Positions 1 through 64,000 of a stretch of DNA of 64,000 nucleotides are shown here, piece after piece. Location: the NCBI GenBank assembly GCA_963674745.2, contig CAXXDV010000001.1, positions 224,001-288,000 of the forward strand. The letters run 5' to 3'. How positions within the stretch are numbered: the stretch's first letter is position 1; each line of letters starts with the position of its first letter. The stretch comes from Desulfosudaceae bacterium (GTDB taxonomy: Bacteria > Desulfobacterota > Desulfobacteria > Desulfobacterales > Desulfosudaceae). The translations under genes were made by a program, and so were the position numbers. The notes beneath the pieces are model-generated. The model did not search any database. It had not been told where the DNA came from and saw nothing but the letters and a program-made list of their open reading frames with translations.

Positions 1-79
1 ATTTACCGGTTTGGCGGGGGCCCCATAAAAAAAACGTTTCTGTGCCCGCCGTTGGTAAATTAAGCTTTCGTTTTATCAT
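1..79 (-). CDS. AAA_14/DUF4143-type ATPase, N-terminal fragment running off the window edge
   Basis: Hand translation from ATG at 79: MIKRKLNLPTAGTETFFLWGPRQTGK. The GPRQxGK Walker A matches the two full paralogs. Not in the ORF track. Confidence 0.8.
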   Translation of the reverse strand, partial: MIKRKLNLPTAGTETFFLWGPRQTGK

Positions 80-169
80 TGGCCGGTATCCGCTCTCTAC
101 ATGCAAATAAAAGTTTAACTTTAAAATATCATGTAATTTTCAAGTGTCAATGTAATTTTGTTCGGATAG

Positions 170-290
170 GGTTTTAAAGAATCAGGGTTTTAAGGTTTTA
201 AGGTTTTAAAGTTTTAGGGTTTTAGGGTTTTAGGGTACAGGTGGCGGTTAAGTGGTTAAGTGGTTAGGTGTTAGGTGGTTAAGGGTTTAA
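170..290. repeat. Octamer arrays: TTTTARGG-type followed by GTGGTTAA-type
   Basis: ttttaagg/ttttaggg units, then gtggttaa/gtggttag units overlapping the stop of the 271-1473 gene. Confidence 0.85.
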
Positions 291-1473
291 TTACATCATG
301 AAGGTTGCGCCAGTTTAACACCCGGGTTCCCTGACGGTTCATGTTTTCTGTGCCGCCGTAAACCAGCGTGGGCAAACGGGCCTGATCTTTTGCCAGTGCC
401 ATCCAGCGTTCCAGCCCGGAGAAGAAATCACGGTTCACGGTCTGGCCGGATTTGATTTCAACCGGTATGAAAGAACCGCCGTGATCAATAATCAGATCAA
501 TCTCATTTCCATTGCTGTCCCGCCAGAAATAAAACCCGGCATTGAGCAACCGGTTTAAACGTGCTTTTGTTAACTCCGAAATGATAAAATTCTCAAAGAT
601 ACTCCCTCGGAGTGGATGCGTGATCAATTGCGGTGTTTCCTGGATACCCAGCAGCCAGCAGAGTAATCCGGTATCATAAAAATAAAGCTTGGGCGTTTTG
701 ACCAGCCGTTTTCGAAAATTGGCATGATGAGGGCGTAACAGAAACAGTACATAACTGGCCTCCAGAGTTGAAATCCAGGCCTTAGCTGTATTATGGGTAA
801 TACCGCAATCATTGGCCAGAGAGGAGAGGTTCAGCAGCTGCCCGCTGCGGCCGGCGCAAAGGCGCAAAAAACGTTGAAAAGAATCCAGATCCTGGACATT
901 AAGCAATTGCCGTACATCACGTTCAACATATGCCGTAACATAAGCCGGGAACCAGAGGCCGGGGGTTAACCGGCGATCATACAACGGGGGATAGCCCCCC
1001 ATAAACATCATGGTATCTAAATCCGCAGGCGTTATTCCGCCACCTTCTAGCTCGGTAACCGAAAAAGGCAACAACTCAATAAAAGCGGTTCGGCCGGCCA
1101 ATGATTGTGTGATGCCGGACATTAAGCCAAAATGCTGTGACCCGGTCAGCAAAAAAAGCCCCATACGACCGACCGCATCCACGTGTGATTGCAGATAAGA
1201 TAAAATCTCCGGCGCCCTTTGCACTTCATCCAGAACGGCCCCATCCGGCACCCGACTCAAAAACCCCCGGGGATCATCATGAGCCAATTGTCTTGTGTCG
1301 GGGTCTTCAAAGGAGAAGTAAGGCTTTTTCAGAAAAACCGCTTTAGCTAACGTGGTTTTTCCGGATTGACGCGGACCTGTGATGGTCACAATTGGAAAAC
1401 CTTTTAATTGTTCCTGAAGGATTTCTTGTGTTTCACGAGGTATCATGCTTGGAAACAAACATATTTTATGCAA
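271..1473 (-). CDS. AAA_14 ATPase with DUF4143 / PD-(D/E)xK-like C-terminus
   Basis: GPRQSGKT Walker A, LDEVQ Walker B, LTGS, GGYP, PKLYFYDTGL, EIDLII...VEIKS. True start probably the second Met (MIPRE). Confidence 0.88.
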   Translation of the reverse strand: MHKICLFPSMIPRETQEILQEQLKGFPIVTITGPRQSGKTTLAKAVFLKKPYFSFEDPDTRQLAHDDPRGFLSRVPDGAVLDEVQRAPEILSYLQSHVDAVGRMGLFLLTGSQHFGLMSGITQSLAGRTAFIELLPFSVTELEGGGITPADLDTMMFMGGYPPLYDRRLTPGLWFPAYVTAYVERDVRQLLNVQDLDSFQRFLRLCAGRSGQLLNLSSLANDCGITHNTAKAWISTLEASYVLFLLRPHHANFRKRLVKTPKLYFYDTGLLCWLLGIQETPQLITHPLRGSIFENFIISELTKARLNRLLNAGFYFWRDSNGNEIDLIIDHGGSFIPVEIKSGQTVNRDFFSGLERWMALAKDQARLPTLVYGGTENMNRQGTRVLNWRNLHDVIKPLTT

Positions 1474-1645
1474 ATTGTCAATTGCTTTTACAATTTACAT
1501 AGGCTGATTTGCGAAGGTTTAGTTTTTAAGTGATTAAGTGATTATGTGGTTATGTGGTTAGGTGGTTAGGTGATTATGTGAATCGGATTAGTGGTTTCTA
1601 TCATTTTTAATCGCTTTTCATGTTCAGTCGGAATCTGCGCCGGTC

Positions 1646-2140
1646 GATCTGGATTCCGGGTCACGTTCCGCTTCGCTACACTGCCCGGAATGACGAAGAA
1701 AGAGCGTTCCGTTGCTCCACTGGCCGGAATGACGAAGAAAGAGCGTTCCGGGGCTCCACTGGCCGGAATGACGGGGTATCGAAAATTTAGCATTAACAAT
1801 GTGCAGTCATAATTGGTTGTACGGCGGATCTGGATTCCGGGTCACGTTCCGCTTCGCTACACTGCCCGGAATGACGAAGAAAGAGCGTTCCGTTGCTCCA
1901 CTGGCCGGAATGACGAAGAAAGAGCGTTCCGGGGCAAGTCCACTGGACCCCGGATCGGAGAGACTGTGTCGCAATTCAAAACAAGCCGGAAAAAGAGTGT
2001 TTTCCGGAATGGTTTTACCATTAAAATTCAAAGAAAGTTCGTTATACGACAAATTAGGAAGTCGCTTTTTTTGAATAAACAATTGTGACACAGTCTCCGG
2101 AGTCCGGGGTGACGAAGTTAAAATGCCCGGGGTGACAAAG
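1646..2140. repeat. REP-like palindromic cluster (CCGGAATGACG / CCGGGGTGACG family), including a ~108-bp direct duplication (1646-1753 = 1827-1934)
   Basis: Repeated ctggattccggg...cccggaatgacg and ctggccggaatgacg units; a related intact copy lies at 4459-4488. Confidence 0.8.
1960..2097. mobile_element. 138-bp MITE with 17-bp TIRs and a 4-bp CGGA target duplication
   Basis: Left end GAGACTGTGTCGCAATT, right end AATTGTGACACAGTCTC (16/17 inverted match); CGGA at 1956-1959 and 2098-2101. Confidence 0.85.
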
Positions 2141-2160
2141 TAAATGCATCCGGGACGAGG

Positions 2161-3255
2161 TCAACTTGCTTCTTTGATAGCGTCGGCAACCTGTTGCTGA
2201 TCTTCTTCCGTTAAATAGGGTGACATGGGCAGGCTCAGGCATTGGGCGGATATCTGCTCGGTTACGGGAAAATCACCGGGTTTGTGGCCCAGATCGGCAA
2301 AGGCGCCCTGGAGATGCAGGGGCGCTGTGTAGTATGCCACCGAAGGGATATCTTTTGACTTCAGTAATGCGGACAGGGCATCGCGGTTTTCAGAAAGAAG
2401 GGTGTACTGGGCATAGACCGATGTGTTGCCCGGGGCGATCACCGGAGGCTGTATGCCGGGTATATCGGCCAGCAACTCGTTGTAGCGCTGGCCAACTTGC
2501 GCGCGAAGATCGCATTCTTCAGGGAACAGGGAAAACTTTTCCAGCAGGATGGCGGCCTGGATGGTGTCAAAGCGGCCGTTGATACCCACCAGGGGGTGCT
2601 GGTGTTTGACTTTCTGGCCGTGGTTGCGAATCTGGCGCAGTTTCTCGGCTATTTTATCGTCCGGGGTAAAGACAGCCCCGCCGTCGCCGTAACAGCCCAG
2701 GGGTTTAGACGGAAAGAACGAGGTGCATCCGATCAGGGACTGGTTGCAGGATTTGACGCCCTTGTGGCTGGCGCCAAAGCTCTGGGCCGCGTCTTCGATC
2801 ACCGGGATATTGTGTTTGTCGGCAATGGCGTTGATCCGGGTCATATCCGCGCACTGGCCGTAAATACCCACCGGCATAATGGCTTTGGTTTGAGGGGTGA
2901 TGGCGGCTTCGAGCAGGTCCGGGTTCATGTTGAAGGTATCGGGTTCGACGTCAACAAACACGGGTTTGGCGCCCAGCAGGGCGATAACCTCGGCGGTTGA
3001 TATCCAGGTATAGGAAACGGTAATCACCTCGTCTCCGGGGCCGACGTCCAGGGCCATCAGGGCCATGAGCAGGGCATCGGTGCCGCTGGCGCAGGTGATA
3101 CAGTGGTTGACGTTGACGTAGGATGCCAGTTGAGATTCAATTTCTGTTATTTCCGGGCCCATGATGTACTGGCCGTGGTCAAGGACTTTATTGATACGGG
3201 TTTCAATGCGGTCGCGGATGCGGGCTTGTTGTGATTTTAAGTCGATGAAGTCCAT
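2161..3255 (-). CDS. DegT/DnrJ/EryC1/StrS PLP-dependent sugar aminotransferase (WbpE-like)
   Basis: MDFIDLKSQ start, SGTDAL, IEDAAQSFGA, SFFPSKPLGCYGDGG (PLP lysine), CLSLPMSPYL. Confidence 0.92.
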   Translation of the reverse strand: MDFIDLKSQQARIRDRIETRINKVLDHGQYIMGPEITEIESQLASYVNVNHCITCASGTDALLMALMALDVGPGDEVITVSYTWISTAEVIALLGAKPVFVDVEPDTFNMNPDLLEAAITPQTKAIMPVGIYGQCADMTRINAIADKHNIPVIEDAAQSFGASHKGVKSCNQSLIGCTSFFPSKPLGCYGDGGAVFTPDDKIAEKLRQIRNHGQKVKHQHPLVGINGRFDTIQAAILLEKFSLFPEECDLRAQVGQRYNELLADIPGIQPPVIAPGNTSVYAQYTLLSENRDALSALLKSKDIPSVAYYTAPLHLQGAFADLGHKPGDFPVTEQISAQCLSLPMSPYLTEEDQQQVADAIKEAS

Positions 3256-3263
3256 GGGAATCC

Positions 3264-3418
3264 TGTGGTTAAGTGGTTATGTGATTATGTGATTATGTGG
3301 TTAAGTGATTAAGTGGTTAAGTGGTTAAGTGGTTAAGTGGTTAAGTGTTTAAGTGATTATGTGATTAAGTGTTTAAGTGTTTAAGTGGTTATGTGGTTAT
3401 GTGATTATGTGGTTAAGA
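3264..3418. repeat. Tandem degenerate octamer array GTG(G/A/T)TTA(A/T), about 19 units
   Basis: Direct reading: gtggttaa, gtggttat, gtgattat, gtgtttaa units. Confidence 0.95.
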
Positions 3419-3535
3419 TTGACCGTGGGTGTTGTTCTTGTGCACGGTATAGGTTCGGGGTTCAGGGTTCGAGGATCGGAACTTTAAATTTTCATGTAAT
3501 TTTCAAGTGGCAACTTGTTTTTTTGGGGTCTGCTT

Positions 3536-3853
3536 TTAAGATATATCTTCGCCGTGTTTTATGATTTCATCAACGAGTATACCACCGCCATTAAAGGTTC
3601 GAGGATCAAATGGTATCGGTTCTATGCTGTTATTAATTGTTCTGCGAAGTGGAACGATTTTTCGTCTATCTTGAAAGCGGTCACCACTAAAAACGTTGGA
3701 TACCAAAGCGACATCCACGTCACTTTCTTCGCTGCCGGTTCCTCTGGCCCAGGAGCCGAAAAGCATCGCCCGTTGGATAGGGAACCCATTTTCTTTTAAC
3801 ACGGCGATATATCTTTTAAGGTCTTTTATAATAGCTTCTTTTGAAGTAGCCAT
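3536..3853 (-). CDS. Minimal nucleotidyltransferase (MNT), antitoxin-like
   Basis: LFGSWARG...SDVDVALV motif; overlaps the upstream HEPN gene. Confidence 0.88.
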   Translation of the reverse strand: MATSKEAIIKDLKRYIAVLKENGFPIQRAMLFGSWARGTGSEESDVDVALVSNVFSGDRFQDRRKIVPLRRTINNSIEPIPFDPRTFNGGGILVDEIIKHGEDIS

Positions 3854-4218
3854 TGCCTTACCTCCTCAATCTGGTTTAAATAATTGAGGCTAAATTCTCT
3901 AGTACATTTTTTATAAAAAGAAAATTTTTCGTCTGGATACCTTGCCTCAAGATTAAAATCCGTTACTATCTCCAACAGCTCTAGCTGTTCTTCAGACAGT
4001 TCAATTTCGGCCTTCTCTGCCAAAAAAACCAGACGATGGGTCATCGGCGGTGTCTCCTCTTTTATCATTACGAACGCCGCCTTCAAAAGCTTTTCCAAAG
4101 TCAGATGCCCGAAAAACAGTGCATAGGCATAGTCCCCTTTTTCAAAAAGATGGCCTGCGGCCCGCCAATCATTTTCAGCGGAAACAATCCAATAATTAAT
4201 TTTATCTTTTTTAGTCAT
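3826..4218 (-). CDS. HEPN domain protein
   Basis: A-x-x-D-W-x-x-A, LEKLLKA, THRL and ARYP motifs; paired with MNT. Confidence 0.88.
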   Translation of the reverse strand: MTKKDKINYWIVSAENDWRAAGHLFEKGDYAYALFFGHLTLEKLLKAAFVMIKEETPPMTHRLVFLAEKAEIELSEEQLELLEIVTDFNLEARYPDEKFSFYKKCTREFSLNYLNQIEEVRQWLLQKKLL

Positions 4219-4512
4219 AAAAGGCTATTAACGGTTTTTGACAAATGTAAAATTGAATTTTAGTTTCGTCAAGTCTAAGCGTCCTTCTTTCAGGTCCGTT
4301 CAAATTTTGTTTCAGGATTTTAGGACCTGCTTTGCAGGGGTTTTAGGTTTTATGTGATTATGTGGTTAGGTGGTTAAGTGATTATGTGGTTATGTGATTA
4401 AGAAGGAACCGTTAATGGTTCCAATAAAGTGCAGTCGTGTTTTCAGGTCCAGCAAATCTGGACCCCGGATCGGCGTCCGGGGTGACGAGGAAGGTGTCCG
4501 ATTTAGGCTCAT

Positions 4513-5187
4513 TCAGGGTTTTAAAGAATTTGATCGCCCGAGTAAAATATCCTTACCAATTGTTTTGATTGTTTCATCCAGCTGCCGGTAATCCACCGGC
4601 GTAATCCACTTGACAGCCCGCATCAAGTCGGCGGGGAATTCGTTGAACAACTTTGATACAGCGATCGGTTCCACCCATAAATCCTTTTCGCGGGCCTCTT
4701 GAATTATTTCTTCCCAATCAAATGCATACGTTTGTGCTATAAATGCGATATCGGCAAAATCTTTTGCTTCCCGGCGACTCAGGGCGCAAACTTTGTTGGA
4801 TAATATATTGCGCCAGCCATCAACCCGGATGAAGATATCACTTTTCTTAAGCCCGCCGAAATGGGCTTCAACATCATTGACAAAGTCAATCTTCAGGCGT
4901 AAATCGTCTTTTTGTAAAAATATCCGGATAAAATCATCAGCCCTTGCGCCGACATCAAAACCAAATCCACTTGCTTTAAGGATTGACAGTATTTGATTCA
5001 CCTGGGTTTGAAAGTCTTTGGCCCTGTTGACAAAAAAATCCATACCATCTGAATATCGATGTTCAAGGTAGACGCGGCTTAAGGCGGTTCCGCCCGTTAA
5101 GTAAAAACCGGTTTGGGTGGCGCCGACCAAACTCAGGATCCTATCCTGGAGCGGATAGAGCTTATTGGCATAAAACGGATCGGACAT
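4513..5187 (-). CDS. AbiEii/AbiGii-type nucleotidyltransferase toxin-family protein
   Basis: FYLTGGTAL...HRYSDGMDFF, KIDFV, NKVCAL..R...KDFAD. Confidence 0.82.
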   Translation of the reverse strand: MSDPFYANKLYPLQDRILSLVGATQTGFYLTGGTALSRVYLEHRYSDGMDFFVNRAKDFQTQVNQILSILKASGFGFDVGARADDFIRIFLQKDDLRLKIDFVNDVEAHFGGLKKSDIFIRVDGWRNILSNKVCALSRREAKDFADIAFIAQTYAFDWEEIIQEAREKDLWVEPIAVSKLFNEFPADLMRAVKWITPVDYRQLDETIKTIGKDILLGRSNSLKP

Positions 5188-5461
5188 ACTGATATTTTTT
5201 CTGTAATGTTTTAGGAAAAACCCGCTGGATGACGTTGTCCGAAAGCAGAAACCTTAGTTTCTCAGGAGGCATAATGCTTAAAATCGTATACCAGTCCAGC
5301 GTCGTGAGCATTCGTTGATACAGATTTACTTCGTCATCAGAGGATTTTTCGTGTTCGGGCTTCATATGAAGAATGTCATACGCAGTCTCGGCGGAGATCT
5401 GTGAATCCCAATACAGATTTGACAATATTTCTATCTGCTGTTTTTTGGTCAGTTTTTTCAT
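5162..5461 (-). CDS. Small hypothetical protein, putative partner of the AbiEii-type toxin
   Basis: 99 aa with an LYWD motif; overlaps the start of the toxin gene. Confidence 0.65.
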   Translation of the reverse strand: MKKLTKKQQIEILSNLYWDSQISAETAYDILHMKPEHEKSSDDEVNLYQRMLTTLDWYTILSIMPPEKLRFLLSDNVIQRVFPKTLQKKYQYVRSVLCQ

Positions 5462-5533
5462 TAAAAAAGTTTTAAACCTGCTTCGCAGGGGTTTTATGTG
5501 ATTATGTGGTTAGGTGATTAGGTGATTATGTGG

Positions 5534-5746
5534 TTAAGTGGTAATAAAGAAATCTTCTTTGTTTAAACCGGACTGTCTTACTATGGAAGAAAACGTTCCC
5601 CGTGGTATCTCTTTTTTGGGATCAGGAACAATAACTGTGCGATTGCCCTTTTTAAACTTTTTGTGACTGCCTTTCTGAGAGATAAGGACAAATCCATTTT
5701 TCTGCAACACCTGTATAATATCCCGGGAAGATAACAGGTTAGACAT
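5534..5746 (-). CDS. hicA: HicA-family toxin
   Basis: LQKNGF..ISQKGSHKKF...VIVP...IPRGTFSSIVRQSGL. ATG at 5746 overlaps the hicB stop. Confidence 0.88.
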   Translation of the reverse strand: MSNLLSSRDIIQVLQKNGFVLISQKGSHKKFKKGNRTVIVPDPKKEIPRGTFSSIVRQSGLNKEDFFITT

Positions 5747-5951
5747 GGATAACATCTTCCCCCAGCAATGTTTCTCCAATCACCTGATAGGTCCCGGCAT
5801 CGCTCTCGTCCTCAAAATATAACTCAACCGCTTCTTTCAAGGCCGCAATTGCCTCGTCAATTGTTTCTCCAAAACTGGAGACATCTACATTCAAACACTG
5901 CGAGACATAATACTTTCCCTCTTTGTATACAACATACTTAATGTTTTTCAT
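5739..5951 (-). CDS. hicB: Short HicB-family antitoxin lacking a DNA-binding domain
   Basis: YVVYKEGKYYVSQC...VSSFGETIDEAIAALKEAVELYFE. Confidence 0.85.
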   Translation of the reverse strand: MKNIKYVVYKEGKYYVSQCLNVDVSSFGETIDEAIAALKEAVELYFEDESDAGTYQVIGETLLGEDVIHV

Positions 5952-6029
5952 TGTCGCTTTCTCCCGGTATAAAAGATTATTCCCTGTTTTGACGATAAAA
6001 ACATATTGACTTTTTTATTGTTTCAAATG

Positions 6030-6095
6030 GTTTGGGATCTTTCAAATAGCGGCTATCATGTCTCTGATTCTCAAGTCCCATTTTCTAAGCGGCAA
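6030..6095 (-). pseudogene. N-terminal stub of a HepT/DUF86-type toxin
   Basis: TTG at 6095 overlapping the MNT stop reads MPLRKWDLRIRDMIAAI*KI, resembling DUF86 N-termini; premature TGA at 6042-6044. Confidence 0.6.
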
Positions 6096-6381
6096 GGACA
6101 GCCTCCTTCAGAATAGCATCTCTGAGTTCTTTATGGAGGAAATCACGGGTTGCCAAATCCACCCGGCAATGTAAAAGCTGCGTCAGCTCTCTTTGCAGTC
6201 TTGCAAATTGGAATAACGTCACCCGGGCGTCAGGCTCAAATTCTACCAGAATATCCACATCACTGTTTTCCCGTTCTTCCCCGCGGACGACCGAACCAAA
6301 CAGGTAAAAATGTTTAACCGCAAACCGCTGCTTAATATCCTGTCTGTTGATCAGTATTTTCGAAACCTGTTCTCGTTTCAT
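6085..6381 (-). CDS. Minimal nucleotidyltransferase (MntA-like)
   Basis: LFGSVVRGE...SDVDILVEF...VDLAT...L...ILKEA. Confidence 0.88.
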   Translation of the reverse strand: MKREQVSKILINRQDIKQRFAVKHFYLFGSVVRGEERENSDVDILVEFEPDARVTLFQFARLQRELTQLLHCRVDLATRDFLHKELRDAILKEAVLAA

Positions 6382-6634
6382 TCGCGCTTTTCCTGATTTG
6401 TTTACACCGGCCAGAAAATTATATTATACCTATATTTCCTTTATTTAACAAACAATTGGCGGATGCGATGAAGATTCAATTTTTGGGTTTTTAGGACCTG
6501 CTTCGCAGGAGTATCAGGTGTTTAAGTGATTATGTGTTTAAGTGGTTAAGTGGGCCGGGGTATTCGAAAAATTTTTCTTTAAAGACATAAACACTTAATC
6601 ACTTCTGCTTACAGCCTATGCTTTGGCAAACCGG

Positions 6635-8224
6635 TTACTTTGTTTCTAAGAGGCCATTATCACCCTGCTGATATTTTTTGCCGCAGGTCAGGCAGTCCAG
6701 GTTGTCGGTCAGGCGTTCGCCGCAGGCGCAGGCCCAGCCGATGCGTTGGGCCGGGTTGCCGACCATCAGGGCATGATCGGGTACGGTTTTGTTGATCACG
6801 GCCCCGGCGCCGACGAAGGCATAACTGCCGATGGTCACCCCGCAGACAATGGTGGCGTTGGCGCCGATGGTGGCGCCTTTCTTGACCAGGGTCGGGCGGA
6901 CCTGGTCCATTTTGCGGATTTCGGCCCGGGGGTTGTAAATATTGGTAAATACCATGGACGGGCCGCAGAACACCCCGTCTTCCAGGGTGACCCCTTTGTA
7001 AATCGAGACATTGTTCTGGATTTTGCACTGTTTGCCGATGGTCACATCCGGCCCGATGACCACATTCTGGCCGATATTGCAGTTGTCGCCGATGGTGGTA
7101 TCGGGCAGGACATGGGAGAAGTGCCAGATTTTTACGCCCCGACCGATGGAGACATGGTCATCAATGGCGGCGGTTTGGTGCGCGAAAAAGCCCCGGGCAG
7201 GGGCGTCGGCTGCGGCCCGGGTGTCATCGGTGGCCAAGGTGATACCACGCCCGTTTTCATCCATGGAGCGCTGTGCGGCTTTAAGTATTTGGAGTACGCG
7301 CAGGCCTTCAGACCCGTCTGTAACCGGTTGGCGGTTGTCGGCAATGCAGGTCAAAAAATGCCGGCATTCTTCTTTCAGGGGTTCGGCCTGCTCAATAATC
7401 GGTCGTTCCGGTTCACCTTTGACCGGCACGGGCATATTGTGCTCCCACCGGATCTGATGGGGGTACAACAACAGCTTATCTTCCCAGGGCAGGGTATCAT
7501 CAAACACGGCCATTTTTTGGTCTCCGACCACGACCAGTTTCTGCTCCTTGAAAGGATGCAGCCAGGACACGAAGATATGAGCGCGCAGGCCCGTGGGGAA
7601 GGCCATGTGAGTGGTGGTGACATCCGCGATTTTCTGGTGCAGGTAAAAGCCGCCGGTGGCGGAAACGGATTCCGGCATACTGCCGGCCAGGGTCAGGATC
7701 ATGGAAATGTCGTGGGGCGCAAAAGACCAGAGAATGTTTTCTTCCCTACGGATCTTGCCCAGGTTGAGACGCTGGGAGTAGATATAGTTGATTCGTCCCA
7801 GCTCACCTTTTTCCGCCAGTTCTTTTAACCGCACGAATACCGGGTGGAACTGAAGCAGGTGGCCGACCATGAGCACCCGCTTTTTTTCGGCCGCCAGGTC
7901 GATCAGTGCCTGGCCTTCTTTTTCGTCCAGCACGAGGGGTTTTTCCACATAGACGTGTTTGCCGGCCAGAAGCGCTTCTCTGGCCATGAGGTAGTGGGTC
8001 TCCGCAGGGGTGGCGATCACCACACCTTTGACCGCTTCGTTTGCCAGCACTTCGTTTAAGGCCAGGCAGGTTTCAACTTCCGGGTATTGTTTTTGAAAAT
8101 CGACCAGTACGTTTTCGTTGTGATCACAGATCAGGCGCAAGGCGCCAAGTTCGTTATAGTTGCGGACGAGGTTTTTGCCCCAGTAGCCGGAGCCTATTAC
8201 CGCAATTTTTTGGTTGTTGTTCAT
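6635..8224 (-). CDS. Fused Gfo/Idh/MocA oxidoreductase (WbpB-like) and hexapeptide N-acetyltransferase (WbpD-like)
   Basis: N-terminal GSGYWG, EKPL, VGH, APHD; C-terminal [39 protein letters not shown]. Confidence 0.9.
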
Positions 8225-8276
8225 AAAAGACCTTTAAGAATTATGTGGGTTTGCGAACTGTCTTAGCATTAAAGGC

Positions 8277-8432
8277 GGTGTGGTTATGTGTTTAAGTGGT
8301 TATGTGGTTATGTGGTTAAGTGGTTATGTGATTAAGTGGTTATGTGATTAAGTGGTTATGTGGTTAAGTGGTTAGGTGGTTAGGTGGTTAGGTGGTTATG
8401 TGGTTATGTGGTTATGTGTTTAAGTGGTTAGG
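8277..8432. repeat. Tandem degenerate octamer array GTG(G/A/T)TTA(A/T/G), about 19 units
   Basis: Direct reading; lies just downstream of the four-helix-bundle gene. Confidence 0.95.
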
Positions 8433-8443
8433 GATCATGGACG

Positions 8444-8830
8444 TCACTTCTTTTTTGGGGTCTGCTGTGCTGATAGACGATTCTTAAGTGTGTTGGCGAT
8501 GGCCTGAAGGGTGGCAGAAATATGTTTCAATTCTGAGACCATTTCAGTAACGACCTTTTGATCCAGTAAGCCGATTTCGCCGGCGATGTAGAGCTGCGTT
8601 CTGAGTTCGGCGGCTGAGCCTTTGGCGATATGAATAAAACGTATGTATTCAAGCTTGGAGTTTCTTTCTGCGCCTTCGGCGATATTGCTTGGGATTGAAA
8701 CGGCGGAGCGGGTTAACTGGCTTTTTAGCCCATAGTCCCGGCAATTCTTAAGCTCTTTGTAGATTTTCACTGCCAGGCGGCAGGATTGTTTCCAGACCGC
8801 CAGGTTCTCGAATGATTTATACAATGGCAA
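8444..8830 (-). CDS. Four-helix-bundle protein (23S rRNA IVP-like / Avd-like family)
   Basis: FENLAVWKQS, QLTRSAVSIPSNIAEGAER, IAKGSAAELRTQL. Confidence 0.92.
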   Translation of the reverse strand: MPLYKSFENLAVWKQSCRLAVKIYKELKNCRDYGLKSQLTRSAVSIPSNIAEGAERNSKLEYIRFIHIAKGSAAELRTQLYIAGEIGLLDQKVVTEMVSELKHISATLQAIANTLKNRLSAQQTPKKK

Positions 8831-9103
8831 ACCTCCATGTTTACCTTTTAGGGTTTTAGGGTTTTAAGCGACCCACCCGGGAATGGTCCGTTACCAAACA
8901 TATAAGTAACAATAGCCGTTTCGTGGCTTTAAAGGGTGATTATGTGTTTATGTGGTTAAGTGGTTAACATCCCGGTTGGTTCTGTTTCTGGATTCGCTCT
9001 AAAAGAAAATATGGTTTTGTTACTTAGAAGCGTCCCAACCGGGGCTGGCCCGGAGCCAAACCTATAAGTAACAATAACTTACAGTTTTGTTACCTATAAG
9101 GGT

Positions 9104-10261
9104 TCAGGGGTCAGGGGTCGGGTTCAAAAACCGGTCGTAGGCGTCAGGCGTAATAATGGCCGTTTGTGCTTTTGGGTACCCCTTTAGAAACGTTTTCGGG
9201 AACCCTGTTTTCTTTTTTTTAGGGTTCCACTTGAATTCATATGCATAGAGATCCGGCCCCTGTTCTTCAATATAATCAATTTCCTGTTGCTGCGTCGTGC
9301 GCCAGAAAAAAGCAGACGCGTGAATACCCCTGTTGTCTGTCATTTTGCGTCTTTCCGACACCAGGTAATTTTCCCACAAAGCGCCTGTATCCGTGCGGCC
9401 GGACAAACCGATAAAATTACCGATGACGGCATTGCGGATGCCGTTATCAAAAAAATATATTTTTTTACTTTTTTTAATTTCATTTCTTATGTTGCGGCTA
9501 TAAGCCGGAAGCGTGAAAAGGACAAATGCTTTTTCAAGCAAATCCACATAACGGGCCACTGTCTGGCTGTCGGCCCCGGTAAGTTGACCGATCTCGTTAA
9601 AAGAGACTTCGCTGCCAAGCTGGAGGGCAAGTGCTTTGACAATCTTTCCAAGAAGGGATGGTTTCTTGATGCCCTCGAGCATCAGTAAATCTTTGAACAG
9701 GTAGCTGTCCGCCAGGAGCCTGATGACTTCCTCCTCACGGCCGGGTGATGTGATAATCTCCGGATAGCTGCCATAGACAAGCCGATGTTCCAGGCATCGC
9801 CGCTCTTCGAGCAGGCCCTGATGGGCCGCCATTTCACCAAAGGAGACCGGAAGCAGGATAAATTCAAATTTCCGGCCTGTAAGCGGTTCGGCAATACTGG
9901 AATTAAGCTCAAAAGCCGAAGAACCGGTCGCGATTGCCTGCACTTCAGGGATCTCATCGGTTATCAGCTTCAAGGTAAGGCCGATATTGGTGATCCGCTG
10001 GGCTTCGTCAATGCAGACAATGCGGTTATCCCCGATAATTGTGCGCAGCCGGGTAGACGTCGCTTCACTCAGCAGGTCACGAACGTCCGGCTCATCAGCA
10101 TTCAGCAGCAGGTAGTCTTGCTTTGATTCCGCTAAAAGGGCCTTTATCAGCGTGGTTTTTCCTGACTGCCTGGGGCCGAGAAGGATGATCGCCTTACCCT
10201 GAAAAAGGCGTGAACTGATGCGATGCATCACTTCCCTGAATATGAAATTCTTTGATTTCAT
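9104..10261 (-). CDS. AAA_14 ATPase with DUF4143 / PD-(D/E)xK-like C-terminus
   Basis: GPRQSGKT, IDEAQ, ATGSS, LTGRK, YGSYP, KIYFFDNGIRN, EIDYIEE...YEFKW. Confidence 0.9.
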   Translation of the reverse strand: MKSKNFIFREVMHRISSRLFQGKAIILLGPRQSGKTTLIKALLAESKQDYLLLNADEPDVRDLLSEATSTRLRTIIGDNRIVCIDEAQRITNIGLTLKLITDEIPEVQAIATGSSAFELNSSIAEPLTGRKFEFILLPVSFGEMAAHQGLLEERRCLEHRLVYGSYPEIITSPGREEEVIRLLADSYLFKDLLMLEGIKKPSLLGKIVKALALQLGSEVSFNEIGQLTGADSQTVARYVDLLEKAFVLFTLPAYSRNIRNEIKKSKKIYFFDNGIRNAVIGNFIGLSGRTDTGALWENYLVSERRKMTDNRGIHASAFFWRTTQQQEIDYIEEQGPDLYAYEFKWNPKKKKTGFPKTFLKGYPKAQTAIITPDAYDRFLNPTPDP

Positions 10262-10488
10262 TCCGAAATAAATATAATATTTTTCGATTTAAATCAAGGA
10301 AAAATTTAAAATTGGCAGTTACGGGTTGCAGGTTTAGGCTTTAGATAGAGAAAAGCCTGGGTCCTTTAAGTGGAAGTGTTTAAGTGGTTATGTGTTTAAG
10401 TGGTTATGTGTTTAAGTGTTTAAGTGATTAGGTGGCCGGGGTTTTAGAGACGTTTTTCCATAAACACTTAAACACATAATCACTTCTA

Positions 10489-11710
10489 CTTACAGTCTCT
10501 GCTTTGGCATACCGATCATTATATTTAGATTATCTGCATACCGATAATCACGTAACCACTTAACCACTTCCCCTTATAACAGCTGCTTTAGCAATCCGAT
10601 ATTCAACTTTCTGTTACCTGCCCGCCGCCAACAACATAACCACTTAACCACTTCTTCTTACAGTCTCTGCTTTGGCATACCGATCATTATATTTAGATTA
10701 TCTGCAAATCGATAAGCACCTAACCACTTAACCACTTCCCCTTATAACAGCTGCTTTAGCAATCCGATATTCAACTTTCTGTTACCTGCCCGCCGACAAA
10801 AACATAACCACTTCTTCTTACAGTCTCTGCTTTGGCATACCGATAATCACGTAACCACTTAACCACTTCCCCTTATAACAGCTGCTTTAGCAATCCGATA
10901 TTCAACTTTCTGTTACCTGCCTGCCGCCAACAACATAACCACTTAACCACTTCTTCTTACAGTCTCTGCTTTGGCATACCGATCATTATATTTAGATTAT
11001 CTGCATACCGATAAGCACGTAACCACTTAACCACTTCCCCTTATAACAGCTGCTTTAGCAATCCGATATTCAACTTTCTGTTACCTGCCTGCCGCCAACA
11101 ACATAACCACTTAACCACTTCTTCTTACAGTCTCTGCTTTGGCATACCGATCATTATATTTAGATTATCTGCATACCGATAATCACGTAACCACTTAACC
11201 ACTTCCCCTTATAACAGCTGCTTTAGCAATCCGATATTCAACTTTCTGTTACCTGCCCGCCGACAAAAACATAACCACTTAACCACTTCTTCTTACAGTC
11301 TCTGCTTTGGCATACCGATCATTATATTTAGATTATCTGCATACCGATAATCACGTAACCACTTAACCACTTCCCCTTATAACAGCTGCTTTAGCAATCC
11401 GATATTCAACTTTCTGTTACCTGCCCGCCGACAAAAACATAACCACTTAACCACTTCTTCTTACAGTCTCTGCTTTGGCATACCGATCATTATATTTAGA
11501 TTATCTGCAAATCGATAAGCACCTAACCACTTAACCACTTCCCCTTATAGCAGCTGCTTTAGCAATCCGATATTCAACTTTCTGCTACCTGCCTGCCGAC
11601 AAAAACATAACCACTTAACCACTTCTTCTTACAGTCTCTGCTTTGGCATACCGATGTTTAATTTACTGTTGCTGACCTGCCGCCAACAACATAACCACTT
11701 AATCACTTTT
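10489..11710. repeat. Non-coding tandem array of 168-bp units, each a dimer of two diverged 84-bp monomers; 7 units plus a partial
   Basis: CTTACAG unit starts at 10489, 10657, 10817, 10956, 11124, 11292, 11460, 11628 (periods 168, 160, 139, 168, 168, 168, 168). Stops occur in all six frames of the unit. Confidence 0.95.
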
Positions 11711-11749
11711 GCGCTTGTAATGCTGAATGCCAAGCCCCAAAGCCTGAGT

Positions 11750-13450
11750 TTAACACCCCTCACATCCGCGCTTGATACTATCCTTAATCCGTTTGACGTG
11801 GCCGCGGCCGAGGCCGCGGACTTCGCAGTCCAGTTGAAAATAGCGGCGAATATCATCGTCGGAAAGCAGGTTGAAACAGTCGACCACGGCGATGGGGTTG
11901 CCGGCCATTTTTACGACATCGTCGGGCATCAGTTTCAGATAGAGTTCGTGCCGCACGGCCAGGACAACGGCGTCGACTCCTTTTAAGGCCGTGGCCAGGT
12001 CGGGTTCCATGCGCAGGTCCTGCAACCGTTCCTGGTTGCGGAAAAACCGGGCCAGGCTGGTGTCGGGAGACGGGTAGATATCCTGTTTCTCAAATTCCCA
12101 CCAGTGCTTTACATAGGGGTCATGGGCCCGGACATCGCCGCCCATTTCCACCAGCTTGCGCACCATGACTTCCGAGCCGCTGTAGCGGGTGTCGCCCACG
12201 TCTTCACGATAAGAAGCGCCGAGCACGGCGATTTTGGCGTTGGGCACGATTTTGCCCTGTTCACGCAGGGCGTCACGCACCATGCCGGCGGCACGCAGGG
12301 AGCGGGTGTCATTAATGTCGATGCTGACGGGCGTTATTTTAAAAAGGTCGTCTTCATATCCCATGAGCGTATGGTAGGCCCAGACGCCCAGTCCGCCGTC
12401 CTTGGGCAGGCAGTATCCGCCGATGCCCGGCCCGGGGAACAGCATGTTGTTGTGGGTCGGCCGGACCTTGATGGCTTTGACCACCTTGGTCATGTCAACA
12501 CCGTTGCGTTCACAGAAGACGCTCCATTCATCCATAAAGGCCAGGCTGGTCGCCCGGTAGGCGTTCTCCATGATCTTGCAGGTTTCGCTTTCAACGGGCC
12601 GGTCCAGAACGGTCAACGGAAATTTGTCCACGTTGAGCACCTGGGATAAAAAGGCGGTTACCTTTTCGCGGGCGGTTTCGTTTATACCGCTGCACACCCG
12701 CCAGAAATCACGGATAGACGCCACGTACTCACGACCGGGCATGACCCGTTCATAAGAATGGGCCAGCAACGGCTGTTTGTCACCCAGGCCGCGTTTTTCA
12801 AATTCGCGCTTGATAATGGGGTTGGCCACATATTCGGTGGTTCCCGGCGGAACCGTGGTCTCGATCAGGACCAGGCAGTCCGGGGGGATATGTTCGCCGA
12901 TCACTTTGAGGCTCTGCTCTAAGGCGGATATTTCGGCATAACCGTCACGCACGTTGCCGAAATCATTTTTATGATAATCGCACTGGACATCCACGACCAC
13001 CACATCGGCCAGTTCCAGGGCGGCATAAGAGAACGTGGCGGTCAGGGTTTTCTTCTCCAGAACACAGCGCTTGATCATGGGCGCCACTTCCGGGTCTTCT
13101 GCTTCCACCGGCGCCACGCCCCGGTTCAGGTAAGGGATCTTCCAGTACGAGCGCGGTGAAGGCCGCTGCATACCGATAACGAACTTGGCGGGGTGACCGG
13201 TTTTTTTATCCACGGAATCGGCCACCACCCCGGCCATGACAGCACCGACAAACCCGACACCCATCACGACCACGATTTCGTGGCCCTGGTCGCGGTGTTC
13301 TTTTACCAGGGTCTGAAGGCGCTTGTTCTCCTCGGCATAGTCGTTTTCATCGGGCAGGACAAAGCATTCGCCGTTGGGACAGAAGGAGTCGGTTTCGGAG
13401 GGGGCACGGGTACCCGCATTATCATTGTCCGGTCTTGTGGGAGAGGTCAT
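11750..13450 (-). CDS. UDP-glucose/GDP-mannose-family nucleotide-sugar dehydrogenase (WbpA/WecC-like, long form)
   Basis: GVGFVG, IETTVPPGTT, SYERVMPG, KIMENAYR, PGPGIGGYCLPKD, LGASYREDVGDTRYS. Confidence 0.9.
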   Translation of the reverse strand: MTSPTRPDNDNAGTRAPSETDSFCPNGECFVLPDENDYAEENKRLQTLVKEHRDQGHEIVVVMGVGFVGAVMAGVVADSVDKKTGHPAKFVIGMQRPSPRSYWKIPYLNRGVAPVEAEDPEVAPMIKRCVLEKKTLTATFSYAALELADVVVVDVQCDYHKNDFGNVRDGYAEISALEQSLKVIGEHIPPDCLVLIETTVPPGTTEYVANPIIKREFEKRGLGDKQPLLAHSYERVMPGREYVASIRDFWRVCSGINETAREKVTAFLSQVLNVDKFPLTVLDRPVESETCKIMENAYRATSLAFMDEWSVFCERNGVDMTKVVKAIKVRPTHNNMLFPGPGIGGYCLPKDGGLGVWAYHTLMGYEDDLFKITPVSIDINDTRSLRAAGMVRDALREQGKIVPNAKIAVLGASYREDVGDTRYSGSEVMVRKLVEMGGDVRAHDPYVKHWWEFEKQDIYPSPDTSLARFFRNQERLQDLRMEPDLATALKGVDAVVLAVRHELYLKLMPDDVVKMAGNPIAVVDCFNLLSDDDIRRYFQLDCEVRGLGRGHVKRIKDSIKRGCEGC

Positions 13451-13464
13451 CCTTACTCCTTAAG

Positions 13465-13985
13465 GCTAAGTGGTTAGGTGATTAAGTGCTAGTTGGTAAG
13501 CATATAGCATAAATTTAATAATCGGTTTGCCAAAGCTGGGGTTGTAAGTTGAAGTGATTAAGTGGTTAGGTGATTATGTGGTTATGTGGGCCCGTGTTTT
13601 CGAGCAGGTTGCCCCCTAAAGACCGATGCGATTAATCACCTCTTCCCAGGAACCCTGATTTGCCAACCCGTTGAAAAACATACATTTTCCTTTTTTATCG
13701 ACAAAAGCTTAAACACTTAAGCACATAACCACTTAATCACTTAATCACTTCTGTTTACTACCTCAATCTTGGCAGACCAATGCTTAACTTACTGTTACTG
13801 GCTCGCCGACAAAAACATAACCACTTAAACACATAACCACTTAATCACTTGTCCTTATAGCCTCTGCTATAGCATGCCGGCACTTCACTTCCTGACACCA
13901 GCCTCCCGACAAAGACCTAATCACATAAACACTTAATCACATAATCACTTCTACTTACAGCCTCAATCTTGGCAGACCGACGCAT
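13465..13985. repeat. Composite element: octamer arrays in both orientations plus diverged 84-bp monomers
   Basis: One reverse-strand monomer at ~13480-13560; forward monomers at ~13750-13985. Confidence 0.8.
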
Positions 13986-13990
13986 AGCTC

Positions 13991-15004
13991 TTAATGATAG
14001 TAGGACTTATACCAGTCAACGAATCGTCCGATGCCGTCTTCGATGGTGGTGACGGGTTTAAAGCCAACGGCTTTGTAGAGGTCGTCAATATCCGCGCAGG
14101 TGGCGGGCACATCGCCGGGCTGCATATCCAGAAAATCTTTTTCCGCTGTTTTGCCCAGGTGTTTTTCCAATGCTTCAATAAACCGCATGAGTGTTACCGG
14201 CTGGTTATTGCCGATGTTATATATCCGGTAAGGCGCATAGGATGTGCCGGGATCCGGGTGCCGACCGGACCAGTCGGGATTCGGGTCGGGACTGGTTTTC
14301 ATAACCCGGACAACGCCCTCAATGATGTCGTCGACGTAGGTAAAGTCCCGCTGCATGTTGCCGTGGTTGAAAACCTGTATGGGCTTGTCGGCAAGAATGG
14401 CCTTTGTAAAAAGGAAAATCGCCATGTCCGGTCTTCCCCAGGGGCCGTAAACCGTGAAGAACCGCAGGCCGGTGGCCGGCAGGTTATATAGATGGCTGTA
14501 GGTGTGGGCCATCAGTTCGTTGGATTTCTTGGTGGCCGCGTACAGGGAAACCGGATGATCGACGTTGTCATGAACCGAAAAGGGCATGTTGGTGTTGGCC
14601 CCGTAAACCGAACTTGATGAGGCAAACACCAGGTGCCTGACATTAAAATGACGGCAGCATTCGAGCAGATTGACAAACCCGACCAGGTTGGATTCGACGT
14701 AGGCGTGGGGGTTTTTAAGGGAATACCGGACGCCGGCCTGAGCGGCCAGGTTGATCACGACCTCGATGGTGTGGGATTGAAACAGCGCTTCCAGGTCCGC
14801 TCGATGACTTAAATCAATTTTCTGAAATTCAAAATCATCAAACGATTCGAGTTGCTTTAAACGATCTTCTTTCAGGCTGACATCATAGTAGTCATTGAGA
14901 TTGTCTATGCCCACCACCGAATAGCCGTCGTTTAAAAGCCGGTGGGCCAGGTGGAAGCCGATGAACCCGGCTGCGCCGGTGATTAGGACGGACTTGAAGT
15001 TCAT
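13991..15004 (-). CDS. NAD-dependent epimerase (UDP-glucuronate 4-epimerase-like)
   Basis: [55 protein letters not shown]. Confidence 0.93.
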
Positions 15005-15057
15005 AATTTTAGCTTCGAGAATTTTTTTTGGGATTGGCGGTCAGGGGTTTTAAGGCT

Positions 15058-15520
15058 TTGTGTTTAAGTGTTTATGTGATTAAGTGTTTATGTGATTAGG
15101 TGGTTAAGTGATTAGGTGGTTAAGTGGTTAAGTGGTTAAGTGATTATGTGGTTATGTGGTTATGTGGTTAAGTTATGTGTGTCTGGGTATACGAGGGTGT
15201 TTTCGATAAAGGCATAAATTCATAATGATTTGTCCTTGTAATTTTTTCTACCAAACCCATGTTTTGCTTTCTGATAGCAACCTACCGATAAAAACATAAT
15301 CACGTAAACACTTAAACACATAACCACTTCTACTTACAGTTGCGACTTTGGCAAACCGACAATAGATTTTTCGTCATGGGCTTTCCGTTAAGCACATAAT
15401 CACATAATCACTTCAACTTAAAGCCTCTGCCCTGGCAGACCAATGCTTAACTTACTGTTACTGGCTCGCCGACAAAAACATAACCACTTAATCACTTAAA
15501 CACATAACCACCTAAGCCCT
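15058..15520. repeat. Composite element: GTGDTTAD array, central linker, inverted arrays with 84-bp monomers
   Basis: Same architecture as at 6517-6634, 10366-11710 and 13465-13985. Confidence 0.8.
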
Positions 15521-15769
15521 ATATCCAAAAATTAACTGATGACGACTTTTGGCTTTACGGCAAAATCAGGGCAATCGATCGGCCGGTATAAAGCTCCGCC
15601 CCTAAGGTTACATAGAATCGGATTCCCCCTTCGAACCCCTTGAAATTTAAACCTAATCATATTCTACAATCTGATTATTATACCAGCTAAACCCCTAAAA
15701 TTCAAGAAAATTGTGGTGTCCATGGCTTTATTCTTGACTCAAATCGGCAGGGTGCACATAATAAAAATT

Positions 15770-16460
15770 TAGGTTCAGGATTTCAGGGTTCGGGGTTTGA
15801 GGTTTGAGGGGTTGTTGTTTTTCTAATACCCTAATACTTTAACACCTAAAAACATGTATTCTTGAAGGCTAAACAGACTGTCTAATAACCCAAAACAATC
15901 GTCATTCGGACGAGGGCGACCAGCCGGTCGCCCCTACAAGGCGAGCCGGAATGACGAATTGCGGGACATGCTGTAAAGCCTTCCGCTATACATACCTGTA
16001 GGGGCGGCCCCCTGTGGCCGCCCGACAAATGGGCACCCACATGGGGGTGCCCCTACATGGACGTGATTCACAATCGGGCACGGCACGCCGTGCCCCTACG
16101 GGATATGGGTTTGCGATTTGCCGAAGGGGTTGAGGTTCAGGGTTCAGGGTTTGAAGGTTGAGGGGTTGTTGTTACTCTAATGCTTTAACACCTAAAAACA
16201 GGTATTATTGAAGGCTAAACAGGCTGTCTAATAACCCGAAACAATCGTCATTCGGACGAGGGCGACCAGCCGGTCGCCCCTACAAGGCGAGCCGGAATGA
16301 CGAATTGCGGGACATGCTGTAAAGCCTTCCGCTATACATACCTGTAGGGGCGGCCCCCTGTGGCCGCCCGACAAATGGGCACCCACATGGGGGTGCCCCT
16401 ACATGGACGTGATTTGGAATCGGGCACGGCACGCCGTGCCCCTACGGGAATATGGGTCTG
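15770..16460. repeat. ~350-bp tandem duplication built from GTAG-type REP palindromes and heptamer repeats
   Basis: gtcattcggacgagggcgaccagccggtcgcccctac at 15901 and 16247; gtaggggcggccccctgtggccgccc, gggcacccacatgggggtgcccctac and gggcacggcacgccgtgcccctac in both copies. Confidence 0.88.
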
Positions 16461-16544
16461 CGCTATGCAGAAGGGATTATAAAGTTTGGGGTTTGAGGCC
16501 CGGATTGGTGGCCCCCAAACAATTGACATATTAGAAGGAGAAAG

Positions 16545-17591
16545 ATGACAGAAGAACAGAGTATCTCCGTTTTACAGCGGTTAAAAGATAATGAGGCCTT
16601 ACTGAGAAAGTTTTATGCGGTTGAAAAAAAGATATTGTCCATTCTGAGTTTTAAGGACCTTTTTGACGTTCTTTTAGCCGAGATCAAGGAGCAGTTCAAC
16701 ATCCCCTTTGTGTGGCTATCGTTCATTAAAAACAGCGACACCCTGGCCCTGATCGACGCCATGAGCGGCCCGGACAATACCATCCAATCCGACATCAATG
16801 TAATTGAAAAAAGCATCTTTTTCGCGCTGATCGGCAACCAGACCGAACCGGTTCTGGCCAATGCGGATTTAAAACCGTTTTATCAGCTGCTTCCCGAAGG
16901 CAAAAGTTTTCTGATCAAATCCATGGCCATCGCCCCGATTACCATGGACGGGGAAACCATCGGCAGTCTCAACCAGGCCGATGCCTCTGAAGCGCGCTTT
17001 CAACCCGACATGGACACCTTTCTGCTGGAACAGCTGGCGGCCAAGGTGTCGCTCTGTCTTTCCAATGTGACGGCCCATGAAAAACTGGAATTTTTGGCCT
17101 ATCATGACCCCCTGACCGGTTTGCTCAACCGGCGCGTCATGGAGACGGTTTTAAAACGGGAGTCCGGCCGGGCCCGGCGGTACGAAATGCCGTTGTCGGT
17201 TGTTTTTATGGATCTGGACTATTTTAAAGCTGTCAACGACACTTACGGCCATGAGGTCGGGGATCAACTGCTGGTCCATCTGGCCAGGAACCTGGAAGAA
17301 AAAAGCCGGGAAACGGATATTGTGGCGCGGTTTGCCGGTGATGAATTTGTGGTCATCCTTCCTGAAACCGCCGGGGAACAGGCACACGCCCTGATGGACC
17401 GTGTTAAACGCCACCTCGAAGAAACCCCCCTGGTTTACGGCGACACATCCATTCCGGTGTCCACCAGTTTCGGCATTGCTTCCATGGATGACGTCGGGCC
17501 CGAGGACGATGCGGCCGCGGTGCTGTTGAAAAAGGCGGATGAACGGCTTTACGTCATAAAAGAGGCCAGAAAGACAAACGCCACACGCTGA
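16545..17591 (+). CDS. GAF/DUF484-like sensor diguanylate cyclase (AGDEF variant)
   Basis: DPLTGLLNRR, DLDYFKAVNDTYGH, RETDIVARFAGDEF, ADERLY; GGAG RBS upstream. Confidence 0.9.
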   Translation: MTEEQSISVLQRLKDNEALLRKFYAVEKKILSILSFKDLFDVLLAEIKEQFNIPFVWLSFIKNSDTLALIDAMSGPDNTIQSDINVIEKSIFFALIGNQTEPVLANADLKPFYQLLPEGKSFLIKSMAIAPITMDGETIGSLNQADASEARFQPDMDTFLLEQLAAKVSLCLSNVTAHEKLEFLAYHDPLTGLLNRRVMETVLKRESGRARRYEMPLSVVFMDLDYFKAVNDTYGHEVGDQLLVHLARNLEEKSRETDIVARFAGDEFVVILPETAGEQAHALMDRVKRHLEETPLVYGDTSIPVSTSFGIASMDDVGPEDDAAAVLLKKADERLYVIKEARKTNATR

Positions 17592-17649
17592 AGTCGGCAA
17601 CGTGTGGCGTTTATAAACCGTTATCTAAAAGACGGGCGCTTTTTTAGGG

Positions 17650-18261
17650 TCAGGCGTCCTTGTCTTCTTTTTTATCTTCTTCTGCGGGGGCATCTTCTGG
17701 CACCTCGGCCTGAGCTTCCGCCGGCTCTGTTGTTTCTTCTGCGGGTGCTTCGGCTGCGGTCTCGGCCTCTGCCGGGGCTGCTTCGGCTTCTTCGGCCGGT
17801 GCTGCCGCCGGTTCATCCGCGGCTGCTGGTTTGGCGGCGGCCGGTGTTACCGGGGCCTTCTTTTTAGCGGCTTTGTCTTTCTTCTTTTTCTTTTTCTCTT
17901 CGGTTTCCGGCAGGACCAGTTCCACCACGGTCATCAGCGCCGCATCGCCGGGCCGTCGGCCCACTTTGATCAGGCGCGTGTAGCCGCCGGCTCTGCTGCC
18001 GAACAGCTCCTGCGCATTTTCAAAAAGTTTATGCACAACCGCTTTATCATGTACGATGGATAACGCCTGACGCCTGGCATGAAGATCACCCCTTTTGGCC
18101 AGCGTGACCACATGGTCCGCCCAACGCCTCAATTCTTTGGCCTTGGTGTCGGTGGTGCGAATCCGTTCATGCTTCAATAACGACGTAACCATATTACGGA
18201 ACATGGCATTCCGATGACTGCCTGTTCTTCCCAGCTTTACGCCTGCTTTGCGATGTCTCAT
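17650..18261 (-). CDS. rplQ: 50S ribosomal protein L17 with a long Ala/Glu/Pro-rich tail
   Basis: [25 protein letters not shown]. Confidence 0.97.
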
Positions 18262-18267
18262 TACGAC

Positions 18268-19299
18268 TTATTCCTCTTCTTCACTATTCTCGTCTACCTG
18301 CGGTTCAAATCCTTCCAGGTTCATGCCCAGTGAAAGGCCCATTTCCGCAAGCAGCTCTTTGATTTCGTTAAGCGATTTTCGGCCGAAGTTTTTCGTCCGC
18401 AACATCTCGGCTTCGGTCTTCTGGACCAGTTGAAAAATCTTGTCGATTTTCGCGTTTTTGAGGCAATTGGAGCTTCTGACCGACAATTCCAGTTCATTTA
18501 CGCTTCTATGGAGATTTTCGTTAAACTCTTTGCTTTCTCCGGTTTCCTCTTTTTTCGAATATTCCGGTTCCGCGGTCTCGTCAAAATTAATAAACACGTT
18601 CATCTGTTCTTTTAAAATTTTGGCCGCAAACGAGACCGCGTCTTCCGGCAACACACTGCCGTCCGTATGAATTTCCATTGTCAATTTATCATAATCGGTT
18701 TTCTGTTTGACCCTGGCATTACCGACCACGTAGCTGATCCGTTTGATCGGTGAGAACACCGAATCAACAGGAATGGTACCGGCCGGGGCGTCCTCGTCGC
18801 GATTGCTTTCCGCAAGGTTGTAGCCTTTGCCCACCTTGACCGTCATGGTCATCTTCAGCTCGGCGCCTTCCGACAGGGTCGCGATATGTGCTTCGGGATT
18901 CAACACTTCAACCTGTCCGTCCCCGCTGACGATATCAGCGGCAGTAACCGCCCCCTCTCTTTTCACGTCAATGGTAATTTGCTTGGGGTCTGCGCTGGCG
19001 GTTTTCAAACGGACTTCTTTCAAGTTCAGTATAATTTCCGAAATATCTTCTAAGACACCTTCCATAGTGGTGTACTCGTGCATCACCGTTTCTATCTTTA
19101 CGGCTGTTACAGCGGCCCCGTGCAGGGAGGACAGCATAATCCGCCGAAGCGCATTGCCGATGGTGATGCCGAATCCGCGCGCCAGAGGTTCACAAACAAA
19201 CTTTCCATAAAAAGGGGTGGCAGTCTCTACCTGAATTTTTTCGGGCCTGATGATCTCCCGCCAATTCATGTACATCAGTTCATTCAATTCGTTTTCCAT
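18268..19299 (-). CDS. rpoA: RNA polymerase alpha subunit
   Basis: [38 protein letters not shown]. Confidence 0.98.
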
Positions 19300-19409
19300 G
19301 GTGATCTCCCAAATAAACCGTAAAACGATTATTCGTCATGACGGCTTACCTTTATTTTTGTCTCGCAAACTGCCATTTGTCTGTGATTTATTGAAACCCG
19401 AATCCGGAT

Positions 19410-20036
19410 TTATTTAGAGTACAACTCAACAATAAACTGTTCGGAAATCGGCATCGTAATATCTTCTCTTGTCGGCAGACTCTGGACGACACCTTTTCGA
19501 TTGTCTTTTTCCAGCACCAACCACTGCGGAACGCCGCGGCGATCAACAGCCGCCAGCGAGTCAGACATGGCCTGCATTTCGCGGCTTTTTTCCACCGGTT
19601 CGATGGTATCACCGGGAGCGGTCAGGTAAGACGGAATGTTCACTTTCTTGCCGTTGACCAGAAAATGATTGTGACGGACAAAGTGACGGGCCTGGGCTCT
19701 GGAACTGACAAACCCCAGACGATAAACCACATTATCCAGCCGGCGCTCCAGAAGCACCAACAGGTTGGTACCGGTCATGCCTTGTTGACGATCGGCTTTA
19801 ACAAATATACGACGAAACTGGAGTTCAGACAGACCATACATGCGTTTGACCTTCTGTTTTTCACGTAACTGAACCCCATAGGGAGAAAACTTGGCGCGCA
19901 TCTGGCCGTGTTCTCCGGGCGGATATCCCCGGCGATCAAAGGCGCATTTATCGGAAAAACAACGATCTCCTTTGAGGAATAATTTTAAATTTTCACGCCT
20001 GCAAAGCCTGCAAACTGATTCTCTATATCTACCCAA
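19410..20036 (-). CDS. rpsD: 30S ribosomal protein S4
   Basis: [27 protein letters not shown]. Confidence 0.98.
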
Positions 20037-20101
20037 TTACTGCCTCCTTTGACAATCTATACGTAACAAGCGGGACAGTTGTTATCCCGTTTTCCGATTT
20101 A

Positions 20102-20497
20102 TTATACTCTCCGCCGTTTCGGTGGCCGACACCCGTTATGGGGAATAGGCGTGACGTCTTTTATGGTCGTAATCACCAACCCGGCCGCCTGCAGCGCGCG
20201 CAGGGCGGACTCTCTTCCCGGACCAGGGCCTTTGACATAAACTTCAACCGTCTTCATGCCGTGTACCATGGCCTTTTTGACCGCGTCTTCAGACGCCATC
20301 TGGGCGGCAAAGGGTGTGCTTTTCCGAGCGCCCTTGAACCCCCGTCCACCGGCTGAAGACCAGGCAATCACATTGCCGGTCACATCCGTTATGGTAATGA
20401 TGGTATTATTGAAGGTTGATTGAATATGCACCACGCCGGATGAAATATTCTTTCTTGCTGCTTTCTTTTCCTGAGACCCTTTAGATCCTTTAGCCAT
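20102..20497 (-). CDS. rpsK: 30S ribosomal protein S11
   Basis: [28 protein letters not shown]. Confidence 0.98.
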
Positions 20498-20532
20498 TTA
20501 ACAAACCTGTCCGTTAAGATATGATTATGGAA

Positions 20533-20919
20533 TTATTTTTTCTTTCCGGCCGCGCCCTTTTTCTTAACCGCGGTGCGTCTGGGGCCCTTACGCGTGCGGG
20601 CATTGGTGCTGGTCCGCTGTCCATGACAGGGCAGCCCTTTCCTGTGCCGCAACCCCCGGTAGGAACCGAGATCCATGAGGCGTTTAATGTTCATGGAAAA
20701 TTCAGTCCGCAGCTCACCTTCGACCTTGTAATCATTGGTCACAATGGTCCGGATGTCGTTAATCTCTGTCTCGGTCAACTGACCGACCTTGGTATCATAA
20801 TTGATATTCACCAGGTCCAGGATTTTCCTGGAGGTGGAACGACCAATGCCGAATATATATGTCAGCCCTATTTCTACCCGCTTGTCTTTCGGTAAGTCTA
20901 CGCCAGCAATTCTTGCCAA
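20533..20919 (-). CDS. rpsM: 30S ribosomal protein S13
   Basis: [29 protein letters not shown]. Confidence 0.98.
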
Positions 20920-20943
20920 AGCACGATCCTCCTGTTTTTAAAA

Positions 20944-21057
20944 CTATCCCTGTCTCTGATTGTGTTTTTTGTTAACACAAATGATTCTGACAACGCCCTT
21001 GCGTCGAACCACCTTGCAGTTTCTACACATCTTCTTGACTGATGCCCTGACTTTCAT
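20944..21057 (-). CDS. rpmJ: 50S ribosomal protein L36 (Zn-ribbon form)
   Basis: Hand translation [37 protein letters not shown]; below the ORF-track cutoff. Confidence 0.97.
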
Positions 21058-21137
21058 AACTCTATACTCCTAGCAGCTGATATGTACGCCACAGTCAGTC
21101 TGCCCATCTGGCCGCCTGTCCGTCATATCCATATAAT

Positions 21138-21356
21138 TTATTTCGACCGGAACGTAATTCTTCCGCGTGAAAGATCGTACGGAGACAGCTCCACCGTTAC
21201 TTTGTCACCCGGCAGAATTTTAATAAAATACATCCGCATTTTACCGGATATATGCGCCAGCACCTGGTGCTTGTTTTCAAGCTCCACCTTGAACATGGCG
21301 TTGGGTAATGTCTCCAGAACAGTACCTTCAACTTTTATTGCTTCTTCTTTTGCCAT
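21138..21356 (-). CDS. infA: Translation initiation factor IF-1
   Basis: [37 protein letters not shown]. Confidence 0.98.
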
Positions 21357-21382
21357 CTACCGACAGGCCTCCAATAATCGAG

Positions 21383-22672
21383 CTATCGTGTTCTTGCCAC
21401 TCTTTTTTTCAAAAACCCTTCGTAGTTTCTCTGTATCATATGCGATTCGATCTGGGCCACGGTATCCACCATGACCTGAACGACAATCAACAGAGCCGTA
21501 CCGCCAAAATAAAAGGGAATATTAAACCGCGTCATCAAGACCGAGGGCAGTACGCAAACCGCGGAGACATAAATGGCACCACCGAGGGTGATGCGGGTCA
21601 ACACCTTGTCAATGTAATCCGCGGTCCGTTTTCCCGGCCGGATACCCGGAATATAACCGCCTTGTTTTTTTAAATTTTCAGCCACATCATCAGGTTTAAA
21701 CGTGACTGCCGTATAGAAGTAGCAAAAGAAAAATATCAGCGCCACATAAAAAATATCGTAAAGCAGATACCCCGGCCGCAATGCCGAGGAGACGCTCTGA
21801 AGCGCCGGTATCTGAATAAATCCCGCCACGGTCGCCGGAAACATCATGATCGACGAAGCGAAAATAGGCGGAATAACACCGGAGGTATTGATCTTCAGCG
21901 GCAGGTGCGTACTCTGTCCGCCGTACATCTTCCGGCCGACCACCCGCTTGGCATATTGAATGGGAATCCGGCGCTGGCCCTGTTCCACAAAAATGATAAC
22001 CCCGATCACGGCAATCATCAATGCCATCAGAACGATCAGCCCGAAAACGCCCATGTCACCGGTGATCATCAGCCGGGATGTGTTGGCGGCGGCCGAAGGC
22101 ATACGGGCCACGATTCCGGCACAGATAATCAGCGAGATACCATTGCCGATACCGCGCTCGGTGATCTGCTCACCCAGCCACATGATAAAAGCCGTACCGG
22201 CCGTCAGTGTAATGATGGTCATGAGTCGAAACGACCATCCCGGGTCGATGACGGCACCCATTTTTTCAATACCCACAGCGATCAGAAAGCCCTGGACAAT
22301 ACTCAGCCCGACGGTTCCATACCGGGTATACTGGGTCAACTTCTTTCTGCCCTGCTCACCTTCCTTTTTCAACTGCTCCAGGTGGGGAACGGCAACCGTC
22401 AAAAGCTCGATAATAATGGCCGCGCTGATGTAAGGCATAATGCCCAGCGCAAAAATGGACAGCTGCTCCAGGGCCCCGCCGGAAAACATGTTGAACATGC
22501 CCAGCATACCGCCTTTGTGCTGCTCAAAAATCTGCGCCAGAATTTCGGCGTTAATTCCCGGTGTGGGAATCTGAACGCCGATCCGATAAACAGCCAGAAG
22601 CGCCAGTGTAAACAGGATGCGCCGCTTCAGCTCCGGTATCTTGAATATATTCTGATAGCCGCTGCCAAACAT
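21383..22672 (-). CDS. secY: Preprotein translocase SecY
   Basis: [38 protein letters not shown]. Confidence 0.98.
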
Positions 22673-23121
22673 TAACTGACCACCTCAATGGTGCCGCCGG
22701 CGGACTCCACCTTCGCCCGGGCGCTTTTGCTGACACTGTTGATTTTAATGGTAAGCGGATGTTTAATGTCGCCCTGACCGAGGAGCTTTATCCCGTCAAA
22801 ACGGTTTTTTACCAGCCCTTTTTCCCGCAGCAGGTTCTCGTCAACCACACTGCCGCTTTCAAATCCGGACAGATCCCTGAGATTGATGGTCGCAATACGT
22901 TTGGCAAAAATATTGGTAAAGCCCCGTTTGGGAAGCCTCCGGTGCAATGGCATCTGCCCGCCTTCAAACCCGGGTCTGACACCGCCGCCGGCCCGGCTGT
23001 TTTCACCTTTTGTTCCTTTGCCGGCCGTTGTGCCCCATCCGGAACCCGGTCCCCGTCCAAGACGTTTTTTGGCTTTTCTGGATCCCTTGGCCGGTGATAA
23101 TTCGTTAAGCCTCATCGACAT
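22672..23121 (-). CDS. rplO: 50S ribosomal protein L15
   Basis: [33 protein letters not shown]. Confidence 0.97.
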
Positions 23122-23299
23122 TCTCCTTCACCATCACAAGATGCGAGACCTTATTGATCATCCCTTGCACAGTCGGTGTATCCTGCAGACAGACAGTTTT
23201 GTTTACTTTTGTCAACCCCATAGCCAACAGTACTTTGCGGTGCTTTTGGGGTCGTCCGATCATACTTTTAGTCAATGTAATGTTCAATATCCCTGACAT
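23105..23299 (-). CDS. rpmD: 50S ribosomal protein L30
   Basis: ITLTKSMIGR, GMINKVSHLV; operon position. Confidence 0.96.
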   Translation of the reverse strand: MSGILNITLTKSMIGRPQKHRKVLLAMGLTKVNKTVCLQDTPTVQGMINKVSHLVMVKENVDEA

Positions 23300-23320
23300 G
23301 ATTCACGCCTTTACCGAATT

Positions 23321-23815
23321 CTATAAGTCTTCGACAGATATTCCCCGTCGAGCCGCGACCTGTTCACGGCTCTGAAGCTCTTTCAGCCCCATGATGGTCG
23401 CCTTGACAACATTATGCGCATTTCGTGTGCCCATACATTTGGTCAGAATGTCGGTTATACCGACAGCTTCCAGGACCGCACGCACGCCGCCGCCGGCGAT
23501 GACCCCCGTTCCTTTCGAAGCGGGTTTCAAAAACACTCGACCGGCACCGTATTTTCCGATGGTCGAATAGGGAATCGTCCCTTCAACCAACGAAACATTA
23601 ATCATGTTCCTTTTGGCCTTTTCAGCACCTTTACGAATCGCCTCCGGCACTTCAGCCGCCTTGCCAAGGCCGTATCCGACGCTGCCCTTACCGTCCCCGA
23701 CAACAACCATGGCGCTGAAATGGAACTTGCGTCCACCCTTAACAACCTTGGAAACACGTTTGATATGCACCACGTTATCAATCAACTGGAGTTCGTCTTT
23801 TTCCTGTTTTAACAA
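23321..23815 (-). CDS. rpsE: 30S ribosomal protein S5
   Basis: [18 protein letters not shown]. Confidence 0.98.
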
Positions 23816-23888
23816 ACGGCTGCCTCCTCAATATATCTGTCTTGTTTCTTTTTCTTCCGGGAACGAATTGTCTGGGACATCCCGGTCG

Positions 23889-24263
23889 TTAACATTTCAA
23901 CCCTGCTTCACGTGCCCCTTCCAGCACCGCCTTGACCCGTCCATGGTACAGAAAGCCGCCCCGGTCGAACACCACCGCGGTAATGCCTTTCTCCATGGCC
24001 CGCTGGGCTGCCAGCTTGCCCACATAAGTGGCCCGTTCTACTTTCTTTTTCCCGGTCATTTCCGGGCTTTCCTTTACGGCTTTTTCATTGGTAGAGGCCA
24101 TAACAAAGGTCTGCCCTTTGGTATCATCAATAATCTGGGCGCTGATATGCCGGGCGCTCCTGAAAACGCAGAATCTTGGACGCTCCGGCGTGCCATAAAT
24201 TTTTTTACGTATTCTGGTTTTTCTTCTCTGCCGCAGTTGCCGTTTTACGCTTGTGGTACCCAT
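23889..24263 (-). CDS. rplR: 50S ribosomal protein L18
   Basis: [25 protein letters not shown]. Confidence 0.97.
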
Positions 24264-24280
24264 GTTCTACCCTTTATGAT

Positions 24281-24811
24281 TTATGCCGTCTTTCCGGCCT
24301 TTCTTTGAATATACTCATCCGTGTATTTAATACCCCGGCCTTTATAAGGCTCGGGGGGCCTGAGCCTTCTGATGGAAGCGGCCGTATTTCCCAAAAGTTC
24401 TTTATCGATACTGGACAGGGTCAGCACATTCTTCTCGACCGCGGCGGAAACCCCCTCCGGGAGCGGGAAGTCGATCGGATGGGAGAATCCGATATTCAAC
24501 AGGACATTGCTGCCCTTGACTTCAACCTTGTAACCGATCCCGTTTATCTCAAGGCTGCGCTGATACTTTTTGTCAACGCCTTCAATCATATTAAAGACCA
24601 GAGACCTGGTGAGCCCCTGAAAGGCCAGGGTTTTACGTTCATCGTTAACTGTCGTCACGCTGATGACACCGTCTTCGATCTTTAAATCGACATCCGGATG
24701 CAGATTGCGTGACAGGGTTCCGTGCTCACCTTTCACGGTAATACACTTATCGGCATAGGTAACCTTTACCTTGTCCGGTATTTGAATCAGTTTCTTGCCA
24801 ACTCGAGCCAT
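24281..24811 (-). CDS. rplF: 50S ribosomal protein L6
   Basis: MARVGKKLI, GFSHP, RPPEPYKGRGI. Confidence 0.98.
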   Translation of the reverse strand: MARVGKKLIQIPDKVKVTYADKCITVKGEHGTLSRNLHPDVDLKIEDGVISVTTVNDERKTLAFQGLTRSLVFNMIEGVDKKYQRSLEINGIGYKVEVKGSNVLLNIGFSHPIDFPLPEGVSAAVEKNVLTLSSIDKELLGNTAASIRRLRPPEPYKGRGIKYTDEYIQRKAGKTA

Positions 24812-24826
24812 CCTTCACACCTCTTT

Positions 24827-25225
24827 CTACCAGACAGTACAGAGGATTTCGCCTCCGACATTTTCCTTAACCGCCTGCTTGTCCGTCATTAATCCTTTGG
24901 ATGTCGACAGGATCGCAATCCCCGTTCCGCTTCTGACCGGAACGATGTCCTTGCCTTTCGTGTATACACGACGCCCTGTCTTGCTCACCCGCTCAATTCC
25001 GTAAATGACATGGTTTTGTGTCTTGTCGAATTTCAGATAAACACGCAGTACACCCTGCTTGCCATCTTTGATAAACTTGAAATTCTTGATATACCCCTGT
25101 TCCTTGAGTATGGCCGCAATGTCTGTTTTCAGCCTTGAACCGGGTATATCCACGCGGCTGTGCCTGGCTCGGCCGGCGTTTCTGATCCGCGTCAGCATGT
25201 CCGCAATTGGGTCACTCATCGACAT
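24827..25225 (-). CDS. rpsH: 30S ribosomal protein S8
   Basis: DPIADMLTRIRNA, STSKG, GGEILCTVW. Confidence 0.98.
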   Translation of the reverse strand: MSMSDPIADMLTRIRNAGRARHSRVDIPGSRLKTDIAAILKEQGYIKNFKFIKDGKQGVLRVYLKFDKTQNHVIYGIERVSKTGRRVYTKGKDIVPVRSGTGIAILSTSKGLMTDKQAVKENVGGEILCTVW

Positions 25226-25304
25226 GATTTTTCTTGCCTTTCCTTTGTGCTGTCCTGGTTGTCTTTATTCGCGCGTTACCTGATCAGCATAACTTAATAT
25301 TCGA

Positions 25305-25490
25305 TTACCAGCTTGACTTGGTCACCCCGGGCAGTTTTCCGGTTGACGCCAGTTCCCTGAAACAAATACGGCAGATACCAAATTTTCTGATAAATGCCCT
25401 GGGGCGCCCGCAGAGGGGACACCTGTTATATTGTCTGACACTGAACTTAGGCTTTCGTGCAGCCTTGATCATAAGGGCTTTTTTGGCCAA
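25305..25490 (-). CDS. rpsN: 30S ribosomal protein S14, type Z (61 aa)
   Basis: TTG start at 25490: [10 protein letters not shown]...RCPLCGRP...ICRICFRE...KSSW. Confidence 0.96.
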
Positions 25491-25512
25491 AATAATCCTC
25501 CCGTTAGTATAT

Positions 25513-26058
25513 TTAGCTCTTAAAAGGCATTCCCATTTCCCGCAGCAACACCCTGGCTTCATCATCGGTGTTGGCCGTGGTAACGATGGTAATATTCAAC
25601 CCTTTAATTTTGTCAATTTTATCATATTCGATTTCAGGAAAAACGATCTGCTCTTTCAAACCGATGGTATAATTACCCCGGCCGTCAAAAGCACCAGCGG
25701 AAATACCGCGAAAGTCCCGGACCCGGGGCAGCGCGATATTCACCAGCTTGTTATAAAAATCGTACATCCGGGTCCTGCGCAATGTCACCATACACCCGAT
25801 AGGCATGCCTTTTCTGAGCTTAAAGGCCGCGATCGACTTCTTGGCGCGCCGGATAACCGGTTGCTGGCCCGCGATAGTCCTTAATTCCTCAACCGCAGAG
25901 TCCAGAATTTTTATATTGTTTATCGCCTCGCCCATTCCCATGTTAAGGACAATTTTTTCCAGTTTGGGCACCTGCATGGGATTGGTATAGCCCAGCTGTT
26001 CCTTCAACTTGGGCGTCACTTCATTCATATAAAAATCTCTAAACGACGACATCACCAC
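25513..26058 (-). CDS. rplE: 50S ribosomal protein L5
   Basis: [28 protein letters not shown]. Confidence 0.98.
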
Positions 26059-26075
26059 TCCTGTCTCAACAGCTA

Positions 26076-26402
26076 TCAGTCAATAGTTTCGTTACAATTC
26101 GAGCACATCCGAAGTTTTTTTCCATCTTCCAGCTGTTTAATCTTAATCCTGACGGGTTTAACACATTTGCTGCACATCAGCATCACATTTGACCGATGAA
26201 TGGGAACTTCCTTTTCAACAATACCGCCTTCACGGAACTGGGCATTGGGGCGACGATGGTGCTTCATCATATTGATGTTCTCCACCATGACTCTGTCCTT
26301 TTTTGCATCTACGGACAGCACCTTGCCGATCTTCCCCCGGTCTTTGCCGGATATGACTTTTACCTTATCGTTCTTTTTAATATTCATACTGTTTCGTTGC
26401 AT
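26076..26402 (-). CDS. rplX: 50S ribosomal protein L24
   Basis: [24 protein letters not shown]. Confidence 0.97.
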
Positions 26403-26431
26403 TACCCCTGTCTCCGTCTCCGCAAAACCGG

Positions 26432-26800
26432 CTACAACACCTCAGGCGCCAGTGAGATAATTTTCATAAACTTTTTGGCCCGCAGCTCCCTGGCAACAGG
26501 GCCGAAAATACGCGTGCCGAGGGGTTCGTTGTTACCACCGATGAGCACGGCGGAATTATCATCAAACCGGATATAAGAACCATCCGGCCGTTTGGTTTCT
26601 TTTCTGGTCCGGACAATGACCGCCTTGAGCACGTCCCCTTTTTTAACCTTGGAGTTCGGGACCGCTTCTTTGACGGATACAACGATTACATCACCGATCG
26701 AGGCGACTTTCCGTTTGGAGCCTCCCAGCACTTTGATGCAATAGACAATTTTAGCGCCTGAATTGTCGGCCACCTTCAGCCTTGTTTCAACCTGGATCAT
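26432..26800 (-). CDS. rplN: 50S ribosomal protein L14
   Basis: [27 protein letters not shown]. Confidence 0.98.
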
Positions 26801-26818
26801 TTCTCTATTCCTTTATGC

Positions 26819-27076
26819 TCAAACAGCCTTTTCGACAATATCGGACACGCGCCATCGCTTGGTACGACTTAACGGCCGGGACTCCGTGATCACAACCCGA
26901 TCACCCACACCGCACTGGTTGGCTTCATCATGCGCGGAAAACTTGGATTTCCGTTTTATATATTTTTTATACGTCGCATGCTTGACAAGCTGCTCCACCA
27001 CCACCACGACAGTTTTATCCATTTTGTCGCTGACCACAATCCCTTCAAGTCGTCTTTTCAGTCCTCTGGCTTTCAT
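26819..27076 (-). CDS. rpsQ: 30S ribosomal protein S17
   Basis: [22 protein letters not shown]. Confidence 0.98.
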
Positions 27077-27094
27077 GCTTACCTTGCTGTATAT

Positions 27095-27286
27095 TTAGGA
27101 TTTTATCTTGATGTTCAACTCGGTTTTTACCCTGGCGATATCTCGGCGGGCATCTTTCAAGGCACTGGTTTTTTCAAGTTGCCCGGTCTCATGCCGAAAA
27201 CGCAAATTGAAATAGGCCTCTTCAAGTTCGGTGAGTTTTGCCCTCATCTCGTCAACACTTAAAGTTCTAACATCCGCGGCTTTCAT
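27095..27286 (-). CDS. rpmC: 50S ribosomal protein L29
   Basis: MKAADVR, FNLRF, RRDIARVKT; TAATG overlap with rplP. Confidence 0.96.
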   Translation of the reverse strand: MKAADVRTLSVDEMRAKLTELEEAYFNLRFRHETGQLEKTSALKDARRDIARVKTELNIKIKS

Positions 27287-27699
27287 TATATTTCTTCCCA
27301 TCTGACAAACTTGGTTTTTACAGGCAACTTGTAGGCAGCCAGCCGCAACGCTTCTTTGGCCACATCTTCCGAAACGCCGCCCATTTCATAAAGTATTCTT
27401 CCGGGACGTACAATCGCGCCCCACCCTTCAGTGGCGCCCTTGCCTTTTCCCATCCGCACTTCAGCCGGTTTCTTGGTAAAAGGTTTATCGGGAAAAATGC
27501 GGATCCAGGTTTTACCGCTTCTCTTGGCATACCGTGTCATAGCGATACGTGCGGCCTCAATCTGCCTTGAGGTAATCATGCCACATTCGACCGCCTGGAG
27601 GCCGAACTCACCAAAATTAACAGTGGTGCCGCAAGTCCGGGTGCCGCGCATTCTACCCCGCTGCTGTTTTCTATATTTTACCTTTTTAGGGCTTAACAT
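27286..27699 (-). CDS. rplP: 50S ribosomal protein L16
   Basis: [25 protein letters not shown]. Confidence 0.98.
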
Positions 27700-27723
27700 A
27701 ACCGTCTACTCCTGCTATCCGTT

Positions 27724-28377
27724 TTATCCTTTGTTCTTATGTTCTTTTTTCAAAACCTCGCCCTTGAACAGAAACACCTTAACCCCTATGGTGCCATAGG
27801 TGGTTCTGGCTTCCACAAACCCGTAATCCACATCGGCTCTCAATGTATGAAGGGGGACACGGCCTTCTTTATACCATTCGGTTCGGGCCATTTCGGCACC
27901 GCCCAGACGTCCGGAACAGATAATTTTAATCCCCTGGGCGCCGAACTTCATCGAGGCGGTCACCCCTCTTTTCATGGCACGCCTGAAGGCCACCCGTCGT
28001 TCAAGCTGACTGGCGACATTTTCGGCAACCAGTTGCGCAACGATTTCCGGTTTCTTCACTTCCTGGATATCAATGCTGAGGTCTTTTCCGGGAACGATCT
28101 TTTTAATGATCTCATTTTTGAGCTGCTCGATCTCGAAACCTTTTTTTCCGATCACGATACCCGGCCGGGCGGCAAAAATCCGAAGTCGAATACGGTTAAA
28201 GGAACGCTCAATTTCAACTTTTTCAATACCGGCATGTTTTAATTTTGCTTTAATAAACTCCCGCAACCTGAAGTCTTCGAGAATAAAATCAGCGTACTCT
28301 TTATCCGCATACCACTGCGAGTCCCAAGTTCGGATAATACCCAATCTTAACCCGAGTGGATTTACTTTCTGACCCAA
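27724..28377 (-). CDS. rpsC: 30S ribosomal protein S3
   Basis: [32 protein letters not shown]. Confidence 0.98.
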
Positions 28378-28393
28378 AGTACGTTCTCCTTTC

Positions 28394-28735
28394 TTATGAA
28401 ACCGATTCTTCGGACAAAATTACCGTGATATGACTTGTCCGCTTCAATATTTTTGACGCTCTGCCGCGGGCGCGAGGTCTGAACCGCTTGAGCGATGGCC
28501 CCTGGTCAACACAGATATTAGCGATTATTAGGGAATCCACATCCATATTTTTTTCTTCCGCACTGGCAACAGCCGATCGGACCGTTTTTTCGATAAACCC
28601 GGCCGCTTTCTGCGGCATGAACTTAAGACTGTCAAGCCCTGCCTGAACCGGTTTGCCTTTAACAGTGTGGATCAGCCGGCGAACTTTCTGCGGCGACGTC
28701 CGTAAATATTTCGATACCGCCCTTACTTCCTCCAT
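28394..28735 (-). CDS. rplV: 50S ribosomal protein L22
   Basis: [20 protein letters not shown]. Confidence 0.97.
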
Positions 28736-28787
28736 GTCACGTATCCCTTAATTTCTCTTTTCTATATATTGCTTTGTATCGATCTGC

Positions 28788-29066
28788 CTATTTTACTTTT
28801 GATTTCTTGGAGCCGGCATGCCCGTAAAACGTCCGGGTCGGGGAGAACTCGCCCAGTTTATGCCCCACCATGTTCTCCGTAACAAAAACCGGTACAAACT
28901 TTTTTCCGTTATGAACGGCAAAGGTCAGGCCGACCATTTCCGGTATGATCGTTGATCGCCTGGACCAGGTTTTAATGACATGGCTGCTTTTGGTGCTCCT
29001 TGCGACATTTATTTTTTTCTCAAGGCCGGCGTCAATAAATGGCCCTTTTTTTAAAGACCGTGGCAT
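28788..29066 (-). CDS. rpsS: 30S ribosomal protein S19
   Basis: [27 protein letters not shown]. Confidence 0.98.
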
Positions 29067-29084
29067 AAAATAAGTCTCCCCGTA

Positions 29085-29912
29085 TTATTTCTTTCGTCTG
29101 TTGACGATGTATTGATCCGTTCGTTTGTTTTTCCTTGTGCGGACACCTTTGGTCTTCCATCCCCAGGGTGAGCAGGGATGACGGCCGCCTGATGATCGCC
29201 CTTCACCACCGCCCATGGGATGATCGACCGGGTTCATCACAACACCGCGGACAGTGGGGCGTACCCCCAGCCAGCGGCTGCGTCCGGCCTTACCCAGTGA
29301 GACGTCATCATGATCGACATTGCCGACCCGACCGACAGTCGCCATACAACGGGCCAGGATTTTCCTCATTTCTCCGGAAGGCAGCCTGACAAGCGCGTAT
29401 TTTTTCTCTTTGGCCATCAATTTGGCATAAGCGCCGGCACTTCGGACAATCTGGCCGCCCTTGCCGAGCCTCAATTCAATATTATGAATTTCCGTACCCA
29501 GCGGCATACTTTCAATGGTCTTGGCATTCCCGGGTTTGAGTTCGGCTTCCGGACCGCTCATGACCGTATCCCCGACATTCAGGTTTACCGGGGCCAGAAT
29601 ATAACGTTTTTCACCATCCGCGTAAGAAAGCAGAGCGATCCTGGCCGACCGGTTGGGATCATATTCTATATCCGTCACTTTGGCCGGTATGTTAATTTTA
29701 TCGCGTTTGAAATCGATCACCCGATAATGCCGTTTATGACCGCCGCCCTTGTGCCTGCAGGTGATACGCCCGTTGGCATTTCGACCGCCGGTCTTTTTCA
29801 AAGGTTTTATCAACCCCTTGACGGAAGGCTTTTTAGCCGTAATCTCCTCAAAAGTTGAATATTCCTGGAATCTCCTTCCGGGAGATGTTGCTTTTACTTT
29901 TCGAATACCCAT
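29085..29912 (-). CDS. rplB: 50S ribosomal protein L2
   Basis: [27 protein letters not shown]. Confidence 0.98.
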
Positions 29913-29927
29913 TTATGCTCCTCCGGA

Positions 29928-30215
29928 TCAGACACCGTCAAAAAAATCGATTCGTTCACCGGGCATTAACGTGACGATGGCTTTTTTCCAGTCCCGCCGT
30001 TTTCCAATGTGTCTGCCCATCCGCTTTTTCTTGCCCTTGACCTGCATGGTGCGAACAGTCGCCACCCTGGTTTTGAATATCTGTTCCACCGCTCTGGCGA
30101 TTTCAACCCGGTTCGCACGCCGATCCACTTCGAACGTTATCTGATTGGCCTCCTCCTGCTGAATATTGGTTTTTTCCGTATTCAGCGGCCGTTTGATCAA
30201 TTCGTATGCCAACAT
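29928..30215 (-). CDS. rplW: 50S ribosomal protein L23
   Basis: [23 protein letters not shown]; start moved to the ATG at 30215. Confidence 0.96.
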
Positions 30216-30216
30216 T

Positions 30217-30849
30217 TTAAGAAAGTCTCCCTTCAATAGCCGCCAGGGCCGATTCCTGAACAACAAGATGCTCATATTTCAGGATGTCATAAACATTCAG
30301 CCCTTCATACCTGAGCACCTTTACACCGGGGATGTTTCTCGATGACAGTTCGAGGGTTTCGTTTTGTTCTTCGGTTACAAACAGCACGCTTTTCTGTCCC
30401 AGTGCCTTGAGCATGTCAACAACGGCTTTGGTCTTTATCTGATCCATTTTCAGGTTGTCGACCACTGTGACGGCGTTGTCCTGCAGTTTGCTGGCCAGTG
30501 CCATTTTCAAGGCGGCTTTTCTTATCTTCTTGGGCACCGTATACGCGTATCGTCGGCCGTTCGGACCGAAGGTTACACCGCCGCCCTTGAGTAACGGCGA
30601 CCGGATATCACCGCGTCTGGCCCGGCCTGTACCTTTCTGCCTGTACAGCTTGACGGTGCTTCCCACAACATCGGATCGGGACTTGGCAGAAGCCGTCCCG
30701 GATCGCCTGTTCGCCAGCTGCATGGTTACCACCTCGTGCAGAACACTCTTTTTGACCTCAACATCAAAAATGCTATCCGGAAGTTCTGCCTTTGAAACAG
30801 TTTCCCCGTTCATATTTTTAACTTCTGTCGCAGCCATATTCTTTTTCAC
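30217..30849 (-). CDS. rplD: 50S ribosomal protein L4
   Basis: [28 protein letters not shown]. Confidence 0.97.
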
Positions 30850-30890
30850 CTAATCATCATTCCGCGCCGGCAGCCGATCACGTCCGCCCG

Positions 30891-31511
30891 TTACGCTTTG
30901 CTGATTTGAACCAGCCCGTTTTTACAACCCGGCACAGCCCCTTTTAACAGAATCAGGTTTTCGTCTTCCCTGATATCAAATATCTCCAGATTTTTCATCG
31001 TCTTACGGACATGGCCATAGCGCCCGGGCATTTTCTTGCCACGAATAACCTTGCTCGGCCAGGCACTGCATCCGATCGACCCCGGCAACCGATGGCAATG
31101 ACCGCCATGTGTTTTCCGTCCGCCGGCGAATCCATGCCTTTTGACAACCCCGGCAAAGCCCCGACCTTTGGACATACCGACCACATTCACTTTATCTCCG
31201 ACGGAAAACAGGCCCGGCGAAACGACCTGGCCGAGGCTGAATTCTCCGATGTCCTCCACCGCAACTTCTCTCAGAAAACGAAATCCCGTAGACCCGCTCT
31301 TGCTGAAATGCCCGGCCATGGGTTTATTCGTCTTGTTGGCCTTTTTCTCCACGAAACCCAGTTGAAGCGCATCATAACCGTCTGTCGCGACCGTTTTGAT
31401 CTGCGTGATCACACACGGACCAGCCTCTACTACCGTAACAGGGACATATCGACCATCGTTTGAAAACATGCCGGTCATTCCCAGTTTTCGTCCTAAAATC
31501 CCTTTGCACAT
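30891..31511 (-). CDS. rplC: 50S ribosomal protein L3
   Basis: GRKLGMT, SKGRGFAGVVKRH, KGAVPG. Confidence 0.98.
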   Translation of the reverse strand: MCKGILGRKLGMTGMFSNDGRYVPVTVVEAGPCVITQIKTVATDGYDALQLGFVEKKANKTNKPMAGHFSKSGSTGFRFLREVAVEDIGEFSLGQVVSPGLFSVGDKVNVVGMSKGRGFAGVVKRHGFAGGRKTHGGHCHRLPGSIGCSAWPSKVIRGKKMPGRYGHVRKTMKNLEIFDIREDENLILLKGAVPGCKNGLVQISKA

Positions 31512-31540
31512 AATCGCAATTCCCTCATCGCGCCATGACG

Positions 31541-31849
31541 CTATAATTTAATCGCCACATCCACACCAGGCGAAAGATCCAGTTTCATCAACGCGTCAAC
31601 CGTCTGCTGGGTCGGTTCCAGAATATCAAGCAGCCGTTTATGCGTCCGCATCTCAAACTGCTCTCGCGACTTCTTGTTCACGTGCGGTGAGCGTAAAACA
31701 CAATATTTGTTGATTCTGGTCGGAAGCGGAATCGGTCCCAAAACTTTCGCCCCGGTCTTCCGGGCGGTATCAACAATATCCAGAGCGGATTGATCCAGCA
31801 GCTTATGATCGTACGCCTTAAGTTTGATTCTGATTTTTGTATTCATCAT
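31541..31849 (-). CDS. rpsJ: 30S ribosomal protein S10
   Basis: [30 protein letters not shown]. Confidence 0.98.
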
Positions 31850-31890
31850 CTTCTTAAAAATTCCAAATCAGCCGTAACGCTGTGGCGAGG

Positions 31891-33084
31891 TTATTCAATA
31901 ATTTCGCTGACGACACCGGCGCCGACCGTACGGCCGCCTTCACGGACCGCGAACCGAAGCTCTTTTTCCATGGCGATCGGTGTAATCAACTCTCCGGTTA
32001 TCGTTACATTATCCCCGGGCATTACCATCTCGACGCCTTCCGGAAGCGTCAGAATACCCGTTACATCCGTTGTCCGGAAATAAAACTGCGGACGGTACCC
32101 GCTGAAAAACGGGGTGTGCCGACCGCCTTCTTCCTTGCTTAATATGTATACTTCCGCCTTGAACTTGGTGTGCGGTGTAATCGATTTGGGCTTGGCCGCA
32201 ACCTGACCACGCTCGACCTCATCCCGCTTGGTTCCGCGCAGCAACAGCCCCACGTTGTCTCCGGCCCGGCCTTCGTCCAGAAGCTTGCGGAACATCTCCA
32301 CGCCCGTGCACACCGTCTTGGCCGTATCACGGATACCCACCAGCTCAACCTCTTCACCGACCTTGATGATGCCGCGCTCGATACGACCGGTAACCACCGT
32401 ACCACGTCCGGAAATACTGAACACGTCCTCGATGGGCATCAGGAAGGGCTTGTCGATATCACGCTCCGGCTCGGGAATATAAGAATCCAGGACTTCCAGC
32501 AGCTCGAATATGCACTTGGCTTCATCGCTGTCCGGATCATCGCTCTCCAGCGCCTTCAACGCGCTGCCCCGGATAATCGGCGTGTCGTCACCGGGAAAAT
32601 CATATTTGTCCAGAAGCTCCCGAAGTTCCAGCTCGACCAGCTCGATCAGTTCCTCGTCATCCACCATGTCGCATTTGTTCAAAAATACCACGATGCTCGG
32701 AACACCAACCTGGCGGGCCAGGAGAATATGCTCACGCGTCTGCGGCATGGGACCGTCATCGGCACCGACCACCAGAATCGCGCCGTCCATCTGAGCGGCA
32801 CCCGTAATCATGTTCTTGATATAGTCCGCGTGACCGGGGCAGTCCACGTGCGCGTAATGCCGTTTGGCTGTTTCATATTCAACATGCGCCGTCGCGATCG
32901 TAATACCACGCTCACGTTCCTCGGGCGCCTTGTCGATCTGATCAAAGGCCACGTACTGCGCCAGGCCCTTCAAACCACTGTGCTTGGTAATGGCCGCCGT
33001 CAGCGTCGTTTTGCCATGGTCGATATGGCCAATCGTACCTACATTCACATGCGGCTTGGTCCGCTCAAATTTTGCTTTTGACAT
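31891..33084 (-). CDS. tuf: Elongation factor Tu (str-operon copy)
   Basis: [30 protein letters not shown]. Confidence 0.99.
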
Positions 33085-33143
33085 CTTTTCCCCCTTTTAA
33101 TAAGGAACAATCGATATTTATTAATATTCTTATTTTATTAAGT

Positions 33144-33617
<474 letters not shown>

Positions 33618-33686
33618 TCACACCATCATTGTCTGTTAAATAAAATGTCGCATCCTCTGCGACAATTAGTATTTTAATTTATTCAA

Positions 33687-34058
33687 TTATTTAGGCTTCT
33701 TGGCACCGTACTTGGACCGGCCCTGACGCCTGTCATCCACGCCCAGCGTATCTAACGTACCCCGGACGATATGATAACGGACACCCGGAAGGTCCTTTAC
33801 ACGACCGCCCCTGACAAGCACCACCGAGTGCTCCTGCAGGTTGTGCCCCACACCCGGGATATAGGCCGTGACTTCCGTACCCGTCGTCAACCGCACCCTG
33901 GCCACCTTACGCAACGCGGAGTTGGGTTTTTTGGGCGTTGAAGTATAAACTCTAACGCACACCCCTCTTTTCTGAGGAGACCCTTTCAAGGCCGGGGTAG
34001 TCGTCTTCTTACTGACTTTCTTTCTGCCTTTGCGAACCAACTGATTGATTGTCGGCAT
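33687..34058 (-). CDS. rpsL: 30S ribosomal protein S12
   Basis: [29 protein letters not shown]. Confidence 0.99.
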
Positions 34059-34201
34059 ATTGTTTTCCTAAGTCTCGTGTTCAATTAATTTATATCAAGG
34101 TCTAAAATTTTTTTATGTTATAGATCGCACTGCCTTCTGTCAAGATTTTTTATGATATAAAACATCTTTTTTTTATCGGCAACACCCGCCCGGCCATATT
34201 A

Positions 34202-37200
34202 TTATCGGGCAACTGCTTCATTGGCCTTCTTTTCCTTCTGATATTCCACGAATCCGGTTCCGGCCGGGATCAATCTGCCCATGACCAGGTTTTCCTTCAA
34301 GCCCCTTAAATTATCAACTTTTCCGGCGATACTGGCATCCGTCAGGACCTTAGTGGTTTCCTGGAATGAGGCCGCCGAGATGAAGCTGTCCGTCGCCAGG
34401 GAGGCCTTGGTAATACCGAGAATCAACGGTTCACCGACAGCCGGCCGACCGCCTTTTTCAACCGCCTCCCGGTTGGCTTCCTCGAATCTGATCTTATCCA
34501 CCTGTTCGTCGGTGATAAATTCCGTATCACCGGTTTGCTTGATTTTAATCCGGCGCATCATCTGGCGGACAATCACTTCGATGTGCTTGTCGTTGATCGA
34601 AACACCCTGCAACCGGTAAACCTCCTGGACTTCGTTCACCAGGTACCTTGCCAGTTCAACATCGCCCTTGATGCTCAGAACGTCCTGGGGATTGGCGGAT
34701 CCGGCCACGATCTCTTCGCCGGCTTTGATATAATCACCGTCATACAGGTTGATATGCTTGCCCCGGGGGATGAGATATTCTCTGGGCTCTCCGCCGTCAA
34801 TCGGTGTCACCGTCACCTTCTGCTTGCCCTTTTTCGTGGCTGCCCTGGCAATGGTGACATAACCGTTAATTTCGCTTAAGACCGCCGGTTCCTTGGGCTT
34901 CCGGACTTCGAAAAGCTCGGCCACACGCGGCAGACCACCGGTGATATCCTTGGTTTTGGTTGTCGACCGCGGCAGCTTGGCGATTACATCACCGGCCCGG
35001 ATTTCATCGTTCTCTTCAACCAGGATAACCGCGTCAACCGGCAGGGGATAACGGGAGAACCCTTTACCACCCGGCAAGGCCGCGGTTTTCCCATCTTTGT
35101 CCTTGATGGAAATTCTGGGTCGCACGTCATGGGCTTTACTGTCGACAATGGTACGGCTGGATTTTCCGGTTACCGGGTCAACCAGTTCCTGCATGGTTTT
35201 ACCGATAAGGATATCGCCGAACTTGACCACACCGCCGATTTCCGCGACAATCGGCGTCGTAAAAGGATCCCAGGTGGCCAGCAGGTCACCGGCTTTGATA
35301 CTTTCGCCTTCCTTGACGGTAACGGTAGCGCCGTAAATGACCGGACATTTTTCAACCTCTTTTCCGGACTTGCTCATAATGGTAAACTCACCGCCCCGGC
35401 GATCCATGACAACATTCTGGTTGTCAGCGTTCATAACCAGGTTGAGAGCGCCGAAACTGACGACGCCGTCCACGCGGGCCCTGATTTCGGCCTGGGCCAC
35501 CTTCCGGCTGGCCGCGCCGCCGATATGAAACGTCCGCATGGTCAGCTGGGTACCGGGCTCACCGATGGACTGGGCAGCCAGAATACCGACCGCCTGGCCC
35601 AGTTCGATCAGCTTGCCGTGGGCAAAATCCCGGCCATAACACTTGGCACAGATGCCTTTTCTGCTCTTACAGGTCAATACCGACCGGATCCTGATCTTGG
35701 TAATACCCGAATTCTGAATGGCATCCACGTGCTGCTCGGTGATTTCTTCACCCTGATGAACGATCAGTTCATCGGTAAAAGGATCGGAAATATCTTCCGT
35801 CGCGATACGGCCGAGGACCCGGTCAACCAGCCGCTCAATGACCTCGCCGCCTTCCACCAGGGACTCCACTTCAACCCCCATAATGGTGCCGCAGTCTTCT
35901 TCTTCAATCACGCAATCCTGGGCCACGTCCGCCAGTTTTCTGGTCAGATACCCGGAGTTGGCCGTTTTAAGCGCCGTATCCGCCAACCCTTTCCGTGCAC
36001 CGTGGGTCGAGATAAAATACTGCAGAACGCTCAGCCCCTCCCGGAAGTTGGCCGTAATCGGGGTTTCGATAATCTCGCCCGAAGGTTTGGCCATCAGCCC
36101 GCGCATACCCGCCAGCTGACGCATCTGGTCCTTACTGCCCCGGGCGCCGGAATCGGCCATGATGTAAATGGGGTTAAAACGGTTTTGTACACCTTCTTCT
36201 TCGGACGCCCGACCGGCATACCCGGATGTCTTCATGGCTTCCATCATCTCGTTGGCAATGTCATCGGTGGCTTTTGACCAGATATCAACCGCCTTGTTGT
36301 ATTTTTCACCGGCCGTAATCAGACCATCCCGGTACTGGGCGGCGATTTCATCGACTTTCGCTTCAGCTTCCCTGAGGATGGTCACCTTCTTTTCCGGAAC
36401 CACCATGGCGTCAATGGAAATGGAAAGCCCGCCGGCGGTTGAATATTTATAACCGACATCTTTGAGCCGGTCGGCAAAAATGACCGTGGCTTTTACACCG
36501 ATATTTCTGTAAGCGCAATCGACCAGCTCCCGGACCGCTTTTTTCCCCAGGGGCTTATTGACCAGCTCAAAAGGCACTTCGCTCCGCTGGCCTTCCATCA
36601 GGAACAACCGGTAACCGTGCCTGTCTTGTATCACGTCACTGCATTCACCCGGTTTGAGGGAGAACAGATACTCGGCATCGGTCTGGCTGATACCATAATT
36701 ATCTTCCAGAAGATACTGCCGCATGGACAGCTCCCTGACCTTGTCGCTGTCCTCGTGTTTTTCGGCCACCTCGTCAAAGGGCCGCCCTTTTTTGATTTCG
36801 GACAGTCCGGCATTGACATCTTTTTTCGTGGAAGCATGGAACGTACGGAAAACCGGGATATAATCCTGCGGGATAATTTCCCACAAAAACACCCGCCCCA
36901 CGGATGTGTCATAACGTTTACCATTAATACGAACCGTAATGGCCGCGTGCAGATCCACCTTGCCGGCGTCATAAGCCGCAATGACCTCTTCCGGGCCTGA
37001 AAAAATACCGCCCTGGCCCCTGGCACCTTCAAAAATAATCGTCATGTAATACAGGCCCAATACGATATCCTGGGTGGGGACGATAATCGGACTGCCGTTG
37101 GCCGGGGACAGAATATTATTGGATGACAGCATCAGCACCCGGGCTTCAATCTGCGCTTCGACCGAAAGCGGCACATGAACCGCCATCTGGTCACCGTCAA

Positions 37201-38581
37201 AATCGGCGTTAAAGGCCGTACATACCAACGGATGCAGCTGAATGGCCTTACCCTCGATTAAAACCGGTTCAAAGGCCTGGATACCCAGCCGGTGAAGTGT
37301 CGGCGCCCGGTTTAACATAACCGGATATTCTTTAACAACCTCTTCGAGGGTATCCCACACCTCGGGTGTTTCCCGCTCAACCATTTTCTTGGCGCTTTTG
37401 ACAGTCGAGACATAACCTTTCTGTTCCAACCGGTAATAAATAAACGGTTTGAACAACTCCAGGGCCATCTGCTTGGGCAGACCGCATTGATGGAGCCTCA
37501 GGTTGGGCCCGATGGTAATAACCGTACGACCGGAATAGTCGACACGTTTTCCCAGCAGGTTCTGACGGAAACGGCCCTGTTTACCCTTGAGGGTGTCGGT
37601 CAACGATTTCAACGGCCGTTTGTTGCTGCCGGTGACGGCCCTGCCATGGCGGCCGTTGTCAAACAGCACATCAACCGCTTCCTGCAGCATGCGTTTCTCA
37701 TTGCGCAGGATGATTTCCGGCGCCTTCAACTCGATCAGGCGTTTTAACCGGTTGTTGCGGTTGATCACCCGCCGGTAAAGGTCGTTCAGATCGGAAGTGG
37801 CAAACCGGCCGCCCTCCAGCGGGACCAGCGGTCTTAAGTCCGGCGGCAGCACCGGTATGACATCCATGATCATCCAGGCCGGTGATATTCTGCTTTTCCG
37901 GAAAGCGTCAACGATCTTCAACCGCTTGGACAGTTTTTTGCGCTTGGTCTCAACCGTGGTGGTCTCCAGGTCGGCCCGCAATTCCGCGCTCATGGCTTCA
38001 ATATCGCACCGGGAGAGCAGCTCACGAACCGCTTCGGCGCCCATGTCGGCCACAAAATTTGCGCCGTATTTTTCACGCGCTTCCTGGTACTCCTCTTCGG
38101 ACAGAATCTGCTGATAGCCCAGATCTGTCTCCTTGGGATCGGTCACGATATAGCTGTCGAAGTAAAGAACGCTTTCCAGCTCTTTCTGTGTCAGGTCCAG
38201 CACATTACCGATTTTCGTGGGCAGACTTTTCAAAAACCAGATATGAGAAACCGGTGTCGCCAGCTTGATATGCGCCATTCTTTCCCGCCGCACTTTTGAC
38301 TGAATCACTTCGACGCCGCATTTTTCACAAGTAACCCCACGGTGCTTCATGCGTTTGTATTTGCCGCAATTACACTCAAAATCCTTGATCGGACCGAATA
38401 TCTTGGCGCAGAACAACCCGTCCCGTTCCGGCCGGAAGGTCCTGTAATTAATCGTTTCAGGCTTGGTAATTTCCCCGAAAGACCAGTGCAGGATCTGTTC
38501 CGATGATGCCAGACCGATTTTGATACCTGAAAATGATTTGGGATTAACAGGTTTTGCAAAGAAATCGTATACCGTTTCCAA
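34202..38581 (-). CDS. rpoC: RNA polymerase beta' subunit with a 95-aa insertion at 36581-36865
   Basis: NADFDGDQM active site, Zn-ribbon cysteines, [24 protein letters not shown]. Confidence 0.99.
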
Positions 38582-38584
38582 GAG

Positions 38585-41500
38585 CTACTCCTTACTGTTT
38601 TTCTCAATTAATTTAACGTCCAGCCCCAGCCCTTTCATTTCTTTCATCAACACTTTGAAAGACTCGGGAAGACCGGGGTCAAGGACATTCTGCCCCTTGA
38701 CAATTTTTTCATACATACGGGTACGCCCCGCGATGTCGTCGGATTTAACGGTCAGAAACTCCTGCAGGCCGTAAGCCGCGCCATATGCCTCCATGGCCCA
38801 GACCTCCATTTCACCGAGCCGCTGCCCGCCGAACTGAGCTTTACCGCCCAGGGGTTGCTGGGTAACCAGGGAATAGGGCCCGATTGATCTGGCATGCAGT
38901 TTATCATCAACCAGATGATGCAGCTTGAGCATATACATGGTACCCACCGTAATTTCCTGGTCGAAAGGCTCTCCGCTTCTGCCGTCATACAGTAATGCCT
39001 GACCGGTTTCAGCGACACCACCCTCCTTGAGCAGCTCTTTAATTTCCGCTTCTTTGGCGCCGTCGAACACGGGTGTTTCCATATGCACGCCCAGCCGGTA
39101 CTGTTTCGCAAACTCACACAGATGCGGATCATCCATTTTGTCAATGGCAGAGGGAGAAATGTCTTTAGCGCTGAATATGGCTTTTATTTTTTTCTTTAAC
39201 GCCTTGTAATTCTGCTCGGCGAGCAATTGTTCAATCTGGTATCCCAGGGCCCGGGCAGCCCGTCCCAGATGGATCTCAAGAATCTGACCGACATTCATAC
39301 GGGAAGGAACACCCAGGGGGTTCAAGACCATATCGACCGGCGTGCCGTCCGCGAAGTAGGGCAGATCTTCCTGGGGAAGAATTCTGGAGACAACACCCTT
39401 GTTGCCGTGTCGGCCGGCCATTTTATCCCCGGTTGACAGGACCCGCTTCATGGCCACATAGACCTTGACCATCTTGAACACACCCGGCGGCAGTTCTTCG
39501 CCCACACCGTAACGGTTCACGGCGTTTTCATATTTTTCCCGGCAGGCCTCTTTCTGCTCCCGGCACCATTCAAAAATGGCATAGGCCTTTTCGGCCACCG
39601 TCTCGGATTCAAAAGCGATTTTCTCAAGTTGTGAAAACGTCAGGGACTGCAAAGCATCAAGGGACATTTTGTCACCTTTGTCAAGCAGTGTCTTTTTCCC
39701 TTTTTTGATGGGTGCGGCACATTTTGCGCCATTGGCCAGCTTTTCAAATTCAGAACGGGTGATTTCTTCAATAACCGATATCTCATCATCCCGGTTCCGC
39801 TTGAAAACGGCAATTTCCTCATCCTCAATGGTCCTGGTGCGATCGTCTTTTTCAACACCCCGGCGGGTAAACACCTTGGCGTCTATAACCGTGCCGTTTA
39901 CGCCCGGCGGCACACGCAACGAGGTGTCCTTGACGTTACCACCTTTTTCACCAAAGATGGCCCGCAACAGTTTTTCTTCCGGTGACAGCTGGGTTTCGCC
40001 CTTGGGGGTGATCTTGCCGACCAGGATATCGCCGGGTTTGACTTGCGCACCGGCGCGGATGATACCGCTTTCATCCAGGTCACTCAATCTTTCCTCGCCC
40101 ACGTTTGGAATATCGCAGGTAATTTCTTCCTTACCCAGCTTGATATCCCTGGCGACGACCTCGAATTCCTCAATGTGAATCGAGGTAAACACACCATCCC
40201 GGACCAGGGTTTCGCCGACCAGGATCGAATCCTCAAAGTTGTACCCGCCCCAGGGCATAAAGGCCACCGTGACATTTTTTCCCAGTGCCAGGTCGCCTTT
40301 TTCCGTAGCCGGGCCATCGGCAATGACATCACCGGCTTGAACCACCTGACCTTTTTTTACGATCGGCCGCTGGTTAAAACAGGTGTTCTGATTGGAACGG
40401 ATAAATTTTGACAAATTATAAATGGTGACCGGCCCGGAATCTTTTTTACTTCCTTCCACTTCATGCCGGACGACAATCCGTGAGGCGTCCACATCCGTTA
40501 CCAGCCCGCCCCGCTTGACGACAATGGCGGCCCCGGAGTCCCTGGCCACGATTTTCTCCATGCCGGTGCCGATCAGCGGCGCGCTGGGATTGGCCACCGG
40601 TACCGCCTGGCGCTGCATGTTCGACCCCATCAGCGCCCGGTTGGCGTCATCATGCTCCAGAAAAGGAATCAGAGAGGTGGAGACACTCACCAGCTGAATG
40701 GGCGACACATCCATCAATTCAATATCCTCGGCGTTGACCAGAGAGAACTCGCCATCCACCCGGGAGATAACAACCGGATTGACGTAATGACCTTTCTCGT
40801 CTACAGGCGCATTGGCCTGGGCAATCGGATGATGGCCCTCTTCAAAAGCGGAAAGGGTTCTAAGCTCTTTGGTCACCGTGGAATCCTCGACCACACGATA
40901 CGGCGTTTCTATGAATCCGTAGTTGTTTACCTTGGCGTAAGCGCTGAGCGAAACGATCAAACCGATGTTCGGTCCTTCCGGCGTTTCAATGGGGCAGATC
41001 CGGCCGTAATGAGAGGGATGCACGTCCCTGACTTCAAACCCGGCCCGTTCACGGGTCAGCCCACCCGGACCGAGGGCGCTCAACCGCCGTTTGTGAGTGG
41101 TTTCCGAAAGGGGATTGGTCTGATCGAGAAACTGGGACAGCTGGCTGGTTCCGAAAAACTCCCGGACAACCGCTGAAACCGGCTTGGGATTGACCAGGTC
41201 ATGGGGCATCAGCACATCCACTTCCTGGAGGCTCATGCGTTCCTTGATGGCCCGTTCCATACGGATAAGCCCGATGCGGTACTGGTTTTCAAGCAGCTCG
41301 CCGACGGCACGCACCCGCCTGTTGCCCAGATGGTCGATATCATCGACCTGGCCCTGGACATTTTTCAGATCGATCAGCGTCTTTACCGCCAGGAGCAGGT
41401 CTTCTTTTCTCAATGTCGGCAAATCCACCCGGGCGTCTATGCCCAGACGATGATTCAGCTTCAACCGACCGACCGAGGAAAGATCATAATAGTCCGGTTT

Positions 41501-42694
41501 AAAAAACAAGTGATCAACGAAATCCTGGGCCACTTCAGGGGTGGCCGGATTCCCGGGACGCAGACGTTTGTAAATGTCGATCAGGGCGTCCTCGCGGGTT
41601 TCCACCTTGTCCAGCAGCAGGGTTTTAATAATGGAATCGGTGTGAATCGTTTCGTCGACAAACAGAATTTCAAAGGTGTCAATACCCGCGTCACGCATGG
41701 TATCAATCAGTTCTTCGGTCACAAAGTCACCGGCGTCGGCTAACATTTCACCGCTTTCAGGCGCATAAACCGTAACGCCGCACACTTTGCCGACAACATC
41801 TTCAAGGTTAATGGGTATCATATCGATACCGGCGGATTTGATGGCCCGCATCACCCGTGTACTGAACACCCGCCCTTTATCAACAATAATATCACCGGTT
41901 TCCGGATTTTTCAGGCGGGTCGACGCGCGCTGGCCCCGCAGCGCCTCTTCATTAAGCTGCTTGAAGATTTTCCTGCCTTTCAGGAAAACCTGTTCATTGG
42001 TATAAAAATAGTCCAGGATATCCTTGCGGCTGTAGCCCAGCGCTTTGAACAGGATGGTGGCCGGAAATTTCCGCCGCCGATCGATGCGCAGATAAACCAC
42101 ATCCTTGGGGTCAATCTCCATGTCGATCCATGAGCCTCTAACCGGAATGATACGGGCGCTGTAAATCACCCGGCCGCTGGAATAGGTTTTTCCCTGGTCG
42201 TGGCTGAAGAAAATACCGGATGAACGGTGCAACTGGCTGACCACCGCCCGCTCAGTGCCATTGATAATAAACGTGCCGTTATCCGTCATCAGGGGTATCG
42301 CGCCGAAGTAAATCTCCTGCTCCTTGATGTCCCGGATACTGGACGTCCCGGTTTCCGCTTCGACGTCATAAACAACCAGCCTGGCCCTGATTCGCACCGG
42401 TACCTCGTAGGTCATCCCTCGCTGGACACACTCTGAAACAGAATGTTTGACGGCACCAAAAGAATAGGCCACAAATTCCAGGGAAGCGCTTTCTGTAAAA
42501 TCCTTGATCGGAAAAACAGAATTAAAAATCGCCTGCAAACCGATATTCTCGCGATCTTCCGGTAACTTATCCAGCTGCAGAAAACGACTGTAGGACTCCT
42601 TCTGCATACCGATAAGATCCGGGATCTCCGCAATTCTCTCAAGCTTGCCAAAATTTTTTCTAACGCGCTTGCCGATGATTGATTCGCCTGACAT
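38585..42694 (-). CDS. rpoB: RNA polymerase beta subunit
   Basis: [32 protein letters not shown]. Confidence 0.99.
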
Positions 42695-42783
42695 GGCATC
42701 TCCGATAATGTTGTTTTAAGAAACAAAAACGCCCTTCACCGAACGGTCGTTTTTGTACTTTTGCTGATATTTTTTCCAATCCC

Positions 42784-42824
42784 AAAAAAAGAAATTACCC
42801 CCGACTTGACAGACGGGGGATTTC
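42784..42824 (-). terminator. Intrinsic terminator/attenuator between rplL and rpoB
   Basis: Minus strand gaaatCCCCCG...CGGGGGtaatttc followed by a T run. Confidence 0.65.
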
Positions 42825-42852
42825 CTGAGCCTGAATCGTCAACCAGCGCGGT

Positions 42853-43236
42853 TTATTTCAGTTCAACCTGTGCGCCGGCGCCTTCCAGCTGTGCTTTTAC
42901 TTTTTCAGCTTCGTCTTTTGCGATTCCTTCTTTGACGGCTTTTGGTGCTTCTTCAACCAGGGCCTTGGCTTCCTTGAGCCCCAGCCCGGTAATGGCCCGT
43001 ACTTCCTTGATGACCTGAATCTTCTGGTCACCAACAACGGTCAGCACGACATCAAATTCTGTCTTTTCTTCGGCCGCACCGGCATCACCGGCGGCAGGCA
43101 TGGCGCCGACCATGGCCACCGGGGCCGCGGCAGAGACGCCGAATTTTTCTTCAAGTTCGGAAACAAGCTCGGAAAGTTCGAGCACCGACATGTTTGCAAT
43201 AAAATCAATTACATCTTGTTTGGTTACTTCAGCCAT
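42853..43236 (-). CDS. rplL: 50S ribosomal protein L7/L12
   Basis: [29 protein letters not shown]; start at MAEVTK. Confidence 0.98.
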
Positions 43237-43273
43237 TGATAAATCCTCCACACAATATATCTATATTTTTTCG

Positions 43274-43810
43274 TTAAGCCGCTTCTTTTTTGTCTTTAAT
43301 CGCGGATAAAACATTCACCAACTGCCCGGGAACGGCATTCAATACCCTGACCAGGGCGGTCGGTACACCAATAAGCACGGAAAGCAACTGCGAGAGTAAC
43401 TCTTCGCGGGAAGGCAGTTTCGAAAGCGCCACGATATTCTCCGGGGTCAACAGACTGCCGTTCATCGCGCCGGCTTTGATTTCCATTTTATCATTGCCCT
43501 TGGCGAACTCGGCCAGAATCTTGGCAGGCGCCACGGGATCATCATAACTGAAAACAACCGCCGTCGGACCTTTGTAATAGTCACCGACAACAGCCGTATC
43601 CGTATTTTCCGAGGCTCTTCGAAGAACCGTGTTTTTGACGACCCGGTATTCGGCTCCCGCTTCCTTTAGCTTGCCGCGCAGTTCATTAACGGATTCAACT
43701 GTAATTCCTTTATAATCCGCGAGAATGACAATGACAGCCTGCTGCATTTTTTCGTGCAGTTCTTCAACCTGCGCTTTTTTTTGATCAAGAGTCAGCAAAG
43801 TGAACAACAC
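43274..43810 (-). CDS. rplJ: 50S ribosomal protein L10
   Basis: DYKGITV, VVKNTV, GPTA, LPSREELL. Confidence 0.97.
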   Translation of the reverse strand: MLFTLLTLDQKKAQVEELHEKMQQAVIVILADYKGITVESVNELRGKLKEAGAEYRVVKNTVLRRASENTDTAVVGDYYKGPTAVVFSYDDPVAPAKILAEFAKGNDKMEIKAGAMNGSLLTPENIVALSKLPSREELLSQLLSVLIGVPTALVRVLNAVPGQLVNVLSAIKDKKEAA

Positions 43811-43869
43811 CTCCTTTCTTTTTGTACAAAAACCGGAGGCATCAACCCGAAGTTGTCATCAATGGGGTT

Positions 43870-43945
43870 TACTGTCTCGGCAGGCAGGTAATCATACCCA
43901 ATTAAGCATACACGAAATCTGCGCCCGCGGTCTTTGACAGAATTA
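43870..43945 (-). promoter_or_regulatory. Putative L10 leader (autogenous control RNA)
   Basis: Minus strand ctgtcaaagaccgcggg...ttaa...cctgccgagacag closes a stem between rplA and rplJ, in the expected place. Confidence 0.65.
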
Positions 43946-43973
43946 TTTAAAATTCTTTAACAGTCTAATATCG

Positions 43974-44678
43974 TTACAGGATCAATTCCTTGACCTGATT
44001 GGTATCCAGTTTAACACCCGGTCCCATGGTAGTGGAGATCGACAGGGCCTTCATATAGGTCCCTTTACTGGCGACCGGTTTTAAAGCGACAATCGTTTTC
44101 AAAAAAGCAGCCAGGTTGTCCTTTAACTTATCTACGCCAAAGGAGACTTTGCCGACCGTCGTATGAACAATCCCCCCCTTTTCGACGCGAAAATCAATTT
44201 TTCCGGCCTTCAACTCGTTGATCGCCCTGGCAAGATCAAAGGTAACCGTGCCGGTTTTCGCGTTCGGCATCAGCCCTCTGGGCCCGAGCAGCTTTCCGAT
44301 TTTCCCGACCGAGCCCATCATGTCAGGCGTCGCCACGGCCTTGTCAAAGTCAAACCAGCCGCCCTTGATGTCTTCAATCAGATCATCGTTGCCGACAAAC
44401 TCGGCGCCGGCATCCAGCGCTTCCTTTTCTTTTTCACCTTTGGCGAAAACAAGCACCCGGACTTCTTTACCGATTCCGTGGGGCAGAACAACCGATCCAC
44501 GCACCATCTGATCGGCATGCCGAGGGTCAACACCCAGGTTAATGGCCACGTCAAGGCTCTCATCAAAGCCGGCATAAACCGAATCAATGGCCAGTTGGAT
44601 ACCTTCAACAATGTCATATCTTTTGCCCGGCTCCGCCTTCCCGGCGGCCGCTACATACTTTTTTCCTCTTTTCGGCAT
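43974..44678 (-). CDS. rplA: 50S ribosomal protein L1
   Basis: [35 protein letters not shown]. Confidence 0.98.
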
Positions 44679-44697
44679 TTTCTTTACCCTCTACTTT

Positions 44698-45120
44698 TTA
44701 GACAACATCTATACCCATGCTTCTGGCTGTACCCTTGATAATTCTGCAGGCGGCGTCAAGGTCAGTCGCATTCAGATCACACATCTTCACCTTGGCGATA
44801 TCTTCAACATCCTTCATTGTCACCTTGCCGACCTTCTCCTTGTTCGGCACCCCTGACCCCTTGGCGATCTTAGCGGCTTTTCTCAAAAGCACCGCCGCCG
44901 GAGGCGTTTTGGTAATAAATGAAAATGATTTATCCGCATAAATGGTAATCACAACCGGAATAATCATGCCTTCATCATCCGCCGTCCGGGAATTGAATGC
45001 TTTGCAAAAATCCATAATATTTACGCCATGCTGCCCCAGGGCCGGTCCGATAGGAGGCGAGGGATTGGCTTTGCCGGCCGTCACCTGCAGTTTCACTTGT
45101 CCGATAACTTTCTTTGCCAT
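44698..45120 (-). CDS. rplK: 50S ribosomal protein L11
   Basis: [25 protein letters not shown]. Confidence 0.98.
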
Positions 45121-45138
45121 TGTTACACTCCAAAATAT

Positions 45139-45669
45139 CTAAATTTTCGTAGCCTGCATAAAGTCCAGTTCAACCGGCGTGGAGCGGCCGAAAATACTGA
45201 CCAGCACCCGCAGCTTTCCCTTTTCATGATTAACGTTTTCAACCACACCGTTAAACGTCGCAAAAGGGCCTTCCGTAACCCGCACTTCATCTCCGATTTC
45301 AAATGAGTATTTCGGCTGCGGTTTTTCTTTTCCGGCCTCTATACGCTTTAAAATATTGGCGGCGTCTTCTTCAGAAATCGGCGTCGGTTTTTTCTTGCCA
45401 CCCAAAAAACCGGTCACCTTGGCCGTATTGGCGACCACATGCCATGTCTCATTATCAAGCTCCATCTGTACCAGAAGGTAGCCTGGATAAAACTTACGTG
45501 AAGATTGTTTCTTTTTCCCCTTAACCAGTTCTACTACCTGTTCGGTCGGCAGGACGATACGTCCGAATTTCTCCGAACAGCCGGAAATCGTGATTCGTTC
45601 TTCCAGGGTTCGCCGGACCTTATCCTCGAACCCGGAATACACATGAACTACGTACCATTGTAAGGCCAC
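45139..45669 (-). CDS. nusG: Transcription factor NusG
   Basis: WYVVHVYSGFE, FYPGY, KOW GPFATFNG, SIFGRSTPVEL. Confidence 0.98.
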   Translation of the reverse strand: MALQWYVVHVYSGFEDKVRRTLEERITISGCSEKFGRIVLPTEQVVELVKGKKKQSSRKFYPGYLLVQMELDNETWHVVANTAKVTGFLGGKKKPTPISEEDAANILKRIEAGKEKPQPKYSFEIGDEVRVTEGPFATFNGVVENVNHEKGKLRVLVSIFGRSTPVELDFMQATKI

Positions 45670-45695
45670 AATTTTGCCCCTTGTCCTTTATGCGC

Positions 45696-46091
45696 TTAAC
45701 CAATCACCAGTCGAATCAGACTCGACAAACTAAAATCCACGATTCCGAGAAAAATAGAGACCATAATAACCATCAGCAGCACCACGGCGGTTGAGCCGAT
45801 TGTCTGCTTGCGGGAAGGCCAGGTTACCTTTCTCAACTCCACCCGGACCTCTCTTAAAAACTGCACGCTTTTCTCAAAGAGCCCGCTGATACCGGATGCC
45901 GCTTCTTTTTTTACCGGCTTGGCCGATTTTCGTGTCAACCCGGCAGTATTATTCTTTTTGGAAGAGGCGCCGGACTTAACGATGGAAGCAATGCCGCTTT
46001 TTTCCGGCTGCTTGTCGGCAACAGCCGCAGAGGCGGAATCCGTCACCTTTTTCCTTTTCTTGGGATCTTTTCTTTTTTGCTGGCGCCCCAT
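45696..46091 (-). CDS. secE: Preprotein translocase SecE with a long basic N-terminal extension
   Basis: FLREVRVELRKVTWPSR plus one TM helix; located upstream of nusG. Confidence 0.95.
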   Translation of the reverse strand: MGRQQKRKDPKKRKKVTDSASAAVADKQPEKSGIASIVKSGASSKKNNTAGLTRKSAKPVKKEAASGISGLFEKSVQFLREVRVELRKVTWPSRKQTIGSTAVVLLMVIMVSIFLGIVDFSLSSLIRLVIG

Positions 46092-46165
46092 ATTTACCCT
46101 TCAAAAAATATTAAAAGCACTTTTCTGCCCTTGGAACAGACGCTGTGCTTTTCGTTGAAATTTAC

Positions 46166-46241
46166 TGGCAGGCCAGGAGGGATTTGAACCCCCAACCCCC
46201 GGATTTGGAGTCCGACGCTCTGCCGTTAGAGCTACTGGCCT
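46166..46241 (-). tRNA. tRNA-Trp(CCA)
   Basis: Cloverleaf with anticodon loop CT-CCA-AA, TTCAAAT T-loop, encoded CCA end. Confidence 0.95.
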
Positions 46242-46314
46242 GCATTTCGTCTAAGCCTCGCGAAACATTAAAGAACCGTTCATAAGAGTTCCGTAATTTT
46301 GTCCGTTTAAAGCA

Positions 46315-46464
46315 CTATTTTGTCTCTTTGTGAAGACAGTGCTCCCGGCAAAATCTGCAGTATTTCTTCAACTCCAACTTATCCGGTGTTGTTCGCTTGT
46401 TCTTAGTCGTCGAATAATTTCGTCGTTTGCACTGGCTGCACGCGAGTAAAACTTTAACCCTCAC
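46315..46464 (-). CDS. rpmG: 50S ribosomal protein L33 (Zn form, 49 aa)
   Basis: Hand translation from [52 protein letters not shown]. Confidence 0.97.
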
Positions 46465-46487
46465 CGCTGCTCTCCCTCTGCTTGGAT

Positions 46488-47681
46488 CTATTCAATAATT
46501 TCGCTGACGACACCGGCGCCGACCGTACGGCCGCCTTCACGGACCGCGAACCGAAGCTCTTTTTCCATGGCGATCGGTGTAATCAACTCTCCGGTTATCG
46601 TTACATTATCCCCGGGCATTACCATCTCGACGCCTTCCGGAAGCGTCAGAATACCCGTTACATCCGTTGTCCGGAAATAAAACTGCGGACGGTACCCGCT
46701 GAAAAACGGGGTGTGCCGACCGCCTTCTTCCTTGCTTAATATGTATACTTCCGCCTTGAACTTGGTGTGCGGTGTAATCGATTTGGGCTTGGCCGCAACC
46801 TGACCACGCTCGACCTCATCCCGCTTGGTTCCGCGCAGCAACAGCCCCACGTTGTCTCCGGCCCGGCCTTCGTCCAGAAGCTTGCGGAACATCTCCACGC
46901 CCGTGCACACCGTCTTGGCCGTATCACGGATACCCACCAGCTCAACCTCTTCACCGACCTTGATGATGCCGCGCTCGATACGACCGGTAACCACCGTACC
47001 ACGTCCGGAAATACTGAACACGTCCTCGATGGGCATCAGGAAGGGCTTGTCGATATCACGCTCCGGCTCGGGAATATAAGAATCCAGGACTTCCAGCAGC
47101 TCGAATATGCACTTGGCTTCATCGCTGTCCGGATCATCGCTCTCCAGCGCCTTCAACGCGCTGCCCCGGATAATCGGCGTGTCGTCACCGGGAAAATCAT
47201 ATTTGTCCAGAAGCTCCCGAAGTTCCAGCTCGACCAGCTCGATCAGTTCCTCGTCATCCACCATGTCGCATTTGTTCAAAAATACCACGATGCTCGGAAC
47301 ACCAACCTGGCGGGCCAGGAGAATATGCTCACGCGTCTGCGGCATGGGACCGTCATCGGCACCGACCACCAGAATCGCGCCGTCCATCTGAGCGGCACCC
47401 GTAATCATGTTCTTGATATAGTCCGCGTGACCGGGGCAGTCCACGTGCGCGTAATGCCGTTTGGCTGTTTCATATTCAACATGCGCCGTCGCGATCGTAA
47501 TACCACGCTCACGTTCCTCGGGCGCCTTGTCGATCTGATCAAAGGCCACGTACTGCGCCAGGCCCTTCAAACCACTGTGCTTGGTAATGGCCGCCGTCAG
47601 CGTCGTTTTGCCATGGTCGATATGACCAATCGTACCTACATTCACATGCGGCTTGGTCCGCTCAAATTTTGCTTTTGACAT
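46488..47681 (-). CDS. tuf: Elongation factor Tu (tRNA-operon copy)
   Basis: Protein identical to 31891-33084. Confidence 0.99.
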
Positions 47682-47738
47682 CTTACTGCCTCCCTGTTTG
47701 ATTTAAAATCAGTGACGGCTTACTTCTTCAATTATATA

Positions 47739-47815
47739 TGGAGCCCACGACCGGAATCGAACCGGTGAACCTCTTCCTTACCAAGGAAGCGCTCTACCGA
47801 CTGAGCTACGTGGGC
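47739..47815 (-). tRNA. tRNA-Thr(GGT)
   Basis: CTTCC-TT-GGT-AA-GGAAG anticodon arm, CCA end. Confidence 0.95.
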
Positions 47816-47831
47816 CTTAACAGTCCTTTTC

Positions 47832-47907
<76 letters not shown>

Positions 47908-47922
47908 AACCGCTAAAACAGG

Positions 47923-48008
47923 TGGTGGTGGGGGGAGGATTTGAACCTCCGAAGGCGAATGCCGACAGATTTACAGTCTGTTCCCTTTGGCCGCTCGGGA
48001 ACCCCACC
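47923..48008 (-). tRNA. tRNA-Tyr(GTA)
   Basis: ACAGA-CT-GTA-AA-TCTGT, long variable arm, CCA end. Confidence 0.95.
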
Positions 48009-48025
48009 ATCCGGGTATATCACTA

Positions 48026-48101
48026 TGGAGCCAGCGGAGGGACTCGAACCCCCGACCGACTGATTACAAATCAGTAGCTCTACCATCTGAGCTACGCTGG
48101 C
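48026..48101 (-). tRNA. tRNA-Thr(TGT)
   Basis: ACTGA-TT-TGT-AA-TCAGT, CCA end; classic Thr-Tyr-Gly-Thr-tuf cluster. Confidence 0.95.
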
Positions 48102-48419
48102 CGCAGGTTACAAATGGTCATATGCCCTGATCTACTTATTAAATCAAAAGATAATATTTTCAGCTTAATGAATTGTCAAGACAATTTTTTTGTTTTTGAC
48201 GTTCAGCGGTAAATTTTTTATTCCCGGGACAAAACAAAAACGACTTTATCTGTCAGGTGAAATTTTAACGCTGGAGCATATCAGGGTGTCAAAATGAAAA
48301 TACCGACTTTTGCTTGACATATTGACAGATAAAATTTACATATTCAAGCTTAATAGAAAATTATTTTTTTACATATTCCTTTTTGGATTTTTTTTATCAG
48401 CATTTCAACTTATTAGAAG

Positions 48420-50195
48420 TTGCCAATGGCATTTAATATAAAAATTTTACCGGTTCTGGTCGGCTTGTTTCTGTACGGTTGCAGTCCGTTTCTGAATGAC
48501 GGTCATAAGCCTGTTGATCACAGCACACAATCCCCTTCAAAAATTACGGCCGGAGAAAACATTGCCCTCAACCATCCGGCATCCACCGGCATCGGGCAAA
48601 CCCCATCCCTCCCCCCGGACGATTACGCCGCCGGTGGAGATGACGGAACAGATAAAAAACAAAGCCAGGCGGCGCTGGATGAGTCCCTGGAACTGTGTAA
48701 CGTCTCACAGGAGTTCTGGCAAAAAGGGGACTTTGAAAACGCCTTGCATGCGCTTGATCAGGCCTATGCGTTGCTGTTAAAAACCGACGAGAACAGCACG
48801 GCGGAACTTATTCAACAAAAAGACGATATCCGCTTTCTGGTTTCCAAACGTATTCTGGAGATTTACGCTTCCCGGAACAGGGTTGTCAACGGTGACCATA
48901 ACGCCATCCCGCTGACCATCAACAAGGATGTTCAAAAAGAAATTGATCGGTTCACAAAAGGCAGAGACAAAAAGTTCTTCCGCGAAGCCTACCAGCGTTC
49001 CGGAAAATACCGGCCGTTTATCGTGGAAAAGCTTAAAGCGGCCGGCCTTCCGGTTGAGCTTTCCTGGCTGCCCTTAATTGAAAGCGGCTTTAAAACAAAA
49101 GCCTTATCGTCAGCCCGCGCTTTGGGGTTGTGGCAGTTTATCCCTTCAACAGGTTATAAATTCGGCCTGGAACGCAATGTTTATGTTGACGAACGACTTG
49201 ACCCGGAAAAATCAACCGAAGCCGCCATTAAATATTTAACCGCCCTGCACCAGATGTTCGGCGACTGGTCGACCGTTCTGGCCGCCTATAACAGCGGTGA
49301 AAACAGGGTGTTACGAACCATACGAACACAACAGATCAATTATCTCGATGATTTCTGGGATCTATACAAACAACTACCCTGGGAAACCGCCAGGTATGTG
49401 CCGAAATTCCTGGCCACCCTGCACATCGTATCCAAACCGCACAAATACGGGCTTGCCAACATAACCTTTGATCACCCGATAACGTATGAAAAGGTGACCG
49501 TATCCAGACAGGCCCACCTGAAAAAAATCGCCGAAGCCATCGGCGTGCCCGAGCAGACGCTCATTGAGTTAAACCCCGAACTCAGGCACCAGATACTGCC
49601 CGAGAACCAGTATACGTTAAACGTCCCCATCGGGAAAAAAGCGACCTTGCTGGCCGCAATCAAAACGATTCCGACTTCCTCTCCACCGGGTAACGCCTTT
49701 GTCTACCATCGGGTCCGCCAGGGAGAAAGCCTTTCCACCATCGCCCACAAATACCGCACCTCGGTCAGTAATATTGCCAGGGCCAACAATATTTACCGGC
49801 AAAACTTCATCAAAGCCGGACGGCTGCTTAAAATCCCGCTTGCCCGGAGCTGGGCGGGTGCACAAGCGTCTTCACCGGCGGTTGTATCCGGTGAAGCAAC
49901 AACACATACGGTAAGAAGAGGCGAATCCCTGTGGATCATCGCCCGGCGTTACGGCACAACCGTCAATATGATTCAGAACGCCAATAACCTTTCATCAACC
50001 ACCCTGAGCGTCGGCCAGGTGCTGAAAATTCCCGGCATAAGCGGCGCCGGACACAAGGTTTACCAGGTCAAACCCGGGGACAACCCCTCAATTATCGCCA
50101 AAAATCACGGTATGAGGCTGTATCGGTTTTTGATGCTGAATCATCTGACCAAATACAGTAAAATTTATCCCGGACAGTCCGTCTATGTCGAATAA
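48420..50195 (+). CDS. MltD-like lytic transglycosylase lipoprotein (SLT domain plus 3 LysM domains)
   Basis: Lipobox LYGC; LPLIESGF, ALGLWQF, AAYNSGE, ETARYVPK; three LysM repeats (H.VR.GESL..IA). Confidence 0.9.
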   Translation: MPMAFNIKILPVLVGLFLYGCSPFLNDGHKPVDHSTQSPSKITAGENIALNHPASTGIGQTPSLPPDDYAAGGDDGTDKKQSQAALDESLELCNVSQEFWQKGDFENALHALDQAYALLLKTDENSTAELIQQKDDIRFLVSKRILEIYASRNRVVNGDHNAIPLTINKDVQKEIDRFTKGRDKKFFREAYQRSGKYRPFIVEKLKAAGLPVELSWLPLIESGFKTKALSSARALGLWQFIPSTGYKFGLERNVYVDERLDPEKSTEAAIKYLTALHQMFGDWSTVLAAYNSGENRVLRTIRTQQINYLDDFWDLYKQLPWETARYVPKFLATLHIVSKPHKYGLANITFDHPITYEKVTVSRQAHLKKIAEAIGVPEQTLIELNPELRHQILPENQYTLNVPIGKKATLLAAIKTIPTSSPPGNAFVYHRVRQGESLSTIAHKYRTSVSNIARANNIYRQNFIKAGRLLKIPLARSWAGAQASSPAVVSGEATTHTVRRGESLWIIARRYGTTVNMIQNANNLSSTTLSVGQVLKIPGISGAGHKVYQVKPGDNPSIIAKNHGMRLYRFLMLNHLTKYSKIYPGQSVYVE

Positions 50196-50204
50196 ACGAA
50201 GAAT

Positions 50205-50343
50205 GATGGCTTCGTAAAAGGCCCAATTATCGCGGGGCGGCCAGCTGCGTTGCGCTGCATCCTTCGGAATTTCACGTACAACTCAGTACGCTGCATTCCT
50301 CAGGATTTGCGCGCCTTGATCTTGAACCTTTTACGAAGCCATC
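50205..50343. mobile_element. 139-bp MITE-like element with perfect 17-bp TIRs
   Basis: GATGGCTTCGTAAAAGG ... CCTTTTACGAAGCCATC; a lone end recurs at 54890-54904. Confidence 0.75.
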
Positions 50344-50400
50344 CAAATTTTAATTTTTAGTGCATCAAAGAATGGATATTCAGGCGAAAGGAGCCTGCTC

Positions 50401-52062
50401 ATGCCCGGATTTCAGTACCAGACCATGTTTCCCGTTGAAGAAGACAAGACAGAATACCGCCTTTTAACGGACCGGCACATCACCCCCGCCGTCTTTGAAG
50501 GTCATTCCATGGTCAAGATCGACCGCGAGGGGATGGTTCTGCTGGCCGAGACCGCATTTAAAGAGGTCGAGTTTCTGTTGCGCTCCAGCCATCTGCAGAA
50601 AATGGCCGCTATTCTGGATGACCCCGACAGTTCCGACAACGATCGATATGTGGCCCTGGAAATCATCAAAAACGCCGTTATCGCCGCCGACTTTGTGTTC
50701 CCCCTCTGCCAGGACACCGGCACGGCCACCATCATGGGTGAAAAAGGACATCGTATCTGGACCGACTTTTCCGACAAAGAAGCGCTCAGTGAAGGCGTCT
50801 TCAACGCTTATCAGAGATACAACCTGCGTTACTCTCAGAACGCGCCCCTGACCGTTTATGAAGAAGTCAACACCGGCACCAACCTTCCGGCGCAGATTGA
50901 TATTTACGCCACCCACGGTAATGAATATCATTTGCTGTTTATCGCCAAGGGCGGCGGATCAGCCAATAAAACCTTTCTGTTTCAGAAAACAAAAGCGATA
51001 TTAAACCCGAAATCTCTGGAAAGCTTCCTCAAAGAAGAACTGAGCCATATCGGAACGGCCGCCTGCCCGCCTTATCATCTGGCGGTTGTTATCGGCGGTA
51101 CATCGGCCGAAGCCAATTTAAAAACCGTGAAACTGGCTTCATCCGGTTACCTTGATGGCCTGCCCGACCGGGGCAGTGAGGCCGGACACGCCTTCAGGGA
51201 CAAAAAACTGGAAGCGGAGTTTTACCAGCTGGCCTGTGATTCGGGTATCGGCGCGCAATTCGGGGGAAAACACTTCTGTCTGGACACGAAAGTCATCCGC
51301 ATGCCCAGACACGGCGCCTCGTGCCCCATCGGCGTCGGCGTCAGCTGCAGCGCCGACCGAAACATGAAGGCCAAAATAACCGAAGCGGGTATCTTCGTCG
51401 AAAAACTGGAAACCGATCCGGCCCGGTTTTTGCCCGAACCCGGCCAACAGGTCGAAGAAGCCGTGCCGGTTGATCTTGACCGCGACATAGATGACATCAG
51501 AAACACCCTGACGAAATTTCCGGTCAGCACCCCGCTTTTATTGAACGGAAAAATCATCGTGGCCAGGGATATCGCCCACGCCAGAATCATGGAAGACCTG
51601 GAAAACGGGACGCCCCTGCCCTGGTACATGAAAAACCATATCATCCTTTATGCCGGTCCGGCCAAAACACCGGAGGGGTCGCCTTCCGGCAGTTTCGGTC
51701 CGACAACTGCGGCCCGCATGGACCCGTATGTGCCCATTTTTCAAAAACACGGCGGCTCACTGCTCATGCTGGGCAAAGGCAACCGATCGGCCGAAGTTAC
51801 CCGGGCCTGCAAAACCAACGGCGGTTTTTACCTGGGTGCGGTCGGCGGCATTTCCGCCAAGCTGGGCAAAGAGTGCGTGACCAGCGTTGAAGTCATCGCC
51901 TTTCCTGAACTGGGCATGGAAGCGGTACGAATGATCACCGTCAAGAATTTCCCCGCCTTTATTATTACGGACGACAAGGGCAACGACTTTTTTGACAAGC
52001 TTCGCATGCATGCCACTCAAAAAATGGTCGTCAAGGACTTTCCTGACTTTAAAGATCTTTAA
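50401..52062 (+). CDS. Class I (Fe-S) fumarate hydratase
   Basis: PLCQDTGT, KGGGSAN, GTAACPPYH, RHGASCP, GPTTA.RMD, DDKGNDFF. Confidence 0.95.
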   Translation: MPGFQYQTMFPVEEDKTEYRLLTDRHITPAVFEGHSMVKIDREGMVLLAETAFKEVEFLLRSSHLQKMAAILDDPDSSDNDRYVALEIIKNAVIAADFVFPLCQDTGTATIMGEKGHRIWTDFSDKEALSEGVFNAYQRYNLRYSQNAPLTVYEEVNTGTNLPAQIDIYATHGNEYHLLFIAKGGGSANKTFLFQKTKAILNPKSLESFLKEELSHIGTAACPPYHLAVVIGGTSAEANLKTVKLASSGYLDGLPDRGSEAGHAFRDKKLEAEFYQLACDSGIGAQFGGKHFCLDTKVIRMPRHGASCPIGVGVSCSADRNMKAKITEAGIFVEKLETDPARFLPEPGQQVEEAVPVDLDRDIDDIRNTLTKFPVSTPLLLNGKIIVARDIAHARIMEDLENGTPLPWYMKNHIILYAGPAKTPEGSPSGSFGPTTAARMDPYVPIFQKHGGSLLMLGKGNRSAEVTRACKTNGGFYLGAVGGISAKLGKECVTSVEVIAFPELGMEAVRMITVKNFPAFIITDDKGNDFFDKLRMHATQKMVVKDFPDFKDL

Positions 52063-52065
52063 AAG

Positions 52066-52241
52066 AGGTACGGGATTCGGGGTTCGGGGTTCGAGGTTCG
52101 AGGTTTCAGATCTTAGTAATGTATGGCCTCGTAGGGGCAACCCCCTGTGGTTGCCCTGCACCGGGCAGGCACAGGGGCCTGCCCCTACAATATTCATGAA
52201 CGCCCCTACACCCCGTACCTCGTACCCCGTACCCCGAACCT
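52066..52241. repeat. GTAG-type REP doublet flanked by inverted heptamer arrays
   Basis: gggttcg/aggttcg units on the left, gtaggggcaacc...ggttgccct and gggcaggcac...gcctgcccctac in the middle, ccccgta/ccccgaa units on the right. Confidence 0.8.
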
Positions 52242-52245
52242 AACA

Positions 52246-52282
52246 AAAACGCCCCCGGCTTGTTTCATCCGGGGGCGTCTGT
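52246..52282. terminator. Hairpin terminator between the convergent fumarase and groEL genes
   Basis: acgcccccgg...ccgggggcgt stem with A/T-rich flanks. Confidence 0.7.
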
Positions 52283-52316
52283 GTTTATTTTATGTCTTCA
52301 AAAAGCGGGGGACTGG

Positions 52317-53978
<1,662 letters not shown>

Positions 53979-54008
53979 TCACACTCCTTATATCTTATCG
54001 TATTTAAA

Positions 54009-54296
54009 TTATTCAACAATCCCAAGAACATCATCTTCACGCATAATAAGGAAATCTTCCCCGTTAATTTTCACTTCGGTTCCGCCATACTTTCCGAACA
54101 GAACGCGATCGTTCTTTTTGATCTCCAGGGGGATGACTTTGCCGTCTTCACCCACTCGGCCCTTACCCACGGCGGTGACTTTACCTTCAATCGGTTTTTC
54201 CTTGGCCGTATCGGGAATGATGATGCCACCTTTTGTCTTGGTTTCTTCCTCGACGCGTTTTACCAGAATTCGATCATGTAATGGTCTGAATTTCAT
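54009..54296 (-). CDS. groS: Co-chaperonin GroES
   Basis: [24 protein letters not shown]. Confidence 0.99.
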
Positions 54297-54491
54297 TGTT
54301 CTCCTCCTTAAATTGATAAATCTGACAAATTATTAATGCTTCTAAAAATTTCTGTAAATCCGCTTAAAACAAACCTCCGGGTGTCATAAATTTGTTTCTG
54401 CAGCGACATTTGACCCTTGTCAAAACTGATTTGCGTCCATGCCCGGCCGCCATAAAAAAAATATTAAAAATCAAATTGTTATATTTAACAG

Positions 54492-54785
54492 TTATTCAGA
54501 CTTAGGCCCGGCGGCATCCGCTTTTTTAGCCGTGGAATCCTTTTTTGCCTCAGTCTTTTTAGCGTTGTCTCCGGCCCCTGTCGTTCCGGCAGTTGAAGAC
54601 GGGTTTTTACCGGCATAATCGGTGGCATACCAACCGGAACCTTTTAAATGAAATGCACTGCGAGAAATCAGCTTGTGGACCTTTCCTGAGCAAAACTCAC
54701 ATTTTTTCAGAGGCTTATCTGACATCTGCTGCCAGGCTTCAAACACTTTCCCGCATTTTTCACATTCATATTCATAAATCGGCAT
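54492..54785 (-). CDS. FmdB-family zinc-ribbon protein
   Basis: MPIYEYECEKCG...CEFCSG...FHLKGSGWYATDY. Confidence 0.9.
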   Translation of the reverse strand: MPIYEYECEKCGKVFEAWQQMSDKPLKKCEFCSGKVHKLISRSAFHLKGSGWYATDYAGKNPSSTAGTTGAGDNAKKTEAKKDSTAKKADAAGPKSE

Positions 54786-55039
54786 AACCTTCATCCCCTT
54801 TGTGCTCCAAAAGCACCGCTTTTGTCTCAATCATCAAAAATTATAGAAAAATATTAAGACTGATTACTATTTTGTCAAGTGACAAAAAAGATGGCTTCGT
54901 AAAAATGGTCAAACCACTCGTTACCCCGCCATATCCGGGATCGACCCCGCCGGACGACCCGCCGGTCGCCCTACCCGGCCGGGATGACGACGCTTACCAC
55001 ATAATCACCTATCCACTTAAAACGCTAAAACATTAAAAC

Positions 55040-55570
55040 CTAAAACAGCTCCTGCGACGCCGCTTCCCATTGAGAATAAAACCGCATGACTTCCGGCATT
55101 CCTTCGATGCCGTGCCCAGAGAGGATCTCACGGGTCATGCCATGAACGCGATCTTCCTCGCTTGTCCGTTCTTCGGGCAGGGCATCAAAGTTCTGATAAA
55201 ATTTTGCAAACCGCACGATATGAATCAACTCGTGAACAATAATATAAACGACAAACGGGAACAGCTTAATTTCCGGGTATTTTTCAATCGCGGCCAGGAC
55301 CGCCTGATCCTGCAGGCAGATCTTGTACAAATCATAACTTGAAGAGCAAAGCGAATCGCCTTCTTTCTGGGCCGAATAACGAACAAGCTGGGCAAATGGC
55401 CCGTCCACTTTTTCATGTGAAGACAGTTCCGCGGACGTTTTCACATCGTACCGGTGGCGCAGCCACTGCGTCGCGGACATCTTGAAAAAATTGCAGACCA
55501 GTTCTTCCGCCAGGGAAACGGACTGGTTGACAATCTTGATCTGCGGCCTGGAAAACGATTTCATGCCCAT
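55040..55570 (-). CDS. Hypothetical protein with an HExxH motif
   Basis: YIIVHELIHIVRF...EE..VH; possible zincin-like fold. Confidence 0.7.
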   Translation of the reverse strand: MGMKSFSRPQIKIVNQSVSLAEELVCNFFKMSATQWLRHRYDVKTSAELSSHEKVDGPFAQLVRYSAQKEGDSLCSSSYDLYKICLQDQAVLAAIEKYPEIKLFPFVVYIIVHELIHIVRFAKFYQNFDALPEERTSEEDRVHGMTREILSGHGIEGMPEVMRFYSQWEAASQELF

Positions 55571-55607
55571 AATTGACGGTGTCGTAAAAATGTCTTAAAA
55601 AAAATAC

Positions 55608-55636
55608 TTGCAAACATCAAAATATACCCCTATAGT
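55608..55636 (+). promoter_or_regulatory. Putative sigma70 promoter
   Basis: TTGCAA-17 bp-TATAGT upstream of the 31-aa basic ORF. Confidence 0.5.
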
Positions 55637-55703
55637 ATCTGGATGGCAATATAAAAGCATTTATAGAGCAAAAAATACAATAAATCTGTAAGGAGGTGTT
55701 TTT

Positions 55704-55799
55704 TTGGGTTCGGTAATCAAAAAGAGAAGAAAAAAGATGCGCAAGCATAAACACCGGAAGTTACTGGCCAAGACGCGCCATCAAAGAAATAAGAAGTAG
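55704..55799 (+). CDS. 31-aa basic protein of the AURKAIP1/COX24 (bS22/mS38-like) family
   Basis: AGGAGG RBS, TTG start: MGSVIKKRRKKMRKHKHRKLLAKTRHQRNKK*. Not in the ORF track. Confidence 0.88.
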   Translation: MGSVIKKRRKKMRKHKHRKLLAKTRHQRNKK

Positions 55800-55848
55800 T
55801 CATTTTTTATTTATAATTTGTGCCGTACTGACACAACGCTCAAAATCA

Positions 55849-55885
55849 AACGCCTTTGCCATGCCGATCGCATGACAAAGGCGTT
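55849..55885. terminator. Hairpin between the convergent small ORF and hflC
   Basis: acgcctttgccatg...catgacaaaggcgt inverted repeat. Confidence 0.65.
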
Positions 55886-55914
55886 CTTGATATCTTCCGG
55901 TTCTTGATCGGTTC

Positions 55915-56910
55915 TTACCGTTTGTCGGGCGAATACCCTTTCAGGTATTTGAAAAAATCGCTGTCAGTGGAAAGAATGACCGAGTTGCTTTGGTCCAGGG
56001 CCTCCGAATAGACCGACAGGGTCTTGACAAAAGAATAGAATTCCGGATCTTTTGAGTACGCGTCAGCAAAAATTTTGGTCACCTGGGCATCTGCTTCACC
56101 TTTGATAATCTGGGACTTTTTATAAGCGCCGGACTCGATTTCCTTCAATTTTTTATCTTTCTCACCCAGAATCTTTTCTGCTTCTCCCTTCCCCTCGGAA
56201 CGGAACTGTTCGACAATCTGGGTGCGCTCGGCAATCATCCGGTCATATATCGATTCCTGAACATCCTCCCGGTAGTTAATCCGCTTGATCTTGACATCAA
56301 CCAGTTCTATACCGATCTCAGCAATTTTAGGGCGGGCCCGTTCCAGAATTGTCCTGGTGATCTGGTCCCGACCGATCTTAATTTCACTGCTTTTGACTTT
56401 ACCCTTTGCGGTTGTTTCACCCTCTTCCGCTGAAATTTCTTCTAGTGACGGCAACTTGCGGTTGCTGTTCCGGACCGCCTCAATCAAATCCTGGTTGGCA
56501 ATCGCGTTTTTTACTTCCGAATCAATAACATCCCCCATTAATTGCTCCGCTTTCTTCATATTCGCCTTCATATTAGCGGCGCCCTTATCAACGGCCCGTT
56601 GATAAAACAGGATCGGATCTTTGATCCGCCAGCGGGCAAAGGTATCCACCCAGATATAGGTTTTGTTCTGGGTCGGCAACTCGCCCTTCTCACCGTCCCA
56701 TTCCTGTAAATTTTTCTTAAACTTGTATACTTTCTCAATTCCCGGAATTCTAAACTTCAACCCGGGCTCCATTATGGGGTCTCGCGTCACCTTACCAAAA
56801 CGGGCGACAATAGCCAGCTCGGTTTCATCCACGGTAAATGCTGAAAGCACAAAAACCGCTAAACCGATGACCAGAAATACGACAATAACTGATAGTCCTT
56901 TTGTTTTCAC
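55915..56910 (-). CDS. hflC: Protease modulator HflC
   Basis: SPFH domain, DVKIKRIN, RMIAER, DPEFYSFVKTL, SDFFKYL. Confidence 0.93.
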   Translation of the reverse strand: MKTKGLSVIVVFLVIGLAVFVLSAFTVDETELAIVARFGKVTRDPIMEPGLKFRIPGIEKVYKFKKNLQEWDGEKGELPTQNKTYIWVDTFARWRIKDPILFYQRAVDKGAANMKANMKKAEQLMGDVIDSEVKNAIANQDLIEAVRNSNRKLPSLEEISAEEGETTAKGKVKSSEIKIGRDQITRTILERARPKIAEIGIELVDVKIKRINYREDVQESIYDRMIAERTQIVEQFRSEGKGEAEKILGEKDKKLKEIESGAYKKSQIIKGEADAQVTKIFADAYSKDPEFYSFVKTLSVYSEALDQSNSVILSTDSDFFKYLKGYSPDKR

Positions 56911-56922
56911 CTTATCACACCT

Positions 56923-57999
56923 TTAGTTCTTATTTTCTAAGTTCAACAGCGGCAAAAGGCCTTTCTGATCTGGATCAATGATGTACTTTTTGCCGAGTTT
57001 GGGAAAAACATCTTTGGCCATCTCAAGATAAAGACGTCGCCGGGTCACATCCTTTGCTTTGGAATATTCTTCATACAGGGCCAGAAATTTGGCAGCATCA
57101 CCCTCAGCCCGGTTGATCCTGTCCAGAGCATAACCTTCCGCCACCCGGATCATTTTTTCAGCCTCCCCCTTGGCCGCGGGTATGGCCTGGTTATACTCTT
57201 TTCTGGCAGTAAAAATCATGGTCTCTTTTTCCTGTTCCGCCTTGTTGACCTCATTGAAGGAAGGCTGCACCTTGGGCGGCACATTTGTCTTTTTAAGCTC
57301 CAGGTTCGTAATCCGAATACCCGTCTCAGCGTCTTTCAGCTCCTTCTGGAGCAGTTTCCGGCATTCAGAAGCGATCTCTTCACGTTCAAAAAGCACCTCA
57401 TTAACACTGCGGTCTCCGACAATCAGACGCATGGAGGCTTCGGCCAGGTCCCGGAGCAGCATTTCAGCCCCTTCAACTTTGAATAAAAATTTTACGGGAT
57501 CTTTAATATTGTATTGCACCACCCAGGGCACAACCGCCACATTCAGGTCTCCGGTCAGCATCAGGGATTCATCATACTGACTTACCTGGGCGCGATTCGT
57601 TGAGTATGACGTCACCTCAGTCAGACCAAAAACCTCCCGCCGGTAATCTTCGACATTAACAATATTCAAGGTGTCAATCCCTTTGGGCAGCTTAAAATGC
57701 AGGCCGGGATAAGTCGTTTTTATATGTTCGCCAAACCGCCGGATAACGCCCACTTCCCGTTCTTCAACCTTATATGCCATGGTAGACACAAAAAAGACGG
57801 CCAGTATCGCCAGAACAATCAGCAGAATGGGCAGCCAGGAAAAGTTAAAATCCTTGAGTTTGTTCATCATATCATCCATCTGCGGCGGCATACCGCCATT
57901 GCCCCCATGGCCGCCATCGTCGGACCGCTGACCCGATCTTTTTTTCTGCTGCTGCTGGAGCTTTTCCCAGTCCCAGTTCATTGTCTTGCCTGTTTCCAT
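56923..57999 (-). CDS. hflK: FtsH modulator HflK
   Basis: MLTGDLN, VQPSFNEVNKA, AEGDAAKF, VTRRRLYLE. Confidence 0.93.
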   Translation of the reverse strand: METGKTMNWDWEKLQQQQKKRSGQRSDDGGHGGNGGMPPQMDDMMNKLKDFNFSWLPILLIVLAILAVFFVSTMAYKVEEREVGVIRRFGEHIKTTYPGLHFKLPKGIDTLNIVNVEDYRREVFGLTEVTSYSTNRAQVSQYDESLMLTGDLNVAVVPWVVQYNIKDPVKFLFKVEGAEMLLRDLAEASMRLIVGDRSVNEVLFEREEIASECRKLLQKELKDAETGIRITNLELKKTNVPPKVQPSFNEVNKAEQEKETMIFTARKEYNQAIPAAKGEAEKMIRVAEGYALDRINRAEGDAAKFLALYEEYSKAKDVTRRRLYLEMAKDVFPKLGKKYIIDPDQKGLLPLLNLENKN

Positions 58000-58226
58000 A
58001 ATAAAAATTCCCTGAAAAACATTTCAGTCGTCGACAGACGCACTTGATTGTATGGTAAGTATGTTGGCTTTCTGTGCCTTTAAACCATACCGGGTGAGAA
58101 TTGTCAACCGGCTGCCTTTCAATATCTTTTGATTTTTATTTTGTTTTCCTTTATGACGATACCATTGAACACAATACGCCCCGTCAGACGTTTACACGTT
58201 TTTGGGGCACCTCTGCGGAAGGCAAA

Positions 58227-58538
58227 ATGACCGGCAAAAACAAAAAAAAAGAACTTGAACACATCGGCGACATTATCAAGATCACGCTGGAAAACTGGGT
58301 CAACACCGCCGGCGAACCGATTACCCGGATATGGCAGGTATGGGATGCGGCCGTGGGCAGCCAGATCGCGGAAAGCGCCCGTCCCGCCTACCTGAAAAAC
58401 AAACTGCTCGTTGTTCACGTGCCCAGCTCGGTATGGATACAGCAGCTTCAATTTTCAAAAAAAAATATTATTGAAAATCTAAACGGCGCCGCCGGAAAAC
58501 ATCTTGTGTCCGAAATTAAATTTAAAGTTGAGTCCTGA
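58227..58538 (+). CDS. DUF721 / DciA-like protein
   Basis: IWQVWDAAVGSQIA..ARP......LVVHV.SSVWIQQLQF....IIENLN; probable start at ATG 58227. Confidence 0.85.
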   Translation: MTGKNKKKELEHIGDIIKITLENWVNTAGEPITRIWQVWDAAVGSQIAESARPAYLKNKLLVVHVPSSVWIQQLQFSKKNIIENLNGAAGKHLVSEIKFKVES

Positions 58539-59271
58539 ATATCCCCCAAGCCAGCGTTATACGGAAGACGCATTTTTTGACGGTCGACTGCGTGTCAGGC
58601 AGAGCGCCGACGGCTACCGTTTTTCGCTGGATGCCGTTATTCTGGCCTGGCATGTCGCCCCGGCAGCCGGGGCCAAAGTGGTGGACATCGGCACCGGCTG
58701 CGGCATTATCCCGCTGATCCTGGCCTACCGGCACCAGGGCATCACCATTGAAGGATTGGAAATCCAGCCCCAACTGGCAACCCTGGCCAGAGAAAATGTG
58801 ACCGCTAACCGGATGGAAGACCGCATTACGATCCATTGCGAAGATATTACCCGGGCGGCCGCGAAAATGCCGGCCGGAAAAACCGATCTGGTCATCTGCA
58901 ACCCGCCATTTCGAAAAACCGATGACGGGCGGCTCAACCCCAACCCGGAACGGGCCATTGCCAGGCATGAAATAACCGCCACCCTGGCCGAAATCATCGC
59001 CGCTGCCGGAAGACTGCTGCGAACCGCCGGAGATTTCGCAGCCGTTTATCCCGCCACCCGCCTGGTTGACATGGTTTCTGCTCTCCGGCAGGAAAACATC
59101 GAGCCCAAAGAGCTCAGGATGATCCATTCCCGGACGAACGAGCCGGCTAAACTGATACTGGTAAAGGGTAAAAAAAACGGGCGTCCGGGTATCGCCGTAC
59201 CCGCCCCCCTGATCATCTACCATGATGACGGGACGTACACCGCTGAAGCCAAAAAAATGTTCGAACCCTGA
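58504..59271 (+). CDS. tRNA1(Val) A37 N6-methyltransferase-like (YfiC/TrmN6 family)
   Basis: GYRFSLDAVIL, VDIGTGCG, CNPPF, AIARHE. Confidence 0.85.
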   Translation: MCPKLNLKLSPEYPPSQRYTEDAFFDGRLRVRQSADGYRFSLDAVILAWHVAPAAGAKVVDIGTGCGIIPLILAYRHQGITIEGLEIQPQLATLARENVTANRMEDRITIHCEDITRAAAKMPAGKTDLVICNPPFRKTDDGRLNPNPERAIARHEITATLAEIIAAAGRLLRTAGDFAAVYPATRLVDMVSALRQENIEPKELRMIHSRTNEPAKLILVKGKKNGRPGIAVPAPLIIYHDDGTYTAEAKKMFEP

Positions 59272-59361
59272 AAAAAGCGCCTTTTTAAATTGACAGGGGT
59301 TTACCCGGGAGATTAGTATAATTTCGTCTGCGCCGACATACCGTGCGCAGGTGAAGACGCC

Positions 59362-59451
59362 GGAGAGGTGGCCGAGAGGCTGAAGGCTCCGCTCTCGAAA
59401 AGCGGTATCCTGCTTGCGGGATCGGGGGTTCGAATCCCCCCCTCTCCGCCA
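59362..59451 (+). tRNA. tRNA-Ser(CGA)
   Basis: GGAGAGG acceptor, CCGCT-CT-CGA-AA-AGCGG, long variable arm, GCCA end; TTGACA at 59290 upstream. Confidence 0.93.
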
Positions 59452-59524
59452 GCGCTTCTTCGAAACGCCGCGTTACATCTCCATCCCCGCCGGCCCCGGA
59501 AAACGCCGCAACAAAATGTACGTA

Positions 59525-61048
59525 CTATTTGTCGTCCGGCTCCGGACACGGCAGGCCGGTCGGATCAACGAAAAGGCGAAACGGCCGTCGGATATGCCAG
59601 TTTTCTCTCAGCGGATCATAATGTCCGATCACCCGGTCTTTTAATATCAGCTTGAAAAAAGATTGCCGCCGCGCCGTAAAGACGAACACGCGCGGCCGGA
59701 ATCCGGGCGGCAGCATTTTCTGAAAAAGTCCGGTATCGGCCAGGCGGTTATAAACAGACCTCACCGGCCACAGGGCAAGGGGCCGGGCAAAGACCCGAAA
59801 CCGGCACCAGGCAGCAATCATTCTTCCCGACCTTCCCCCGGCAACACACCGCCGTCGATTTCTCCGCCGGGCGGACACCACCCGACCCATGACCGCTTCC
59901 GGCTGAACCAGGCCGGGATCTTCCTGACGGTTATTATCACCCCGGGTCCGGATACCCGCCGCTGTTACGCTGATCACACGATGCACCACCGGGCCGGACC
60001 GTTCAGGGCATTGGTAGCAAATGACATCACCGACCTGGACAGGGCCTTTATATGGCAACACCGTCAGCAAATCCGGCTCTCGCAGGGTGGGGTTCATACT
60101 GGGGCCGGTATAGGCAACAAACAGCGTCTCGGCGCTGCTGGCGGAACTGTCTTTGGGTCCTGTCTCTATCGACTGCGCGGGCGGCTGCACCGGCAGATGA
60201 TCGCTCCTGGCAACAGACGGATCCTTATTTTCAAGGACGCGATCGATTTCATTCCAGAAAGCGCCGGTCAGGCTGATGCCAAACCTGAACACCGGAACAG
60301 CCCGCACAAGGTCCTCCACGGCGGTCAATTGCTGTTGATGAAGCGAATGGATTTGGACATCGGTCAGATGGCGCCGCATAGTATGGGATACATGCTGCAC
60401 CACGTCCATGAGCATGGCCGTAGCCGGCGCGGGAGCCAAAGACACGGCGCTGTCTTCCGGTGACCGGGACAGGATAAAGACGCCCCGCAAAGGAACAGGC
60501 CGCTGGACATCCCAGCTGCCGCCGGGCCCGGGAACGCCCTTGTCCGTGTAAAACCGGCTCCAGGTGGGCCAGGCATGCGCCCAATACCGGCCGCTGCGGT
60601 CCCGTACGATCAGGGCGGCGTCATCGCTTAAAGCGCGCCAGGGGTCGGACAGTCGACGACTGGCGGTGGTTTTGCCCACGCCGCCGACACCGGCCAGAAT
60701 AACGCCCTCGCCTTTTGGGTCCGCCACCAGTGCCCCGTGAACCAGCAGGCCGCCGCGGGACTGGATCTCTTGCCCTATGGCCAGGCCGATCTGAAGCATA
60801 CCGCTGGTAAGCAGGTTGACATTCGTAGGTGGCAAAATGGTAATGACGGCCGGTCCGGGCCCGGACAGGTTGGCCGGCGGACTTTCCGCCCGGCCGATGG
60901 TGACCAGCAGTTCCCGCCCCGATGTTCCCGGCTGCAACCGCATGGCCGCACCCAGGGCCTTGACCACGTCCGCAGCCAGCGGATGGCCGGCCCGAATGCA
61001 CCAGCGGGCACCGTCCGCCAGCCGGATCATCATTGGAAATGAGGTCAT
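59525..61048 (-). CDS. ScmC-like HPr-kinase-related P-loop protein fused to an S24/S26-type peptidase domain
   Basis: LLVHGALV...GVGGVGKTT...ALSDD...AWPTWS, then YTGPSMNPTL...VVHRV...TRGDNN...D...V....VMGRV. Start moved to the ATG at 61048 to avoid overlapping the precursor. Confidence 0.75.
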   Translation of the reverse strand: MTSFPMMIRLADGARWCIRAGHPLAADVVKALGAAMRLQPGTSGRELLVTIGRAESPPANLSGPGPAVITILPPTNVNLLTSGMLQIGLAIGQEIQSRGGLLVHGALVADPKGEGVILAGVGGVGKTTASRRLSDPWRALSDDAALIVRDRSGRYWAHAWPTWSRFYTDKGVPGPGGSWDVQRPVPLRGVFILSRSPEDSAVSLAPAPATAMLMDVVQHVSHTMRRHLTDVQIHSLHQQQLTAVEDLVRAVPVFRFGISLTGAFWNEIDRVLENKDPSVARSDHLPVQPPAQSIETGPKDSSASSAETLFVAYTGPSMNPTLREPDLLTVLPYKGPVQVGDVICYQCPERSGPVVHRVISVTAAGIRTRGDNNRQEDPGLVQPEAVMGRVVSARRRNRRRCVAGGRSGRMIAAWCRFRVFARPLALWPVRSVYNRLADTGLFQKMLPPGFRPRVFVFTARRQSFFKLILKDRVIGHYDPLRENWHIRRPFRLFVDPTGLPCPEPDDK

Positions 61049-61118
61049 TGTTTTATCTGCCGGCGATCGGGCAGTCCGAATGCCCTGCCGAAGGGGATAA
61101 GAAATTGAACCGGAAATT

Positions 61119-61403
61119 TTAAAAACCGCTTCCTGAATTACATTGCCCGCCGGGAAAATTCCCTGATAAACATTGCCCGCCGGCCGCATCTCCTATTTGA
61201 CATTTCGCCCCCGTGGCCGCGTTTCCGGTTTGACATTTACTGGATCCCGGGTTAAAGCCGGTTGAGCAACCGCCTCCCGTGGTATCTCCGGAACCGGGAC
61301 TGCAGGCCCCGGCCCCCTGATCTAAGGCATCCAGCCGGATCGCCCGGGGCGGCTCGTAGGTCAGGCGTTTGTTCTTTTTTGGGGCGGCATCGCTGTCGGT
61401 CAT
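61119..61403 (-). CDS. Putative RiPP precursor with a YxxP leader and six CxxG repeats
   Basis: Leader ...TYEPPRAIRL..., core CSPG/CSTG/CQTG/CQIG/CLSG/CNSG spaced 10-12 aa; GAGG RBS; next to a PqqD gene. Confidence 0.8.
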   Translation of the reverse strand: MTDSDAAPKKNKRLTYEPPRAIRLDALDQGAGACSPGSGDTTGGGCSTGFNPGSSKCQTGNAATGAKCQIGDAAGGQCLSGNFPGGQCNSGSGF

Positions 61404-61643
61404 CTGACCTGCTTCCTCTCAGATAAAACTTTTATTACCATCGCCGACTTTAGGCAAAGAACCGCTTTTGAGAAGCAATTGGAAAAAACGTTGGTTTGTC
61501 AGCGTATAAAAAAGCTATTATGTCTTCAATATAATAATAAACTAATACATAATACCCGTTCGTCAAACATTTTAACAGCTTTTTCATAAAGATAGACACA
61601 TGCAGCCGCCCTGTGATCACTCTCCGGATTATTAAGGACACCG

Positions 61644-61961
61644 CTAAAAATTGCCTTTGGGCCCGAAATACGTGCCGCCCGCATGCCATTCGAAGCCGAT
61701 AAAACCGTCCGCTGCCAGTTCTTCCAGCATGGAGACGACGTCCTGGGCGGCATTGACCGGCGCATCCGGAAATTGCTTGCTGACCGCGGTGATAATCCCG
61801 GCAACCGTACGCCGGCCGTCCACCAGTTGCCAGACAGCAAAACCCGTATGATTGAGGGCGATGGAGGCGGCCGTGTCCATGTTGACCAGCACGGACTCCC
61901 CATCAGGGAGCCTGTGACAGATGACTGCCGGATTGGCCAGTGGTATTGCCGTCTGTTTCAT
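61644..61961 (-). CDS. PqqD-family RiPP recognition element (ScmD-like)
   Basis: VLVNMDT...ALNHTGFAVWQLVDGRRTVAGI...VSKQF...DV..MLEEL...GFI. Confidence 0.88.
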   Translation of the reverse strand: MKQTAIPLANPAVICHRLPDGESVLVNMDTAASIALNHTGFAVWQLVDGRRTVAGIITAVSKQFPDAPVNAAQDVVSMLEELAADGFIGFEWHAGGTYFGPKGNF

Positions 61962-62253
61962 TGCGAATCTTTTGGGAAAATAAAACGCCTGTTAAATAAT
62001 CACCCTTTATCGCAAAACAATTCCCGGCTCAACAGTTCTTTAGCCCGATATTTCATAAATTTTCTTGACCTGAACACCAGAAAATGGTTTAACGACTTTC
62101 GACATGATACCGGTCAACGCTTTGGGCGGCTGGTATTTTGTACTTATATGTTATAAAAACGGGTTGTTGGGATCTTGCGGAATGCAAATAGATTTTTAAT
62201 TCAAACATATGGCATTTCCCGGGTTCATACCGGCCCTAAAGTTCCGATAATGC

Positions 62254-62344
62254 GGAGAGATGGCCGAGCTGGCTGAAGGTGCACGACTGGAAATCGTGTG
62301 TGCTGTAACAGGCACCGAGGGTTCGAATCCCTCTCTCTCCGCCA
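62254..62344 (+). tRNA. tRNA-Ser(GGA)
   Basis: CACGA-CT-GGA-AA-TCGTG, long variable arm, GCCA end. Confidence 0.95.
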
Positions 62345-62401
62345 CCTGATTTCGGACATTCACCGTAATCAAGGCGCTTGATTGCGTAAGGCGATTTTCC
62401 C

Positions 62402-64000
62402 ATGGCATACCTTGTTCTGGCCCGCAAATATCGTCCCCAGACGTTTGCGGAGGTAATCGAACAAACGCAGACGACACAGACCCTGACCAATGCGATTACC
62501 GGCGGTCGTGTCGCGCATGCCCTCCTTTTTTCAGGCCCCCGGGGCACCGGGAAAACGACCATTGCCCGTATCATGGCCAAAGCCATGAACTGTGAACAGG
62601 GCCCGACACCGACCCCGTGCAACCAGTGCCGGTCCTGCCGGGAGATCACATCCGGAAACGCGACGGACGTGTACGAGATCGACGGCGCCTCCAACAACAG
62701 TGTCGACCAGATACGTGAACTCCGCAGCAACATCAAATTCATGCCGGCTCACAGCCCGCACAAAATTTACATTATCGATGAAGTTCACATGCTGACGGCT
62801 TCGGCTTTCAACGCACTGTTAAAAACCTTAGAAGAGCCGCCGCCCCACGTCATGTTTGAGTTCGCCACCACCGAACCCCACAAGATTCCGATCACCATTC
62901 TTTCCCGCTGCCAGCGATATGACCTCTCGTACGTTTCCCTGGCGTCGATTGTGGCCCACCTGGCCCACCTCTGCGAAGCAGAAGGCTACCAGGTTGAAAA
63001 CCGGAGCCTGGAACTGATCGCCCGGGAAGCCGGCGGCAGCATCCGGGATGCCTTGAGCCTGCTCGACCAGGTCATGAGCTGTACCGGCAACGAGCTGGCA
63101 CATGATCATGTGGTCGACATCCTGGGCGTGACCAACCGGGACAGCCTGTTTTCCCTTTCCGGGGCCGCGCTTTCGGGGAACCTGCCGCAGATCCTGGACA
63201 TGATAGAAGACATGTACCGCAGCGGCATGGATATCAAAAAAATTTATGCCGACCTGATCGCCCATTTCAGGGACCTGTTGATCGTCAAGCTGGGAAAGAA
63301 CATGGAGACGTCGGCCGCCCTTCCCGCCCATGAGATTGAACGAATCGGAAAACAGGTCGAAAAAACGGCGGAAACCCATTTACACCAGGTCCTGACCATT
63401 CTTCTAAACGAAGAAAAAACCATCCGCTGGTCCAGCCAGCCGAAAATCGCCATGGAAATGGCGTTGATCAAAATCTGCCGGTTACAACCGCCGCTGCCTG
63501 TGGACACCCTGATTGAAAAGATCGAGTCGTTAAAGGACCGGTTTCTGGAACTGTCCGCCGGGGCCGGGGATGCCGCCGGCCCGACATCCGAGACGGCCGC
63601 GCCCACAGCCGGTGATCAATTTTCCGGTCCGGCACCGGCAGCACCGGAGCCGGCAAAAACAGAACCGGGCACATTCTCCGGCGCGCCTGTTACGACCGAC
63701 ACGAAGCCGGATACTATTGCCCCCCCCGCAGATGAAACCAGGCCGAAAAAGGCCCGGGTGGCCACGGAAAACATCCGCCCTGAAGAAGCCTGGACCGCCA
63801 TACGCGCCATCATTAACGATGGACATCCCATGCTGGCGGCGAATTTAAGAAACAGCGTCCTGTCAGGCATCCATGGCAACACAATTGAAGTCGATATCAA
63901 AGACTCCAAAATCGTCGTCGGCCTGCTCCAGCAGGAAGACAACCTGGCCGCCCTGAAGAAAATCTGCTCGACCTTCTATGAAAAAGAAATGAACGTCCGG
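62402..64000 (+). CDS. dnaX: DNA polymerase III subunit gamma/tau, 3'-truncated by the window edge
   Basis: Hand translation MAYLVLARKYRPQTF...FSGPRGTGKTT..., IIDEVHML, NALLKTLEEPP. Absent from the ORF track because it has no stop in the window. Confidence 0.96.
   Translation, partial: MAYLVLARKYRPQTFAEVIEQTQTTQTLTNAITGGRVAHALLFSGPRGTGKTTIARIMAKAMNCEQGPTPTPCNQCRSCREITSGNATDVYEIDGASNNSVDQIRELRSNIKFMPAHSPHKIYIIDEVHMLTASAFNALLKTLEEPPPHVMFEFATTEPHKIPITILSRCQRYDLSYVSLASIVAHLAHLCEAEGYQVENRSLELIAREAGGSIRDALSLLDQVMSCTGNELAHDHVVDILGVTNRDSLFSLSGAALSGNLPQILDMIEDMYRSGMDIKKIYADLIAHFRDLLIVKLGKNMETSAALPAHEIERIGKQVEKTAETHLHQVLTILLNEEKTIRWSSQPKIAMEMALIKICRLQPPLPVDTLIEKIESLKDRFLELSAGAGDAAGPTSETAAPTAGDQFSGPAPAAPEPAKTEPGTFSGAPVTTDTKPDTIAPPADETRPKKARVATENIRPEEAWTAIRAIINDGHPMLAANLRNSVLSGIHGNTIEVDIKDSKIVVGLLQQEDNLAALKKICSTFYEKEMNVR

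What the first reader, a model, noticed from the sequence alone, without database searches (positions are those of the whole stretch)
10489..11710. Satellite-like higher-order repeat: (A84-B84) x7
Seen: the 168-bp unit splits exactly into two colinear 84-bp monomers (A: cttacagtctctgctttggcataccgat...; B: cttataacagctgctttagcaatccgat...) that alternate. Units are nearly identical to each other while A and B are clearly diverged. Unit 2 lacks one octamer (160 bp) and unit 3 lacks 29 bp between two ATACCGAT direct repeats (139 bp), consistent with slippage. All six frames are closed. 84 bp equals 8 helical turns at 10.5 bp per turn, so motifs would be phased on one face of the DNA (inference). 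A 1.2-kb non-coding dimeric satellite inside a bacterial operon is unusual; it may be a protein-loading array, a contingency VNTR or a processed RNA array.
Basis: partly seen in the sequence, partly recalled or inferred. Interest (0 to 1): 0.7.

Follow-up and report, generated by a model that had tools for sequence, protein, structure and literature searches.

The report
Amplified arm of octamer foldback repeat
A real 1.2-kb non-coding tandem array in a sulfate-reducer-type genome is best read as a recent local amplification inside a genus-specific family of intergenic 8-base repeats, and nothing found here shows a function of its own.

Summary
Window 10489-11710 is seven A-B dimers (168, 160, 139 and 168 x4 bp) plus a terminal 83-bp hybrid monomer. 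Full units are 159-168/168 identical, A and B are 60/84 identical, and all six frames are closed.

It is not a stand-alone satellite. Each monomer is two AACCACTT octamers plus a ~68-bp core. The array is the expanded right arm of a foldback element whose left arm is the inverted (AAGTGGTT)-type run at 10374-10429.

- **Octamer family:** 181 runs in this genome, 0 inside ORF calls, with 29 G->C adjacent pairs against 1 C->G.
- **Distribution:** found only in this genus (3/3 genomes against 0/38), and at 7 of 10 syntenic intergenic positions of congeners.
- **The core:** confined to this polysaccharide locus plus one single-monomer paralog. It is absent from congeners and from the public collections scanned.
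- **Function tests:** no Rfam family, no conserved fold and no terminators; only weak promoter-like matches. The 84-bp phasing is not kept.

Best reading (0.6): a recent amplification by unequal recombination or slippage between octamer blocks. Earlier notes of this scan hold nothing on these octamers.

The parts
10364..10435 (+). Left arm: run of G-type octamers (AAGTGGTT / ATGTGTTT / AAGTGATT variants, about 7-9 units)
   Evidence: TRF period 8, 7.6 copies. Inverted-repeat pairs I1-I25 link it to the C-type octamers of the array. Regex run at 10374-10429.
10436..10461 (+). Loop, opening with the family's inner motif (GCCGGGGTTTTAGAG, a variant of TCGGGGTTTGAG)
   Evidence: 52 of 181 octamer runs carry [CG]GGG(G)T within 16 nt on this side, and 0 of 181 on the other side. 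Sequence.
10462..10488 (+). First block of three C-type octamers (AAACACTT AAACACAT AATCACTT), which closes the hairpin with the left arm
   Evidence: 25-27 nt, 93-96% complementary to 10382-10422 (I20 and I21). Fold of 10340-10660 has z -3.84.
10489..11627 (+). Seven A-B dimers (168, 160, 139, 168, 168, 168, 168 bp). Each monomer is a ~68-bp core plus two AACCACTT octamers.
11628..11710 (+). Terminal 83-bp monomer with an A-like head and a B-like tail (65/83 identical to A, 68/83 to B)
11750..13450 (-). UDP-glucose/GDP-mannose dehydrogenase-family gene (566 aa). Its stop codon lies 39 bp from the array.
   Evidence: Pfam PF03720, PF00984, PF03721
9104..10261 (-). AAA_14 / DUF4143 ATPase gene (385 aa), next gene after the element on the same strand
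   Evidence: Pfam PF13635, PF13173
13468..13583 (-). One monomer in inverted orientation, flanked by G-type octamers on both sides (the nhmmer match runs 13495-13586)
   Evidence: BLAST match on the minus strand, 78%. nhmmer hit on the minus strand, E 1.2e-16. Sequence.
13711..13995 (+). Three diverged monomers (100-bp spacing), ending at the epimerase stop codon
   Evidence: nhmmer E 3e-23 to 2.8e-17. Sequence.
15058..15513 (+). A second foldback of the same build: 14 G-type octamers, a loop, then two monomers ending in a C-type octamer run
6516..6660 (+). A third foldback of the same build: 4 G-type octamers, a GGGCCGGGG loop, C-type octamers and one core that runs to the stop codon of the gene at 6635
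   Evidence: nhmmer E 3.4e-12. Sequence.

Best explanation
The array is the amplified inner right arm of an 'octamer-armed foldback' intergenic repeat.

The ancestral element is still present as a single copy at G000:C1:2376474-2376653. It consists of a run of AAGTGGTT-type octamers, a short loop opening with a GGGG-T-rich motif, a ~68-bp core, and a run of the complementary AACCACTT-type octamers.

Inferred history:
1. Because C-type octamers bracket the core on both sides, unequal crossing-over or replication slippage between octamer blocks duplicated 'core + two octamers'.
2. One early duplication diverged into A and B (71% identity).
3. The A-B dimer was then amplified recently (at least 94.6% identity between units).
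4. Small slippage deletions followed (one octamer; 29 bp between 10-bp direct repeats), with exchange of variants among units.

Inferred role: the array is carried passively. If transcribed with the polysaccharide genes, it is the stretch after the dehydrogenase stop codon. There its G-type octamers (in the sense RNA) can pair with the C-type run at 10374-10429, like a REP- or STRR-type stem. The array has no sequence-specific function of its own and is probably unstable in copy number.

Shown: the anatomy, the family, its distribution, and the lack of conservation of the core. Inferred: the amplification route and the absence of a specific function.
For: - **Anatomy:**
- **Single-monomer paralog** with the same order of parts: (L149).
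- **Octamer family:** 181 runs of 3 or more units, 0 inside ORF calls of 100 aa or more. They lie in 136 intergenic gaps of median 346.5 bp, against 84 bp genome-wide.
- **Fixed polarity:** adjacent runs are G->C 29, C->G 1, G-G 13, C-C 12. The inner motif is on one side only, 52/181 against 0/181.
- **Genus-specific:** 3 of 3 genomes of the genus, 0 of 38 other relatives, reversed control 0.
- **Core is local and young:** full-length nhmmer hits occur only in this locus and at C1:2376536. Congeners match only on the octamers. Collection scans gave 2 plus 119 single matches, and 0 of 121 of these loci hold even two octamers. No plasmid or phage match.
- **The arms do recombine:** one monomer is inverted and flanked by G-type octamers on both sides. 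This is the product expected of an inversion between inverted arms.
- **The genome amplifies intergenic repeats elsewhere:** GC-rich palindrome arrays of 86-108 bp period, up to 725 bp.
- **No sign of a specific product:** no Rfam match at gathering score, no fold, 0 terminators, and period not conserved.
- **Possible structural variation:** one contig of run X3 carries a one-octamer loss in a combination of variants absent from the assembly. This is a weak hint only.
Against: - A block CTTTGGCA-N-ACCGA is the best-kept part of ten monomers that otherwise average 71% column identity. That could reflect constraint rather than shared descent.
- The octamer arrays sit at 7 of 10 syntenic intergenic positions in congeners whose flanking proteins are roughly 55-90% identical. 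The family as a whole may therefore be maintained by selection.
- This is the longest non-coding tandem array in the genome. It is strongly strand-asymmetric, with G 10.6% against C 30.2% on the plus strand.
- No expression or binding data could be obtained, so 'no function' is an inference from absence.
- The copy number is not confirmed independently of the assembly.
Confidence: 0.6

Rival explanations
1. Protein-loading array. The octamers, and/or the TTGGCA-N-ACCGA block in each core, are binding sites for a lineage-specific DNA-binding protein. That protein could be nucleoid-associated or a cooperative binder of short tandem sites. The 15 monomers would then nucleate a large complex that insulates the polysaccharide genes from the inserted DUF4143 cassette, or modulates read-through.
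For: - Tandem 8-bp sites with fixed polarity, and positional conservation in congeners.
- The TTGGCA..ACC block is the most conserved part of the core.
- Paired octanucleotide repeats in Geobacter metallireducens were read the same way by their authors, without a test (PMC2700814, passages seen).
Against: - TTGGCA-N-ACCGA occurs 12 times in the genome, 11 of them in this locus and the other one in coding DNA. It is not a regulon motif.
- Spacing between monomers is not kept: 84, 91, 100 bp, with units of 160 and 139 bp.
- The core is absent from congeners.
- No candidate protein was identified.
Confidence: 0.15
2. RNA-level punctuation. The array is transcribed with the operon. Its 15 blocks of G-type octamers offer alternative partners for the single C-type run at 10374-10429. 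This would give long imperfect stems that act as 3'-end stabilisers or double-strand RNase sites and set the relative levels of upstream and downstream messages.
For: - The arm pairing is predicted: z -3.84, with 0 of 100 shuffles as stable.
- 26 of 29 G->C pairs lie downstream of at least one gene; 3 lie between divergent genes, against 31% of all gaps over 200 bp (crude gene calls).
- In a congener one orthologous gap is a bare 49-bp octamer hairpin between convergent genes (L019).
- STRR hairpins in cyanobacteria are discussed in the same terms (PMC2670836, passage seen).
Against: - The order of octamer variants in the two arms is not mirrored beyond chance: 31 identical octamers in register against 30.4 expected. 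There is thus no sign of selection for pairing.
- Orientation of single arms relative to transcription is only weakly biased, 41 G-type against 21 C-type in the sense strand.
- No terminator-like sites.
- One arm would suffice, so 15 need not be functional.
Confidence: 0.15
3. Array of antisense promoters or small-RNA units. Each A monomer would carry a weak sigma-70-like promoter firing on the plus strand, against the operon.
For: TTGGCA-16-TAGATT (9 of 12 positions) recurs in six A monomers. The region has 13 promoter-like sites against 4.1 +/- 2.0 in shuffles.
Against: - The excess is simply the repeat counted six times in two registers.
- The second hexamer is not kept in B, in the last monomer, or in any diverged copy.
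- No terminators, no fold, no Rfam family.
Confidence: 0.04
4. Assembly artefact. The array would be over-expanded, or created by mis-assembly of dispersed copies.
For: No short-read contig spans it. A joint 10426->11616 appears in runs X1 and X2.
Against: - That joint carries 35 letters identical to the loop of the paralog at C1:2376474, so it is the paralog and not a deletion form.
- Unit-specific variants and two different internal deletions are not what a collapsed or inflated repeat looks like.
- Contigs from inside the array have 2-5 times the flank depth where the assembly has 2 or more exact copies, and 1.07 times where it has one.
Confidence: 0.03

Closest known systems
REP / BIME elements of enterobacteria (recalled from the literature, not read here)
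   Same: High-copy and strictly extragenic. Able to form stems, mostly downstream of genes. Locally amplified into tandem clusters in which two unit types alternate.
   Different: REPs are unique ~35-nt palindromes, not microsatellite arms. In BIMEs successive REPs alternate in orientation, whereas here A and B are colinear. The 3 Y1-transposase-family hits in this genome have no octamers within 900 bp.
STRR (short tandemly repeated repetitive) sequences of filamentous cyanobacteria (PMC2670836, one passage seen)
   Same: Short tandem units in intergenic gaps, able to form hairpins. Lineage-specific, with function unknown (transcript stability or translational coupling has been suggested).
   Different: 7-bp units and a different phylum. 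No higher-order 84/168-bp amplification of a non-repeat core is described in the passage seen.
Paired octanucleotide-repeat sites of Geobacter metallireducens (PMC2700814, passages seen)
   Same: Tandem octanucleotide repeats in pairs on opposite strands at variable distance. Dozens of intergenic loci, unique to one lineage. Guessed by the authors to bind a global regulator or IHF/HU.
   Different: Four repeats per site with consensus GTTGCTYN. Here there are 3-18 units of AWGTGRTT. The supplementary alignments were not opened. No tandem amplification is reported in the text seen.
Higher-order repeats of eukaryotic satellite DNA, such as alpha satellite (recalled; PMC8122249 seen only in a search listing)
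   Same: Diverged monomers (71%) nested in near-identical multimers (94.6-100%). This is the signature of unequal exchange at the multimer level.
   Different: One 1.2-kb locus, against megabases. No centromere role. Monomers are built on a dispersed bacterial microsatellite.
Foldback (FB) transposons of Drosophila (recalled)
   Same: Long inverted arms made of short tandem subrepeats of variable number around a variable middle.
   Different: No transposase. No target duplications seen in 14 elements inspected. 7 of 10 syntenic positions are shared with congeners, so there is no sign of recent movement.

Membership tests
REP/BIME-type extragenic palindromes | Many copies, confined to extragenic DNA | tested here: met
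   181 octamer runs, 0 inside ORF calls of 100 aa or more
REP/BIME-type extragenic palindromes | Each unit is a defined imperfect palindrome of about 35 nt | tested here: not met
   The arms are microsatellite runs of 3-18 octamers, 30-900 bp apart. The order of variants in the two arms is not mirrored: 31 observed against 30.4 expected.
REP/BIME-type extragenic palindromes | A cognate Y1 (RAYT) transposase gene flanked by the repeats | tested here: not met
   3 PF01797 matches. 0 of 3 have octamers or the GC-rich palindrome within 900 bp.
STRR of cyanobacteria | Tandem heptanucleotide units in filamentous cyanobacteria | tested here: not met
The period is 8.
Geobacter metallireducens paired octanucleotide sites | Tandem octanucleotides in pairs on opposite strands at variable distance | tested here: met
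   29 G->C pairs with gaps of 32-917 bp
Geobacter metallireducens paired octanucleotide sites | Consensus GTTGCTYN, four repeats per site | tested here: not met
   The consensus here is AWGTGRTT, with 3-18 repeats
CRISPR array | Near-identical direct repeats separated by unique spacers | tested here: not met
   Only two 'spacers' alternate, and A and B are only 60/84 identical overall. cas genes were not searched.
Structured non-coding RNA family | Match to a curated family, or a conserved fold with covariation | tested here: not met
   No Rfam match reaches gathering score. Consensus fold has 0 pairs on the plus strand and -1.27 kcal/mol on the minus strand.
Integron attC sites | Inverse core (RYYYAAC) followed within about 60-140 bp by core (GTTRRRY) | tested here: not met
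   The octamers contain GTTAAGT and ACTTAAC. The attC order (C-type then G-type) occurs in 1 of 55 adjacent pairs, and that one spans a gene.
Contingency (phase-variable) repeat locus | Repeat lies in a reading frame or between promoter elements, so that copy changes switch a gene | tested here: not met
   The array lies 39 bp after the stop at 11750 and ends more than 110 bp before the start at 10261
Contingency (phase-variable) repeat locus | Copy number differs among cells or strains | tested here: inconclusive
   One X3 contig has a one-octamer loss in a variant combination absent from the assembly; only 124 of its 190 bases match a single place. Contigs cannot give copy number.
MITE / foldback transposon | Terminal inverted repeats with target-site duplication, and presence/absence between relatives | tested here: inconclusive
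   Inverted arms are present. No duplication was evident in 14 inspected elements. 7 of 10 syntenic positions are shared with congeners and 3 are not.
Satellite higher-order repeat (as a pattern, not a family) | Multimers much more alike than the monomers within them | tested here: met
   Units 159-168/168 identical, against 60/84 for A and B

The most novel reading that the evidence does not exclude
The octamer-armed foldbacks would be a genus-wide cis-acting system, kept at the same intergenic positions across species and read by a dedicated protein or by a double-strand RNase. The 15-monomer array would be a multivalent version of it: fifteen alternative right arms (or fifteen TTGGCA-N-ACCGA sites) competing for one left arm. 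Recombination or alternative pairing among them would set, stochastically, how much transcription or message survives from the polysaccharide genes into the downstream cassette. That would be a bacterial higher-order repeat with a regulatory role.
Probability: 0.12. Interest if true: 0.65.

Novelty: new variant of a known kind. Interest (0 to 1): 0.36.

Why it matters
If the best reading is right, the array itself is a by-product. It is still a clean bacterial example of how a dispersed microsatellite can seed a satellite-like higher-order repeat by unequal exchange, the route invoked for eukaryotic satellites.

The more useful result is the family behind it. It is a genus-specific 8-bp repeat with fixed polarity and inverted pairing, and it keeps its positions between species. 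It punctuates a polysaccharide locus interleaved with toxin-antitoxin and DUF4143 cassettes.

I found no description of this octamer in the papers searched. The nearest relatives in print remain untested guesses: STRR in cyanobacteria and the Geobacter paired octanucleotides. This organism therefore offers a second or third independent case in which to ask what such repeats do.

Tried and rejected
**Readings considered and rejected**
- Rfam scan of 9800-12200 at E up to 10 gave three sub-threshold matches: mir-279 (25.2 bits against 56), mir-466 (25.2 against 85) and TMV_UPD-PK3 (15.8 against 34). The two miRNA matches lie on the 10385-10498 hairpin, not in the array.
- CRISPR reading: rejected. 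Only two spacers alternate and the repeats are diverged.
- Integron attC reading: rejected on arm order.
- Sigma-54 promoter reading of TTGGCA..TGC, by eye: a TGC follows in only 3 of the 10 aligned copies, and the GG-to-GC spacing is one base short of the consensus as I recall it. Rejected.
- ops/JUMPStart-like GGCGG on the sense strand of B monomers, by eye and from recall: not kept in the diverged copies. Rejected.
- DnaA-box and IHF-consensus likeness of the octamers, from recall: two mismatches each. Not pursued.
- Sigma-70 scan: the hits are one weak site repeated.

**Searches that found nothing useful**
- Search for the dehydrogenase in congeners, to compare the orthologous gap: no ortholog (best match 26% identity), so no synteny test for the array itself.
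- Collection scans with core patterns: 2 genome and 119 metagenome single matches, and none of the 121 loci holds octamers.
- Plasmid and phage BLAST: no match.
- TRF on 14 congener loci: only 7-8-bp arrays and small multiples (16-62 bp), none with a non-octamer core.
- Earlier notes of this scan: nothing on these repeats.

**Sequencing runs**
- No RNA holder was listed.
- Parts of the array have no contig cover in X1-X4, and no contig bridges it.
- The joint 10426->11616 is explained as the paralog. The joints 10484->11516, 10416->10461 and 10434->10712 have 23-25 letters on the short side and were not interpreted.

**Tests with a null result**
- Orientation of runs against replication strand: 34 C against 27 G regions, and 23 against 23. 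No bias.
- Mirror symmetry of the two arms: none.
- Target-site duplications: none seen.

Full report
**1. The observation**

The sequence at 10489-11710 is as described.
- Tandem Repeats Finder reports a 168-bp period with 98% matches (score 1551) over 10835-11655, and an 84-bp period with 71% matches over 10835-11708.
- Cutting at the CTTACAG anchor gives units of 168, 160, 139, 168, 168, 168 and 168 bp, followed by an 83-bp monomer.
- Unit 2 lacks one octamer. Unit 3 lacks 29 bp between two GCATACCGAT repeats.
- Full units are 159-168/168 identical, and A against B is 60/84. The last monomer is 65/83 identical to A and 68/83 to B.
- All six frames are closed: the longest stop-free run is 64 codons.
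- The plus strand has 10.6% G and 30.2% C. GC is about 0.41, against 0.57-0.60 in the flanking genes.
- No short-read contig from four public runs spans the array. Contigs from inside it have 1.1-5.1 times the flank depth, in step with the number of exact copies in the assembly. The array is therefore multi-copy in the reads, but the figure of 15 monomers rests on the assembly.

**2. What the monomer is made of**

Each 84-bp monomer is two AACCACTT octamers plus a ~68-bp core. Left of the array lie three more C-type octamers (10462-10485), a 26-bp loop, and an inverted run of about seven AAGTGGTT-type octamers (10374-10429). The inverted run is 93-96% complementary to the C-type octamers, and the region folds with z -3.84. 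The finding is thus one arm of a foldback.

**3. The octamer family**

- Runs of three or more octamers occur 181 times in the 5.5-Mb genome. None lies inside an ORF call of 100 aa or more. They occupy 136 gaps whose median length is 346.5 bp, against 84 bp for all gaps.
- They are clumped: the two 100-kb bins around this window hold 23 and 19 runs.
- Adjacent runs within 1.2 kb are G-type then C-type 29 times and C-type then G-type once.
- The runs have polarity. A motif like TCGGGGTTTGAG follows the 3' end of the G-orientation run in 52 of 181 cases, and never lies on the other side.
- The middles of the 29 pairs are heterogeneous. They hold other short repeats, GC-rich palindromes, and sometimes a small ORF.
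- By my crude gene calls, 19 pairs lie between co-directional genes, 7 between convergent genes and 3 between divergent genes. Divergent gaps make up 31% of all gaps over 200 bp.
- The variant order in the two arms is not mirrored: 31 identical octamers in register against 30.4 expected.
- Orientation does not follow the replication strand. It is only weakly biased with respect to transcription, 41 against 21.

**4. Distribution**

- A four-octamer pattern matches 358 times in this genome, 43 and 29 times in the two other genomes of the genus, and 0 times in 38 other relatives (10 from the same family, 28 from the order). The reversed control gives 0 everywhere.
- I examined 11 distinct array loci of the congeners. 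Ten are syntenic with this genome, and 7 of those 10 carry octamers at the orthologous gap here. Three do not.
- One congener gap is a bare 49-bp octamer hairpin between convergent genes. This genome has 710 bp there, with 12 octamers on one side and an ORF in the middle. The family is therefore old and stays in place, while arm length and content change.

**5. The core**

- A profile built from the monomers finds full-length copies only in this locus (window 6579-6645, 10459-11689, 13495-13586 on the minus strand, 13716-13995, 15294-15478) and at C1:2376536-2376616. All other hits are octamers only.
- The C1:2376474-2376653 element is a single-monomer version with the same order of parts.
- Congeners match only on the octamers and lack an ortholog of the adjacent dehydrogenase.
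- Core patterns find only chance matches in the genome and metagenome collections: 121 loci, none with octamers. Nothing is found in plasmids or phages.
- Ten diverged monomers share a CTTTGGCA-N-ACCGA block. That motif occurs 12 times in the genome, 11 of them here.
- The monomer at about 13480-13570 is inverted and has G-type octamers on both sides. An inversion between inverted arms would leave exactly this arrangement.

**6. Tests of function**

- Rfam gives nothing at gathering score.
- Single monomers fold no better than shuffles.
- The consensus fold is empty on the plus strand and -1.27 kcal/mol on the minus strand.
- There are no terminator-like sites. The promoter-like excess is one 9-of-12 site in the A monomers, whose second hexamer is not kept in other copies.
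- Spacing is 84 bp here but 100 and 91 bp in the sister arrays, and two units are 160 and 139 bp. Helical phasing is therefore not maintained.

**7. Context**

All neighbouring genes are on the minus strand. Sugar-nucleotide enzymes alternate with cassettes of other kinds.

| Group | Genes (window coordinates) |
|---|---|
| Sugar-nucleotide enzymes | epimerase 13991-15004; dehydrogenase 11750-13450; GFO/hexapeptide protein 6635-8224; DegT aminotransferase 2161-3255 |
| Other cassettes | two DUF4143 ATPases; a 23S-rRNA-IVS protein; HicA with a weak HicB-like partner; a nucleotidyltransferase (NTP_transf_2) alone; HEPN plus nucleotidyltransferase; AbiEii |

- Almost every gap carries an octamer run.
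- 8 of 15 DUF4143 genes lie within 500 bp of a run, against 5.6% of all ORF calls. This is confounded by clumping.
- The genome also holds tandem arrays of GC-rich palindromes with 86-108-bp periods. The focal array is the longest non-coding array.

**8. Reading**

The simplest account is local amplification by unequal exchange or slippage between the octamer blocks that bracket a loop-derived core. Divergence into A and B came first, and the dimer was amplified later. I give this 0.6. The protein-loading and RNA-stem rivals (0.15 each) are not excluded. The positional conservation of the family and the kept TTGGCA..ACCGA block speak for some constraint.

**9. Known relatives**

- The closest in print are the paired octanucleotide repeats of Geobacter metallireducens (PMC2700814, passages only; supplements not opened) and cyanobacterial STRR (PMC2670836, one passage). 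Both are of unknown function.
- REP/BIME, satellite higher-order repeats and foldback transposons are compared from recall.
- Two literature searches for octanucleotide repeats in sulfate reducers and for the octamer letters found no description of this family.

Noticed in passing
window 250-10429: Nearly every gap of this minus-strand polysaccharide cluster carries an AAGTGGTT-type run in the same orientation (2 to 18 octamers, for example 3271-3414 and 8286-8429). Sugar genes alternate with toxin-antitoxin-like and DUF4143 cassettes: HicA with a weak HicB-like ORF at 5534-5951, a nucleotidyltransferase at 6085-6381, HEPN plus nucleotidyltransferase at 3536-4218, and AbiEii at 4513-5187.
   Followed up: partly
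G000 genome-wide; window 15880-16100: A second repeat family of GC-rich palindromes (GTAGGGGC...GCCCCTAC; the 8-mer or its complement occurs 740 times). It often sits inside the octamer foldbacks and is amplified into tandem arrays of 86-108-bp period, for example C3:1208794-1209518 (107 bp x 6.8).
   Followed up: partly
G000:C1:1492048-1492927: An AT-rich 219-bp tandem repeat, 4.0 copies, 100% identical, outside ORF calls. It is unrelated to the octamers and unexplained.
   Followed up: no
G000 genome-wide: 8 of 15 DUF4143 (AAA_14) ATPase genes lie within 500 bp of an octamer run, against 5.6% of all ORF calls. Most of them are in the same repeat-rich islands, so the association may only reflect clumping.
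   Followed up: partly
L019:1465-1513 against G000:C3:2268927-2269636; L013 against G000:C3:2590213-2590947: At orthologous gaps the congener has a minimal octamer hairpin (49 bp), or a short middle. This genome has long arms and a small ORF (116 or 144 aa, no family assigned) inside the foldback. The middle of these elements may therefore accept insertions.
   Followed up: partly
window 11750-13450 (minus strand): The UDP-glucose/GDP-mannose dehydrogenase-family protein is 566 aa. The NAD-binding match starts only at residue 60 and is stretched (residues 60-263 for 187 profile positions), which suggests an N-terminal extension and an insertion.
   Followed up: no
window 15005-16544: About 1.5 kb without an ORF of 100 aa or more lies between the epimerase gene and a divergent GGDEF gene. 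It is filled with a foldback, two monomers, GGTTT-type short repeats and GC-rich palindromes.
   Followed up: no
outer flanks of octamer runs, e.g. G000:C3:260082-260517: Outside the octamer arms there is often a further inverted layer of GGTTTTAAAG-type short repeats, facing CTTTAAAACC on the other side. The gaps are thus nested palindromes of several short-repeat classes, all GT-rich on the 5' arm.
   Followed up: no

Follow-up and report, generated by a model that had tools for sequence, protein, structure and literature searches.

The locus analysed here raises the question of what kind of domain has been built into the beta' subunit of RNA polymerase (RNAP) in a Desulfosudaceae bacterium, and what it may do there. 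The window, i.e. the whole stretch of 64,000 nucleotides that was analysed, carries rpoC on the minus strand at 34202..38581, encoding a protein of 1459 aa that is recognised by TIGR02386 (1752 bits) and in which Pfam finds Rpb1 domains 1-5. The start codon is TTG, 3 nt past the stop codon of rpoB (38585..42694, minus strand; TIGR02013, 1798 bits), which lies directly upstream in the same operon. The first-pass annotation had described 95 extra in-frame residues at 36581..36865 (minus strand) between flanks that are contiguous in E. coli, and the open reading frame and the phmmer mapping agree with this exactly. The insert comprises RpoC residues 573-667, and its N-terminal flank (residues 562-572; 36866..36898, minus strand) and C-terminal flank (residues 668-681; 36539..36580, minus strand) were defined from alignment and from a predicted fold of 295 aa covering the insert and its flanks.

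The place of the insert on the polymerase, which the same annotation had proposed to map, was obtained by alignment to PDB beta' chains with phmmer. The residues Q572 and V669 are matched to K585 and L587, respectively, of E. coli beta', which puts the insert between these two E. coli residues, and in none of the 60 PDB beta' chain sequences listed did the alignment span it. K680/K681 are the aligned counterparts of E. coli K598/K599, and by this alignment the K598-K615 helix begins 12 residues after the insertion site. In E. coli this helix connects the secondary channel, where the DksA tip is close by, with ppGpp site 1 at omega (PMC7676912). The 295-aa fold has a predicted helix at K680, its junction blocks have pLDDT 82-91, and the helix of the N-terminal flank leads straight into the insert, with about four residues separating it from strand 1. 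Judged from its sequence neighbours, the insert would be located on the surface of the enzyme, at the secondary-channel/omega side.

The identification as a parvulin/PpiC-like domain, for which the first-pass annotation had suggested Pfam and a structure prediction with Foldseek as checks, holds in profile, profile-profile and structure comparisons, all of which point to parvulins. The window's insert alone matches Pfam Rotamase with E=5.8e-4 and 21.2 bits (19.7 bits in the genome-wide search) against a gathering cut-off of 21.7, and it matches PrsA (1zk6) in the PDB with E=9e-4; its assignment leans on the inserts of its relatives. PF00639 is matched by all 20 of 20 homologous inserts at E<=0.01 (best 3.8e-13). 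A profile of these 20 inserts matches 58 distinct PDB sequences. With a single exception these bear names of prolyl isomerases or chaperones of parvulin type, including PrsA, Par14, Pin1, SurA, PpiC and PpiD, and the best match is PrsA 1zk6 (E=9.2e-14). Comparison by hhalign of the profile of 144 inserts with 13 free parvulin domains gave 99.8% probability and E=4.6e-28. In a phmmer search of 1.84 billion representatives with the insert, 15 of the 17 matches at E<=1e-3 were Rotamase-family proteins, the other two being repeat or low-complexity proteins. The AlphaFold (AF2) model of the insert (pLDDT 88.2, pTM 0.78) shows the four-stranded antiparallel sheet with packing helices of the parvulin fold, and the top Foldseek matches are all parvulins (PrsA TM 0.74-0.79; 4wo7_B TM 0.76). 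The sub-threshold Pfam score of the window's own insert could be taken to mean that the likeness is due to chance, and that the insert is an unrelated domain or a known RNAP insertion of SBHM/BBM2 type. Such a reading has next to no probability in view of the strong phmmer and Pfam statistics for parvulins, and it is ruled out by the PDB profile search, Foldseek and hhalign. Neither SBHM nor BBM2 Pfam families match within residues 573-667; the barrel-sandwich matches of RpoC are found outside the insert, at residues 1071-1207, and the composition of an SBHM/HABAS or BBM2/BEAN domain is not seen. Sequence and model comparisons together thus indicate that the insert is a parvulin-fold (PpiC-type) domain.

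Compared to the standard parvulin, the AF2 model has an additional helix after strand 2 and lacks the loop helix. The GISQTD segment at residues 630-635 (36677..36694, minus strand) is a six-residue segment of the RpoC inserts that falls in a gap of the free parvulin domains in the hhalign comparison. It ends in Asp635, a column with Asp in 74/131 and Glu in 25/131 inserts from outside Desulfosudaceae and Asp in 13/13 inside. An intein was also considered. Inteins begin with Cys, Ser or Thr and end with His-Asn followed by Cys, Ser or Thr. The first residue of the insert is Asp and its last two are Arg-Ser, followed by Glu, and no intein family is present among the Pfam matches of RpoC at E<=10. 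These junction residues and the lack of an intein match exclude an intein, in line with the earlier remark that intein motifs are missing.

Of the 140 Desulfobacterales genomes matched in an order-level sample, 133 have the insert, and in a second sample, again all from the same order, it was found in 114 of 117 matched genomes. About 190 genomes from the phylum's other orders were informative; in all of these the flanks were matched as two pieces, and the pieces abut in each of the 16 genomes where both were seen. The 150 matches listed for the insert profile in these orders are all to ORFs of 227-932 aa. The insert is therefore nearly order-wide in Desulfobacterales and was not seen in the other orders sampled, which answers the proposal to survey RpoC across Desulfobacterota and bears out the claim of a lineage-specific RNAP insertion, i.e. 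one in frame, between conserved regions, in one clade and absent in relatives. A word-index search with residues 573-667 alone returned three near-identical RpoC proteins. The phmmer search of the 1.84 billion representatives gave no RpoC among its matches and is uninformative on spread beyond the phylum, the supposed reason being that the representatives of RpoC clusters at 50% identity lack the insert. The insert has been deleted down to 5-24 residues in at least four lineages that are nested among insert-bearing ones, so it is dispensable there. One such remnant, DNIKRP, is similar to what the common form of the insert has as its first and its last three residues. Misbinning as the cause of insert absence in one genome (G163) was rejected, since its flanks are sister to those of an insert-bearing genus-mate.

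This distribution suggests that the insert was gained once, near the base of Desulfobacterales, as judged from a tree of 200 flank residues only. The donor would most likely have been a parvulin protein of PrsA/SurA type, some 320-350 aa long. The closest free relatives among the 150 matches listed are ORFs of about this size (~320-350 aa) in other Desulfobacterota orders, with E down to 1.3e-18, and P0007 (311 aa), likewise a close relative of free type, combines a SurA-like N-terminal domain with Rotamase. In the flank tree Desulfosudaceae are monophyletic (support 0.996) and lie 17 nodes deep within the insert-bearing lineages, and an alignment-based locus search with Desulfosudaceae inserts returned nine loci, all from relatives in this family. 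The GC content of the insert (0.519, against 0.538 in the rest of rpoC) and its GC3 (0.642 in both) resemble those of the rest of the gene, and the insert is inherited vertically throughout the order; on these grounds a mobile element was rejected, as was a recent horizontal acquisition. The insert is under purifying selection, with dN/dS of 0.03-0.30 (about 0.1) and 0.03-0.08 in the flanks, and it evolves faster than these (23-68% versus 66-88% identity).

The parvulin catalytic set includes a Thr besides two His and a Cys/Asp residue. In the window's insert, Thr580 (36842..36844, minus strand) takes the place of the first histidine and Arg658 in GYRLF (36608..36610, minus strand) that of the second (GYHIF), as seen from alignment and column counts, and the GGDLG catalytic loop is absent or shortened. 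Column counts were made over 144 inserts, 13 from Desulfosudaceae and 131 from elsewhere in Desulfobacterales. Outside Desulfosudaceae the first His is present in 100/131 inserts, the second in 108/131 and both in 91/131, one or both being missing in the other 40; inside the family each is found in 0/13, and the loop with the Cys/Asp is shortened. The replacement of both histidines and the loss of GGDLG reported in the first-pass annotation are thus confirmed at Thr580 and Arg658, and extend to all 13 Desulfosudaceae inserts. By alignment, repeated loss of the histidine pair is seen outside the family as well. Most inserts elsewhere in the order retain both His, and that of the window is a derived and decayed version of the order-wide domain. 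The Cys/Asp column of the 131 inserts has Ser in 68, Ala in 16, Gly in 12 and Asp in only 8, and the complete His-Asp-His set is found in 5. Three residues before the second His the inserts have Gly, Asp, Glu or Asn, in a column that by our own counting corresponds to PpiC F81; the F81A substitution abolished PpiC activity (PMC7353009). Two hydrophobic positions conserved in free parvulins are occupied by Phe in 109 and 111 of the 131 inserts in the hhalign alignment, and by Leu/Met/Ile and Phe/Leu/Tyr, respectively, in Desulfosudaceae. The retention of hydrophobic residues at these two aligned pocket positions suggests that the peptide groove may survive. The histidine pair of parvulins has been reported to be partly structural, so loss of the histidines is no strict proof of inactivity. 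Overall, the catalytic residues that mark a parvulin PPIase are lacking from the window's insert, and the Desulfosudaceae insert is probably not a proline isomerase.

Twenty-two insert columns are invariant among Desulfosudaceae, and the newly fixed insert residues include K14, N18, E23, K25, Y66, C75 and others. By column counts Cys647 in GECSD (36641..36643, minus strand) is invariant in the family (13/13), and its column has Ile, Val, Thr or His elsewhere in the order.

We consider it probable that the domain is a lineage-specific parvulin-fold insertion that goes back to a single gain in Desulfobacterales and that has become, in Desulfosudaceae, a derived non-catalytic binding or structural module. 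In this family it would be a folded module on the RNAP surface, at the side of the secondary channel and omega, and would either dock a protein or peptide or brace the structure. The annotation had called it a probably non-catalytic binding module; the loss of both His and of GGDLG in 13/13 Desulfosudaceae inserts supports this, and the binding or structural role is what we infer. The insert could instead be a functionless passenger at a permissive surface junction, kept because a folded inert insert does less harm than a disrupted beta'. The site tolerates even a cut of the chain, as in the cyanobacterial split, at least four nested lineages have deleted the insert down to 5-24 residues, and it changes faster than its flanks. 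A mere passenger would, however, hardly keep a near-constant length (99 aa in 86/144 inserts, across more than 80 family labels), a dN/dS of about 0.1 or the RpoC-specific six-residue segment with its conserved Asp in both subtypes, and the new invariant residues fixed in Desulfosudaceae are not those of drift. We therefore regard a passenger as unlikely.

It is tempting to go further than a module that docks or braces, and to see in the parvulin domain a working regulatory port, where peptides or prolines would be recognised next to the secondary channel and the K598-K615 helix. Such a port would either sense a signal or act on a lineage-specific factor by recruiting or gating it, like a built-in form of the Pin1/Ess1-Pol II pair, and in Desulfosudaceae it would have been retooled for another ligand by means of the invariant Cys and of an acidic helix that is conserved. 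This is a rather improbable extension. More doubtful still, and in our judgement very improbable, is that the insert is an active prolyl isomerase within RNAP, acting either in cis, on the folding or assembly of beta', or on transcription factors in trans; it would then be the built-in equivalent of what Pin1/Ess1 is for Pol II. The 91/131 inserts with both His, the two aligned pocket positions that are still hydrophobic, and the co-purification of free E. coli PpiC with NusG, Rho, SuhB and RpoA (PMC7353009) are in line with activity. Against it are the 40/131 inserts without one or both His outside Desulfosudaceae, the near absence there of Asp and of the complete set, the Gly, Asp, Glu or Asn in the column equivalent to F81 and, inside the family, the lack of either His in all 13 inserts together with the shortened catalytic loop. 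The non-catalytic binding or structural module is thus the reading that we retain.

Full-text literature searches gave no description of a parvulin insert in RNAP; the catalogues of Lane & Darst 2010 and Iyer et al. 2004 were outside this comparison. In the 2024 BEAN/HABAS catalogue (PMC11515920) the words parvulin, PPIase, rotamase and isomerase are all absent, and in its supplement neither "Desulf" nor the PPIase terms looked for were found. The suggestion that the insertion may be undescribed thus stands as far as checked, i.e. for these searches and the 2024 catalogue.

Pausing, initiation and factor binding are shaped by lineage-specific RNAP inserts, of which E. coli SI3 is an example. 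The catalogued inserts belong to very few fold classes, to which a prolyl-isomerase fold in beta' would add one, here across an order with sulfate reducers among its members. The site itself is of interest, being the cyanobacterial split point and adjoining in sequence the helix that spans from the region of the DksA tip to ppGpp site 1. Should a factor bind to the module, the core enzyme would have a new regulatory surface. The His-bearing forms and the His-free form of Desulfosudaceae constitute a natural experiment, and the insert is a clean molecular marker for Desulfobacterales.

As an in-frame folded domain the insert resembles the known RNAP beta' inserts (E. coli SI3 = beta'i6, Thermus beta'i2; HABAS, BEAN and sLC), which lie between conserved regions, are clade-restricted and are vertically inherited (PMC2939025; PMC11515920). 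It differs from them in fold, since PMC11515920 lists sandwich-barrel hybrid (HABAS), BBM2 (BEAN) or sLC folds at seven sites and the parvulin fold is not among these. By our own comparison with Table 2 of PMC11515920, the bacteria-specific domain bD4 has the insert at its C-terminal edge and not in its middle. The permissive junction is shared with the beta' split of cyanobacteria and plastids (rpoC1/gamma and rpoC2): cyanobacterial gamma (rpoC1) models cease matching RpoC at residue 555-556, and rpoC2 models begin matching at residues 668 and 674, i.e. from the first residue past the insert. In cyanobacteria the chain is cut at this junction, whereas in Desulfobacterales it is continuous with a domain spliced in.

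With the parvulin domains of PrsA, SurA and PpiD (PF00639/PF13145) the insert has the fold and clear sequence homology in common. These proteins are secreted or membrane-anchored chaperones, whereas the insert is embedded in the cytoplasmic RNA polymerase, has the six-residue segment that forms a second helix after strand 2 in the model, and in Desulfosudaceae is without both His and the GGDLG loop. PpiD comes close in that the catalytic set of its parvulin domain is also incomplete; this domain is reported to have no PPIase activity yet a peptide-binding site (PMC2956729), and it is a precedent for a non-catalytic parvulin domain. The insert may also be compared to Pin1/Ess1 as a parvulin-fold protein tied to a multisubunit RNA polymerase. 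Pin1 and Ess1 are separate, catalytically active parvulins that act on the CTD of RNA polymerase II and recognise phospho-Ser-Pro. In contrast, the insert is covalently built into the enzyme and without catalytic residues, and the bacterial beta' subunit has no CTD.

The parvulin-like segment lies within rpoC (34202..38581, minus strand), a 1459-aa open reading frame (ORF) matched by TIGR02386 at 1752 bits, in a minus-strand operon that ORFs and NCBIfam models show in the order tuf-secE-nusG-rplK-rplA-rplJ-rplL-rpoB-rpoC-rpsL-rpsG-tuf-rpsJ. The first-pass annotation had placed 95 extra residues at 36581..36865 (minus strand), and these coordinates proved exact, the beta' motifs it quoted on either side ending at residue 572 and starting at residue 668. 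In a phmmer comparison with all PDB chains, residues 572 and 669 correspond to K585 and L587 of E. coli beta' (numbering of the full-length 1407-aa chain), and in none of the 60 listed PDB beta' chain sequences does the alignment run through the insert.

Several other features of this region may be recorded. The two tuf (EF-Tu) genes (31891..33084 and 46488..47681, both minus strand, 1194 nt each) differ at only 2 nucleotides, and their near-identity does not extend past the coding sequences, a pattern suggestive of gene conversion. The str-operon region (31541..34058, minus strand) has the order rpsL, rpsG, tuf, rpsJ. Since rpsG is followed by tuf without room for fusA, the EF-G gene must be located elsewhere. 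A tRNA-Trp gene lies between tuf and secE (46166..46241, minus strand) and a tRNA-Thr, Gly, Tyr, Thr cluster upstream of tuf (47739..48101, minus strand). Antisense ORFs of up to 382 aa opposite rpoC and rpoB (e.g. 35129..36277, plus strand) are probably shadow frames of codon bias.

Taken alone, the 95 aa of the insert give borderline scores, narrowly missing the cut-off of Pfam Rotamase PF00639 (21.2 against 21.7 bits, E=5.8e-4) and matching 1zk6, the parvulin domain of PrsA, with E=9e-4. An exhaustive phmmer search of 1.84 billion representatives returned 17 matches at E<=1e-3, 15 of them Rotamase-family by Pfam and 2 repeat or low-complexity proteins. The doubt that such scores leave about parvulin identity is removed by the inserts of relatives. 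All 20 inserts of an alignment match PF00639 at E<=0.01 (best 3.8e-13); their profile matches 58 distinct PDB sequences, all but one named parvulin-type prolyl isomerases or chaperones, with PrsA at the top (E=9.2e-14); and a profile of 144 inserts, aligned to 13 free parvulin domains, reaches a probability of 99.8% (E=4.6e-28). AlphaFold2, run on the 20-insert alignment (pLDDT 88.2, pTM 0.78), predicts the order strand, helix, helix, strand, helix, helix, strand, strand, and the top Foldseek matches of this model in the PDB are all parvulins, PrsA (4wo7_B, E=6.2e-5, TM 0.76) being followed by PpiD, Par14, SurA and Pin1. Profile, profile-profile, AlphaFold2 and Foldseek comparisons thus agree on the parvulin fold proposed earlier. 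Compared with free parvulins, the RpoC inserts carry an additional six-residue segment after strand 2 (residues 630-635 in the window), which ends in Asp in 74 (Glu in 25) of the 131 inserts from outside Desulfosudaceae and in all 13 from within it.

The window's genome also encodes two ordinary parvulin proteins (ORFs of 633 and 352 aa), with domains found by genome search at G000:C1:767056-767343 and G000:C3:1379700-1379975. The RpoC insert reached 19.7 bits in its own-genome search, under the cut-off, and we therefore expect routine Pfam annotation of this genome to miss it.

The distribution survey covers Desulfobacterota genomes, and Desulfosudaceae sits within Desulfobacterales in the NCBI taxonomy. 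Among 151 genomes of the order sample, 140 matched RpoC residues 473-767 at E<=1e-10, and 133 of these carry the insert, 125 as a single match over the whole query (876-984 nt) and eight in split, truncated or enlarged form (G056, G100, G129, G087, G013, G083, G066, G126). The seven others (G019, G032, G057, G081, G093, G142, G148) lack it, showing two abutting matches in ORFs of 1371-1437 aa. In a second sample, all from the same order, 114 of 117 genomes have the insert. Two separate flank matches were found in 190 of the 191 matched phylum-sample genomes from other orders, the match in the remaining one (G358) being cut by a contig end. The flank matches abut in all 16 genomes where both were seen (7, plus the 9 with the longest beta' ORFs), and absence in the remaining other-order genomes rests on the two-match pattern and ORF lengths. 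Among the 150 insert-profile matches listed for the phylum sample (a further 282 scored lower), those in ORFs >1300 aa come only from the window's genome and others of its order, and those from other orders are confined to ORFs of 227-932 aa.

Some genomes show unusual rpoC loci. In G013:C12:26634-27535 (L164) the gene is in two reading frames, with the break inside the insert after 52 aa, the result either of misassembly or of real disruption of the gene. The insert is enlarged to 125-128 aa in some families (G066, G126, G181, G219; fragments L145, L146, L148, L149), where about 27 additional residues fall in the first half of the domain. One genome of a different order within the phylum encodes, next to a normal rpoC, an additional divergent RpoC-like ORF (G240:C28:30517-31215; 1138 aa). 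Very long rpoC-containing open frames (G189:C159, 2433 aa; G206, 1635 aa; G099, 1604 aa) may represent rpoB-rpoC read-through or fusion, or further insertions.

Of 156 RpoC rows (155 fetched fragments and the window's own), 144 hold 85 aa or more at the insertion site (86 with 99 aa and 19 with 100 aa; range 85-128), one has its insert cut after 52 aa by a frame break, and 11, including four out-of-order controls, have 0-24 aa. In a FastTree tree of 200 flanking residues rooted on these controls, which has limited resolving power, the insert-less G019 and G093 branch below the insert-bearing clade (support 0.96), and five other insert-less genomes (G032, G057, G081 with G142, and G163) fall within it and retain remnants of 5-24 residues. 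In G163, whose sister in the tree is an insert-carrying genus-mate, the remnant DNIKRP looks like the three opening and three closing residues of the common insert form. From these placements and remnants we read the history as one probable gain close to the order's base, with four or more later deletions. In base composition the insert matches the remaining rpoC (GC 0.519 against 0.538, GC3 0.642 in both). The closest free relatives, among the 150 matches listed, are ORFs of about 320-350 aa from other Desulfobacterota orders (E down to 1.3e-18); in profile-profile comparison the closest is P0007, a 311-aa protein with a SurA-like N-terminal domain and a Rotamase domain.

Within the order, the Desulfosudaceae insert is a derived form, since the family is monophyletic (support 0.996) and in the flank tree lies 17 nodes inside a set of lineages whose inserts are 99-100 aa long. 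It shares 22 invariant columns, including K14, N18, E23-I24-K25, D63, Y66 and C75-S76-D77 (insert numbering), and pairwise dN/dS is 0.03-0.30 in the insert against 0.03-0.08 in the flanks; dS is saturated in distant pairs, and the ratios for the three pairs without saturation are 0.125, 0.032 and 0.244. The invariant columns and low dN/dS indicate that the insert is not decaying.

An active prolyl isomerase is unlikely in Desulfosudaceae and doubtful order-wide. Of the 131 inserts outside the family, 100 have the first histidine and 108 the second (both in 91, one in 26, neither in 14), but the position aligned with the catalytic Cys/Asp holds Ser 68 times, Ala 16 times, Gly 12 times and Asp 8 times, and the His-Asp-His set occurs in only 5. 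None of the 13 Desulfosudaceae inserts has either histidine, residues such as Thr, Ala and Ser replacing the first and Arg (9), Gly (3) or Cys (1) the second, and the loop that carries SxSxDK...GxxG in other families is 4-6 residues shorter; the replaced histidines and missing GGDLG noted at first pass hold for all 13 family members examined. A lead in favour of an isomerase comes from pull-downs with free E. coli PpiC, which recovered NusG, Rho, SuhB and RpoA (PMC7353009), an observation that bears on PpiC only.

The best-supported reading is a non-catalytic module, the parvulin fold providing a putative docking or bracing surface on RNA polymerase. This is suggested by loss of the catalytic set, the family-invariant residues, purifying selection and the hydrophobic residues kept at two positions aligned with conserved hydrophobic positions of free parvulins, and it is in line with the probably non-catalytic binding module proposed in the first-pass annotation. 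A precedent is the PpiD parvulin domain, which is reported to lack PPIase activity but to possess a peptide-binding site (PMC2956729). That several lineages deleted the domain argues against a strong functional claim.

Residues K680/K681 of the window's RpoC align by phmmer with E. coli K598/K599, where the helix K598-K615 begins; one end of this helix comes within 6-10 Å of the tip of the DksA coiled coil, in the secondary channel, and the other lies at ppGpp site 1 at the beta'-omega interface (PMC7676912). A 295-aa AlphaFold model from 139 sequences (pLDDT 84.1) predicts the equivalent helix where expected, and its junction blocks at both insert ends are confident (pLDDT 82-91), with about four residues from the preceding helix to strand 1, which suggests a closely held rather than tethered domain. 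Since a 95-aa domain is too large for the channel interior, it probably sits at the enzyme surface, on the side of the secondary channel and omega. NCBIfam models of cyanobacterial gamma (rpoC1) end at residue 555-556 of the window's RpoC, and rpoC2 models begin at residues 668 (profile position 5) and 674 (profile position 3), which by model boundaries places the insert where beta' of cyanobacteria and plastids is naturally split. By our comparison with Table 2 of PMC11515920, it lies at the C-terminal boundary of bD4, a bacteria-specific domain nested within the universal domain uD3.

The suggestion that the insert may be undescribed agrees with full-text literature searches, which found no parvulin-fold beta' insert (the catalogues of Lane & Darst 2010 and Iyer et al. 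2004 fall outside this scope), and with the 2024 BEAN/HABAS catalogue (PMC11515920). The main text of the latter does not mention parvulin, PPIase, rotamase or isomerase, and its supplement lacks "Desulf", parvulin, rotamase, PPIase and the CATH code searched. The present analysis contributes the histidine-free Desulfosudaceae subtype, a residue census of 144 inserts, evidence that the domain was deleted repeatedly, and the observation that its site coincides with the cyanobacterial split point. The 2024 catalogue gives seven beta' insertion sites, mostly HABAS with BEAN or sLC in variants. We regard the parvulin insert as a lineage-specific RNAP insertion of a new fold class.
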